A stretch of DNA of 64,000 nt, from assembly GCA_003971905.1 (NCBI GenBank), contig RSEE01000064.1:124001-188000 (forward strand), read 5' to 3'. The notes under the pieces are model-generated. The model saw only the letters and a program-made list of their open reading frames with translations. It was not told the origin of the DNA and did no database searches. The DNA is from Moniliella sp. 'wahieum' (Eukaryota). Each line of letters opens with the position of its first letter. The stretch's first letter is position 1. Of the stretch, positions 1-64,000 are shown in pieces. The translations under genes were made by a program, and so were the position numbers.

Positions 1-145
1 CGAAGATTGAAGCACCCTAGAAACGATAGCCCTCGACGGCACAGGGCAAGTGCCAACATAGGGACGAAGTATAGCCTGCCTAATCGACCTGATCCCGCGC
101 ACGGGCTCCTATCCATGATGATCACCGGGATCGGTCATGCATCAT
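1..145. repeat. Dispersed direct repeat A, copy 1 (probably continues off the left edge)
   Basis: cgaagattgaagcaccctagaaacgatagc...ccatgatgatcaccgggatcggtcatgcatcat aligns by eye with 2648-2796, with scattered substitutions and indels. Confidence 0.92.
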
Positions 146-175
146 CCCTAGATAATCTCCCTCTTGAATCCATAT

Positions 176-254
176 CATTGACAGAGCTTAAGGCTGGGAC
201 AGGGGGAACGCTATACGTCTAAACCTAACCGTTCATCTGCGGGGTTACTTGGAA
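176..254. repeat. Dispersed direct repeat B, copy 1
   Basis: cattgacagagct..ggctgggacagggggaacgcta..cgtcta.acctaaccgttcatc..gcgggg.ttacttggaa matches 2054-2131. Confidence 0.92.
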
Positions 255-503
255 CAGTGAACCGCTTGCTGCACAGAACCAACTGAATCTCCTTTCCTCG
301 ACATCCGGTATGTTTTGTTTGCTTGAGGTCTTCTTGGTGCCAAACCCGGTTGAATAGGAAAGCAGGGGAGCCGCCCAACAGATCCGGACGCTCTGGCGTC
401 GGGGCCATCGCATCATCCGTTTCCATACCCGAGGTAGCGCGTGTGGATAGTGCCTTCGTGATGTGGATGAGCTACTGTGGGAACAACAAGAAGCATTAGT
501 TTC

Positions 504-1460
504 TTACTGCCGCAGACTCTTGGCGAATTCCACATAGGACCCCGAATAATGTCTTCGAGATCCCGATTTGCATTGGGCGCCAGCCGAGTTCTTGGATGGC
601 CTTGGCGTTGGACGCGCGATTTTCCGAAGAGAGGAAGCGGGCGAAAACTCGCCCAAGGTAGCGACCGCTTCTTGGTACGGCAGGGACGTGAGCGGGAGGT
701 GGAGGGTGGTTGCCATGGCCTGGGCGAGATCGAGGAAGGTGACGTTCGTCTCGTATGCGGCATTGTACACTTGGCCCGCCCGGGCCGTTTCCGTCCCCCC
801 GAGCCAAGAGGTACAGCCTGGCTGCATCGTCGACATGCACGGTGGTGATGCGAGCCGAGCCTGGGTCGACGTAGTGTGACGTGCCCGGTCTGGACGGCCA
901 TGCGCATAAACAAACCTACGCCGCTGCCTGCGCGGCCGTATACGAACGCGGGGAGGCGGATGGCAACGGCTCGGATGCCCTTGGCACACTGGGCCAGGCC
1001 ATGCTGCTCCGAATCAATGCGGCGGTTCAAGGGGTTGGGCATCAGGGGCGAGTCCTCGTTGGTTTCCTGGCCGTTGGGATCGGGAGCGGTGACGAGCGTG
1101 CCCGAGGTGATCAGCAGGGGTTTCCCCGACCCTTGCAAGCCTTGGCCATAGCGTCAATGGCTGCATTGCTGTCGCTGACCACTTCCGCGTAGGGCCGATC
1201 CATCTTTTCGCCAGCGTGTCGGCGAGGTGGATGACAAGGTCCGCCTCGGCACTCTCGCGCTCCAGCACGTCGTACGCGTACACATCGCCCCGCACCGGCG
1301 TCGCGCCCAGCTGGCGCAGCGTTTCGTCCTTCGTCTCCGACCGCGACAGGCCCACCACGGAGTAGCCTTGCGCGACGGCGAACTGGATGATGACCGAGCC
1401 AATGTAGCCGCTCGCGCCTGTCATAAAGATGCGCTTCTTCTTCGTTCCGTCGGGCGCCAT
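504..1460 (-). CDS. NAD(P)-dependent epimerase/dehydratase (extended/atypical SDR), intronless, with apparent frameshifts
   Basis: N-terminal Rossmann motif IFMTGASGYIG, followed by VIHLA, GKPLLITSGT, IRLPAFVYGR, HVDDAARLY and KAIQELGWRP across successive frames. Likely C-terminus YVEFAKSLRQ* at 504. Confidence 0.85.
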
Positions 1461-2053
1461 GATGGGTGGGAGCGTTGTGGAGCTGCTGGAGTGCGGAACT
1501 GAGTACTGAATGCTTATTAGTGGATTCTGAAATGGGGGGGAGTGGTCGCCCAGCGCTTGCCAGCACGCACGCCTGCCATGGTGCTAGCAACGATGGATGG
1601 CAGCGGCGCCGCGCTCCCACCTCCCCGCGCTGGTGCCGCGGAGACGGAGCCCGCGGCGATTCTTCAGGAGTTGACGTCGGAGATACGGCCGTCCACGCCA
1701 ATCGGTATCATTAATCACCGGTCACCAATCAAGGAATCAATATAAATAACCCAAAGACGATGCCGCGGCGCCGCCTGGTGGCACCAACGGCAATGTGAAG
1801 GAGGCACTGCCAGACACTGCTCCACTTTAGTTGCTCGCTGGCCTGTTCGCCGCTCGACTCGGCTCGGCTTGCCTGGCTGACTGGCTGGCACAGACGGCAG
1901 AGGATGGAAGTTGTTGAGCCGGGTGGCTCGTGCTTCGGCCAATAGTATAGGGCCAATGTCGCTTCGGTTCCTCAGGCCTATTTGGATTGGGAGGTGCGTT
2001 GGTTTTCTCTCTCCTGATTTTCGTTGTTGCGCGCCTCTAGATCACGTCCATTT

Positions 2054-2131
2054 CATTGACAGAGCTCAGGCTGGGACAGGGGGAACGCTACGTCTAGACC
2101 TAACCGTTCATCCTGCGGGGATTACTTGGAA
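2054..2131. repeat. Dispersed direct repeat B, copy 2
   Basis: Near-identical to 176-254. Confidence 0.92.
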
Positions 2132-2647
2132 GCGCCACCAAGGTTAAGGAACCAGCGGGATCGCCAGGATATCAGGACCCTCCGGTTCTCGCCATCCGGT
2201 CCCGTACCCTAGGAAGCGCGTGTGGACACGGAGGAACGTGTTTGACATCCGAGCGAGGAACCATTTCCACTGAGACTTAGTAGCCAACTCCTTCCAATGC
2301 GCAAACAACTTGCCCGCCGCGTTTTGGTGCGTAGTATCCTCGCGTCGTCAAAACCAGGGGGAAAAACGGCTCTTGAGTGCGACCCTGGTACTTGGCGCTT
2401 GTCAGTCGCATTCTGCCAGCAAGCATAGCATTGCAACAGCCCACTGGGCAAGTCGGGTCGGGGGAACGGGGGCAAAGGATGCGACACAGGGGATGAGAAG
2501 AAGATCATACTCATGGTGACCTGTCATGACAATGACAGGAGATTCCGCAAGCGGCACTTCAGGACTTGCGAGACAACTGAGCTCGAGAGGGATGGTGGGT
2601 TGGGTGTGTTTATGCTTTTGGCGCAACTGAAGGTACTGAAGTGGGGG

Positions 2648-2796
2648 CGAAGATTGAAGCACCCTAGAAACGATAGCCTCGACGGCAGGGGCAAGTGCCC
2701 AACACAGAGGCGAAGTAGGCCTGCCTGATCGGCCTGATCGATGATCCCGCGCCCGGCTCCTGTCCATGATGATCACCGGGATCGGTCATGCATCAT
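2648..2796. repeat. Dispersed direct repeat A, copy 2
   Basis: Similar to 1-145; lies about 250 bp upstream of the GH5 ATG. Confidence 0.92.
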
Positions 2797-3045
2797 GTGA
2801 TGTATATGACCCAGCACATGTCACGCGTTACGTATCCTCAATCATCGATCATCGACGATCGATCTTATCCTGCCACCGCCACCATAACAGGACTCAGTTT
2901 ACCATTCGTCCGCATCGTCCCTTCCCGCACTCACTGCTCATCACGCCCACCACGCTCACCTCAGCACGCTCAACACCACACGCCACCTTCACCTTGCACT
3001 CCATTCCTCTTCTCGCTTCCTCTCGTGGGGTGACGTGCACACACC

Positions 3046-6005
3046 ATGTCGGCCTGCATCAGCGACTCAACGCTAGCTGCCACCGATCCGGTTCCCGCCC
3101 CCTACCTCCACGCCTCGGGGAGGCATTTCCGCGACGAGGCCGACCGCGCTATCCTGCTCCATGGCGTCAACCTATGTGGTGGGAAGCAGCCCCGCGGGCG
3201 TAGCACCTTCGATCCCCCCGAACTGATCTGGAGCATTGCCGAAAACGGGGGCGAGTCCTTTCGCGACACACCCTTCCGCCTCGACGATGGCTCGGCGGAC
3301 GAACACCTTGCCCGTCTCCGTGCCTGGGGGTTCACTGTGATCCGCTACCCCTTCACGTGGGAGGCGCTGGAACATGCTGGTCCGTACGTTGATGTTGCTC
3401 TCTGCTAGGTTTTGGGTTGTGCCCTTGGGGGCTCGCCGGTCTGTTGGGCGTAGGGTGTTGGCGTGTGCTTGCTCTATCTGCGTTAGGGTCGGGGAAGATT
3501 CTGACGGTTGCTATACGATGTGATGTGGTTGCTTGCAGAGGCCAGTACGACTACGAGTACATGGATTATGTGGTGGAGGTTCTGCGCAAGCTCAAGCAGT
3601 ACGGCTTCCGCGTATTTATGGACCCACACCAAGATCTCTTCTCGCGCTTTACAGGGGATGCGGAGCTCCATTCTGGGTTCTTCCCGCGTGTGGGATAGAT
3701 TGTCGGTTCCTCACTCCAACCCAGTCTGCCTTTCTGCTGCAATTCGAGTGGCCTACCGCCCAGCACCCTGATCCCCACACGTTCCCGCCCATGTTGTGGG
3801 CGACCAACTACTCGCGCCTAGCTGCCGCCACGTTATCCTCCATGTTTTTTGCTGGGCGTGACTTGTTGCCCCACTGCATCATCGACGGCAAGAACATCCA
3901 AGATTGGCTGCAAGATCACTTTGTGGCCGCTTGCACCCAGCTTGCGCAGCGCATCCACAACGCAGGCGATTTGGAGGACTGTTGTGTGATGGGCTGGGAC
4001 AGCCTCAACGAGCCCAACCCCACCTATGTCGGGCTTACGGTGTGGGACCGGATTCCGGCGTCGTGGCCACTCAAGATGGGTCCGATGCCGTGTCCGTTGC
4101 AGAGCATGCGACTGGGCATGGGGCAGTGCAAACGGTGGAGAATTGGACGTTTGGCGCGTTGGGCCCCAAAAACTCAAAGATGTCGAGGTGGATCCCAAGG
4201 GTGCGGTGCTGTGGCTTACGCCCGAGCAGGATCGCATCCAAGGCGGTGCCAAGTGGGGGTGGCAGCGTAGCTCGGAATGGCAGTTGGGTGTGTGTCCCTG
4301 GGCGGCGCATGGTGCGTGGGACGTGGAAACGGGGAGGTACTGGACAAGAACTACTTTTCTCGTTCTCGTCGTCCTGATGCTGCACCCGAGCAGACGATTG
4401 AGTTTATTCAAGAGTACTGGTACCCCTTTTGGCGCAAGTACCGTGCCTCGATCCAAGGCGTGCACAAGAACGCGATTGCCATGGTGCAGCCCCCGGTATT
4501 TGAGCCCCCGCCCCAAATGGGGGAGGAGTTGAAGGGCCGAGCGTGTTCGACACAACACTTTTACGATGGCTTGACCCTCATCACCAAGCACTGGAATTGG
4601 TTCAATGTGGATGCGCTGGGCATTTTGCGGGGCAAGTACCCCGGGGTGATGTTTGGGGTCAAAGTGGGGCTCAAGGCAATCCGACAGGCAATGCACGACC
4701 AGCTGGGCTACTTGCGTCAAGACACGTTGGACTGCATGGGTGACTACCCTACCTTGATGGGCGAGTTGGGCACGCCCTATGACTTGGACAAGCGCAAGGC
4801 GTACTTTGGTGATGCAAAGGGCAAGGGCAAGGGCGATTACTCCAACCAAGTCACTGCGCTCGATGCAACCTTACGTGCGTGCGAGGGTACCAACCTGCTC
4901 TCCTACACGGCTTGGACTTACGACCCGTTCAACTCCCATCTCCAAGGCGACCAGTGGAACGGGAAGATTTTTCGTTTTGGTCCCACGACGATATTGATCT
5001 TACCACGACGCGGCGGCCACCGTACCCCGCCTCGCTCACCGCCTCCTACGATGCAATGGCAGCCCCGTCCGACTACCTTTTCTCCAGCGGCGCAGACCTG
5101 ATCGTCCATGAGGAGGGAGAAGAAAAGGAGAAGAAGCAACACTCTTCACTCTCACTTGGGCTGTACGAGGCGCTGCTGACCAAGAACCAGAACCAGGCCA
5201 CCCCGCACTCGGGAAAATTCAACCACAACCACCCTGTGGCCGACATAACGTTTCCTGTGCCGATGGGAGACCTGCACCGCGGGGGGCGGGCGAGCCGTGC
5301 GTTTTGTCGAGCGTATGCGCGCGCCACCGTGGGCACCCCTCGGCAATGACATTTGATTGTGACTCGGGCAAGTTCACTCTCGAGGTGGAACTGAGTCAAG
5401 CACAGGCTCGCTGCGCCTACGAGAGGGGGAAAACAACGGAAATTTACCTTCCCATGCTGCACTATGCGCGGTGGGCCGAGCCGGACGAAGTCGTGGCGCA
5501 TCCCGACTGGGTCATTCGTACTCCCGTGCCGCACCGATCGGTGTCTTCGTGTCCGTGCGCGCCTGGCGCGCGCCCTTCCCAGGACGAGGGGGGCGGGACC
5601 GACACGGCGGGCGACGAGGGAGGGAGCGAGGCGCGCTTAGGCCTGGTTCGGGGCGTCGAGGGACACGTTGAAGACCGGGATTGGATCTGGGGGGTCGAGG
5701 TGGACGTTTCGACGGGCAAAGTGGAGGTGGACAGCAAGAACCAACTGTTGCACTGGACCATTGCACCTACCGACCCCATCTTTCCCTCCCCCTCTTCCTC
5801 CGCGGCTCAGCTGGGTGACTTGCGCGTCCTACCGCCCGATCCTGTGGTCCGGGCCCGCTTGACCATCACCCGTCGCGCGGCGGGCAAGATGGCGTGCGGT
5901 GCGCTGGCTCAGTCCGCGTCCATCGGGCCTAGCCTGGCACAAGGCACGGCGGGACACGCCTTGTGGGGTATCGTGGACGTTGGTGTGCGTTGGTTCGGTG
6001 GGTGA
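3046..6005 (+). CDS. Glycoside hydrolase family 5, EGCrP/Egh1-like glucosylceramidase or sterylglucosidase; intron 3384-3538; frameshifts
   Basis: Motifs [49 protein letters not shown], acid/base [21 protein letters not shown] and nucleophile GELGTP. A GTACGT..CAG intron restores HAGPGQYDY. Confidence 0.9.
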
Positions 6006-6406
6006 AAGGCGTGGCGACGGCGGTGCTCGAGGCGCTCCGCGCATGCCTCGGGGCCAAGAACGACACCGTGCTGGCTTGTCCTGCCTGATTCATGCCTTGC
6101 CGAGTCCTGGGTCCTTAGTCCTGAATCCGGAGTCCTGTGTCCTGCCTGTGTCCTGATAAATGATTCCTGAGTCGTGATTCGATCCTTCCCTAGTCCTCCT
6201 GCCCCATAGCAGACTACGCGGCCCAACGTAGTCTGCACTGGTGGGTCTACATCGTTCGTGGACGTACGCTGGTTCACACGTTGGCTTGCCTGCCCTGCCC
6301 CTGCGTGAAGTTGGCGCTGCGATTCGTCCTTGCCTTGCGCCCCGTGTGTTCGTCGGGGCACGAGGCACCAGAGATGCACCCTTTGGCACGCGTTGCACGT
6401 TTCTTA

Positions 6407-6475
6407 CCGTTCCGTTCCCTACCGTTCCCTACCGTTCCCTACCGTTCCCTTCCGTTCCCTTCCGTTCCCTACCGT
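6407..6475. repeat. Minisatellite (ACCGTTCCCT/TCCGTTCCCT)n, about 6 copies
   Basis: 10-nt tandem unit is directly visible. Confidence 0.9.
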
Positions 6476-7399
6476 ACATAACTCCCACTCGTCCTTTACT
6501 CTGCCCCCGTTGGCACGCTACCTTGCTCGCATCTATCTCGCCACCTACCGAGATGGGGGAGCAGCGACATGCATGGGAAGAACGGAATGAGATCGGAGGT
6601 CAAAGCAAAGCAAAGCGTGGGGGGGGGTAGTGGCACATAGTTAAGTTGAGTAGCCAATGCGCAATGCGGGTAAGGAAAGACCCAGCGAAAATCGTGGCTG
6701 GCAACGTGCAACAGGTAACGTGTAACGTATAACATGCAACGGGCGACACGCACAGACAACGGGCAACGGGCAACGGGGTTGATCCCGTTCCGGGGCGCAT
6801 GGGGAGATGCAGGAGCAAACAGAGGCGTCCTAGGATGGGGCGTGGAAGAGCACGCAGGCTAATGGGAGGAAATGGAGGGGGAAGGTACATGGAGGAATGA
6901 GGTAGGAGGTAGGAAGTAGGAAGTAGGAGGGGAGGTGGCGGTGTGTGAGAAGGGGGGGCGAAGAAGCGAAGCGGGTCCTCTGTGGCAACAGCAAAGGGTA
7001 CACCATGCACCATGCACCATGCACCATGCAAGTCTTGAAACTCTTTACCGACCCGACCCCACCTCACCTCTCGGCCCTGGCAAAAAAAAGGGTTGGGCGG
7101 TGACACTCGCTGCGCACTGCACCGCGCATGACGGGAAGGTCCCTTGGGGCGTTTCGGCGCGTGGACCTAGACCACGGGCATGGGCTGGCCCATATCGGGG
7201 GGGAGAAGGAAGGCCACGATCCCGGGATGGCAGACGACGTGCGAGGGAGGAGCAAAGGCCGAGGAGGAACCGAGGGCAAGCGTCCCCCCCCCGCCCCTGC
7301 CCCAGCACCAACACCAACACCCACACCCACCCCACACCGCGCCAGCAAGCCCAGCGGGAATAGGCGCATGGGCCCAGGACAAACAAGCGCGTAAGAATG

Positions 7400-9588
7400 T
7401 ATGAGCGTACCCTGGTGCGCGCACGGCGACTTTAGCTGCCTGTTGGGCCGGCGGAGCGCAGCGACAGCCGCTGCGCCTGCACGGGGACGACGACCGCGTA
7501 GCCGGAAACGTAATCGCGGTCGGTGCAGTGGCCAACGCGGTTTCCATCGGCCGCGGTAGGCGGCCAGTGTGGCCGGGGCACGCACGGCCCAGCTCCTTCT
7601 CCCACGTGCCTGTTTTGATCGGTGGGCAGGTCAGAGAAGTCCGAGGTAGTGTGCACCAGCGCGGGAGCCAAGACCGGACTGGAGGGAATGCCCAGCGGCA
7701 CAGGCATCGGATTGGACGTGGCAGGGTACAGGTCACTGGCCAACAGAGGGTGGTGGTGTTGCTGGTTGGTCCGATGGGTGGTCCGACTGGCCGGGGGAGC
7801 AATCATGGTACCCTAGCAGCTGCTTCGCTCATCTTGGCTGCCGTGGGCTTGGCCTTGGTTCGGGCCCATTGCACCGACGGCGTCTCGGACGGCGTGAGAG
7901 ACAGAGCGGACAGACCGCGTTTGTGGCCTGCTCCACGCGGGTGCGAGGTGGGTAGCCCAAGTGCGTGCGGAGGCTGTACCTGTACCGTCGCTTGGTCACA
8001 AGAGGAGACGACTGGGAACGGACGTAAGCTACCCGAGCCCTCGGCGGGGGGGGGCGTAGGCAACCCTCGGGCAACGTGCTGGGCAACGTACTGCTCACCT
8101 CGCTGGGACGAGAACAGTGGGAACGTAGCTCCCTACTCCCCTGCACTCGCCGTAGGCGACGGAAACTCGCCAGACCAGACGTATCGGCCGAGGTGTCTTC
8201 CGTCAGTGCGGGGGCAGCAACAGCGTCGATCGAGTGCACTCTGCCACGGTGGCGTCCATGCCGAGCGGCCCGACGGTCTTATCTCCCTGTCCGTCCACCG
8301 TAGGGCCATCCCTCTCGAGATGGAGAGGCGCCGGTGGGTCGGCCTTGGTGCTGACAGAACGAAGCGGAAGAGCGGAAGGCTCCGCGTCGATTGTGGGAAG
8401 AAGGGAAGATGGTTGCTTCTCCTCCTCCTCCTCCACCATCGTGCTCGCTCCAACGTCGACGGTGAGAGGCGAAGGTACCTCTGATTCGTTCGAAACTGAC
8501 AAGAGAGGAAGACGCGCAGGCCGAAGCGTGTGCAAGCCAGGATGCCTTGGCCGTGACGCCGGGTGCGGGACACGTCAAAGGCTGGATGGGAGAAGAGAGG
8601 GAAAGGAGGAGCTTGGTTGCCTGTGCATGGGCCTCGGCGTCTTGGCCCGATCAGTCGGGGCCGTGACGTCCACCTTGGCATCCACTTCGCCGCCCAAGGC
8701 GGGCGGCACGGCCATGTGGAACTGACGGTGGCGATGCGGGCAGCGCGGAACGATCGTCGCCGACACAATCTTGACCACCGGGGCGGGGCACCAGGATGCA
8801 GAGGCATCAAGTCATTGATCTGACGAACACGGGTGCGAGGGACACTTTGGCCTTGGATCTCAATGGGAGACAGGGGCTCCACCAGGAACCCACCAAGTCC
8901 AAAGGTGAAGCGGCCGTACTTGGGTTTGGGCGGGAGGGAGGGATCGTCAATGGAGGTGCTGACGGAAAACAGACGGGTTCCTGTTGTGCCAACGGGGGCA
9001 GCGGGCATCGACGGTGAGAAGGTCATGTCGCGCGGCTTGGCCACCATAAAGATCCCCAAAATCAAACACTTCGACGCGGGCATGCACCTGACTGTGAGGA
9101 GCATCCGGCAGCCACGCGCCACGTACGCCCGCTCGCACCCGCTGTCCCACACCGGCCGATTCTCCGCTGCGGCCAGCAGGGTCCAGGCCTGGGCAGCCGT
9201 GGGCCAAGCAAGATGGAGTCGATGGCAAATAGGTGGGGGTGGTTGGCCGCAGCGGCATTGGGGGTGGCGCGAAGCGAGCGGACGGCAATGTGCTCGGCAT
9301 GGGGGGCAAAGCTGGCGCCGGCCGAGGGCAGGTTGGGGGAGGAGTAGATGGCGGGCCAGTCGTCGACAGGCGGCACCTGGCCGGCGTCGGTGGCTGCGTC
9401 GGTGGCGACGGCCAGGCCGAGGTCCAGGCCGGGCTGGACGAGGGCGACAAAGCGGTGGAGGAGCGCGGCGGACGCCTCGGCGAGCTGGGGATCGGGCAGG
9501 CGGGCGGGCGAGGGGAAGGAGCGGTGGGTGCTGCGCCCTGGGAGGAGCTGGGCTGGCTGCGGCCCTTGCGCGGCGGCTGCGCAGCATG
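7400..9588 (-). CDS. Putative START/SRPBCC-like lipid-binding domain protein with low-complexity C-terminus (3' end approximate)
   Basis: Stitched frames give AQAWTLL..AENRPVWDSGCE, IFMVAKPRDM, LFSVSTSIDDPSLPPKPKYGRF...GFLVEP and TRVRQINDL. This resembles the R..WD / PRD / S..HP..P..V R / G..EP succession of START domains. Confidence 0.55.
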
Positions 9589-10542
9589 GCGGTGGGGAGG
9601 GGGGAGGGGGGGCGGAGGACAGAGGGGACGAGGACGAGGACGGAGAGGACGGGACGAGGAGGACAGTGGGAAGCGAACGAGCGTCGCCGGTGGCCGCCGC
9701 GCGACCTGCCCTGGAGGAGGGGGGACGCATGATGTATGATGGGCCATGCGTGACGTGTGATGACTGATCGCGGCGACGACACTGCCCCTCAGCCGGGCGG
9801 GCAGCAGGGGAGCACCCTGGCGCCTGGGCCCACCCGCGTGGAGGACACGGGCGCGCTGCGGGGTGGGCGCTGATGCATGGGGTGGCAGGGGGGAGCATTC
9901 AGCGGTGATCTCAGCGGTGGCTGCGCGCCTGCGCCCACCCTGCATCATGCATCGCAGCCGTCACCACACTGGCGCCGTGGGGGGCGTGTGGGTGGTGGGC
10001 GCCAGGCACCACATGCTTTGTGCGAAGCTAGCTCTTCTCCTTGCTGCATCTGCGCCCCCATCAGCGCATCAGCGCATCAGCGCATCAGCGGCGATATCAT
10101 CGGCATCCGTGCATCAGCCGTCGTCAGCATGGCGCTCAGCATGGCCATCATTACCATTCCCATCCCATCCACTGACCCTGACAGCACCCACACCAGCACC
10201 CGCCCCCTGTACAGCAGCACCAGGGATAGTGACACAACAGCGCCCCAGTAGGAGCACCTTGGTTCATCGCGCCCATCGCATCGCTCCCTCTGCATGCTGC
10301 TATGCCCCCCTGCAGGACAGGCTCGTTCGCATCCGCTCCCCTCGCGCATCGCACTCCAGCAGTAGGCAAACCAGCTCACAGGCCAGCAGCGGACCTGCTG
10401 GCGACTCGCGTGCACGCCATGCTGCATGCTATGAACCACCAGCGAACGACCGCCGCTCAGCTGAACAACGCACCCCCTCTCTCTCCCTTGCGCATCGCCA
10501 CAGACAGAACAAGGCCGAGACTATAGTACGAGATGCAGTGTG

Positions 10543-13190
10543 CTAGAACGAGATAGGGAGCGCGCTTGGGGAACAGCACGAGAGACAAGTTCGTCTAGCG
10601 CCTGGATGCATGGTATGGCACGGCACGGTGGGCACCTTGCGCTCCACAGGCGCCTTGATCCCTGCTCGCGTGGCGCCAAGGCCAAGGCCAAGGCCAAGAC
10701 CAAGACCAAGGCCCAGGAAAGGTGGAGAAGTAACCCCACGGCTAACACGTCCGCTTTGCTGCAGGACCAACGCAAGCGCCCTGCCCCGGGCAGCCAAGGG
10801 ATCCAAATGCGACACGAAGGAACAGAACAGAACCGAACGTGCCAAAGCGAGCAACTTGCATCCTCCCGTCTCACGCCTCACGCCCGACCCACCGAAAACA
10901 ACCCCAAGAGCGTAGCCGCCGCATCGCGCTCTTGTCGCTCGGCATGGTCGCGTGCCGTGCTCCCGACGGTGGCGGGGGCGGTATCGGTGTCGGTGTCGGT
11001 GCGCGCCGGGGCACCAGGGACGTCGAGCGAACCGCTGGACTGCTCCGCGTTCAGCGTCGACGCAGGTACCCGCGTAGAGGTGGGTGTCGCGTCCGCGTCC
11101 GTGTGCGGTTGCGGTTGCGGTTGGGTTCGGGTTTGGGTTTGGGGTTGCGTGTGCAGGACCGTCTCTGCCTCCGCGCGCCATGGGTAGGAAGGTACGGTAG
11201 AGGCGCGCAGGTTGTCATGCGCCAAAGGCGGGCGGTAAGGTTGATTCCAACCCAGTGGCGTGCCCAGTGGGGTGCCCAGTGGGGTACCCAGTGAGGTGCC
11301 CAGTGGTGTAGCCCCACGTGAAGTGGGCATGGGCACGGGGGGACGTGTGTGAGCGTCGCGCGCCGGCGCGCCACGTAGGAGGGAGAGAAGCGTTCCACAG
11401 CGCCCGGCGGTGGGCGGTACAGGCGGTCCGGGCGGGCGTAGGCAAGTGCAGCTGAAGGAGCGGTAACGCACCGTGTGAATTTCCGTCCGGCGCTAAGGGT
11501 GCGAGGTGAGGTACCGAGGCTGGCCGGTCGCGTCGGTCGGGTCGGTCCCATCTGTCCCACCGGTCGTAGCGGTCAGGTTGGTCACGTTGGTCGCAGCCGT
11601 CCCATCTGTCCTGTCGATCGGCTTGGTCCCGGTCGGAGTGACGTGAAGCAAAAGCAGGTGGGGACGCAGGTGTGCGCAGTACACCTGCACCCCACCCTGC
11701 GCCCGGGGACGAAGGTGGGGACGAAGGTGCTTGACGTAAATTGGAATTCGGTGCGGCCCTACGTCGCATGACGCCCGCCACGCCCGTTTCTTGTGACAAG
11801 CCAACGGTCGTCGATCCCAGCGCGCCACGTTGCCCTCCCCTTTGGACCCCAGTACAGTCCGCTCCGTCCCCGTGCCGTAGCCCACGGAGTCGGCACTGCG
11901 TTCCGCACCGTGCTCGGTGCCCGGCCCGTCGTCCCCGCGATGGGGGGTACCGTGCTGCGTCAGGCCGAAGCTGGCAGAGCGCGCGACCGCGCCGCAATCT
12001 GAATTGCAACCGGAACCAGAATCGGAATCGGAATCCGAGTCGAACGCCAACCGGTCCGCTTCGTCCGCCGAGTCGAGCTCGTCCAGTTCGAGCGCTTGTG
12101 CTTGCACTTGCCCGTTCCCGTTCCCGTTCCCGATCCCGGGCGACCAATCGGAGCGCGAGGTACGGTAAGACGGGGCCAGGAGCAGAGTATCGTTGGTCGC
12201 TTGTAGCTTGGCCAGAGGCACGTCCGAGTCGCCCTCGGAGCTGGGAGCAGAGGTAGCGTCGCGGTCCGGTTTGGACGGGGGCAGGTTCCTCGGTGCTCGT
12301 TTGGCGCGGGCCGAGGCGTGAGCGAGGGCGGAAGATGGTTGGGCACGCGCACGGCGTTTGCAAGGTACGATAGAAGGGGTGCGGGAAGAAGGGTTGTAAG
12401 GTTTGCAAGGGTTGCGGGTGCCGTCGCCACGGGTAGAGGGGGAAAGGTCCATGTCGTTTCTCCTCCTCCGTGGACCGATGGCGCGAGCGGACGACGCCGA
12501 GTAAAATTCGTCGAGACGACGAAACGTTTGACGTGCCATGGCACGGTCTAGCGTTCCGGCCACGGCGGCCGTCGCGGGCGGCGGGGGGGGCGCAGCGCCG
12601 AGGGCAGGAACGGCGGTAAGGTTGGGCTCGGTGCGCGGAGCGAGCGGGATGCTGGGCATGGACCGTGGGCCGGGCGGAGGGACAGGTCGAGGGAGGGAAA
12701 CTGAAGTGTTTGCGGCCGGGCCGAGAGCGACGGGGAGAGGGCCCAAGGCGGGGGCGAGTGCGGGTGCGACCCAGCGGGCAGCTTGGCTTGTCTTCCTTGC
12801 CGCGGGGTTCGGGCCGGACGAGGAGGTGCATGTTTGCCATTGAGCACGACGACACGTAGGGCAGCGCACGCGTCCATGCCCGCGGCCGTGGGTGCAGAGG
12901 AGGAGGAAGGCGGGGGGGATGCGGACAGTGACGGGAGGAGGACGAGGGCGGGTAGGAAAGCGGTGTGGGGCGAGAACGCATGTGCTTCAGCAGCTCGGCT
13001 TGGTCGGGGTGGAGAAACGGGGGCGGTTTCTTCTCTGCGGCAAGCAGGGCGTCGACGTTGGAGAAGGCGCATAGGCTTTGTGCCTCGGTTGCGGGCAGCT
13101 CGGGTACGTGCGCGGGGACGGATGGGCAGGCAGGGCGGTGGGAGGCGAGGGCTGAAGCGCGGGGCGATGGCGGAGGAGAGGCAGAGGGAG

Positions 13191-13221
<31 letters not shown>

Positions 13222-13461
13222 GGTGGGCATAGGCATGGGCATGCGCTCGACCCGGGCAGTCTCGGCGAGATAGCCCATGGCGGCGAGGGCGAGCTTGCTG
13301 GCGGCGCATGGGCTTGGGCGGGCGGGGGCAAAGACGAGGGGCGGGGCGGCAAAGCTGGCGCTGGTGTCGGCGTCGTGGGGGCGGGTGAGGGTGGGGAAGG
13401 AGAGGCTGGTGTTGGGGGTGCTGGGGGTGGGCGCGGCGGCAGCAGCCAGGGAGGCGGCCAT
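10543..13461 (-). CDS. Hypothetical Ser/Pro/Ala-rich protein (3' end uncertain)
   Basis: ATG in CACCATGG context at 13461 (MAASLAAAAAPTPST...). Long overlapping minus-strand ORFs give protein-like segments (QTFRRLDEFYS, DSDVPLAKLQ, LELDELDSADEADR). No domain recognised. Confidence 0.5.
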
Positions 13462-13966
13462 GGTGGGGGTGGCGGGGGGGTGGCGCGCAGGGAGGCGCCT
13501 GGGCGGGTGGGCGCGCCGGCGTGTGGGTGGGTTGGCGCGCAGGTCCGCCCCAGGCGGAAGGAGCGGCCGGTCCACCGCACGCCACGCCCAGGGCAGAAGC
13601 AGAGGCCGTTGGGCGGCAATGTTCAACCAGCGGTGCTGTGTGCGCTCATCGCATCCCACCCGATCCATCCCACCTCCCGTCGAACCATCCCACCCGCACA
13701 TCGCACATCTCACCGCGTCGCCCACTAGGAAGAAACGTTTACCGTTTGCCGGTAACCCCCCCCTGGCGCTCCGACGCGCACCCCACGTGCCACCGGTCAC
13801 CCCGCTGCCACGCGCGTCTCGCCGCTTCTTCCGCCCGCCTTTCGCCCGCCCTTCCGCCTGCCTTCCGCCTGCCTTCCGCCCCGCCCTTCCGCCCCGCCCT
13901 TCCGCCCCGTTTCCCCCCCTCCGCCCTCCACACCCCCACACCCCCTCCCCCCCTCCCCCCCCCATC

Positions 13967-15268
13967 ATGCGCCCCCGCCCCCGCCTCCGCCCCCTCCTCC
14001 TCGCCCTCCTCGCGCTCTGCGTCGCAGCCGCCTTCGCAAGCCTCCGCACCGTCCCCGCCGCCACCCGCCCCGCCATCCACCGCCGCCTCGCCGCCCAGCC
14101 CCCGCTCTCCGACCACCAGCTCCGCGCCCTCGTCCACCGCCTCGACCCAGCGCCCACCCTCAACTTCACCGACCCCCAGTCCCTCCTCGCCCGCCTCCTC
14201 GTCCCCCGCGAGCCTGCCAGCCCAGGCAGCCTTGCCGTCCGCGCCGCCCTGGACCATGTCTTTACCCGCCAGCTCACCGGCTGGACCGTCGAGCACCAGC
14301 GCTTCACCGCCGACACCCCGCTCGGCCCGCGCGACATGGTCAATCTTGTCTACACCAAGCCCCTTGGCCCCCCGCTGCGCGAGCGCTTGCCTCCCCGAGC
14401 GCGGTCCCACGCTCACCCTCGCCGCCCACTACGACAGCAAGTACTTCCCCCCCCACCTCGCCCGAGTACCCCTTTATCGGCGCAACCGACAGTGCTGCGC
14501 CGTGTGCGATGCTGGTGGATGTAGCGCGGGCGTTGGACACTTGCTGGCGTCGCAGCCTGTTGCGCCCTCGGCCCAGCCTCCCGCACTGCAAATCATCTTT
14601 TTCGATGGCGAAGAAGCCTACCACCAATGGACGCATACCGACTCGATCTACGGCGCTCGCCAACTCGCTAGCCACTGGTCCTTCCCTTCCTCCCCTTCCT
14701 CGGCTCCTATGGTGCTCGTATCCCCGACCCAACCCCTGCCACGATGGCTGGCACGCAGCTACGCCTGGCTCCAGCGCCACCTCGTCCCTCGTCAGTGGGA
14801 CAAGTCTGCGCGGCGGATCGATCAGATGGAGCATCTGATTCTACTCGACCTGCTGGGCGCACCCAACCCTTCGTGCCTTCCTACTTTCACTCTACCAAGT
14901 GGCTGCACACGCGTCTCCTCGGTCTCGAAACACGATTACGCGATTTGGGCCTGCTCGATCTCAGTCCGACCCCCATTCCCAACTCCGCACCGGCCAACGG
15001 CGTGCCTCCGCTCCCGTCCCTCCCAACTCGAATTCGACCGTTCCTCTCCTCTGCCCCAGCTTGGGCGGCATAGAAGATGACCATCTCCGTTTCTTCTCAC
15101 CAGGGCGTGCCCGTGCTGCATTTGATTCCTTCCCCCTTCCCGTCCGTCTGGCACCGCAAAGCCGACGACGCCTCCGCACTGCATTACCCCACCGTGCGCG
15201 CTTGGAGCTTGCTCACCCGCGTCTTGGTCGCCGACTATTTGGGTCTCACAGACATCCCAGACGCCTAG
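13967..15268 (+). CDS. Glutaminyl-peptide cyclotransferase (peptidase M28 family) with N-terminal signal/anchor; frameshifts
   Basis: Motifs LTLAAHYDSK, IGATDSAAPCAML, IIFFDGEEA, DSIYGARQLA, LLDLLGA, IEDDH and VPVLHLIPSPFPSVWH. Hydrophobic N-terminus LLLALLALCVAAAF. Confidence 0.92.
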
Positions 15269-15271
15269 CAT

Positions 15272-15345
15272 AAGTACCAAGTACTAAGTACCAAGTACCA
15301 AGTACCAAGTACCAAGTACCAAGTACCAAGTACCAAGTACCAAGT
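15272..15345. repeat. Heptanucleotide microsatellite (AAGTACC)n, about 10 copies
   Basis: Directly visible; begins 4 nt after the glutaminyl cyclase stop codon. Confidence 0.95.
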
Positions 15346-16100
15346 GTCCTTACGTGCTCCATCCGCACTCCCCCCCGTGCCTTATGCCTCACCTTGCACC
15401 CCGGCCTGTGCCCAGTCGGACCGGACCCTGGGACCATCTCGATGCGCACCCCGGTCCCCTTCCCACCCCGGTCCCCTTCCCACCCCGGACCCCTCGGCCG
15501 CCCTAGACCCTAGTAGCGCTCATGCTTCCCTTTTTTGCTCGCACCCTGGCCTAATCTTATGGACTTGTACTGATCCTGTCCCACTTCTCCCATCGAACGC
15601 GACCCGCACTCACACTCGCACTCACACTTGCACTTGCACTCGTATCCACCTCACATGTCACATCTACACTCCCGTCCGGCCTCACATGTCACAGGACCGT
15701 GTACGTGTGTGGCCAGGTCCGAGCCCACCCCTACCGCATACTTCAACCGACATTACGACGGGCTACGGGGTGCGAGAGTGCTGAAAATGGCCAGGGCGAG
15801 TATCCACAGCACGGGACGCAGACCACGTCCAGACACAGAAACAGAAACGGCCGACAATTAACACCGCTGCCTGGGCGTGGTGGCGCCCTCGGGCAGGTCG
15901 CAATCATACGGGATGAAAGCAACAGGGAGAAGGAAGGAAGGAAGGAACCAATCATGGGGCATAGAGGAGGCGAAGAACGGTGTGGAGAGAGAAGAAAAGA
16001 CATGAAAAGAGAAGAAAAGAAAAGAGATACATACATCCCTCTTAGGGTTTTTTTTCACGACACAGAGGTGGGTTAACGTTTTAACGTAGAATTGAAACGC

Positions 16101-17252
16101 CTAGGGTACGACGACGGCGGATGGCTTGGTAGCCGCTTGGATGCGCTTGGTGCGGGTCCAGTCGACGACGACCTTGAATTGTTCAAAGAACATCCAGATG
16201 AGGATGGTGTTGGGCGTGAGACGGATCCAGGAAGGCACGTAGCCACGGAAGAGGAACTTGAGTCCGTCGTTGCGGAAATGCGATTTGAGCGTTTGCAATC
16301 CCACAGCCGCCGAGGGCGCGTTCATCAGTGTGGCCTTGACCACGTCAGCGGGACTGGTCACCGTCGTGGCCACGGTACCGGCCATAAAGGAGGCGGTAAA
16401 GTGGAGGACAGTACCTTCGGTAAAGTAGCCCGTACTGATCAGGCTCGCTTTGAACATATCGTACGTGGCGAGCTGCGTCGCGTTCATCAGGACCGCTCGA
16501 ACAAGGTTGGGCGCCAAGCCACGGAACAGCGAGCCCACCCCTTCTTCCCGCGCCATGCGCACCACCCCCGTAACAGAATCATGGTAGTTGTACCGCTTGT
16601 CCAGCGGTTTGTTCAAATCCGACGTCATGCGCACCAGCATAATGTCTGCCCCCCCCCCGCACACACACACCGCATCAGCGTCAGTCACTAGTCAGCTCGT
16701 CCATTCCGAATACAACAAAACAGTGCACAAGCCCACCAGGTGGACCAACGTAGCCAAACAGCAAAGTACCAAAGTACCGTACCGCCCTTGCCCGCAACGC
16801 CACCCGACCCACCCCAACCGAATCCAATTCGAACCAACCAAAGTATAACACGTACCAGCTGGGTTGCCTGCAATGCCCCCAATCACACCGGCGCCCATGG
16901 CCGAGAGGGCGAGGGCGGTATTGGAGATAGATCCGTCGGGCGACTGACGGGCGAGCGAGTTCTTGAAATGATCGTAGGCGGCAAAGCGGGCGAGCGAGTA
17001 CGTCATTTGCCTCAACACGGACGCCGACAAGCCTTGGTAAATCCCAGCCAGGCCATCTTGCCGTGCTGTCGTGACCAAGACCGAGGCCATGGACTTGCGC
17101 ACGCCCGTCTGCGTTTGCATCCGGTTCTTGATCGCATCGAGCGGGTGGGTAAAGACGACGGCACAGGTCGCTGCGATGCCGCCTAGCCAAAAGGGATACG
17201 GCGGGCCCGGCGCGGGAAGACTCTTGGTGCCCGAGGCAGGTGCGGAGGACAT
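16101..17252 (-). CDS. DIC1: Mitochondrial dicarboxylate carrier (SLC25/DIC1-like); intron 16646-16855
   Basis: YPFWLGG; three PX[DE]XX[KR] carrier signatures (HPLDAIKNRMQ, NPADIMLVRM, SPADVVK); GLSASVLRQMTYS; ATQLATYD. A GTACGT..CAG intron restores NPAD. Confidence 0.9.
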
Positions 17253-19395
17253 GGTGTCGGCGGCGGAAGCGGGGCGGGGCAGGTGGGCCAGGCGGTATAG
17301 AAGAGTAGAGGACAGAGATAGAGGTCGGGGTGGCGGTGGTGGGCGCAGGCGAAAAAGAGAGCGTAGAGCGCGGCCGGTTGGGGGGTAGCCAGTTAGGCGG
17401 GTAGGCCTAAGCGTAGGACTTGGGGAGGGAGAGGGGCAGCGTGGGGGAGGAGACTGGGCCCAAGGCGAGGGGGCGCAAATGGCGGGGTTTTAAAGTGGGC
17501 TGCGTGGGGGCGAGGCGAGGCGAGGCGAGGAGGGAGGGGGCGAGTGCAAAAAAGAGTGCGAGACATGCGTGCTGGATTGCACATGGGAGACCCAGCAGAG
17601 AGAGAGAGAGCGTAGTGTGGATCCGTGTAGTAAGTAAGTAGCAAGTAGCACGCCGCCTGGGATCCAATTCGCCCGCGGCCGGCCAGCGCGATGGTGTGCG
17701 GTGGCTGAGGCGGTGGCAGGCCAATACCAAATGCACGGTGGTCCGTGCAGACCGCCCGACTGGCCAGGGCCTGGTGGAGGATGCGTTTTGCCGGGCACTG
17801 CACCGCGGCACACTTCTCGCCTCCTTTCGCCCCTCTCGCCTCGCACCAAAACACGGCGGACTGGGCGGACGCACCGGCCGTAGCCCCCAGCGCCTCACGC
17901 CTCGCCACGCCTCAATATTCAATCCTTGCGTCACTTGGGCCCCGAACGCCCAGCTCGCCTGACCGGCCAACCCCGCCCTACGTCCGCGGCCGTGGCGGCG
18001 GGCCAGCCGGAGTCGGTCCATGTACTTCCCAGTTCCCCATCAATCATTAATCATCGATCGTATACGTACCCCATCCTCCTCCAAGCTTCACGCTTCTGAT
18101 GTCGGACAGGTTGCATGGGACACTGGTCAGATGCCTTAGGCCTTACGTTGCCCCTCCCACCATGTCCTATCGATTATCTGAGATCTCACATGCCGCATGT
18201 CACATGTCACCATTTCACCACCGAAAAAAGATACGCTGACCAATTGTCGTTCATGCTTCTGCCTCTCTGCCGTGTGCTGGCCTGCTCAACATGGACTCCA
18301 CCAGCCTTCTTTTTCTTTCCCTTCGCCCTTTCTTCTCAGGGACCATTTCTCTCGTGCCCATCCCCATCCCCAGCAGATCGACCCCCCCCCCCACCCACGC
18401 CCACACTCGCCCCATCATTAATCATTAATCATTCCCGCCTCCGCCCGCGGCCCATACGGACGTACACAAAACGTAAACAGAGGTCTCATCGGTTACCTCG
18501 ATCAACTGCCCACTGCCCACTCCCCAATCCCCCCCGCGACGAGAGAGTCTGGTACCTTCCCACATCCGAGCCTGCCACTGTCCGGGTGAGTTTTTACGAC
18601 GATGGGAACATTGCAATAATGACGGTTTTTTTCCCTTCTCATCCCCACCCCCACCCTCCCCAACACACTCACCCACACACCACGGAGGTGGGGGGGTGGC
18701 GCCCAGGTCCAATCCACTGTTTTGCCTGGGGACCGAGCGCGACGAAGACAGTGGGAAGAAAAACGCCGCGCGCGAGCGCCGCAAGTCTTCTAATGGGTCT
18801 ACGACGCTCAGTATAGTACCTCACTATAGTAGGGCCAGACCGTAACTGTAATCCCGTCCGGGGCCGCCAAATGAATACAGTAGAGGCATAATTAAGGAAC
18901 GCTATAGTGCATCATCGATCATCTCTCCGCGTCATCGACATCATCTTTTCGATCAACTCTGCCACACCGGTATGCATATGTCTTGCTCCACAGCTCAGCC
19001 CTGGGCCTCAGGCTGAGGCACCCCGCGCTGTGGCTGGAAGGAGCGCTTAGCCCTTAGCGCCGCTCACTCCCGGCGGGTTGGGATGCCAACTACTACTAAT
19101 ACCTATTTGCCCGATCTCAGATCTCAGATCCCAGTCTTCTTTAGGACACCCGCCGGGGGAGGGACAACGATCGCGACCGGTACCGGGTACCGAGTACCGG
19201 TTGTACGCCCCAACCGGATTGTAACATGTTCGGATGGCCGGGACGTAAGTATGGATTGGACCATGTCTTGTCTTCCCAAAGTTGTTGGGGTCAAATACAG
19301 TGCAGAACTTGAGACCTGCTTGTATTTTTGTAGTACGCAATTAGAGTATAATCCAGAAAGTGTTTGTGTGAGAAAGATGCCTCTTTTCTTCGGAT

Positions 19396-19437
19396 GACAT
19401 GGGACATGGGACATGGGACATGGGACATGGGACATGC
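19396..19437. repeat. Heptanucleotide microsatellite (GACATGG)n, about 6 copies
   Basis: Directly visible. Confidence 0.9.
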
Positions 19438-20010
19438 TTCCTCCCCACCACAGCACACCTCCCCACAGTACACCTCCCCATTCGAACCTACTGTCCTCCC
19501 CTGACTGGTGACCTGCGCCCGCTGTTGCCTCATAGTGTGCCTGCCTGCTGTCGCCGTACAAAAAATCAGCTTAATCAGGGCTACAACGACAATTGTCCTG
19601 TCCTCCTGAGTCTCTAAGTTATGCTTCTACAGCGAGGCTGGATGAAAGAGTTCATCATCAATTAGTAACCCACACCCCTGCAGTAGCAACGATATCTTCC
19701 AATGCAGCGGACATGCGGTGTACCCGGCCCATACATTCCTGATTCTCTTTCGCCCCAGCAACAGGGGAGGCAGTAGGTAGTATAGCTACCCTCAAAGATG
19801 TATATGGAGGGTCTTTCGGCTTCCAGCGTTCCTTTTTCTTTTGTATCTTGCTTCGCAACAACACGCTACGATGGGGGGCCAAGCACGCTCCTGATGCGGT
19901 GGCGGGGAACGGTGAGGTGGGATCCATCCCTCACCATCCTACCTTGGATTTTGAATCGAGCAAGGACTGCATCCCTGTGGACCCTAATACACACTGCAGC
20001 TGCATCGGTA

Positions 20011-20054
20011 TCGGCATCGGCATCGGCATCGGCATCGGCATCGGCATCGGCATC
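20011..20054. repeat. Hexanucleotide microsatellite (TCGGCA)n, about 7 copies
   Basis: Directly visible. Confidence 0.9.
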
Positions 20055-21392
20055 TGTTCTCTCCGTATCGAGTATCCGCCATGCTCTCTCCTTTCGCAGC
20101 TTTCCCGTCTCTTGGGAGGACAGGGGACCGCGCCGGGGCTTAGGTTGGCATCGAATCTTGTGTGCATCAACGTACTCGTGCTTTACTCCCAACTCCGTAT
20201 TGTGCCATAGGGTGCAGTGGGCAGCGCAAGCGCCTAGATGTCGAATCGGAGAATCGGAGGACCTGTACAGGAGGTCCAACTATTATGCATTATGCATCGA
20301 GGCTATATCTGTCGCTTTGACTCTGACACCCAAGCACCACGGCACCACGGCGCCCCACTTACCTCCCCTTGGGGTGCGAGCAGGTACCAGGCGATCTCTC
20401 ACGCGTCGTCGAGGGGATGAGGATCGAAGGTGTCAGTAACTCCCATCAGTTGGATTCCCTTTCCCATACCCTCTGTCCTCCACACAGACGCCCCACCTTC
20501 TCACCCGCATCGCACGTCAGACCCCAGTCCCCTCCACTCCCCGTGACAGGCGTACTTGCCCACCAACTACCCACCGAGAGAAGGTTGCCTGATCGCGACT
20601 CTCAGATCGCTTTGCAGGGAGCGTGCAGTGGGACGGTGGGGGGGGAGCGGGTGGCCACCGCGTGAACGTTGGTGTGGTGTCGGTATACGTATCTCTCAGG
20701 CGGGGGGCTGTCCACGCGCCATGGCAGATGCAAGGGCTCGCAGGAGGAGGTAGGACGTCGATGATGATAGGGAGGGATACATGGATAGATGCGGGCGCGG
20801 CGCACGAGTTTGGTACGTGGGACGAGCGACAGACAGAGGGTGTAAGTTGGGGAGAAAAGGAGCAGCTTGGCGCTTGGCGCTTATTAGCTTGACGTTTAAT
20901 GTTTCACGTTCAACGTAACCCTCTTGCGGCTTGGTGACTGGTGACTGGCCGGTGACTACCGGTGACTAGTGACTAGTAACTTGTAACTAGTGAGCTAGTG
21001 ACTAGCTGGGCAGCTTACCATTGATAAGTGAGTCTGCGGGTGTATTATCGGCCGTGCAAACCCACCCGCCTGTAGCGCGGAGCGCTGAAGCGCCAGTTGC
21101 ATTTAAAAACCGTACACGGCCCACTCTGTACTCAGTTGAGCACACTCAGTTACTAGTTACTCATCTTGACGCCTGGGCCTCAGGCCTCAGGCCTCTCGGG
21201 CACAGCGCAACAGGGCACAACCACCCCACGTATTCCACGCCCATACGCAAATACGACGCTACGATAAGCCAAGCCTTATTGTTTCAGCCTGGATCCTTCA
21301 AGCCGATTCCAGCACTCTTGCCATTTCCGCTTCTGTGCTTGCCTTGCCAAACACGCTGGCCCACCACGCTCCTCCGCCACCACCACAGCCTC

Positions 21393-22974
21393 ATGCAGCC
21401 TTTTCTTCCCTACTCCCTCGACGTTTGCGCTGTGGCCGGGGCCGCCTTGGTCCTGCTTGTCGTGTTGCTCGCTTCCGTTGCTCGACGGGGGAAAAGCGGG
21501 TCATCACGCAAATACGTGTGGTCAGGCCAGGTGCAACCGATCCAAGGCTCGCTTCCTGCTCCCATCAAGTACCGGCCCTTGTACGTGCCCCCTCTTCCTC
21601 CTCTTCTCCTCCTGCCCTGCCTCGACAGCACCCGCCACGTAAGGCTGACACGTGTCCAAAACCCCCGCAAAAGCAAATGGGGCACGTACCATGTGACCAT
21701 GGCGCTGAACCAGATCGGGTTCCAAGACTGGATCGTGCTCGATACGGATTTTGTCCGGTACTTTACCCTTCGGCGGTGGCGCATGGCGCGTTCGGGCGCC
21801 GACTCGGTCCGGTTGCTGCGCTCCAAGGACGGTGGCAACGAGCTGGCGGCCCAGGAACTGGCCGAGGAAGTGGCGGCCTACCTGGTGCACAAGTACCCGC
21901 CTATTTGTCTTGCAACCGGCGCAGGGCAGGACCCCTGCGCGCTTGGTCCTGCAAGAGGCGTATGTGGCTGCGGTGCAGGCCGATGCGAGCGCGGCCGAGC
22001 AGGGCAAATCAAGACGTCCTACCCGCTTGGCACGGCGGAAGAGTGCCTCGACATGGTCGGCAGCGTGGTGCCGGACGATGTGCTGGTACTGCGTGCGGAT
22101 GAGGAGCGCGGGGGGGAATATGTGTTAGTGGGCGGGGTGACCTGTACAGCAGGCACGTGGCGGTTGAAGGATAAGATTGGAATGACCTTGCGGCAGATCC
22201 ATACTTCGGGCCATGTGCCGCAGTACGAGACCAAGCTCAAGACGGGGATGGACAAGTTGTTTGCCCGCATGCCTCCGGACAGCTTGGTGGCCCGGTCCAA
22301 CTACGGGTTTCAGGTGGTACGCAACCAGCCTAATGTCGAGCCTCATGGGCTGGCCCACCTGCCCTACCACCCTGACGAAGCGGATGTGGCCGAGGCAGCG
22401 TGGGCAACGACGGGGTTTGGGCCGGAACACGAGTGGGAGCATGAGATGCGGGGGGAAACGGGACGCGGCGGCGGAGAAGGAGAAGGACGCATCAACCGAC
22501 ACGAGTGCCTCGGCTAACGACGCACACTTTGACCCGATCGCGCTGACTGATCTGAGCGCGTTCTGCCATGCCTCGGAGGCGGAGCAGCAGCGTTTGTCGA
22601 GCACGTGCAGATGCGAACCGAGCGACAGACGCTGCGTCGACTGCCGCGCTCGGGGGCGATTGTGTTTTACGGTGCGGACGATGTGGTGCCGGTGGTGACG
22701 ATGGCGCGGAGCCAGGGGTGCCGGCACGGCTGGCGTCGGCCTTGCGCTCATGGCCGGAAGATACGTTCAAGTGCGTCGGATGGCAGAGGAGGAGGAGAGG
22801 AGGTGTGTGCAGGGAGCGAGGATGCTGACGCGGTATGGGTGTGATGGCAGGTACAAGGGCGGGAGCAAGTTCCGGGACCAGCTGGCGCTGTATCTGGAGC
22901 GTGTCGCTGGCCAGCAGCGCACCGCGGGCGTGGTGGTGGACAAGGAGGCGGATCGGAGGCAGTATCCGCTGTAG
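21393..22974 (+). CDS. DUF3445 / heme-dependent oxidative N-demethylase alpha-subunit-like protein with N-terminal TM segment; introns 21581-21673 and 22771-22850
   Basis: After splicing: YRPFKWGTYHVTMAL, DWIVLD, GTWRLKDKIGMTLRQIHTSGHVPQY, RSNY, RTERQTLRRLPRSGAIVF and FKYKG, which are typical of fungal DUF3445 proteins. Confidence 0.85.
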
Positions 22975-23465
22975 GCGCCCGCAGCAATCGATCATCGAGG
23001 TGGGGTTAGGCAGCTGCCGCAGCACGTAGGTCACGTGGGGGACAGCAAGCCGCGGGGGTGGTTGGCGCGTTCACGCGTCTAGTGAGGCTAGTGAGGCGTT
23101 AGGGTGTCAGGGGGCGTGGCGCCAGCGCAGTGTGGGTCGGAACTCCGAGCGCACTGCAGTGTGTGATAGCTGCGGGCGATGTGGGGTGCAGCTTGCAGGC
23201 GGCGCAGGCGACGCAGGGGGCGCACTCGCACACGCAGCCACCACACCAGCCGTCGGCGGGGCAGCGACGCACCCGCCCGTCAGTAGTCAGTACACGCGTG
23301 TTATGAGCATGCCCACCCGCGTCGCGCCCAGCACGCCTCCATGCCTCCCGCATCCGCTCCGCCCACACCATCTGCATCGCCGCCCATCCCTCCTGCCGCG
23401 TCGCCAGCATCCGCGTGCGCCCCCCTGCGCATCCCGCCTCCGCCGCCCCGCCCCCGCCCACCACC

Positions 23466-26400
23466 ATGGACCCCCCGCCCCACCCCCTCGCCCCTGCTGT
23501 GCTGCCCCCGCTCCTCGGCCTCCACCACCCCCAGTCCGCCTGGACCAGCTCATTGCCGCTGCCCCGCCCGACACCAACGCCACCGACCCCTCCCCCCAGA
23601 TCCCAGCCAACGAGCACCAGATGCACACTCCTTCGCTAGCAGCGGCACCTCCCACCCCCCCGCCTCCCTCTCAACCACAAAAACCATCAGCACCGGAACC
23701 AGCACTAGCACCACCCTTCCGCCTATCGCATCCCCTCCTTTCAAGCCAACCTCCCCACCCTGTATGCGCCCTCTGCCAGCTCCGAGGAGGCCGACGATGA
23801 GAACACTGGCTTTCTGCTTGGCAGCCCCCCCCCTCTTGGCCTGCCTGAAAAGTACGAGCTGATGACCGTCAAAGGCTTGGACGGACATCCCTCGCCTTCC
23901 CATCCCACCTTCGCTCCCCTCGATAGCCCAAGACACGACCAAGACGACGCGATCTCCTTTGTGGACCATCGCCCCCAGTCCCCTACCAACGCCCCGTACG
24001 GCCTGGACACAAGCGGCGAGGAGGAAGGTTCCGAAGAGGCCGAGGAACCACCCGCTGTGTTTCGCGTCCCTGCCTCGGTGCGAGCCAGTGTGCCGTCCGG
24101 GGACGACATTACCATGCCGGTCAACGCTGCGTGTGTGGGTGCTTGGCCTGGTCTCGGCCAACGGATTTGCGATTCTGTTTTGCTCCTTTTTCAACTGGGG
24201 GTGGAACACACGCTTGGTCACCTCGGCGGTCATTGCGCAAATCCTATGCTGGCCCATTGGGTTACTTATGGCCGCTGTGCCCTACCCAGCTCATTGGCCT
24301 CTAGCTTGGTTTGTCAATCCAGGCCCGTTTAATATCAAGGAACACGCTCTGATTTGTATCATGGCGCTCCTCGGCCCTGGACCGGCTTGGCCCGTGGAGC
24401 TCATGTGGATCCATCAAAAGGGGGTGGTGGGCGTCCCGGCGCCCTACGGGTACCGTTTGCTCCTCATCCTCTCTTCCACCCTGATGGGACTGAGCATGGT
24501 AGGTCTCGGGTACCGAGCCTTGGTTCTTCCAGGCCGAATGATCTGGCCTCGGATCCTTGAGACCACGGCGCTGCTCGGCGCCTTGCATCGTACCAATGAG
24601 ACCCACTGGAGCCGCCGCGCGGTATTTTGGGGAGTGTTTGGGTTTGCCTTGGTGTGGGCGTGGTGCCGGGGTACTTTATGACCTGCTTGGCTCAGTTTAG
24701 CTGGATCGCCTGGTGCGCCAAAGACAACTTTGCCGTCAATCTCCTCTTTGGCGGCTCGGGAGGCATGGCCCTCCATTTTGTCTCGTTTGACTGGTCTACC
24801 ATTACGGCCGCCATGTCGAGGTGCGTATATATATGCCAACACAGTCCTGTTCTCCCTTGCCTGCCCCCCTTTCGTCGGTCCCACATCCCCTATGCACGTC
24901 TGGCTTGGAATACTGATGCATGCTCTCCTTTCCAGCCCCCTCGTCGTGCCGTTCTGGGCGCAAGTGAACACGATTGCAGGCTACCTGCTGTTCATTTGCC
25001 TTCTTGGCGGCATCCTGTACGCCACGGGAGCCCAAAACGGATGGTACATGCCATGGGTCGTGGGTTCCCCCATGGACCGGTTTGCCCAGTACTACAACGA
25101 GATGTTGATTGCTCCCGTGCTGCAGCCGGGAGAACCGATCAAGTTGAACGAAACCGTATACGAGAATTACAGCAAGCCCTACTTTACCCCATCTTTGGCG
25201 GTCAGTTTGGGTGTGGGATGGCCTTGGCTGTGGCGGCGGTGGTGCACTTTGTCTTATTTGATGCGTGGCAGATCCTGCACGACCTGCGCACGCCAAAAGA
25301 ACAAGAAGCGGATGTACATGCCCAGAGCAGCATGCGCTATCCCCAAATCCCCTACTATTGGTGGATCGCCACGTTTCTCGTGTCGCTGGGCTTGGGTTTG
25401 GGAGCGGTACGAGGATACGATACTGGTTTCCCCGTTTGGGCGCTGCTACTGGCCATACTGTTGGCGGCAGTGTATGTGTTGCCGATGGGCACGTTGGTGG
25501 CCCTGTCGGCTCTGACGTGTGAGCCAATTGATTTTTTCCAACTGCTGGCCGGGTACGTGTTGCCGGGCAAAGCGCTTCCTTGGCTCTTGTTCCGCCTGTT
25601 TACCATCACCGCCTTGGACCAAGCGTTGGTCATGCTCTCCCAGTTCAAGCTGGGACTGTACTTCAAGTTACCGCCCACGCTCGTTTTTACTGCCGTGGTC
25701 CTGGTGGAAATCACTACGTCGTTTGTGCAGGCGGCCATGCCACCGCTGTTTGGCACCCAGCTCGGGTACAATTGGCAAGCCACGTTCCAAAAAGCCGTGG
25801 TGTGGGGGCTGGTAGGTTCGCACCGCGTCTTTGGCCTGGCCAAGGACGCCGAGTATGGCTGGATCAACTGGTTCTTCCTAATTGGTTTTGGTGCCCATCC
25901 CGGGCTATCTCGCCCACCGTCTCCTCCCCCTTCGCCGCCTTTCCGTGGCGGGATTTCGATGGGACTTGATCAATTGGCCCTTGCTCTTCAATGCTGCCCA
26001 GAATTTACCCGGTTGGCTGCCAATCAACTTTACCAGTTGGTTCCTCACTGGCGCCATCTTTCAGTTTTCCTTGCGGCGCAAGTACCAGAACTGGTGGATG
26101 AGGTACGTTTTCCTCTCTCTCTTTCTCTTTCTCTCCACTTCCGTGGGGTATGCTTAACCTATACAAAGCTGATTGACCTCCCCTTTGATTTTTACTGTGG
26201 TACTAACGCACGATTTCTGCCCCCCCCCCTCTTTCTCTCTTATTACCTCTTACTTGCAGTTTCAACTACCTCACCTCGGCCGCCTTGACGACCGCGACGG
26301 CCATTAGTTACTTTATCATTAGCATCGGTCCCGAGCATGCGGGGGAATCGTTCGCCGGGGCCATCAAGACGCTCCACTGGAAACCCAATTTGATCGAGGG

Positions 26401-26548
26401 CGAAACGCGACAAGGGCATTACGATTTGGGCTTTGGCGCAGCCGCCTTGTGGTTCAAGAACATCACCATCCTCGGTACCGCCAATCATGGTGCTTGGGCC
26501 CCCGCTCCCAATGGGCTCTGGCTGCCTCCACCACCGTCTTCGACGTGA
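23466..26548 (+). CDS. OPT-family oligopeptide transporter; introns 24821-24935 and 26103-26259; start uncertain; frameshifts
   Basis: Motifs NPGPFNIKEH, SFDWS..SPLVVPFWAQVN, YPQIPYYWW, FKLGLYFKLPP, VVWGLVG and LRRKYQNWW.FNYL.SAAL; many hydrophobic helices. Confidence 0.88.
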
Positions 26549-26553
26549 TGCTC

Positions 26554-26592
26554 TGTCGATACACTGTGTCGATACGCTGTGTCGATACTCTG
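26554..26592. repeat. 13-nt tandem repeat (TGTCGATACNCTG)x3
   Basis: Directly visible; starts 6 nt after the OPT stop codon. Confidence 0.85.
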
Positions 26593-28588
26593 TGCCGTGT
26601 CGTATCGTACCGATCGAGCTCGAGCCGGTGGCTTCGATTATATTCCTTTCCTTTTTTTGCTGGACGCGCCCAAACGAAACAAGCGCCAGTTCCAGTCCCT
26701 TGATTTCCCCCCCGCGCTGCATCGCCCCCTCTCCTCGTCTCTCTCTCCGTACCGTTCCCCTCGGCTCCTCGCATTTGATGAACAGTTACTAGCTTTACTA
26801 CAGTTCCCTTTATCCCTGAGCCACCAAGGCGATGGCGATGAACCGCATTGCCTCCCGCTCCCCCTTTCCCCGTCGCCCACCCCCCTCGCACTCGCAACTC
26901 GTACCCCATCGTCTTGGCTCATCCATCAGCTGTTCGTGTTGACACCGTCGCCACCCGCCGCGTTACTGATATGCGCATAAGTAGGAATACACTTATGTCC
27001 TCCTTGGACGCTCACGCGCTCACGTTACGAGATCAATGATGGCTGCGGCGTTGGCCTGGCCTGCGGTGGTCTTCCACTTCGGACTGGGGTGGTTGGGCTT
27101 CCGTATCCTCCGTTCAACGTTGACCGGGCTCGTGATGCCTGGGATACATGGGATGGCTCCTGAGTGCTGGAGTACTGAGTATTGAGTTCAATATTGATGA
27201 TTGATGAATACGACTGCACCACTCGTCTCCCCACCGTACGTGGAGTAAAGCGAGTGGCCAAAAAAGGGATGGGACCCTGGCCCATCTCGCAGTCCAGCGC
27301 CACTGGTGTTGCCTTGCGCCCGTGGTGGGGGGGGAGCGGAGAGCACAAAGGCTTGGCCCTCTGGGGGCCCTATATACCCGACAATGATGAAACACGTACG
27401 CGGTACCTCCTTTCTCCACCAGCACTACTCTGCGCGTTCCATTGTCGTGCCGTTCCCACATGCATGATGAAGCTATGATATGAAGCTTGAAGATCGGATG
27501 TGAATGTGAATGTGAATGTGAATATGATGGAATGATCCTTGCAAGCGAAGAAAGACGATGCACGATGGCCGATGGCGGATGAGAGAGTGGCGCAAGCGAG
27601 AGTGTTGGCGCCTGTATAGAGCTGGGGGGAGTTGGGGGGAGGGGACCTCAGCTTGCAATTAAGCATGCCATCGCGTATCCTATACGATATAGCCATGCTT
27701 TTGCGACATGTCACATGTGACGTGTGGCCACCCAAGTAACGGTCCCTTCCGTCCTTAACGCGTTAACCTCCCCCCAGCTGCAGCAGGCGGGGTGGCCTGC
27801 TATGTGGCGCACTTGTAGGGAGTTTATATGTTTAGCGTTGATGTTGGAGCTGTGGAAGGGTCAACCGGTCAACGTTCGACGTTCTTCAATCCAAACGTTG
27901 AGATCGTTGAGATCATACGACCACTCCCCTACCCCACAGTGTTGCGGCCATCTGACCCTCAGCGAATCGATGCTCCCCACGCCTTACATAGGACGCGCTT
28001 CCCGCATGATGCATGATGGTAGTAGGATCACATGTCACAGGATCATCGAACACTACAGGATCACACGTACAGGACCCCGGATCTCAGATCTCCGAGGCCT
28101 CGATGCCAAGATCCCCCGTTCCCTAGTTGCCTAGTTCCTCAAATCCCTCGTTCCCCAGATCCCCAGATCCCCAGATGCTCAGATTGCACGCAAGCATAAA
28201 AACGGCCGTGCGCATCGGATGTTGGCATGGGGCCAGTGTGCTTTGCCTCCTCGCACGCGGCAGAGCCTCAGCACACCAGCGCACATCCCAGGCACGCCCA
28301 CCGACACTGGCGCTGTGCGGCCCCCGGCGCCGTGGCTTGGCCCCCGCACTTTTGGGGGTCGAGCTCCGAGGAGCACCGTAGTACTCTGCTGCAGTACTAT
28401 AGTTTACTACAGTCCGGTGGCCGGCAGAGGGGCAGCAGCAGAACATTCAATCGACCGTTCCACCTCAGACCCTCAGGCATCTGCATCACGCCTCCAGGAC
28501 AACCATTAACCAATAACCCCTCACCCCCCCCGCCTCTCCCCATCCCATCCTCCTGGCTGACTCCACCGTCTGCAACCCCGCGACTGCC

Positions 28589-30587
28589 ATGCCTGCCATC
28601 CCTATCATCCCGCCTGCCTTGGGCGTCCGCCCAAACCGCCTCCGCTCCGCGCCCTAGCTCTACCCAGTGTGCCCGAGGACGCCACCCCGCTGGCTCCCGG
28701 ACGCGGGTCCGCGCTGCACCTCCCCACCTCGTCCACGACCTCGCCCACGACGATGCCCACAATCACAACTAAACCTGCCAAACATGTCTCCCTCTCCCCG
28801 CGCCCGTCTCCCGCTTCCAGCACAGAGGAGAGGCGGGGTTCGGCGGTGCTTGAGTCCGAGTCTGAGCTTCAGTCTGAGCCAGGACCAGAGCATCAGCCCG
28901 AGTCTGACCCTGATCATGAGCCTGAACTGGAAGATCCTGGTGTCGATGCTGGCTGCGAGCATCGTGCACGCAGTAGCAAGCCTACGCGCTCGGCAACCGA
29001 TCGGCGACGCGGCAGCGTAGTTGCCAAATTGGCTGTGGCGGTAAAGGCGGGACCGCGCTTGGTGCGTCGTCGTCTGGGCAACGATGCGCAACCCGACCCG
29101 TCTAGTTCACCGCAACTCTGCACCGAAGAAGCGGTAGAGGACGACGAAGTCGACGAAGCGGACTTGGTCCGATCCCCGTCCCTTGTATCCACACCTTCCC
29201 TCTCGTCTCCTACTTCTGGTGGGTTCCTGTCTTCTCCCACTTCTCCCACTTGGCCCTCTCTGCATCTCACAATGGGTCCTTCCTCCCACCGTCTGCCCCG
29301 CGGGGGCCGGCACGAAGGGCAGGAAGCGAGCCATTGATCTCCCGGCGGCCTCCTGCGCCCGCTGGAGTCCGTCTCAGCGCGCAGCATAGCCCGGTCGGTA
29401 CGACGACGTTCTCCGGCGCAGGGGGTGCATTGGAGCGATCGAGGAAGCAGCGTCAGACTCGATTGTTCCGATTGGCTGCGGAACACCACGATCATGATGC
29501 CCCCAATCGAGACCCGGAGCGAGCGGAAGCCAGTACGGCCTGGTTGCTGCATTCGCTGGCCGTGCTTCCGTATGCCTACCCCGCTACCTACCGTCCGCGT
29601 GGGGAGCGGGAGCACGAGATGGATCCCCTGGGGGACGAATGGAGCGAGTGGGGGGGGTACGAACGGCGTGTGCACAGTCGAAGACGATCGTGCACTGAGC
29701 ATCAGAGCGTACCGGTTTCCCATCGCTCCGTCGGTCCTACTGTTCTCCCCCCCGCACCCATACCCGCACACAGCAGTATCACGTACCTTCCCCCTTCGCC
29801 ATACGGTCGCTCGTTCTCGCTCGACGGCCGGCCGGCGGCCCTCCCTCCCTCCCGCACATCGTTCGATCCGTCCAGTGGCGAAGACGCAGACGCACGTATC
29901 CCGCTCTACCTCAACCGCAGCTCCACATCCCTCGCACCTGACCTACCGCTCCCCGGGCTCAGCCTGGGGGGACACCTCGAGTCGGGATCGAGCGGTTCAG
30001 GTTCGTGTTCGTTGCATTCGTCCATAGCCCACTCGCCTGGCGCAACAAGTGCCAGCTTGACCTTGGATCCTAGCGCTCTGAGACCCACTTCTTCCTCCCG
30101 CACCCGTACTCGCACTAACGTCTCTCCGTCCCCACCTGCCCCGACGGGACTCGCTCTGCGTCCCCACTTACCCCCCCTGGCAAAAGAGCGTCGCTGGTCG
30201 CTTTGGCCGTTCGGGCTGGGTGGCCGGCGCGTTTCAGCCCCGGCTACTTGTGCCTTACCCGTGGTGCACGCCCACAGGTCCACAACCGACCTGAGCGACG
30301 TGCGGTTCTTGTCTCTGGCCGATCTGGCTCAGGAGACCTCTGATCCGCCTTACCATGCTCACGAGCTAGCTCCCACCCTGTCCCGGCAGAGCGCGCCGTC
30401 GCACCCCCGAAGCAGCGCGAACGAAGTCCACGTCACAGCGGGTGGCCCGCGCCCACGCTCATCTGCTTCCCCGTCCCTCCCCCCGCGCACCGATGGCGAT
30501 CCAAACGAGCCTCCGCCCTCGTACGAGGTGGCTGTGGCGGCTGTGGCGTGGGGGGAGCCTCGGCCGCCCTCGACGGCGAGGACGTGA
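28589..30587 (+). CDS. Hypothetical Ser/Pro-rich disordered protein with C-terminal PPSY (PY) motif
   Basis: GCCATG start. Overlapping plus-strand ORFs of 222 and 445 aa have protein-like composition and end ...EPPPSYEVAVAAV...; no catalytic domain recognised. Confidence 0.55.
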
Positions 30588-31350
30588 TAGGTTAAGTGGT
30601 GGGGATCCTGGGGGGGCTGAGGCTCAGCTTGGCGGTTGGTTGTTGTAGTATACCCGCAATCCGCCTATGGCTTGTCTTGTTTTTTCCCCTGTGGGCTGTC
30701 TTCTTTCATGCAGTAGCCGTTGTGGTTTCCTGTCCTCGATAGAAGACAAAAGGGTCAACGTGCACGTGACCGGCTGGATCTGGTGCGGACAGGGGCGCTG
30801 GTGAAACTATGTTGTGAGCCTGCCATGCGCTTGAAGCATTGCAGCTGCTGCGATCCGTTGCTGCGCGGCGGCAGTGCGTTACGTAACACGCGCCCCACAC
30901 TGGGCCTGCGCGCGCGGGCGGATGGGCGAGGGGCGGCGGTCTGTGGCGGTCTGGGCCCATTAATCATTTGATTTTGGGTGATTTTGGGTGACGGGTGAGC
31001 GCTGCGTCCGATGGGCGAAGCGCACATGGCACGAGGCAGGCGCAGGGCCACACGCCGCGCGCCGGGTGTCGGTGCAGCCGGGCGGCCGGTTGGGTGGGTT
31101 GGGCTGGGTTGGGTGCCTAGTAGCTAGTACCTAGTACCTAGTACCTACGCAGGCCTGGTGCATGCCGCATGGCCCAGCGCGCTCCATCCCCCGCTCGTCG
31201 CCCACGCCACGCCCAGGCGCCGCGCATGCATCCACCCTCGCCACCACCACCAACCCGCGCCCTCTCGCCCCCCGGCCCCCTCGCCCTCGCTCCCGCCCGC
31301 CCCTGTCCACCCCACCCACACCCACACCCACGCGCACCCGCCCCCCCGCC

Positions 31351-32547
31351 ATGATCATGCCCGATGCGCAGGCCACTGTGCCCGAGGTCGATGTCAGCAG
31401 CATCATCGACCGTCTCCTAGCTGGTTGGTCCCCCCCCCCCGCGCTCCCCTCGGCTCGCACCGCTGACTGCTGACCCTCGTTCGCTCTGCTTCTCCATCGC
31501 TCAGTGCGTGGACACCGGCCGGGCAAGGTGGTCCCGCTCGAGGAATTTGAGCTGCGCTATCTCTGCCTCAAGGCGCGCGACATCTTCATTAACCAGCCCA
31601 TCCTCCTCGAGCTCGAGGCGCCCATCAAGATCTGTGGCGACATCCATGGCCAGTTCTATGATTTGCTCCGCCTCTTTGAATACGGAGGCTTTCCTCCCCA
31701 GTCCAACTACCTCTTCCTAGGCGACTATGTGGACCGGGGCAAGCAGTCGATCGAGACGATCAGCTTGCTGCTGGCGTACAAGATCAAGTACCCTGAAAAT
31801 TTCTTCATTCTCCGCGGCAACCACGAGAGCGCGTCCATCAACCGCATCTATGGCTTTTATGACGAGTGTACGCCCTGCTTTCTTTTTTTTTCTTCTTCCC
31901 CTCCTCTCTTTCATCTCCTTGCCCCACATTGTCTTGGTTCTCTGTTGGTCCAGTCGCATTCTAACGCCTCCCCCCCCCTTCCTTTTTGTACAGGCAAGCG
32001 TCGATACAACATCAAGCTATGGAAGACATTTACCGACTGCTTCAACTGTCTTCCTATTGCTGCGATTATTGACGAAAAGATCTTCACCATGCACGGAGGT
32101 CTCTCTCCCGACTTGCAAAGCATGGAGCAGATTCGTCGTGTCATGCGTCCCACCGACGTGCCGGACACTGGGTTGTTGTGCGACCTGCTCTGGTCTGACC
32201 CGGACAAAGACATCACTGGCTGGTCCGACAACGACCGCGGTGTGAGCTTTACCTTTGGCTCGGATGTCGTCTCGCGGTTCTTGCAGAAACACGATTTGGA
32301 CTTGATCTGTCGTGCGCACCAAGTGGTTGAGGATGGCTACGAGTTCTTCGCCAAACGTCAATTGGTCACCCTCTTCTCGGCGCCAAACTATTGTGGCGAA
32401 TTCGACAATGCCGGAGCGATGATGAGCGTGGATGAGACTTTACTCTGCTCCTTCCAAATCCTCAAGCCGGCCGCCAAGAAGCCCAAGTACACGTATTCCA
32501 ACCAGACTGCCTTTACTAGTCCGCGACGCCAGGGTGCCAGCTCTTGA
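31351..32547 (+). CDS. GLC7: Serine/threonine protein phosphatase PP1 catalytic subunit; introns 31424-31504 and 31868-31993
   Basis: Motifs [43 protein letters not shown] and SAPNYC. Splicing restores IIDRLLAVRG and FYDECKRRY. Confidence 0.97.
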
Positions 32548-34336
32548 GGCGGACGGGTAGATGCGAACCAGCTACACCTCGCATCTTCCTTGTGGCTTGC
32601 TCTCCGCTTGGACTTGGAAGGATCTGACAGGAACGCGACAGGCTGTCAAAGGTGGCGGGAGCTCGCGCTGCATTCTGTTTCCCGCTCCCTGCGTTCACTC
32701 TGACGCTTCGGAGGAGGCGGAGGCAAGGTCCCATGCCCGACGGTGGGGGGGGGCGAGGGGGCGAGGATCCCTCGCACTTTTGTTTTGGTTGCGCGATCCC
32801 CCTCCTCCCTTGCTACGCTGTTTGATGGCCTGTTCTTGTTGCGCGCCCGAGTTTGTGGGTTTGGTGGTTGGGCCAGCACCCTGCCGGCCGAGTGGACCAC
32901 TTTGAACCCGATCCGCTTCGTACCGGATCCCGCCCTTGGCAGCACCTTGTCCCGTCCCCACCTCTTCTCTTCTCATCTCACCTAACTCCACCTAACCCCT
33001 TCCTTTTCTCTCTCCCTCTCCCTCTCCCTTCCTCCTTCCTTCCTTCCGTCCTTCCTTCCGTCCTTCTCGTCCCTCTTCTTCCCGTCGTGGATCCCTTGTT
33101 TTTACGCGCCCCGCTTTCGGGGTTGTGGCGCTGCCTTCGTCGGGTTGGTTCAAAGGGGTTACCCCAGCGACATCTGCCTTTCCTCGTCTGTGAACTCGCA
33201 TGTCATCATGTCATGGCGGATGCTGCTGCAGAGTTGGAATCGAGTGGGCTTGGTCGCTAGGTTGGAATGGGAGACATAGTTCGTACGCATAAGGGATGAT
33301 CGATGAGGCTCATCCCTACTAAGGATGCACAAGCGCCACGTTGGCGTCCGTTTGACAGTCCCACCCGTTCAAGGCCGTTCTCATCATATGATCGATGAGC
33401 CGTTGCCCCGCTTAGCGCTTCCCTCCGAGCCAAAGAATGGCTCAAAACGATCCAGGGTCTGACCGATCGTCTGACCTCTGACCGGCCGATCTGACCCCTA
33501 TCTGGCTACTTGGCCGCTTGGCAGCGACGGCAAGAGGCAAGCAGGAGAGGGCACATGGCCTATACTAACTCGGTCTGACCCTCGACTCCCTCCTGTGGTT
33601 CGTCCTTGGCTTGGCCCACATGCCCCCCCCCCCATGCTCTCCCTAGTACCTACATGCACGACCTCAATTGCCATACCGACTCTGGACACTGCAGTAGGTA
33701 TCCCGGCAGCCTCTGGTTCGTATTCAGCTCAACCCAAGGCAGAGACGAGGCACGCGCTGTCCGCCCCTCTGCCCCTGGTATGCTGAACGAGGAGGTCGAG
33801 GAGGATCAGTCGGGCTCTTTCTCCCTCTCCCCCCCCCTCGGCCTGTGGGACTATACTGCTTCCACTTTGCTCAAGAAGGCCGCCATTGAGGAAAGTTTCG
33901 TCTCTGCTCGCATTCCTTCTTTTACGACCCGGCATAGTTGACATTGGAGGGACACGCGCTGATAGGAGTCCTGCGTGGCGGGTGGGAGTGAGTGCGGCGT
34001 ATAGGCAAATGCAGGGACTTGAGAACGCTGGTTCGCTATAAGTTTCTTACTGCCAGATCGTAAGATGACAGAATGGTGCACCACCACCAGCTGTGGACTG
34101 CCTAGGCCACAATACAACTGGTACAGTTTACAAAGTCCAGTTTACCTGAGCGGTTGGGCGGCCGAGCATACCGCCGTTGACCTGCGCGCGCGGAATCTGT
34201 GGCCAATAGAAAGAGGTGCAATGGACTACAAGCATGGGATTCCGGTGTCAAAGTGAGCGCCGCAGGTGCCAGCAGGCCGGCATTTGTGATCATTGGAGAG
34301 AGAGAATGGGAAGGAGGTCCAAGGAGATCGGTATCC

Positions 34337-36449
34337 TTACACGCCATACGGATTGGGATTGTGCTGCTTCTTTTTCTTGCCCCCCTTGAAGTGCTTCTTG
34401 GCACTAGGCACGCCGCTCACGATCGACGCCATATCATCCCCATCCTCGTTGGCGGTACCATCATTGTTGATCCGGCCTCGGAGCGAAGCCGCCGGCACTT
34501 GGCCCCGAATCTTGGGCCCCGCCGAAGCAGTGCCAAAGAAGGCCGAGTCCACATCTTGACTTACGTCCAAAGCCTTTTTACGAGCGGCCAAGGACTTGGC
34601 GCTGGCACGAGCCGCGCCAGGCGCGGCGCTCGCCTTGGTCCGCACACGCTGTCCGACCGCATCGGAAATGAGCGAATGGACCTTATTGCCTTTTTTGGCG
34701 AGCGAGGCACGAATCCGGTCGCGTTGCGCCGCGTTGAACTCATCCGGGTCCACGCCGGGGGGAGGGTGGGCAAACAAGAGACGCGCATTGACATAGTCCT
34801 TCAACACGTACCTCACCGCCTTGGTTTCGTCCGGATTGCCCTGCCCTTGGCGGGTAAAGCCACGCGAGACAGCGCGTAGGCCGATAAGAGGTCCATTCCG
34901 TTGGCCCGGTTCTGCTTAGTCGCCTTCTCATCCGTCGTCAACGTCGGGATGGCAAAGCTATAGGTCGCCTCAAGGATGTCTTGGGGAATCCGCTGAGCAA
35001 CCAGCTCAGCAGGAGCCGTGAACTCCCGCAGTTGGTCAATCGGCAACACACCATCCACCACCAGCTCCGCTGCAGTCGTAGCAAACTGCGGGAAGACCAA
35101 TCCAGGACAGTCACATAGGATTGTCGAGTCACTGAGGTGCAAGGTTTGGAAGTGCTTGGTCTTACCCGGGGTAGAGCTGACCGAAACTTTCTTGCTACCC
35201 ATCAGAGCGTTGATCGTAGACGACTTGCCGACGTTGGGGTAGCCTACCAGACCCACCACGAGCTTTCCCTGTTCCGCGTGGCCCGTCGCGGCCGCCCGCT
35301 CCTCGGGCGGAGGCGCGTAGCGCTCAAAAAGCGCCTCAAGCTCGTCGACGGACAAGATGCGAGACGCCTCCTTGCTGTCCTTGGCTTCTTTGGCTGCCAA
35401 CAACGCCTCCTCACCTCCAACCGACAAGTTGCTCAAGGCCGTGGTGACCGATTGGAGCGTCTCCCCCTCGTTGGCAGCTTGGATGGCAGCGGCATTGGCT
35501 GCACTAAGAAGGCATAGTTGATTCCCTGGGTATCAAAGTACTTGGCCCAGCTGCGACGCTGATCCTCATCGAGCAAGTCAGACTTGTTGATCAGCAGCAA
35601 AGAACGCCGTTTCCTGTCCTTCTCCGCACGCAGCGGACCGGTCGCCTGGGATGCGGCGGCGGCGGCGGTATGCGACTGGGCCGGGTCGTGCGGGTTGGTT
35701 TCAGGGTTGTTCATCTCTTCCACATAGTTTTCCAAGTCTTGGCACCGGAACTGCATCGGGTTGCGCGCATCGACAATCTGAATCAACAGGTCGCTTCGCT
35801 CAATCACGCGCCACAGTTGTCGCCACACCTCGAGGTTACGCTCAAAGGGTGTCAGCACAAACCCGAGCGAATCCGTCAGCTCAGCCAGGTTGCGACGCCA
35901 GTCGAGAAATGCATCCTTCTCCGATCGGTCCAGCTGTTCTTTCGTCTGGTCGGTCGACCACTTCGGCCTGCGCACAAGCGAAAAGAAAGGGCGGCGTCAG
36001 TACATGGAGGACGAGCAGCGGGCAAAAAGGGGAGAGGGAGGTGAAAATCATACCTCCTGGGAACACGCAGGCGGTTGCGGTTGCGGTCCTGCTTTTGGCG
36101 AATGTCTTCCTCCTCCTCCTTGGTGAGCAGGTAGGGGTTGTGCCGCTTGGCTCCAGGCGCGGAGATGACAGTGACATTGCGGCGCTCGGCGGTGAAGTCC
36201 TGGTCGGCCATCTGGGCCGTGTTGAGGAACTCCTCGAGGTTGCCCTCATGCGTGACGGAGCGGAGCTTGTGCGACTCGGACACGCTGAGGTCGGTGGTGT
36301 GGAAGGGGGAGACGCCCGACTTTTGCACCTCGGCCGCACGCCGGTTGATGAGGGCGCGGCCCAGGCCCGACTTGTTGTTCTTGGGCGGCTGGCAGGGACG
36401 GGGGCGGTGAGCGAGGAGCAGCAGGAGAGGAGTGGGGGGTGCGTACCAT
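34337..36449 (-). CDS. LSG1: Large ribosomal subunit export GTPase (circularly permuted); introns 36389-36446 and 35968-36053
   Basis: Motifs GLGRAL, LRSVT, LRVPRRPKW, LTPFERNLEVWRQLWRVIERSD, IVDARNP, NKSD, GYPNVGKSS, TPGKTKHFQT and LCDCPGLVFP; C-terminal KKHFK. Confidence 0.95.
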
Positions 36450-36803
36450 GGCGGGCTCCCGAGGCACACAGGAGCGGGTGGTTGGAGCGCGGAAGACGAA
36501 GACGTGCGTTTGTTCTGCCCTGTCGGCTGCCGTCGAGCGGTGAGAACTGGGGCGGGCGGCCTTGCGTAGCGCCGGGGGGGAGTGTGGGGAGCAGCCGCAA
36601 TCTAACCACTGCTTTTTTTTTTCAGTCCGCTCAAATATCGCCGCCCGCCGTCAGATTTTGGGCGGAACGCGCGGGCGGAATGCATTTTTTTGGGCCCCGT
36701 CTGCTCGCCTCCTCCAAAACGGCTTGTCCAACAGAAGAGCGCAGCGAGACACCCGCCTCCCCCCCCCCCCCATCCGCTCCTCCCTGCCTGCCCCGCCGAC
36801 GCC

Positions 36804-38826
36804 ATGTCCGTTGCGCCCGTCGACGACAAGAAGGCCGAGGTCACCATGACCCAGCTCCTCACGCTCGTCAATGTGTCTGCCTCCGCGCCTGGAAAGCGCA
36901 AACATGCTCTGGTCGATGACGATCTTGCCGACGCTCACGGAAAACGCATCCCGCTCAACCGCCGCGCCAGCACGTCCGCGTCGCAGGCATCGACAGACGA
37001 GCAGCCTGAGGCGCTCGCGAACCAGGCGGTGAGTGCGACACAGCAAACTACGCCTGCCCTCTTCCCTGCTCCTTCATTCGAAGACTGCTTTTCTTCCACT
37101 GGGCTGAGGGCCAGCCTAGCCGAACAGTTCCCGACGCCGAGCGAGACCACGCCACTGGTTTGGTCCAGCACTTCTGTGGAGGGCTCCACTGGACCGACCC
37201 AGTCCCTGCTTGTGCCTGATCTCGACAGTGTGCATGGCGACATACCCAATGAAGAGGACGTGCGCAAGGTTCTCGCTACGCTCCTGCCCCCTACCTCGCG
37301 CCCGACCACGCGCGACTTGCTGAAAAGCTACGCCGATTTGGTCGACTGTACCGTAACCCACACTGGACGTGCCAAATGGAGGAACGCTGTGGCTGCGCAT
37401 GTGATGGACCATGTTTGGTCGACCCGGGAGACGGTAACGAAAAACAACGAGGCACTGGCTCGCGCTGCGGCGGCGGCAGCTGCCGATGAGGACGAGGCGG
37501 AGCTCGATGCTGCTGAGCCTGATGCCGACTTGGTTCGCGACCAAGGATTCACTCGTCCCAAAGTTGTCATTCTGGCTCCGCTTCGGAACGGCGCGTATGC
37601 ATGGCAGGAAGCTCTGGCGTCCCATTCGCGGTGCAAGACGATCGACAGTCGGGTGCGGTTTGAAAACGAGTATGGCATTCCCGAAGGCGTGGAGGACAAG
37701 TTGTCCCAACCTGCGATGCGGTCCAAGTACCCCGCTGAGCACATTGCCACCTTTTCCGGCAACATTGATGACAACTTTAGGTTGGGGATGAAGTTGACAC
37801 GCAAGACGTTCAAGTTGTTCAGTGGGTGGTATGACAGCGATGTCATCCTTGCCAGCCCGCTGGGTCTCCGTCTCTTGATCGACTCGGACTCGGCCGACTT
37901 TTGTCTTCGATCGAGATGCTTGTCCTGGACCAGACCGATGTGATGGCCATGCAAAATTGGGAGCACGTCAAGTACATCCTGAGCAAGATGAATGCCATCC
38001 CACACGAGTCTCACGATACGGACTTTAGCCGGGTCAAGCAATGGTACCTCGACAACAAGTCGCGCTACTTCCGCCAAACCATCTCTCTGCCCCCTATGTG
38101 TTCCCCGAGGTGCTCAACGTATTCAACAAGAACCTGCTCAACCTGACAGGAAAACGGATCCTTTCCCGCGAAGTGGCACCGGCGATGAAATCGGTTCGAT
38201 CGGGCATTCGCCAAACGTTTGTTCGGTTTGAATGTTCCGACCCTAAGCGAGAGCCGGAGCTCCGATTCAATGCGTTCACCACTAAAGTACGTCCTTTCCT
38301 CTGCGCCCAAAGACCCATCACTGATTGATGTTTTTCCCCCCCCAGCTCATGCCCAACCTAATGCGGTCCGCCGTGAGCGCCAACCATGTGTTGCTCTTTG
38401 TTCCGTCTTACTTTGACTTTTTGCGCGTGGAGCAATACCTGCGTAACGGGAAGATGTGAGCTATGCGGCCATCTCTGAGTATTCCACACCAAACAAATCA
38501 CCCGAGCGCGCGAAGCGTTTTTCAGTGGCAAAAAGGCCATCTTGTTGCTCACCGAGCGCTTCCACTTTTACAACGCTACCGCCTTCGGGGCTCAGACGAT
38601 CGTCTTTTATGGTCTGCCCGAGAACCCAGCCATGTTTTCCGAAGTACTCGAGTTCCCCTTTAACCGCAAAGAAGGCGAACGCTCCCTCGGGTCGGAACTG
38701 GAACCCAACGAAGTCAAGGTCGAAGCGTTGTTTTGCCGCTATGACTTGCTCAAGCTCCGACGAATCGTGGGCGCTGATGCGCAAACTCTCTTGTCGGAGG
38801 ACAAGTCGATGTGGAAGTTTAGCTAA
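36804..38826 (+). CDS. UTP25: U3 snoRNA-associated protein 25 (DUF1253); intron 38287-38345; frameshifts
   Basis: Motifs RDQGFTRPKVVILAPLR, FSGNIDDNFRLGMK, DVILASPLGLR, MQNWEHV, DTDFSRVKQWYLD, FVPSYFDFLRV, AISEYS and LLTERFHFY. Confidence 0.93.
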
Positions 38827-39453
38827 GGGAATGCATTGGTACCGGAGCGTCCCGTACGGGACTCAGAACATCACGGTCGGTTGCTATCCCCTCCGTCCTC
38901 CAACCGATAGTGAGATACAAGCGAGGGAGGTCCAGCCAAGGGCAAGAGGATAGGATTGGATAGTTGGATAGGATAGAGTTCAGGTTACGACCCTCCTAGG
39001 AGGGACACTTTGGGATGTTAGGGCGAGGCTCGGTTTGTGGGTCAGGTACAGCGAACTAGCTGGTCGGTACGACGTCCTCGGACAGGCGGAGACCTGGACC
39101 CCAAGTCCAGGGAATCCTCCAACGGAAATACATAACAAATTCGCTCAGCATCTCCGGGCCCACCCCCCCGCTTTCCCTAACCAGAGGCGTAAACTCGACT
39201 CTTGTTCACTGCGACCGACTGACATGGAACACAAGCTGGGTCCAAAGGGGGATCCGGCGAAGAAATTGATCCTAGCTCGAACAGGAGGGGGGAACAGTGG
39301 ACTCGTAAGCAAAAAAGCGTGATACGTCGAGGCTGCCGGTGATGCCGATAAGATGGTTGCCGGTCTGCAGGGACGCGGTCGGCTCGATCGGTAACATGTA
39401 ACAAGGGATGATGTCGTGCCATGCCCGAGCCCGGGAGGTGCGAAGCCGTTTGA

Positions 39454-39497
39454 GCGAGAAGACGGTCGCGAGAAGACGGTCGCGAGAAGACTGTCGC
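39454..39497. repeat. 14-nt tandem repeat (GCGAGAAGACGGTC)x3
   Basis: Directly visible in intergenic DNA. Confidence 0.85.
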
Positions 39498-40100
39498 ACA
39501 AGCAAATTCCGCCTTGGTGAGTGGCAGAGCGTTGGAAGGCGTGCGCAGGCTAAACTGGAATGGCTGAATTGGCTCTCGATCGTTCCACGAAGAGAGCCTG
39601 AGAAAGGTGCGGGTGAGAAAAAGAAAATACTAAGAACCCCAGTCCCCAGTTCGTGTGGAGTATTCGAGCACGGGAGTTGGGCATGCGTGAAGCTAGGTTG
39701 CTGTTGTGCGAGATGGTGGTTGCGCGGACGGTTTTGTCGCTGCTGTAGAATGGTGAATGCACCTTGGTAGGAAAGGTTGCGAGATAGTTCACTGGGTTCA
39801 TGTACTTTAGCCTAGTGGTCTTTGCGACGTGGATAAGGGACCGGAGGCATCGCCAAAACAAGGAGGGGCCGGTGGAACAGATAGGAGACGAGACAACCTG
39901 ACCTGGCAAATCGAGCAAGAGCATAGCCAGACCCTCGTCGCCGCGAGCGGAGAAGAGAACGACCGGCACACCCTTGTGGATCGCCGTTGTTGCTCAGATC
40001 CCATCCAACTCGGTTGGACTGCTGGGTTTGGGTTTGGCACAAGGCACGGCAACCACTCTCCAGGAATCAGTTGTCCATTGACGCCCTCCATCCAGGTCGG

Positions 40101-41851
40101 TTACGCCGGGGCCTCGGGTTCAAACCAGAGAGGCGGTACGCCCCGTTCCGACGACTTGGACATGAGGCTGACCCATGTCTGCAGCCCCGAAGGTGTGGCC
40201 AGGAGCTCGGCCTTAGCTTGTGCATAGGCGACCGATAAAGGGGCTCGGGGGGGTAACGGTCCACTGATCGACGCGGCTTTGGGCGGGAATCGGCCACCGG
40301 GAATTTTGCGCGCTGCGCCCAAGTTGGTGGCGGCGCGAAGGAATCGGCCATTGGAGGCCTGTTGTGCCAGGGGAACCACCGAAAAAAAGGGTCTCGGCCA
40401 GGGGCAGTCCACTCCAAAACGTCCATCTTTACGTCGGTAGGTCGGACAGGGACCGAGTCAAAGGAAGGAAGGGTCTTGTGAGGAGGTGGGATCGTATCTG
40501 CGGGCGAAGTGGGCTGCCGTTCGGACGAAGCCGGATCCAAAGAGGGAAGGGATGGCTTGGTAGTAGTGGGTGTGGATACTTCCATTTTGACGTTCTCTTG
40601 GTCCCCATGAGCGTTGTCTGAGGATGCCCTGCGGGAAAACTGGTCTTGTACAGCGAGCGGCGACCCTTTACTGGGCGTAGAGGCCGGAGAACCAGCTTCT
40701 TTTCCCAGCTGCTCGTGCAGACGCGGAGATGGTTGGTCCGGCGGCCGCATGGCAGAGTCGGACCGTGGAGGCAATGCCGGCGGGGGTTCTAACGAAATGA
40801 TAGGCGTGGGAAGCGAGCGGGCACTGTCCAGAGACGCCTCTCTGAGCTCCAAAACGGAGGTACTGGACCCTGGGTGTTGCAAATGGCCACGTTTGGCCTG
40901 TGCGCGCGCTTTGGCCCGCGCGCGGGCTTCATGTAGCGTACGGGGACGATTGGGGTTGCGGGCGTCCGCTTCGGCTTCGAGGGCAGCCAGGACACGCAAC
41001 TGTTCCGCCGTTGCGGATGCCTCTTCGACTGGTGGAGCAGGCGTGCGGGAAGGAGGGGTGCTCGCCACGCTCGTCATAGTCACCCCGCGTTTGCGCGGGG
41101 GGCGAGTGAGCACCTCCTCGTGCGTGTCCGCATCCGAGCCATACTCCGAGCCTGAGCTGAGCGAGGGCGCGTGGTGCGGCGCACTAGAAGTGGAAACGGT
41201 TGTGACAGTGTGCGACGGGGCGTGAGACGAGCCAGAGGATAAAGCAGCAAACTGGGAAGTGAGCCTCGCTGTCCCCCGCTCCCCTTCGGCCGTCGAGTCA
41301 CCGGCGGGCACAACGACGGGAGGAGGATGGGTCTGACTGGGGTTGCTGGTGTGAGCCAATGAGGAAGGGGCAGGGAGTCCTGGTTGGAGTACTCGCTGCC
41401 CGAGTCGTCGCTCGTCATCGGACCACGCATCTGAGGCTCGAGAGGCGGGGGGGCAAAAGAAGGGGAGGTGTGTCCTGGGGCCCAGACGCTGGCCCGACGG
41501 CTGGAGCGACGGCTGGAACAACAGCTGGACCGGCGGGACCAGCGAAGGCGGGATGGGGCTGAGGGTGCCAGTGTGGCCGAGGGAGGCGCGGTGGGAGGCG
41601 TCGGTGCTGCTAGCACCGCTCATGGCGCTGAAGCGGTCGAAGGAAGCAGGGGAGATGCCGAGGCCGTCGCCATAGTCGGAGGGGGAGCTGAGCGAGGGCA
41701 GGGGCAGCTGGTGCAGCGCTGCCGGCGCCAACGACACGGCGGCGGGGGGGCTGGGGGACTGGGCATAGGCGTCCTGGGCCGAGGCGAGAAAGTAGTCGCC
41801 GCCCTGTGGACGCGGCACCGCCAACGGAGTGGCGGCGTTGTGGTCGTCCAT
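40101..41851 (-). CDS. Hypothetical Ser/Pro-rich protein (3' end approximate)
   Basis: Long ORF from MDDHNAATP (41851) with helical islands (EQLRVLAALEAEADARNPNRPRTLHEARARAKARAQ). A probable frameshifted C-terminus reads YAQAKAELLATPSGLQTWVSLM...EAPA*. Confidence 0.55.
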
Positions 41852-41968
41852 CCCAGCGGCAAGGCGATGGTGGCGACGGGAGACGGCGGCGGGCAGGAGG
41901 TATGTGGGGCGCGTGGCGCAGCAGCCCACCCGCGCGCCTGCGCTTCTCTTCTCAAACACACAAAAAGC

Positions 41969-42058
41969 TTCCCCAACCGGGAGTCGAACCCGGGTCTTCA
42001 CGGATCAGTCGAACAGCGACTTGAAAGCGTGACATCATAGCCGTTGGACCATTGAGGA
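41969..42058 (-). tRNA. tRNA-Glu (anticodon TTC) with 18-nt intron
   Basis: Reverse complement is TCCTCAA-TGGTCCAACGGCTATGATG-TCACG-CTTTCA[AGTCGCTGTTCGACTGAT]C-CGTGA-AGAC-CCGGGTTCGACTCCCGG-TTGGGGA-A. The acceptor, anticodon and T stems pair, the intron is at canonical 37/38, and a T5 terminator follows. Confidence 0.95.
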
Positions 42059-42473
42059 GTTATGATGTTGTCGCCACACAGGAAATATCCGTGGTGACGG
42101 GAGCATGGAAATCAACACCTTTTACTTTCTCTCGAGCGCACCCTCTTCCATGGACTATCGGAGTCGCACTCCATTCGATAAGATGATAGCCCCGGTCCCC
42201 TGCGCCGAACACTCCATATACATAGAATACTTCAATCATTCGATGTCATTCGGCCGAAACAAAACCCCAGCCAGGTCATCGAAAGCAAGCCCTGCATAGC
42301 AGCTTGAGCCAATAACCGAAGGGAAAGTGAGACACGGTGGCGAGCAGCACCAAGCTTGCTGGATAATCGATAAATGGCGGGCGAATCCAATCGTTGTCCA
42401 CGCACATTTTCCTCATCGCAACAAAGGCGAGATTGACCAGAGGCAAGCGGCGCCCTTCCTCCTTTCCCATCCT

Positions 42474-43837
42474 TCAAATCCCACCGCCCTCCAGTAGGAG
42501 CGTCACAGCCGCCTCAACGCTCCCGCCACTGATCAACAACGCCCGCAAGTTGGCCGGTCCATTCGTAAAGCCCATTCCCTGCAACTGGGCAAGCTCGTTG
42601 GAATACCGTTCCTCGGGGGGGCGAGAATCACCAGCGGCTGCACCAGCGCCCGCGCCTGCGCCCGCAGCCCCGGCCAAGCCTCCCAGGCCACCCAGGCCTC
42701 CAAGACCGCCCAACCCACCGGGGCCACCCATGCCGCCAAAATCGCCAAACGGAAAGGGCGGGAAGGCGTTCTCAGTACCAGGAACACGGCCTGCTCCGGC
42801 GCCCAAAGCGTGAAGAACTCGCTCGAACGACTCCTCCGGGCCTGGTGCGCCAGGCCCTGCGTTGGCCGCGCCTCCCGCACCCGCAGCACCCGTGGCAGGC
42901 GCCTCGGTGCTCCCCGGCGTCCCAGCGGCCGGGTTGGCGGGGGGGGCAAAAGTAGGCCATTGAGCTGCTCCGGGCGCTCCACCGCCTGTCGCCGGCGGAG
43001 CGCCAAACAAGCCCGAGCCAAAGGGACCAAAGCCAGGCATGCCACCTGCACCCATGGCCCCTGCCATCTGTTGACTCCGCCGCATCATCTCAGGGTTGGT
43101 GAGCATTTCGCGGAACTGTTCCGACTGAAGCATCGTCTCCAGCATGCACGGTACGGCCGCATCTGCGGCCGCATCACCAGGATCTGATCCACAATGCCCG
43201 GCTGGGCCAAGGCCTCGCGCGCTTGCGCTTGAAAGTTGGAATCCTCCATCAAGTTCATCATAAAGTTCGGGTCCGAGGGTTGCCCTCCATTCCGGCAAAC
43301 GGATTGAGCGCAGCCATGTGCGGGCCAGCCAGATCAGGCCGGTTGAGCGCGGCAAGCGGGTTGTTGGTAAATGTCTGACCGGCCGAACGTGCTGGGCACC
43401 CCACGTGCCTCGGCCCGCTCGGCTGCGCTTGCAGCTGGAGAGGCAGCTGCCGACGGTGAGTGAGCAGCCGCCGGGGCGGGCGCGGCGGCAGCGGGCGTGG
43501 TGGTGGCGGCACTGCTTCCGGTGGCGCTGGGCGGGCCACGGGAGCGGACCATGTGGATGGTATGACCGCCCTGGATATTGTACTTTTCCAGCAAAACGTC
43601 GTCCTTGAGCACCTTGCCACCATAGATGAGGCGGAGAGAGGCAACGGGGAAATCGGGCTTGGCACGCTCGATGGCTTGCTTCAGCTTGCGCACCGGCGCA
43701 GCGAGTCCGATCTGGATGGGCAACTGCAGCCCGGCAGGGCCCTTGATGGTCAGAGACACGAGCTCGCCCTCGTCGTCCGAGGCGTCGGCAGCGGCGGCGG
43801 CGGGGGGAGGAGTGTTGGTGTCCGCGTCGGCGGGCAT
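42474..43837 (-). CDS. DSK2: Ubiquilin / UBL-STI1-UBA shuttle factor
   Basis: UBL (LRLIYGGKVLKDD..Y.IQGGHTIHMV), STI1-like (MLQSEQFREMLTNPEMMR) and UBA (RPPEERYSNELAQLQGMGFTN...NLRALLISGGSVEAAVTLL). Confidence 0.93.
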
Positions 43838-44177
43838 GGTGGGGGGGTGGAGGTGTTTGGTTGGTGGCCGAGAAACAGCGGCAGGGGGGACGCACGCAGC
43901 CACATCGCCGAGCCTTGCCTGGGGCGTACGTCGCCGATGTGAACGTTTGGACATTGAACATTGAATCGTCGAGCGAGCCACGCGGCTCCGGCTGGAACGG
44001 CGCCAAGCCAGCCAGACACGTGACATGGAAGTGTGACGTGGCACCCACCCTTCTCTTGCCGTGTGGCGCACCTCGAATATTGCACCACACAGCCTAGGCG
44101 GCAGCCAGCGCATCGCCCCCGCTCAAGACGCAGCCCTGCCGGGGCCACCGCCACCACCACCTCCCCCCGCCCCCGCC

Positions 44178-44967
44178 ATGGCCTCCACACGCCTGCTGCT
44201 GGCCGCCGCGCTGGCCGTTGCCTCCCTTCTGCTCTCTGCCTCGGCCCACATGATCGAGTTTGACCCGCCAGGCATGCAGCGCCAGTGCTTCTTTGAGGAC
44301 CTGCACATCGGCGACCAAATGACCCTCACCTGGCAGTCCGGCTCCGAACACGCCGACTACCTGGCGATGGATGTGTGGTTCCGACCCGCAGGGCACATGC
44401 TCTACCAGCTCTGGAAGGAAGACACTGGCTCCTACTCCTTCACCGCCAATGCCGACGGGCGATACGAGTACTGCTTCCACGACCCCGAGCATGGCCATGT
44501 CGAGCACGACAAGACAGTTAGGTATGTGGTTGCGGACCTCCCGAGCTTAATGCCGCCAGCTTCATTCTGACACCCTTCCCCTTCCCCCCCTGGTGTGACT
44601 TCCCTCTTGGACGTCTTTTGGTGCGGCAGCTTCAATGTGCATGGCGTCATGTATGTTGCCGACGAAGGCCTCATGTCGCCATTGGAAAAAGAGGTGCGCG
44701 AGTTGGCAGAGGGGATGCGGTCAGTCAAGGACGAGCAAGAGTACCTTGTTGTTCGTGATCGGATGCACCAACGCACAGCCGAGAGCACACGCCGCAGAGT
44801 CGGTTGGTGGTCCCTGATCCAAGGCATCATGCTCTGCAGCGTGGTGGGCGTCCAATCTTTTTCATCAAACAGTACGTCCCCCCTGGCCCCCTCTCTGGTC
44901 GGCCCAAAACTTGCTCAGCTAACGTATCCTCCTTCCAAGTCACTTTGAAGTCCGGCGCCAGATCTAA
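44178..44967 (+). CDS. EMP24: emp24/gp25L/p24 GOLD-domain cargo receptor (p24-beta-like); introns 44522-44629 and 44872-44939
   Basis: Signal peptide, QCFFEDL, GRYEYCF, KTVSFNVHG, VKDEQEYLVVRDRMH..TAEST..RV.WWS, a TM segment, and tail HFEVRRQI*. Confidence 0.88.
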
Positions 44968-45196
44968 TCATACTCCCTGTTGCCATGGCCACTGCCCTCG
45001 AATCCGTCCCCCTCGCTCTTTGAGCCCCTACAGATGAACCTGCAGCGGTCCGGTCTTCCGCATATGTACCTACCTATATACTTGTCTCTACCCATCCCTC
45101 GCCTCCCATTTAACATCCCACTCTCTTCCAGCCGGCAGAGAAGTTACCAGCACCTCTTCATCCTAAGAGTTCATGGGGATCGAAATATGCATCTGC

Positions 45197-46191
45197 TCAC
45201 AGCTCGGCCAGTAGCATCGCACCCAACGACTGCACGACCTGGTCGCCCATAGCGTTCTCCACTTGGTCCTCCAGGTGACGTTTGGGATCTTGTTGCCCAC
45301 GTGCCTCGTCTTGAGCTGTTCGGGAGTGAGCGTGCTCTCCTCCTGCACCGACTTGTTGTACTCTTCCGATAGCTTGAGCATCCGCTCAATCGCCTTGGTG
45401 TTGCCCTCCTTGTGTGCACCCCAGTCGCGCAAGCGTAGACCCTCGGTCCAGTTGCGCTTGTGTAGGTTGTTGAGCATGGACTGTTCCAGCTCGGTCTTGC
45501 GGTAGTTGATGGCCAACGAACAGTACTGCCGGTTCAACCCGTGAATCAAGGCTTGGATCGAAGGTTTGTTGAGATGGCCCACATTCGATGTCGTCTGCCG
45601 CGCCTCCTGGCCCAACATCATCGCTTGGCTCGAGATGAGGCGGAACGCATCGATTACGACTTTGCCCTTGACCGACTGGATCGGGTCCACGACCACTGCC
45701 ACCGCACGCGGGTTGAGCTGCTCAAAGCTCTGCTGGGTGTTGCAGTCGACACTCGAGAGCCAACAGCCAAAACCGGGATGAGAATGGTACCACCCCACCA
45801 CCGTTTCAGGTCGGCCAGTTTGCTTGAGCATGTCAAGCATCTTGGCTTGGAACGCTGGGTCCACCGCTTCAACCGACACCCCGGTCCCCGATTGAGGCAT
45901 GGCAAACACATCGATCACCGTCACTGTGTAGTCGTCAACAAACTCGCCCAGCATCAGGCCCATGACTTCCATCGGTACCCCTGCACGGCCATGCTTCAGC
46001 ATCTTGAGCAATGCCAAGGACGAAATGTACACCGTCTCGGCATTGTCGTCTTGCGGCTGGCAACAGTGTCCAGTGTAGCACGTTAGCTCCCGTTCATGTG
46101 TGTCCCCCCTGAGCGCTCCGAAAGAAATACGCACCATCTCGCCCCCAGCAGGGGCGGCGCCCATGTCAGCACCAAATCCACGGAAATCCAT
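45197..46191 (-). CDS. RPN11: 26S proteasome lid deubiquitinase (JAMM/MPN+); intron 46057-46134
   Basis: [51 protein letters not shown] and [16 protein letters not shown]. One late indel precedes QDPKRHLE...LLAEL*. Confidence 0.97.
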
Positions 46192-48233
46192 CGTCAACAA
46201 GTCCAGGCCACAGCTGCTGTCCGGTCGGTGGTGGAGGAGACAATGGTACCGGGACCAACCCCTGGCTCACATCCCCACCGCGTCAGCTAGACGCGTAGGC
46301 GGAATGGGCGGAAATGGCCTCGTATATTTGAACATTGGTTTTTTCGCTGGTTGCCCGTCATGACGTAATAGGGACTGGTGAATGAAATCTAGTGCACAGA
46401 GAGAGCACACCACGCATCAGTCCATCAACCTGATACTTGAGGCTCTCTGTAGTGGATGTTACAGTGGGCGAACTATCTGCTGCTACGAAAGGGGGTCCCC
46501 TCTTCATCGTTTCCGGCATATATATTTTTTGGGATAATTGGCTCGCCTTCTCCATTGCATGACAAGCAGGGGATGAAAATGAGGGTTAACTGGTCCCGCG
46601 TGCCCGCCTCGGCCTTTTCATAACCTGCTGTGATGATCGTCCATGCTCCAGAGGTTTTGGTGTTAGGCCTGTGCCATCATAGGCAATGGGTCCGCTTGCA
46701 GAAGAACCGGGAAAATACATGGATGAGCCAAGAGACTGGCAGAGAAACGGATGCCCGGTTCTTATTAGATGGTGCTTTGGGGAAGTTCCTGTGGGGGTAT
46801 TTTGCCGCACCCTACTAGTATAGTCACAGATATGCATCACGCAGGTTGTCCGCGTGTATTACCTGATGGCACCTTTCTGCTCGGCCTCCCTGTCGGGCCC
46901 GAGGTCCTATAATTGCGGCGGTAAGAACCCCCTTCCAGATATCCCTTTTTCCTGGGTATACATCAAACACAGCTCAACACTCCTCCTCGTTGGGCCAGAG
47001 CTACTCGAACAGTGTGGATCCACATGATCGTGTATGTCCATTGTACGACATTCAATAAGGAGAACTCCCTACTACTATATGTGTAGCAAAAGTAAAATAC
47101 AGCCCAAAAGGTGTATGCACTATGGATACAGATAGCTGGTTTTTACCCACACAGGTTTGCTAGAGGAGGATACGCCTGTGTCAATCAACTCACTGTCTGC
47201 TTCTTTTTCACATTGTGTGGGCAGATGCGAAGAGAGGTCTCTCCCCGTGACCGGGTGACCTGAGGGCCGTCAAGGTACGCGTGATGGTGTCCCTCCACCC
47301 CCGCCCTTGAACTCTGAAAAACGATTATGTTGTCGGATTTACCCCCGTGGGCAAAAGGTACGGCATAGTATTGTTTGCACTCTCGCAGCGAACAAAGCAA
47401 AGAGACAAAAGAAGTTTTTCATCCGCCACCCTTTTCCCCACCCTGTCTCGTATCAAACAGGCAACAGTCTGATCCGCGTGAAGTAGGTATCAGTACCTGA
47501 CAGGGAGTACCATCGTATTTTGAACCCATCACAACATACAGTGAAAAAGGTACAAAGCAATCACATTGTCTCAGCTGTGCCCCCAATGATTAATTAGGGT
47601 AGCCCATACAGTGCCAGCGAGTATAACCATTCGGCCTGCCCAGGAAGGTCCCCACAGCAAATGGCCGTGAAACGCGGGTTCGCGGTACCTTTGAGAAAGG
47701 GATAACCATTTGGCCACGTGACAGAACTACTAGTATAGTCACCAGCACAGTAGGGTTCTAGTTGTTATACCATTGCTACTCCTTGTGGCAACCTGAAGTG
47801 TACAAACGTCTGTCCACTACGGCCCTCGCGTATTTGAGCCTTCTCGCGGCTCCAGGGTGGCACTACCAGACTGTCCTGTGAAAAAGTGCCTTCTGTTTTT
47901 CAATGTTTGCCCGCGGATTTTGCTAACAACTCTGCTCGTCCCCCTGTTGCTCCACTGCGGGTGCTCGGGGTGAGTGGTGGTTCCAGACAAGTCATTTGAC
48001 TTTGGCCTTCAGGCCTCAGGCCTCAGGATGGCTCTGCACCCTTTCTGACGGATACAGTGGCCTCCATGTCCAACATGCACCGTCACGGTTGTCTCTCTTC
48101 TGCACGCGCTGAACTAGGAAAAGAGAGAGCAGTAGCCATATAATCGAGCCCTTTCTCTCTTTTTCTTGCTTGCTTCGATCAGCTTTCTCCGACCTTTTCC
48201 ACAACCCACTTTCCTCTCCAACACACCCACGCC

Positions 48234-49423
48234 ATGTCTGACGCTTCTGACGCTTGCAGCCAAGACCCGCCTTACCAAGGCGGGATCGGTCTCCGAATCG
48301 GATCTATTTTATCATCCTCGCCACTTCCCTCTTCGCGACCATGTTCCCGGTCGTCACCAAGCGCGTCCCCCAGGTTAACATCCCCGTCTGGGCCTACGAC
48401 ATTTGTCGCTACTTTGGCTCAGGTGTCATCTTGGCCACCGCCTTTATGCACTTACTCCAACCTGCTTCTGAGGAACTTGGCTCCCCCTGCCTCAACTCGA
48501 CCTTCCAAGGTTATCCATTCGCGTTTTTCTTCTGCCTCTTCTCAGCCCTGTACGTTCTCCTCCGTCGTCCTCGCCCTCGTCCCATTTCCTCTCTGTCTAT
48601 CATCGCAGCGGTACTGTGACTTGAGAGGGTTGCTATTAACCCGTCATGACTGTTATGTTTCTTTACCGTATACTAGCCTCATCTTTCTCATCGAGATGCT
48701 TGCCTTCCGCTGGGGCGCGAAACTGGCCAACAAGCTGGCTTACGATCCCCACCAGGGTGGACACCACCATGCCGCCGAGCACATCAACCCCCCCTTACTC
48801 CCGTGGGAGAGTACCATTCCTCACCTGTGGAGCCGCCTTCCGATACATCGGTGAAGAGAGATAAGCTCTCAGACGAGGAGAACTGGATTGCGGATGCCGA
48901 CTCGGAGCAACTGGATGCACAGTCAGGCAACGGTGCGTCGCAGATCATTGGTGTCGCTATCCTTGAGTTTGGTGTCATCTTTCATTCGGTCATTATTGGT
49001 CTTACACTTGGCTCCTCCAGTTCCCAGAGCGACTTTATTACGCTCTTTATAGTCATCATCTTTCACCAGATGTTCGAGGGACTGGACTGGGAGTCCGTCT
49101 GGCCTTTTTGCCACTCGAGAAGAGTTCCTGGCTGCCCTTCTAGGCGCATTGGCCTACCCTTGCGTCACCCCCATTGGCGAAGCAATCGGATTGGGCATTC
49201 GGCACACGTACAATGCCAACAGTGCACAGCCAACTACGTTGAAGGTACCCTTGATTCCATCTCGGCTGGCATTCTGTGCTACACAGCCTTTGTCGAGCTG
49301 ATTGCCCACGACTTTGTTTTCAATGACAAGATGCGCAAGGCGCCCATCTGGCTCCTCACCCTCGACATCTTTTATGTCTTCCTAGGTGCAGGGTTGATGG
49401 CATTGCTGGCAAAGTGGGCCTAA
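48234..49423 (+). CDS. ZIP-family zinc (Zn/Fe) permease, Zrt1/Zrt2-like; intron 48550-48676; frameshifts
   Basis: Motifs LRIGSIFIIL, RYFGSGVILATAFMHLL, His-rich loop HQGGHHHAAEH, ILEFGVIFHSVIIG, FHQMFEGL, LDSISAGIL and LMALLAKWA*. Confidence 0.93.
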
Positions 49424-50163
49424 TCCTCTTATTGTGTCTCCCCACATGACACTCAATTGCACTCGAGATTGGTGTTGTACGGGGCTTATCACACCTGTAT
49501 GAACCCACCACAAGGAAAAACATCCCGGCCCCCACCCCAGAAATCACCTTTTTGTCTCTCGATCTCATCCCCCCTCCCCCTCCCCCTTCTCTCCTATTGT
49601 TACGTTTTTGTTTGTTGGTTATGCCATGCGCGAGAGGGCCTACTTTGATATCGCCAGTTCCTGGCGTCTATACACCCCTTCTCGTGGGTTTCCCTTCCCT
49701 TTACTCTCTCACTTCACTTCACTTTGGTGCATGGTCCGTAGGGTTTTTGTGACACCACTGCGATATATGCTTTTGGGACGAATATGAGATAGCTGCAGTG
49801 CTCTTCTCATCATTCAATGATTATGGATAGCGTTTGGAAGACAAGCATCCCCCACGGTTATTAGCGCGAAACACTGGCAGAGAGCCCGTTCGAGAGGCAC
49901 AGAAGATAGATATGTAAAAGGCACACTCACTTATTGACTTGATGTGTTGGCATAGTCGCTGAATAGATTCCAGTGGGTCGTTTTCACTTTTCTTTTCGAG
50001 GTCGGAACCACAGCCAGAGGCGGCGCTTTTCCACAGCTCTCTCCCTCTGATCTCCAACTTGTTTTGAGGGTTGGCGGTGGCAGGCTGAAGGTATGTATTG
50101 TGTGAAGGGTCGTGCAAGTCTGGACGGCAGTTGGATGGCAAAATGGAAAAATAAACGTAAGGA

Positions 50164-50235
50164 TGGACGAACAGGGAATTGAACCCCGGACCTCATGCAT
50201 GCTAAGCAAGCGCTCTACCCCTGAGCTATCCGCCC
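50164..50235 (-). tRNA. tRNA-Ala (anticodon AGC)
   Basis: Reverse complement is GGGCGGATAGCTCAGGGGTAGAGCGCTTGCTTAGCATGCATGAGGTCCGGGGTTCAATTCCCTGTTCGTCCA (72 nt), with the G3:U70 alanine identity pair and A and B boxes. Confidence 0.95.
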
Positions 50236-50537
50236 ATGATGGACGTGGGTCTGTTACTTGAGTAGGGTTAGTGGTCACGTGCACCCAAACCCAGTAGCAG
50301 GGTTGACTGGTTGGTTACGCCGTACGACCGGCCAAGAGCCGCAATGGCCGATGGCCACCCACCAATGCTCCCGCGGAGCAGCGTGTGCTGAGCCTGCGAG
50401 CCTGCGCTGAGACGAGGCGGATCGATCGATCGCTGATCAGATACCGAGTGCGCTGGCTTGCATGCACACGAGCAGCACTCACATCTCGTCGCCACCACCA
50501 CCTCGCCATCGCCACCGCCACGCGTCCTCTCTCCATC

Positions 50538-53375
50538 ATGGCGGCTGCCTCCGCGTCTGCGCTTGCCGCAGCCCCTCCCCCCTCCTCTTCCTCCCCGCGC
50601 CCAGCAAAGCGCCTGCGCCCCCAACTCAGCTGCGACACGTGCCGTGCCAGCAAGCTCAAGTGCGTGCCCCCTCCCCCTTCCCCCCGCTCTCCCTGCTCGC
50701 TGACCTCGCCTGCCCCTCCCTCTCCTACCCCCCCCTCCCGCCAGGTGCGACCGCGAGTCCCCATCTGTGCCACCGCGCCCATGGCCGCTCACCCAACCAG
50801 TGCACCCGCAACGGCATCCCTGTCCTCCATGCACCCCAAGTGCGCCGTCGCACCGCCCCCGCCCCCCCGACGACCCCCCACGAGCCGCATCCCATCGGCC
50901 CTTTCCCCGCCTCCCCTCCGTCCCGCCCCCACCTTTGCCCCTGCCCCCTACCTTGCCCCAGTCTCCCATCCGCCCCCATCCCTGCCATCCGACTCCCCCG
51001 CCGCGCCCTCGCCTTCCTCCCGCGGCGATCGCAGCGCTGCTTCCGTTGGCTCCGACACGCACCACCCCCCTGGAGTCAACCGGGACCCAACCAGCACCAT
51101 TGCGCCCGTTAACATGACCCAGCCTACATCCGAACTTGCCTGTCGGGCACGCAGGCTGCTGCCCCCCCGGCTGGGCAGATGGAAGCTGTACTGGAACTGT
51201 ACTGGTCCAAAATATCTGTCGCTGCGCCCTCGTATGACCCACACCTGATGCTGCAACGCACACGCGACCTGTACCTTCTCCCCTTGGGAGAAGAGCCGGT
51301 GCAGGTGGGCAATTTGACCGGCATGACATTGCCCATGCTAGCGTGGCTGTGTGCTGCATGCTCTGCCGTCTTCCGCTTGGCTCAGCCCACCCGGCTGCTC
51401 ATCTGGGGGGTGGTGGACGATGCGTTTTGTGGCACGCAAAGCGTGTGAACTCAACACGCTTGCGCGCGAATGTCTCCGCCGAGCGGCGGCCGCGTTTGGG
51501 TGAAAAAGCGCTTTGCCCCATGCGTGGTTGCCCCGCTGCCTTGCTGCGTATTCAGGCGGGTGTGGCAATTGCCTTGGCAGCCTCGTGTGGCGCCCCAGCC
51601 CGGATGCAGTGAAGTGTTGGACGTAGCCATCCGCTGGGCCCGCCAAGCTGGACTGGACAAGATGGGCAAGATAAGCGAACGACCGCGCACGCTGCATGAG
51701 TACGAAAAGGCGGGATGTTGGCTGGCGTTGGTGTGTACCGACTGGCGTGCGGCTCCTTACATGGGCTGCTACACCATCTTCCCGCAAACCTTCTCGACCG
51801 AGTGGGACCTATCGATGGACGATTTAATTGAAGGCTATGCCCAGGCGGCCAAGACTGCGGGCCAAAAACGCAAGTTCTCTCGGATCTAAGCGAGGCGGAG
51901 CGCGCCCCCGAGGATGCGGATCAAGGGGCGGATGAGACCGAGGAAGCGGATGAGTTGCAAGAAGCGGACGAAGAACAGGAAGCGGATACGGCGCAGGAAA
52001 CCAACGAAGCTCCGACCGCTCGGAGCACATGTGGAGGCGTGGACGCCCATGCATCCATGTGGGTGTGGAAGTGGCAGATCCAGTTGGCCGACGAGGCGCG
52101 CAAGCTATGTGACTTGGGCGTGCACGATGCCTCACAACGGGTGAATGTGGGGTACGACAAGGTGGTGGAGCACGACCGGTGCTTGCAGCAGCAACTCTGC
52201 CAACGCCCTCCCGAGCTAAAGGTGGGCGAATGCAAGAAACAAGATCGAGAACCGGAGGTGCATGCTAAAGTGAAGCGCTTCCCCTGGCTGTTGATGCAAG
52301 CAGTTGCGATCACACTCCCATTACGCGCGATTCTTCTGTCGCTGCACATGCCTTATGTGCTGGGCGGGTACCAGGACTTGGCCCAGCCCGATTCGGGTCA
52401 AGCCTTGTCCATTACCGCCATGGAACAGAGTGTGCTCATTGTTCGTGCTGTCCAACGCGCTTCGACGAAGGACATTCTCCATCGTCAATGGTCTTTGCGA
52501 CACAGCCTTTTCAACGCCGGTCTTCTGCTCATTTGACCTTCTCCTGCGCACCTCCTCCCTCCTCGCCGCATCTACCCAGGCGGCGCATTCGGAACGCACT
52601 CCCTGGATGAAGAGGTAGCACTGGCGATCGAGTGCCTCGATGACTCTTCCTGGCGTCGCGGCCGGTCCGAGACGATCGACGTGCCGTGGGTGAACAACTC
52701 GGACTTCCCCTCGCACTGGGTCGCGACTGCTCAGGTTCCAATGGTGTGCCGGGTCCCATGGGAATGCAGCATTTTACCGGGGAACGACTGGAACGGTTAC
52801 TCGTTCTTGCCCTCAACCGGAACGGACAACAACAGGGCGATGGAGCACGCGCTGTGGATTCGTACATGCAAGCCTACACCACCGACCTCATCGGGCACCG
52901 TCGATCCATCCGCCGAGGCACGTCCCCTCTAGTATCTTACCTGCTGCACTTCGCTCCGTGCCTCGCGCCCAAGCGCTCGAATCTACTGCTCCCTCTACGG
53001 TCGACGTGTCTACCCTCGATCCAACTGCTACCACCTCTTCGTCCCATTGGTTCCCACCTCGGCTCCACCCGTTCCTCCCGCGTCCGATGAACCCCGGTTG
53101 GACTTACCACTGCCTCCTTCTTTCCCTCTTCGACCGGTTCCTACCGACTGGCCTACCGATTGGCCCCCGGAGCCGTCTGGGGCGCGACAAACGTCGCGAA
53201 TCTCTTGCAGTTTGCCGATTCCTCCACGGGCATTCCCGTCGACCAGATCCTCGCCGACCCGTTCCTGGTCAATTTGACCAACCGGAGTACCCCCATGTGT
53301 AACGATCTAACGGGGCAGTGGAATTGCAGCTGCTGGGCCGGTGAGCCGGTGAGGCGAGGCGTGTGTGGATCTTGA
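50538..53375 (+). CDS. Zn(II)2Cys6 fungal transcription factor; intron 50660-50744; many frameshifts; 3' end approximate
   Basis: KRLRPQLSCDTCRASKLK|CDR..ICAT(C)AHGRSPNQC after splicing and indel correction. The downstream region resembles a middle-homology region (AIRWARQAGL, CWLALVCTDW, LSLHMPY). Confidence 0.8.
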
Positions 53376-55226
53376 GTTATCGATTATCCAATGTATACTT
53401 TTGCTTGGTGTGATGTTAACGTCCGTTTTGTCTTGTTTGTGCTTTAGGACTTAGTCGAGATATAGATTGAGATAAAGAAGCATAGGGGGAGGAGGCCGCT
53501 TCAGTCGCTTTCGTTGATCATAGGAACACTTCTATCTTAGGGTATATTGACCCGCATGGGAAGAGTGGGCGAGGTTGCTTTGGTGGGACGGGAATCTGTA
53601 CCGAGTAGAGGACTTTATTAGGTAAATCATTACTCAGTACATATTGGCCGTCAACGTCGTCAACGTTCAACGTTCAACTCAGTTTTGAGAAGAAGGATCA
53701 GATCGATCAGATCGTCAGATTCATAATCTGAATTCAGGGGGTAGTATAGACGAAGACCGAACGCCAAGGTTTTGCTCAGAGGGGCCGTATCTTATAGGCG
53801 GAGTTAGGGCAACCTTAGCCCGGCCTTACGGGTACCGGTAATTGGTAAAGCCCTCTATAGAACGGCATTTCAGAAGGGCGATATGCTCGGTATCAGTCGG
53901 CAGAAAGGCGAAAAAGCCGCAGCACTCTAGTATTGTCAAGAGTTAATAAATCGGCTGAAATGGCCTGCACTTTTTACCTCAGCTGCCCCGTGACACGTTC
54001 CCAGCCACCCGCAGCCAGAGTATCGGTGATATTATTTGCCCTCTCCAGCGTGGAAGGGTTCCAGCGTGGAACGGTGGACCGGGGAACGGTGGCTACGGTG
54101 GCGATGGTGGGCCGGGGAACGGTGGCTAAGGTGGCGACCAAGTACCAAGCTGGGGCAGCTGACCGGGCCGTAGGCCCGGTGGTCTCCTCGTCTAACATAA
54201 AAGGGGAGGGGCAATACCTGACTATAATAGGCCCGACTAGTCCAGTGACTGTGACTAGAGTGACTAGTGACCAGTGACTAGTGACTAGAGACTGTGGTGC
54301 CTATGCTTTGGCCCGGTTCTTCCTGTAGTTACTAGCTTCTTTGACTTGTCATTTGACTAATCAGTACGTCACTATACTGAACTGTAGTCGCCTTAGCCCT
54401 CCCCCATGCTCCATGCCGCATTCTGCGTGTCATCGAGACGCATAAAATTCCATTCATTTTGGACACGACGGTGCTGCGACACTCGCCCTTCAACAGCCAC
54501 TCAGGTCGACAGATAGTACAGCGGGGCTTTCAGTCTATAGCACACAGGTTCTTGTTGTTCCGGTTACCCCAACGAGATGGAGAAGAGGTGGAGGCAAGTT
54601 TGATTATTGGTCAATTCAGAGGCATAGAAGAGATATGTACTACTTGTTCCTTAGTTTGATATGCGGGTTTAGTGATAATCCTCTCGCTCATCTTTCGTCA
54701 TCATGCATCAACGTGCATTGTTTGATTCCCCTATCCTCTTTCTCATCTCGGTAGGGACTACACGAACCCTTTCGCGTATCAGCCTTCAGCCTCAGAGCGC
54801 TCAGTGGCTCAGCTTGTCGTGTGCTGCTGTCGCTTGCTGGAAGAATCAACTGGATTTCCTGGCAACGGAGGCAAGAAAAGCAGGGGCATTCCGTGCAATG
54901 GCCTCAGTTGTTTGAAGTCCTGGTAAGCGCCAAGCAAGGCTAATGCGCGTCAAGCTTCAAGAGAGATCCAAATGGATTCGGACCTGCTACAGTGTATACG
55001 TATACCCAGTCCAGAGGCTGAAGCGCGGAAGCAGGCGACTGAGAGGCCTCGGACTGCGATGAGGCACGAGCAGGCTCCCTCATGGAAACAAGGCAATATT
55101 GACCCGACTGGGGGACCACAGCCCCACCAGCCTGGCACACCCGAGCCAAAAAGTCTGCCGAAGCGCAGCGCCACGGTTACTACATGCTGGATACCCACGC
55201 GGGGCCCAACAGGGCCCACCCAGAGG

Positions 55227-55957
55227 CTAGCGCCGCACCGCTTCACTGTGGTCTCCGCGCTCCCATGGCTGCAATGGCCAAGGTGTGCGGAGTCCCGTCA
55301 ATATCAATGCGTCACTGCACCAGGAGCATCTTGCCGGGCGGCGGGGCGAGTAGAAGACGTGTGTATGGGCCAAGGCGGGCAGAGAACGCAGGTCGGGGAA
55401 GCGGCGCTCGAGCTCGGCAAACACGTGTGCGGCGAGGTCGCTAAAGCGGGAGATGGGCAGGTTGGCTAGCTTTTGGCGAGCATGGCTGCGCTTGGGATGC
55501 AAGTCGTGGTGGGGCGGGAGCACGAGAGGCGAGGGCAGGAGGCGGCGCAGGTGCTCGTCGTACACGTCGGTGGAGAGCTCGGCCAACTGCTGGCGGCTGA
55601 GACGGGCGAGCTTTTCGCGCGCCCTGGAGCAGCCGACGCGTTCGGCTGGCAGAAGGTGGGCCGTCAGTGGCGCGAAAGGGCAGGGGCGAAAGGGCAGGGG
55701 GCGAAAGGGCAGGGGGCGAAAGGGCGGGGGGCGAAAGGGCAGGGGGCGAAAGGGCAGGGGGCGAAAGGGCAGGGGGCGAAAGGGCAGGGGGAGAGGAGGG
55801 GACATACGCCGGTCGAGGTGGTGGTGGAGGAAGTGGTAGAGAGGGCGTGGTAATGGACCTGGGCGAGACGGTGTAGGGCGTCGTGGTCGGGAGCGACGTC
55901 GGGGGCGGGCCTGGCGGACACGGCGGACACAGCGGACGCGTCGTCGACGGTCTGCAT
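55227..55957 (-). CDS. Spa2/GIT SHD-domain protein (short); intron 55646-55807; 3' end uncertain
   Basis: Two SHD repeats, RAREKLARLSRQQLAELSTDVYDEHLRR and HARQKLANLPISRFSDLAAHVFAELERRFP, linked by LPPHHDLHPKR. Intron is GTATGT..CAG. Confidence 0.85.
55671..55790. repeat. 15-nt minisatellite (GGCGAAAGGGCAGGG)n, 8 copies, intronic
   Basis: Directly visible; lies within the predicted intron of the Spa2-like gene. Confidence 0.93.
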
Positions 55958-58900
55958 GGCGCCAACGGCCAAAGGAAGGAGGCGTGTGTGCTACCCAGTG
56001 GTGGGGGCAGCGGCGCAAACAGGCAGCTCAAGCCCTTGGCTTGTGGCCTTCCGGGCTTGTCCGAGCCAACAGGCGGAACCAGTCGGAAGGGCGCGTCGCT
56101 AGCCGAGTGCCCTCAGCTCAGCCGTCCATCTTCCTCCCCTTGGCCCTTGGGCTTCTCACGCTTGGGGCGGACGGGTCCCCTGCTCTCGCGTCGCCCCCGC
56201 GCTGCGGAGCCTGGATGGTTCATGCGCTGCTCATGTGGAGGTGCCTATGCTGCACAGTCAGAATTGAAAAAAGAAGGAGGATATGCCTGTGACATGTGAC
56301 ACGGACGAAGAGCTTATGGTCAAGCATGGCCGGGGGGGATAGGATACGAAGCGTACAACAGGATAACATGTAACACCACAGAGAAGAGTAAGGCTGCTGA
56401 ACTTCTGACCCTTTGCAAGACTTCAGCTGTCAGAGAACTCAGGCTGGTGATTGGTAAGCCTCACTGCTCCACTCGTAGGTACCCCGTCAGCTCTCAATCT
56501 CGTGGACACACACATGGTCCAAGATGTAGATGCGTTGGTGTGTTGCCGCGACTGCACTGCTGCGACCCCCACTCATCATGCAGATGACGTTGTTTTTGGC
56601 GCATCGGCCTATCCGTTGGAAGAGGTCGTCACTCACCCATTGTCGTGGCCTGAGTAGATCCCTGAGAGAGGCCTGAGGCTCAGGCCTGAGGCATTGACGA
56701 TCGTCGGCGATATGATAATGATTAACGAGAGGCCTCTGAGGGTGTGATAACTTTGGTCTTAAGAGATGGCTCCGCGCTCCCCCGCGATTTCCCCCCCCTG
56801 CCATGGTTCGGAGAACTGAGGGTTAGGCTTTGGAGCTGGAAGAGCTGGAAGGGCCTGTGATGCATGTGAGATGTGGGAACGTGACGCGTGACGCATGAAC
56901 CTAAGAAGCTGTTGGGCGACAAGTGAGGCCGGTGACTACGACTGTGGTGAGAGGGCCGGTGAGCCCGATGTCGATGGCGTGTGACATGCATGTGACATGC
57001 GATCCCCCGCGTGACGTGTGACATGTGACGCGTGACGCGTGACGGGCGAGGCAGTCGGCGCCCGGCGAGCCGGTGGGATCGGAACCCCCCCGGAGGCACA
57101 ACACGTGTGGGGGTTTTGTACGCAATGTGGCGCTGTGGGTCGCCAGGGGTCCCTGGGGGCCTCACCGGTGAGCCGGTCATCCTCGAGGCCGGTGACCGGT
57201 GGGGGAGTCGACAGGAGAGATGAACCGCTCAAAATGCACTCGAGCCGAATTACAGAGCCCACATAATATCCGTCATGTTGGCCGAAAATGCATATAGGGT
57301 GCGACTATGTAGCTTTTTGAGATCTTTTCAAGGTTCAGTGTTCAGTGAGTGCGAAGCTAGCGAAGCTAGTGAAGAGGCCAGTTCTAGTGACTAGTGGCTA
57401 GTGTGGGGCCGAGGCCTGATCCTGAGGCTTGGTGAGGGATCGATGAGGAAGACCTGAGGTGTGTCGAGCACAGCTCGTTGTGCAGTGGCGTTCTCGCGCT
57501 TGCTTTGCGTTCATATTTCAGTCAACACACGCGCCCCCTGGCGTTCGTGCCATCGTGCCTGCACGTCCATCCAAGTAGGCGCCATCTCAGTGTGGTCTGC
57601 CAGAGTCGCCATGCGCCGCGGGGTCCATACTCCTCCTGTGGCTCTACATCCCCTCAGCTGTCCCACCTTGTCCATATCGCCCCCCGCACTTTGATCCACT
57701 TGGCTCGCGGCGGCGAACCTGCCGGAGCGCGGTCTCATTCGTTCCTCCCACCCGCGCTTGCGACAGCGAGAGCCGGCGGCGGCGTTAAGCCTTAAGCGCC
57801 GGGTGCGCGTTACTAGTAACTAGCGCTGAGACGCTGATCAATCGCTGACCATCGATCATCGATCATGTTTTGTGTCCCTGAGAGATGGGATGTCGATGAG
57901 ATGCATGGCAGTCGCATGGCGGGGCGCCGTGTCCGGGTGACCGGTGACCGTTCCCGAAGAAAATCGATGATTTATGTGGTCGATGAGGTCGATGACGCAT
58001 CGATGACGCCCGGGATATCCCGACGAACTATAGCCATGCCCCCAGCGGGGTCTGGCCTCGACCTTCCTATCGCCCTCGGGCACCTCCACACAGGCCTCGG
58101 CCCTCGACCCGGCGCGCAGAACGTATGGAAGTATGTCTTGGTCTTGGGTCGTTCGGGCGGCCGGTGCATGGCGGGCCAAATGCGTAGGTGGAACGGGGCC
58201 GTTGGAAGAGGACATGCATGATGCATGATGCATCGACCTTGGGTACTCAGTGCCTCGCCAGCCTCGCTTCCCCACACGCCCCGCGTCACGCGTCACACAC
58301 GTCACACACACAAATGCGGGGTGCGTACTGCGTGTTGCAGGCAACTATGCGCGGTGCACGGCACGTCACGCGTCACCGGTGAACGTGCGCTGATGCTGCT
58401 CGAGGGCAGGAGGGCAGTGCATCTTTGTCTGTTGAGACGTTGGGGTCCGCCGGCCCTCAGAGCACCAGGCCACAGGCGGCCTAAACTCCTCAAAGAGGCC
58501 GAGGGCGAGACCAACCGGGTGAACTTATACCCGGGCATAGTCCCGTCGCCCCGAAGCGTGCGGTGATCGGCTGAGACTTGTGGGGGTGTGGGGTAAAACC
58601 CTGGCCCCGCCACCGTGTCCCTGGGTGTTGTACCTCGTCTGGTCCGTGTTACATGCAGGAGATACGTATTCTCATCCATCTCAGATATCGGAAGATCTCA
58701 GCGATCTCAGCCCAGATATCCCCACCGCTGCTCCCAAGCCGATCGCGTACGAGGAAAGGCACAAACCTGGGAGCTGTGCGATGGCAATTATGCCCTAAAT
58801 CTCCGGTGATGACCATGCTCAGGCCCTCAGTCCTCAGGAGCCTCAGGCTACACTCTATCAAATCTCAGTACTCAGTACTCAGTGAGTACTCAGTACTCCG

Positions 58901-59957
58901 TGTACTCATGCAACCCATGTAGGCCGTATCCAATTCGGCATCCCCCGCCGTGTCCCACCGTTGGTCTGCTGCAATCGACAATCGCTCTTCAAGCTAGCTT
59001 CAAGCTTCAAGCTTCACACAGTCACACGCCCTCTCCCCTGCTTGCGCTCGCGCCTCCTTTCTCAGTCGGCTGTGTGGGCCAAAGCGTGACGATCGTCAGT
59101 GCCGTCAGTGACTACACCGGCTAGTGACTACTGACTAATAATAGTGACTGACAGCCTCTCGCGCTCCTCAGATCGTGCCCTCCAGGAAGCAATATCTGGA
59201 AGACACCTTAGGCCTTAGGGAGGGAGCCGAGCTTAGGCTATCGACTATCGGTGCCACACTACCCTCTCGTCACTAATTCACTAGTCACTAGTCACTGGTC
59301 ACCGGTCACTCCAAGTCACTATTATTGCGGACGGGTGGGTATAGTGACCGCACCATATCCTAAAACGAATATTATTCGCGCAACACTGTGCCTGCAGGTG
59401 CATACATGTCGCAAACGAGCAAGCCTTTCTCCACACTCGCCCCACTGCGAGTCTCAGTTGTCCACAAAAAATCTTGGTTATCGTTTTGCGAGGCACACCC
59501 TTCAAGCTTCAACTCTTCAAGGTTCACACGTCACGCATCATGCACATCGTTATGTCCATCCCCCACATCATGCATCATGCATTATGCTCCCAACGCAGTT
59601 GCCAGAGCACCAGGGCACAAGCGATCGCTTGGAGGCAGTATATGGCCTTGAAGCTTGATGCATGATGGCCATAATATCCTCAAGCTGGCCCCCTGGCCTT
59701 CTGGTGCATGATCACATATGAGCCAGCAGTGTGGGGGGAGATTATGCATGCCTGTGCCCTTCAAAAAGAGCCCCCCCCCTTCGCCCGCATCCCTTTATAC
59801 CCCCCACCCACCTTTCCTCCCTCTCTGTCACTCTAGGCCCGCCGTCGCCCCTCGCCAGCCCCCCTCCCACATCCCACCTCTTTCTCTCAACCAACACCTC
59901 CCAACCTTTTCGCTGTTCTCCACCCCGTTTCGTCTAACCCGCCTCCGACTTTCCGTG

Positions 59958-61936
59958 ATGAAGAAGTTTGAGTTGCCGCAAGCGGCTGCCTGGCGGGTAG
60001 TGCCCAGCGAGGCCTTTAACCGCCATTACCTCTTTTCCGCCTTGACATTTGGTCTGCTCGGCCTGGCGCGCGGGCTGGACGAAGGTGTGATCTCGTCGCA
60101 GGTGCTGATGCCGTCCTTTATCCGTGACTATGGAGTGGAGCCCAAATCGAATGCGCAGAGCAACGTGACCTCCATGGTTCAGATTGGATGTGTGGCCGGG
60201 TCGCTGCTGGTTGGTACACGAGCGATCGACTAGGCCGTGTACGGAGTTGCCAGATCACCTGCTTCTTCTGGGTCTTGGGCGCCGTCATCTGGATGGCTAG
60301 TCCAGGGCGGCTGGGTCAACTGTACGCTGGTCGGTTCATCACTGGTATTGGTGTCGGTGGCACCGCGGTCTGTGGACCAACCTACCTCGCTGAAGTGGCT
60401 CCCAGAAGCCTCCGTGGTAGTTTGATTGGCGTCGGTCTTTTCTCGGGCAATGTGTACCTCGGCACCTTCCTTGGCTACTGTGCCAACCTAGGCGTTCAGC
60501 GCCATGTTAGCGATGATTCGCGCAACCAGTACCTGATCCCCACCAGCCTCAACGTCATTTTTGGTGGCTTGTTCTTCTTGGCCACCTTCTTTATTCTGGA
60601 AAGGTACGGAATAATACTCGCGTTAATTGGATGTGGGGGTTTGAAAATGGGGGACACGCTACTAACTCGTCCTCGTCCTTCTTGTCTGTCTACTGTCCAT
60701 GTGTTGGTTTGCCTTACCCAGCCCCCGTTGGCTTGCTAAGAAACACCGTGAGGAGGAAGCGTACGCCAACATGCTCAAGCTCCGTCAACTTCGTCCCGAA
60801 CATCCGTATCTCCGCAACGAATGGAAGCCATTCTGGAATCGATTCGGGTGGAAGAAGAGGCACGGGGAGCTACTGCGCTGGTACCACTCTATTCTTGCCC
60901 TCTTCCAATCCTCGGAGAACATCTACATTATCTGCTGCACCATCGGCGCCCAAGTATGGGGCCAATTTAGTGGCGCCGGCAGCATTTCGGTTTACGCACC
61001 GCAGTTGTTCCAGATGGTCTCGGGCAAACCCAGCACCAAAAGATTAACCCTTCCACCACCGTGGTCTTGGGGCTGTCAGCTCGTGTTTGCCCTTGCCTCG
61101 CCCCTCTTCTTCTTGGACCGGTACGGACGCAAAGCGGTGGCGATGACTGGGATTGTGTGCCAAGCCTCGGCCATGCTCTACATTGCCATTTACCTCCGCG
61201 TCTCGTCGGGAGATGATGAATCGGCTTCCAAGCGGCACGGTGGTGTTGCTGCCATTGTGGCCCTGTTCGTCGGGGGAGCCTCCTGGGCAGGCGGCATCAA
61301 CTCGATCCAGTACGTATACAATCTGTCTCTTCCCTTCTGTTTATTCGCTGGGAGCTGTGTGTGACAGGCAAAAGGCAAAGAAGAACGGGTTTTGTTCTGA
61401 CGAGAGGGGTTCTTCTTTTTTTCCCCTACAGGTACCAACTCGGGCCCGAGTACCTTGGCGTCACGGTGCGTAGCCTGGGCACGATGATGTCGATGGCGGT
61501 GCACTTTATCTGTCAATTTGGCGTTCGCGCGCCGTTAATCCGATGATTGCTCGATGGCGCGCATGGGGGTTGTTCCTGTTTTGGTCGATGGAGAGTTGCG
61601 TATGCCTTTCTTGGCCTGGTTCTTTTTGCCCGAATCGGCGGGCTGGAGCTTGAAGAGATGAGCACCCCTGTTTTCCGGTCCGTGGTACAAGATTGGCTGG
61701 AAACCAACGTCCCTTTAAGGAGGGTGTCGGTTGAGGAGGAAAATAAGATTGCCGACGAAGACTTCCCTTATAGGACGATGGAAGACAAGACTTCCACACC
61801 GATTGGGGGCGTGGTTACTCGCGATGATGACATTCAAGCCCAAGAACCCGCTTTGCAGTACTCCGCTGCACCTCAAATCCACTTGGCCGGCGAGCCAAGC
61901 GACGACAAGAAGGACGATGAGATCAAGAAGGCTTGA
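59958..61936 (+). CDS. MFS sugar-porter family transporter (quinate permease-like); introns 60604-60721 and 61310-61431
   Basis: Motifs ARGLDEG, SDRLGR, LYAGRFITGIGVG, PTYLAEVAPRSLRG, ESPRWL (after splicing), GQFSGAGSISVYAP and LDRYGRK. Confidence 0.9.
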
Positions 61937-62233
61937 TCTCGATCTCGTTCCTCCCCCTCTCACACTCTTTCAAAGAGTCCACATAGTATAACGAACGCCT
62001 CTGAGATTTGATGTGTAAATTTACCCCTCTGTTCCGTCCCTTTGCTCTCTAGCCACTGTAGTAGTCTGGAGTGAAAAGGCATCCCTCCCTCATGAATCTC
62101 TTCACCTTAAGCTGTTGATCTGCCTCGGTCGAACCCACTAGGGGCGGTATCCCACTCAAAGAGACGAAGGAGAGGGGATCATTTGGGGTTAATTTAGGTA
62201 ACCGTAGCATCGCATCCCCAACCAAAGCTGCGC

Positions 62234-63120
62234 TCAGGCTTGCGGGTAAGGAGGCAACCCCCACTCTGGTTTAAAGTCGAGCATGGAGGTGAGAGTTTGG
62301 TGGGGCGCATCCGGGTCGGAAGGCGAGCCAGGCAGACGGTCATGGTGGATCTTAAGCAGCTCTGCATCTGGGATCCACACCACTTTCATTCCAGCCCTCC
62401 GGCCGCCGTCACGCCCGGTCGGCCATCCTCAAAGACAGCAGCTCCTCCCCACCAAGGAGGGTACCGTCGTACTGCGCACCGGGCTGGCGTACGCGCGCTT
62501 CCCACTCTGCTACTTCAGCCGGGGTAGAGCCCAACGCTTCGCGTGCAGCAACGAGGAAAATGTCCGGGTTGGGCTTGCGCGCTCCACACGTGCATCGTCC
62601 CCCGTACATAATGCGTGCCAAACAGCTCAAACAGTTGCGCATTGGCCGCCTTTTGATCTCGAACGCTTTGCGCTGGCTGGACGTGGCAATCGCAAGGGCA
62701 CCCCGCTGGCTTGAGGTGGAATCAACTTGATCACCCCAGGGAGCGGACGGACGTTGTGGAACTCTTCTTGGATCAACACCGCGCGTTGGGCTAGGAAACT
62801 GTCAATCGTAAACGGGCAGGCATCCTGGTCGAACGCTCTTCTTTCCCCTCGCGAGGCGGCCAGATGCGCAAAGAGAATGGTCACAGCCACGCGGTCGGGG
62901 GTACCCATCAGCTTGGCTTTGATCTCCCACGTTTGTTCCTTCCCATACGGACGCAGCAACTTGTTCACCACCACCGTGTAGGCGTCCTCGGAATTGAGCA
63001 GCAGCCCGTCCATCTGCGCGCTGGGTCAGCCTCGGCGCGGTCGCAGCAAGGGGGGAGGGGACGGACATCAAAGAGACACGCCTGAATGGGCGCCTTGACA
63101 GCGGGCAGATTGGAGGCCAT
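62234..63120 (-). CDS. HAD-superfamily hydrolase, HDHD1/pseudouridine-5'-phosphatase-like; intron 63014-63066
   Basis: Spliced motif I ACLFDMDGLLLNSE, then WEIKAKLMG, PLPGV, KPNPDIFLVAA, LVFEDG and AGMKVVWIPD; C-terminus LDFKPEWGLPPY. Confidence 0.88.
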
Positions 63121-63462
63121 GGGGGCGTTGGCGGTGCGTGTGGAGGGGGTGAGGGGGCCGAGTCACTAGTCAACCAGGCCTGGCGAGATCAACCCACGGG
63201 CAACCCTAGAGCGGTGGCAGCAACCCTACTGGAGGCAGCCCAGGCATGGACAAAAGTTTCAACTCGATCGTCTATTCTCTGTGGCTCTGTCTGTCGGTGG
63301 AGCTACGCCGCATCAGGTTCTGCGTCTGCTGCGCTGGGGCGCCATGGCATTGCATGGGATCGGCATCGCCGCGCCGGGTATCCTCCGCCTGGCTCCCCTC
63401 GGCCACCGGGCGGGGCCTTCGTCGTTCTTCGTAGCTCGCTCTCGCTCCGCCCCGCATGCTCC

Positions 63463-64000
63463 CTAGCCCATCGCGAGCAACTTGTCAATCGTGTCCTCCA
63501 AGTTGCCCGCACACGCCTCCAGCATCAGCTGACACACGTCCGCTCCATATTCGGGAACATGATCGTCAGCGTCTCGAGCTTGGCTTGGTGCTGCTGGTCC
63601 TCCGCCCAGGGATTCGGCACCTCCCCCCGCGGCGACAGCGGCAACGCAGACTAGTCGCTGGCCCCGCCGCGTCAGGCGCAAAGGAAAGGCTCGCCCCGTG
63701 GTGAAACCGGTTCGGCGGTTAGGCCCCTCGGAGAAGAGCGACAAGAGGCGATTGCGCTGGGCTGAGGAGGGTGCGGAAGCTGGTAGAAGGAGAGGGCATG
63801 GCGGCAACCTCTCTTCCCCACTACGCGCCGGACCCTTTCTCCCCCGCTCGCCCTGCTGGGGACTCCAGCTCAGAGGAAGAAGCAGGGGCAGGAGGGGCAG
63901 GAACGACCGTAGGCTCGACTGCTGTCGCCTCAGCCCACAACTTGTTCAATGCTCCAATCGGACGACCAATCCCCATCTTGGCCGCTTCGCCCGTACGCTG
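63463..64000 (-). CDS. 3' end of a gene with a C-terminal CUE ubiquitin-binding domain (possibly Vps9-like); 5' part outside the window
   Basis: With one indel corrected: KLETLTIMFPN..ADVCQLMLEACAGNLEDTIDKLLAMG*, containing the CUE MFP and LL motifs. A terminal CUE is the fungal Vps9 arrangement, but no VPS9 domain is visible here. Confidence 0.65.

Follow-up and report, generated by a model that had tools for sequence, protein, structure and literature searches.

A seven-nucleotide pattern of TNA triplets and flank-templated palindromes in fungal intergenic DNA, and its possible origin in break-repair scars

The window analysed here is a 64-kb stretch of a fungal chromosome segment with introns and spacers of 2-4 kb, and all counts below come from this one window. 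The divergent spacer between a gene with a Spa2 homology domain and a sugar-transporter gene (Table 1) had been singled out in a preliminary description, according to which TCA or TGA recurs there every 7 nt, separated by interchangeable palindromic tetramers. The eight arrays quoted are all present (57012-57042, 57850-57866, 58215-58232, 58366-58382, 58865-58881, 59000-59016, 59278-59308 and 59649-59665), and 36 instances of T[CG]A-N4-T[CG]A fall within 56660-59670, with a palindromic spacer in 24 of them. Instances cluster in all larger spacers of the window, at 0-3, 15.6-21.2, 27-28, 33.3, 48, 53.6-55 and 56.3-59.7 kb.

Table 1. Genes, spacers and representative repeat structures in the 64-kb window, in window coordinates.
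Feature	Position	Strand	Remarks
Paralog copy A	84..100	+	Single TGA, cc-TGATC-cc
Paralog copy B	2724..2750	+	Period-9 CCTGATC-gg-CCTGATC, then TGATC-ga-TGATC; 7 bp of the latter missing in copy A
TCA-TTAA-TCA-TTAA-TCA array	18415..18431	+	Mito_carr/HODM divergent spacer; example beyond the region first described
AGTGAGG-ct-AGTGAGG	23081..23096	+	Period-9 product
CGTCAAC-gt-CGTCAAC	53649..53676	+	Period 9, running into a TCA-ACGT period-7 array
ORF with Spa2 homology domain	55230..56027	-	Left neighbour; Pfam
Divergent spacer, 3.85 kb	56100..59957	.	Between Spa2-like gene (-) and MFS sugar-transporter gene (+); Pfam; holds 21 of 64 chains
cg-TGA-CGCG-TGA-cg	56882..56893	+	Period 7; both flanks match, giving two full CGTGACG copies
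TGTGACA-tgca-TGTGACA	56980..57000	+	Period 11; two 7-mers, inverted copies of both adjacent ends
TGA-cgtg-TGA-CATG-TGA-CGCG-TGA-CGCG-TGA-cg	57012..57044	+	Chain with right-type extension; cores possibly related by CpG transitions
TCGA-TCA-TCGA-TCA array	57850..57866	+	Equals ATCGATC twice, as first described
gg-TGA-CCGG-TGA-cc	57936..57950	+	GGTGACC twice
GATGACG-catc-GATGACG	57989..58009	+	Period 11; 4-nt filler consists of inverted end copies
TGCA-TGA-TGCA-TGA-TGCA array	58215..58232	+	
CGCG-TCA-CGCG-TCA array	58282..58295	+	
cg-TCA-CGCG-TCA-CCGG-TGA	58366..58382	+	Mixed chain; last triplet with complementary middle base
TCTCAGC-ga-TCTCAGC	58696..58711	+	Period 9; non-palindromic TCA-centred 7-mers; filler is reverse complement of adjacent TC
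TCA-GTAC arrays	58865..58898	+	With period-11 junction ACTCAGT-gagt-ACTCAGT
CTTCAAG-ctag-CTTCAAG	58987..59016	+	Period 11, then three-unit TCA-AGCT array
TCA-CTAG-TCA-CTAG-TCA-ctgg-TCA-CCGG-TCA	59278..59308	+	Cores possibly related by CpG transitions
TCA-TGCA-TCA-TGCA-TTA-tg	59568..59584	+	Chain
ct-TGA-AGCT-TGA-TGCA-TGA-tg	59649..59665	+	Probably two events at one ancestral TGA, using left flank (ct) and right flank (tg)
Sugar-transporter/MFS gene	about 59958..61361	+	Several exons; right neighbour; Pfam

Throughout the window T[CG]A-N4-T[CG]A occurs 119 times, 62 times with a palindromic N4, whereas 200 dinucleotide-preserving shuffles of the whole window in 1-kb blocks gave 52.2±7.6 and 3.18±1.83 (maximum 10), respectively. 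The enrichment is specific to the spacer length: among spacers of 0-11 nt only 4 nt is over-represented, the T[CG]A pairs at spacers 0-3 and 5-11 numbering 33-71 each against about 52 in shuffles, and palindromic spacers of 2, 6 and 8 nt showed no enrichment in the window (11, 1 and 2 against 12.0, 0.88 and 0.18). The same signal emerges from tandem repeats at large, since a 6-bp palindrome plus one base makes up 27 of the 57 exact period-7 arrays (at least two copies), compared to an expected share of 11%; in 25 of these 27 the palindrome has the form A-NNNN-T, and such hexamer palindromes amount to 246 against 155±11 expected. Inverted fillers are in excess only among repeats of period 7 (155 of 600, versus 11.4 of 92.5 in shuffles), an excess that was not found at periods 6, 8 and 9 with arbitrary units. 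We conclude that the 7-base intergenic pattern is real.

The rule as first formulated held in its recurrence and in its palindromic cores, but it has to be widened and sharpened: any base may stand in the middle of the triplet (T-N-A), and the core is bound to its surroundings, since one of its halves repeats the dinucleotide next to the site. Structures of the type abc-palindrome-abc number 54 for TCA/TGA (2.3 expected) and 8 for TAA/TTA (0.2 expected). The basic event can be written TNAxy -> TNAxy·y'x'·TNAxy, where primes denote complements, and the corresponding 12-mer [zNz'xy][y'x'][zNz'xy] occurs at 77 positions with a TNA centre, against 0.26±0.48 (maximum 2) in 100 shuffles, compared to 2, 2 and 0 positions with ANT, CNG and GNC centres. 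Of the 106 positions that fit [n a x y][y'x'a'][n a x y], 91 have A as the base a, with T before it in 77 of these 91. Among 77 pairs of TNAs the middle bases are the same in 62 and complementary in 10, and the flanks show no consensus beyond a weak R-TNA-Y (p = 0.018 and 0.12).

Joined into TNA-palindrome-TNA chains, these structures amount to 64 in the 64 kb, as compared to 2,116 TNA sites; arrays are many but short and the chains are not mirrored. At least one half of the core equals the dinucleotide flanking the site in 58 of the 64 chains (chance, about 12%). The templating dinucleotide recurs beyond the structure on the right only in 25 chains, on the left only in 20, on both sides in 13 and on neither in 6, an excess of one-sided extension over independence (Fisher p = 0.001). 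The edges are sharp, the match to a continuing repeat being 0.73 at +1, 0.70 at +2 and 0.38 at +3. Past the 2-nt extension the match rate is 36/90 (0.40), above the 0.26 that we worked out by hand from base composition, and for this reason we take some chains to be decayed longer arrays. Where cores change within an array, one cause would be separate events that used the left and right flanks of a single TNA, as read from the array at 59649-59665, and a second that fits the sequence is CpG transition, which may have led from CGCG through CGTG to CATG and from CCGG through CTGG to CTAG.

Ordinary microsatellite birth followed by slippage, with hairpin-capable units favoured, might be expected in a window so crowded with short tandem repeats of various periods (Tandem Repeats Finder gave 209 rows, and exact arrays occur at every period), and copies can be added once two units exist. 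The preliminary description had argued that slippage cannot account for the frame shared by unrelated arrays, and the restriction to TNA centres and to palindromic spacers of 4 nt bears this out; moreover, 52 of the 64 chains are single units, whereas generic 7-mers in the window reach 6-11 copies, and neither the sharp 12-nt edges nor the inverted fillers are products of slippage. Slippage as the origin is thus contradicted and scarcely credible as a full account, although it may act as a secondary step of expansion.

The preliminary description had offered two readings of its own, one of which was a selected cis-regulatory or structural code, in which selection would keep TGA/TCA half-sites 7 bp apart, or palindromes able to form cruciforms, in promoters. 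Enrichment in spacers, including two divergent promoter regions, would agree with such a code: only three of the 64 chains lie wholly within stop-to-stop ORFs with a Pfam hit, all three N-terminal of the aligned domain, and one more straddles an ORF edge, while these ORFs contain 530 of the 2,116 TNA sites, which makes the depletion genuine (binomial p about 1e-4). However, depletion in coding DNA is expected of any 7-bp insertion, because it shifts the reading frame. The middle base is likewise coherent over kilobases (CC in 10 of 12 pairs at 15.6-19.2 kb, GG in 6 of 11 at 56.25-58.0 kb and CC in 11 of 15 at 58.25-59.62 kb), as a code might require, but it tracks the local TCA:TGA excess outside the motifs (43:25, 25:44 and 26:14). 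The core has no identity of its own: it is dictated by the neighbouring dinucleotide in all but six chains, 13 different palindromic cores occur where an array of transcription factor sites would share a recognition core, the flanks offer little more than R-TNA-Y, and one unit present in one paralog is absent from the other. On these grounds we regard a selected code as highly improbable.

A single clean 7-bp unit distinguishes the paralogs in question (cc-TGATC-cc at 1-145, cc-TGATC-ga-TGATC-cc at 2648-2796), and judging from the two sequences copy A could represent either an empty site or a 7-bp deletion. Besides such period-7 units the window holds sister products in which two full TNA-centred 7-mers are joined by 2 to 4 inverted bases, at seven loci of period 9 and four of period 11. 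The 7-mers at six of the seven period-9 loci are non-palindromic, and these six therefore show a true 7-bp duplication; the seventh, GATCAGA at 53696, is an odd palindrome whose filler fits either end. Across repeats with fillers of 2-4 nt, the filler consists of inverted copies of the ends at 12 of 17 TNA loci compared to 2 of 41 loci with ANT, CNG or GNC centres (Fisher p = 5e-7), and either one of the ends brought together at the junction serves as the source of the inverted bases.

These products bear on the other reading proposed at the outset, the footprint of template switching, of which the mutational scar with inverted templating stands, whereas the details disfavour a replicative switch. 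During replication a nascent strand would copy TNAxy, switch to the complementary strand for a stretch of 2 or 3 bases, realign on the quasi-palindromic TNA and copy it again. The commonest product can be written in this way, and the class with complementary middle bases would follow from a later switch-back. Yet ANT, CNG and GNC, being quasi-palindromes too, ought to be at least as suitable and are practically unused. The period-9 and period-11 products, moreover, would require that the beginning of the following unit, or each of the ends, be copied in inverted orientation, which two processed break ends explain readily and one excursion of a polymerase only in a contrived way. A loop-free fold-back within one strand would, in addition, appear sterically implausible. 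We give replicative template switching a small chance.

Instead, we put at roughly even chances that the pattern is not a code but a pile-up of break-repair scars, most simply those of cut-and-paste transposon excision. What the sequence presents is a duplication of seven base pairs around a central TNA (l2 l1 T N A x y), with short inverted copies of the ends at the junction; the commonest product, TNAxy + y'x' + TNAxy or its mirror image, adds 7 bp and yields TNA-palindrome-TNA, while the rarer products keep both 7-mers plus two inverted bases (period 9) or four (period 11). A transposon would insert with a 7-bp stagger, T and A standing two bases apart around the centre, and its excision would leave hairpin-capped flanks. 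If the hairpins were nicked 2 nt from the tip, both ends would carry 4-nt self-complementary 3' overhangs, whose ligation across either strand would give the right-type or the left-type period-7 product, and partial trimming would give the period-9 and period-11 forms. Because each event leaves a second TNA target in an identical context, further events or slippage would produce short homogeneous arrays, and left- and right-flank events at one TNA would produce mixed ones. A 7-bp duplication with a hairpin-type palindromic junction fits excision scars, and the two general hallmarks of excision footprints, a retained target duplication and flank-templated inverted junction bases, are present. 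The scarcity of chains in ORFs with a Pfam hit likewise agrees with insertions that shift the reading frame. We infer the agent from these products, since a single window was examined and its 64 kb contain no element or transposase.

Known systems share parts of this pattern. The usual hAT duplication is 8 bp with the target consensus nTnnnnAn, in which T and A occupy positions 2 and 7, whereas here 7 bp around a central TNA are duplicated and the spectrum of products is much narrower. In V(D)J coding joints an even-centred hairpin is opened about 2 nt from its tip, which leaves a 4-nt self-complementary overhang and P additions of 2 nt, exactly the hairpin geometry needed here; RAG and Transib duplications are, however, 5 bp, a length compatible with the period-7 product taken by itself but not with the 7-bp copies retained at the loci of period 9 and period 11, which led us to reject a Transib/RAG-like agent. 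Among hAT elements the closest likeness is with Ac/Ds, whose scars are described as palindromic copies of flanking DNA that arise via hairpins (PMC4561436) and, in yeast, as P-nucleotide insertions with two predominant forms in 53 of 128 excisions (PMC5873905), so that in both accounts, as here, the two copies of the target duplication are kept and joined through P-nucleotide copies of the flanks. In hAT scars, however, the palindrome is centred on the complement of the element-adjacent base (PMC5873905), in contrast to the even-centred tetramers of the window, and scars of that kind would give complementary middle bases, whereas ours are mostly the same; in this respect the window speaks against the hAT superfamily. 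In the TNA target of PIF/mPing transposases T and A are required and the base between them is free according to PMC4561436, a preference found here as well, but the same account gives them a 3-bp duplication and precise excision via 5' overhangs derived from the target site duplication, as opposed to 7 bp here. The 7-bp duplication at the period-9 loci and the frequency of spacerless TNA-TNA, which is not enriched (56 against 54.0±7.0 shuffled), speak against PIF/Harbinger. By analogy, candidate precedents for the agent are hAT7 and Kyakuja, cut-and-paste elements of Basidiomycota reported to make 7-bp duplications (PMC12730594); we liken them by duplication length and not by target consensus or scars, and that account, as far as it goes, describes them from Pucciniales and Agaricomycotina rather than Ustilaginomycotina.

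A scan of metagenomes for TCACTAGTCACTAGTCA returned at least 130 loci, and bacterial heptamer-repeat hairpins (STRR-like) resemble the fungal units in their 7-nt length and in often containing GTGAC/GTCAC with CTAG, CCGG or CTGG variants. Those arrays (contigs L062, L055, L043 and L023) run up to 10-17 units in short gaps between packed ORFs, often with mirrored arms, whereas the fungal units are mostly single, TNA-bounded and flank-templated. Identity with them was rejected, given introns and long spacers in a window whose chains are short and unmirrored.

Several observations weigh against excision. No Pfam transposase matched any of the 238 ORFs of at least 115 aa in the 64-kb window or any of 130 shorter ORFs in its motif-rich spacers, no insert with terminal inverted repeats (TIRs) flanked by TNA and no element family with the same duplication was found in the window, and none of 1,234 identical TNA-centred 7-mer pairs encloses TIR-like ends. 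To our knowledge there is no superfamily in which hairpin palindromes with an even centre go together with a TNA-centred duplication of 7 bp, and our literature searches found no comparable pattern in print. At 64 chains for 2,116 TNA sites the scars are very dense for excision, and they vary far less than those on record: in the reports consulted, 'perfect' excisions made up 8 of 94 in rice (PMC4423477), and 128 Ac/Ds excisions in Candida left 28 different footprints (PMC5873905).

Density and uniformity would suit the fixed geometry of a resident enzyme better than scattered end-joined excisions, and as the alternative agent we consider a transposase-like nuclease of endogenous origin. A host nuclease, for instance a domesticated transposase, or a repair pathway would break TNA sites in open intergenic chromatin, and the break would be resealed with a 7-bp duplication and hairpin-type junction bases, nothing ever having been inserted. 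The window without element or transposase agrees with such a process, but 64 kb are too short a sample to dismiss a low-copy element in the rest of the genome, and a direct 7-bp duplication arises naturally from staggered integration followed by gap repair. Judging from established transposition chemistry, we know of no element-free nuclease reaction that yields a duplication together with hairpin ends, and we hold an element-free process to be rather unlikely. Taking both agents together, we put forward, as a minor possibility, that the intergenic DNA of an exobasidiomycete lineage has been rewritten at a per-site rate rivalling point mutation, either by cut-and-paste elements of a superfamily or lineage not yet described, whose 7-bp target would be centred on TNA and whose flanking hairpins would be even as in V(D)J joining, or by an element-free transposase-derived nuclease.

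On the reading of break-repair scars, a class of 7-nt microsatellites and the excess of A-NNNN-T hexamer palindromes would have a concrete origin; such palindromes and arrays could be mistaken for regulatory motifs, which calls for caution in annotating them as binding sites. If the excision reading is true, DNA breaks and their repair are recorded in the spacers of this fungus densely and with unusual legibility, and the target (TNA), the stagger (7 bp) and the point of hairpin opening (2 nt from the tip) can be read from each scar, so that transposase chemistry and the hairpin-opening and end-joining habits of the host could be inferred from sequence alone and bursts could be dated by the decay of their scars. 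Should a TNA-directed agent exist, whether a new lineage or a nuclease, it would have lengthened promoters, seeded 7-nt microsatellites and minted 6-bp palindromes, and, with a combination of features not described in the literature searched, its discovery would give Ustilaginomycotina a novel type or lineage of element or of domesticated nuclease.

All of the arrays quoted in the preliminary description, which reported T(C/G)A recurring every 7 nt around self-complementary tetramers in the divergent spacer between the Spa2-like gene and the MFS gene, are present in the sequence. In the window, the single 64-kb stretch to which all pattern statistics refer, T[CG]A-N4-T[CG]A occurs 119 times and N4 is palindromic in 62 of these, whereas in 200 dinucleotide-preserving shuffles the pattern occurred 52.2±7.6 times, with a palindromic N4 in 3.18±1.83 cases and at most 10 in any shuffle, bearing out the claimed excess of palindromic spacers. 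The 4-nt spacing is specific, as had been proposed: among spacers of 0 to 11 nt none but 4 is exceptional, and palindromic spacers of 2, 6 and 8 nt in the window are at chance level relative to the shuffles. In 27 of 57 exact period-7 arrays the unit is a 6-bp palindrome with one extra base, where a share of 11% would be expected, and the palindrome has the form A-NNNN-T in 25 of the 27. The units, which we grouped into 64 chains (runs in which TNA, T-any-A, alternates with a 4-nt palindrome P), are present in all larger spacers of the window and not only in the region first described. They avoid coding DNA, in keeping with the intergenic character claimed for them: three of the 64 chains lie wholly, and one partly, inside open reading frames (ORFs) with a Pfam hit, which contain 530 of the 2,116 TNA sites of the window (p ~1e-4), and each of the three lies N-terminal to the aligned domain. 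We conclude that the pattern genuinely exists and departs strongly from chance.

The middle base of the triplet is free. The triplets most over-represented directly following a 4-nt palindrome are TGA, TCA, TTA and TAA, and structures of the form abc-palindrome-abc number 54 versus 2.3 expected for TCA/TGA and 8 versus 0.2 for TAA/TTA, other triplets being exceptional only inside a few long unrelated arrays. Of 77 triplet pairs, 62 share their middle base, 10 have complementary middle bases and the remaining 5 have some other combination. TNA-centred odd palindromes of 13 nt occur 20 times versus 3.0±1.6, with no other centre enriched and those on ANT, CNG and GNC at chance level in the window, and only the A....T form of 6-bp palindromes is enriched (246 versus 155±11). 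The palindrome excess is wholly period-7 structure, since 34 of the 40 arms of at least 5 nt have palindromic 4-mer arms; this, together with the restriction to TNA centres, rules out the view that odd palindromes or hairpins are enriched in general. We also rejected the idea that the spacer is mirror-symmetric on a large scale, because its inverted pairs are not collinear and thus represent shared motifs only. TNA forms the outer boundary of the unit, with 40 isolated TNA-P-TNA 10-mers and 9 isolated P-TNA-P 11-mers at 73 merged loci, which excludes a model with the palindrome as a 4-bp duplication and TNA left by element ends, as in Tc1/Sleeping Beauty scars.

The palindrome copies its flank in 58 of the 64 chains, in that its first half recurs as the dinucleotide following the last TNA or its second half as the dinucleotide preceding the first TNA, a match on at least one side being expected by chance in ~12%. 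The template is the right flank only in 25 chains (right type), the left only in 20 (left type), both in 13 and neither in 6, and matching on exactly one side exceeds independence (Fisher p = 0.001). These flank-templated inverted junctions show that the preliminary description was right in kind when it offered a mutational footprint as one alternative; replicative template switching is a live rival as the process making the units, to which we assign a small probability. Its other alternative, a binding code, is unsupported, the palindrome being set by the flank, and a binding or structural code is in our judgement a very improbable source of the units. The templated stretch has a sharp edge, the match to a continuing 7-nt repeat being 0.73 at +1, 0.70 at +2 and 0.38 at +3, and the surplus of matches beyond this edge (36 of 90 versus a fraction of 0.26 expected from base composition) indicates that some chains are decayed longer arrays.

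Because the flank templates the palindrome and the edge is sharp, the minimal unit is the 12-mer TNAxy-y'x'-TNAxy (x and y, flanking bases; primes, complements), a 5-nt direct repeat whose copies flank the reverse complement of the repeat's final two bases. This 12-mer is found at 77 positions versus 0.26±0.48 in 100 shuffles, and the same structure on ANT, CNG and GNC occurs 2, 2 and 0 times in the window. Relaxing the form to [n a x y][y'x'a'][n a x y] yields 106 positions; 91 of them have A at a, in 77 cases with a preceding T, and therefore T and A are both part of the ancestral site. The remaining context is weak, approximately R-TNA-Y: of 45 oriented events, 31 have a pyrimidine at x (p = 0.018) and 28 have a purine immediately before TNA (p = 0.12). 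Two further models were discarded. The first takes TNA as a 3-bp duplication and builds the palindrome from 2 nt of each element end. The core copies the host flank, ruling this model out, and as many element families as cores (13) would be required. The second, in which 7-mers centred on TNA are simply duplicated in tandem, whatever their sequence, fails as the main route, the non-palindromic spacers (57 of 119) standing against a shuffle total of ~52, and plain slippage as the origin of the units is poorly supported and the most improbable of the explanations weighed here.

A search for two full TNA-centred 7-mer copies parted by a short filler revealed related products. At seven loci of period 9 the 2-nt filler is the reverse complement of the left copy's end or the right copy's start (for example, ACTGAAG-gt-ACTGAAG, AGTGAGG-ct-AGTGAGG and TCTCAGC-ga-TCTCAGC), with non-matching fillers at four further loci in the period-9 set; inverted end-copy fillers of 4 nt are found at four loci (for example, TGTGACA-tgca-TGTGACA) and a matching 3-nt filler at one. 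Inverted fillers of 2-4 nt account for 12 of 17 loci with TNA centres versus 2 of 41 with three control centres (Fisher p = 5e-7), and in repeats of arbitrary units they are in excess only at period 7. The 7-mer is non-palindromic at six of the seven period-9 loci, the exception having a filler that fits both ends, and the duplicated stretch is therefore 7 bp and TNA-centred. Two paralogous segments show a clean 7-bp difference, cc-TGATC-ccgcgc versus cc-TGATC-ga-TGATC-ccgcgc. This pair is a segmental duplication of ~150 bp, ~2.65 kb apart, that flanks an epimerase/NmrA-like gene on both sides, with identities of 100% over the first 31 nt and 98% over 42 nt and small indels including the 7-bp unit; a second paralog alignment is too diverged.

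The best current reading, to which we give an even chance, is that the units are scars of hairpin-type excision from a 7-bp target centred on TNA. Target duplications that are retained and joined by flank-templated inverted bases are the standard scar of transposons whose excision leaves hairpin-capped flanks, as the available Ac/Ds texts state explicitly (PMC4561436, PMC5873905). By analogy, insertion of an element into l2 l1 T N A x y (l1 and l2, left-flanking bases) would be staggered by 7 bp, excision of the element would leave both flanks hairpin-capped, and each hairpin would be cut 2 nt from the tip. A nick at this distance is the usual position for the Artemis/Pso2 type. The left end would then bear the 3' overhang x y y' x' and the right end l1' l2' l2 l1 on the other strand, both 4-nt overhangs covering the same gap, with top-strand ligation giving TNA-xyy'x'-TNA (right type) and bottom-strand ligation the left type; ligation of either strand would account for the near-equal 25:20 split and for the rule that exactly one side matches. 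Trimming the added half of one overhang would give the period-9 product and retention of both overhangs a period-11 product, and nicks 4-5 nt from the tip would produce the less frequent pairs whose middle bases are complementary, so that simple hairpin geometry would reproduce the whole product spectrum.

We hold the excision-scar reading at this level because no element or transposase fragment was found in the 64-kb window, the density is very high (64 chains for 2,116 TNA sites), the scars are far more uniform than documented excision scars and no known superfamily matches all features. A nuclease acting without any element is likewise a live rival, albeit an unlikely one. Transib differs in its duplication of 5 bp, compared with 7 bp here. 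According to the available text, PIF/mPing transposases need T and A and leave the middle base free, a T-N-A requirement shared with the fungal units, but PIF/Harbinger elements produce a 3-bp duplication and excise precisely (PMC4561436). Basidiomycete hAT7 and Kyakuja elements are precedents for a 7-bp duplication, the text and supplement searched containing no target consensus (PMC12730594). In hAT palindromes, as described in the available text, the central position is the complement of the base next to it (PMC5873905). As to uniformity, perfect excisions in rice are given as 8 of 94 (PMC4423477), and 128 Candida revertants as comprising 28 footprint types, two of which make up 53 (PMC5873905).

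A metagenome scan with one 17-nt array matched at least 130 loci, most of them, among the matches listed, with the CTAG-type unit only. The inspected contigs are bacterial-like and carry long heptamer arrays, many of them mirrored, in the short gaps between genes, and in three of them TGACTAG/TCACTAG-type runs between ORFs switch orientation inside the run. The unit variants CTAG, CTGG and CCGG recur there as in the fungus; these bacterial-like arrays are a different phenomenon from the fungal units. No fungal relatives of the array were found among the metagenome contigs inspected, and the literature searched, PMC3152781 included, yielded no account of palindromic 7-nt units bounded by TNA in fungi.

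The window is eukaryotic DNA of ~60% GC with short introns and ordinary housekeeping genes, and its Pfam matches comprise an epimerase, GH5, a mitochondrial carrier, an HODM-like protein, OPT, PP1, a GTPase, UTP25, a ubiquitin/UBA protein, EMP24, RPN11, ZIP, a Spa2 homology domain and a sugar transporter. The UTP25 exon has its closest named relative in Tilletiaria anomala (47% identity), two other assemblies reaching 68% and 65%, which places the fungus in the Ustilaginomycotina, probably among the exobasidiomycetes. Short tandem repeats of many periods are very dense (209 Tandem Repeats Finder rows per 64 kb), and exact two-copy arrays are well over chance at each period from 5 to 15. The GCGAAAGGGCAGGGG array may code for a 5-residue repeat, because it lies inside the ORF with the Spa2 homology domain. 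Long GC-rich stretches contain very long open frames on both strands; they have no Pfam match, TNA-palindrome units are nearly absent from them, and low-complexity genes are one possible explanation among others.

Coordinates of arrays, repeats and segments (window positions unless a contig is named)
Feature	Position	Remark
Tandem repeat CCGTTCCCTA	6412-6475	x6.4
Tandem repeat AAGTACC	15272-15345	x10.6
Tandem repeat GACATGG	19396-19436	x5.9
Tandem repeat GCATCG	20002-20054	x8.8
15-nt unit GCGAAAGGGCAGGGG	55672-55791	~8 copies (97% matches); stop-to-stop ORF
GC-rich stretches	6000-15000, 28500-31400, 39000-42000, 50200-53300	up to 73% GC
Open frame in GC-rich stretch (example)	11218-14349 (-)	1,044 codons
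Paralogous segments	1-145 / 2648-2796	
Second paralog alignment	330-560 / 2110-2340	
Palindrome-containing period-9 locus	53696	GATCAGA
Coherent middle base	15600-19200, 56250-58000, 58250-59620	
CGCG -> CGTG -> CATG	57012-57044	fits two-step CpG transitions
CCGG -> CTGG -> CTAG	59278-59308	fits two-step CpG transitions
ct-TGA-AGCT-TGA-TGCA-TGA-tg	59649-59665	left-type event from 'ct' + right-type event from 'tg'; one TNA used on both sides
Long heptamer runs, metagenome contigs	L023:3223-3300, L056:56-100, L062:4898-5097	

Each event copies TNA together with the templating dinucleotide, and a later event, or slippage, at either copy yields the same core; homogeneous arrays arise because the duplicated TNA keeps its templating dinucleotide and the core recurs. 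Apart from the two-event array in the table, core changes within arrays fit two-step CpG transitions. The middle base of TNA is coherent over kilobases, with a flip between TGA and TCA near 58.25 kb in the divergent spacer; the direction of the flip agrees with the background TCA:TGA ratio outside motifs (25:44 to the left, 26:14 to the right), and the coherence exceeds the local TCA/TGA and GC skew that it follows. In the spacers (18,950-nt sample) the observed/expected ratio is 0.85 for CpG and 1.13-1.14 for TG and CA, a mild CpG depletion with TG/CA excess that may reflect methylation or deamination of spacer cytosines in this fungus.
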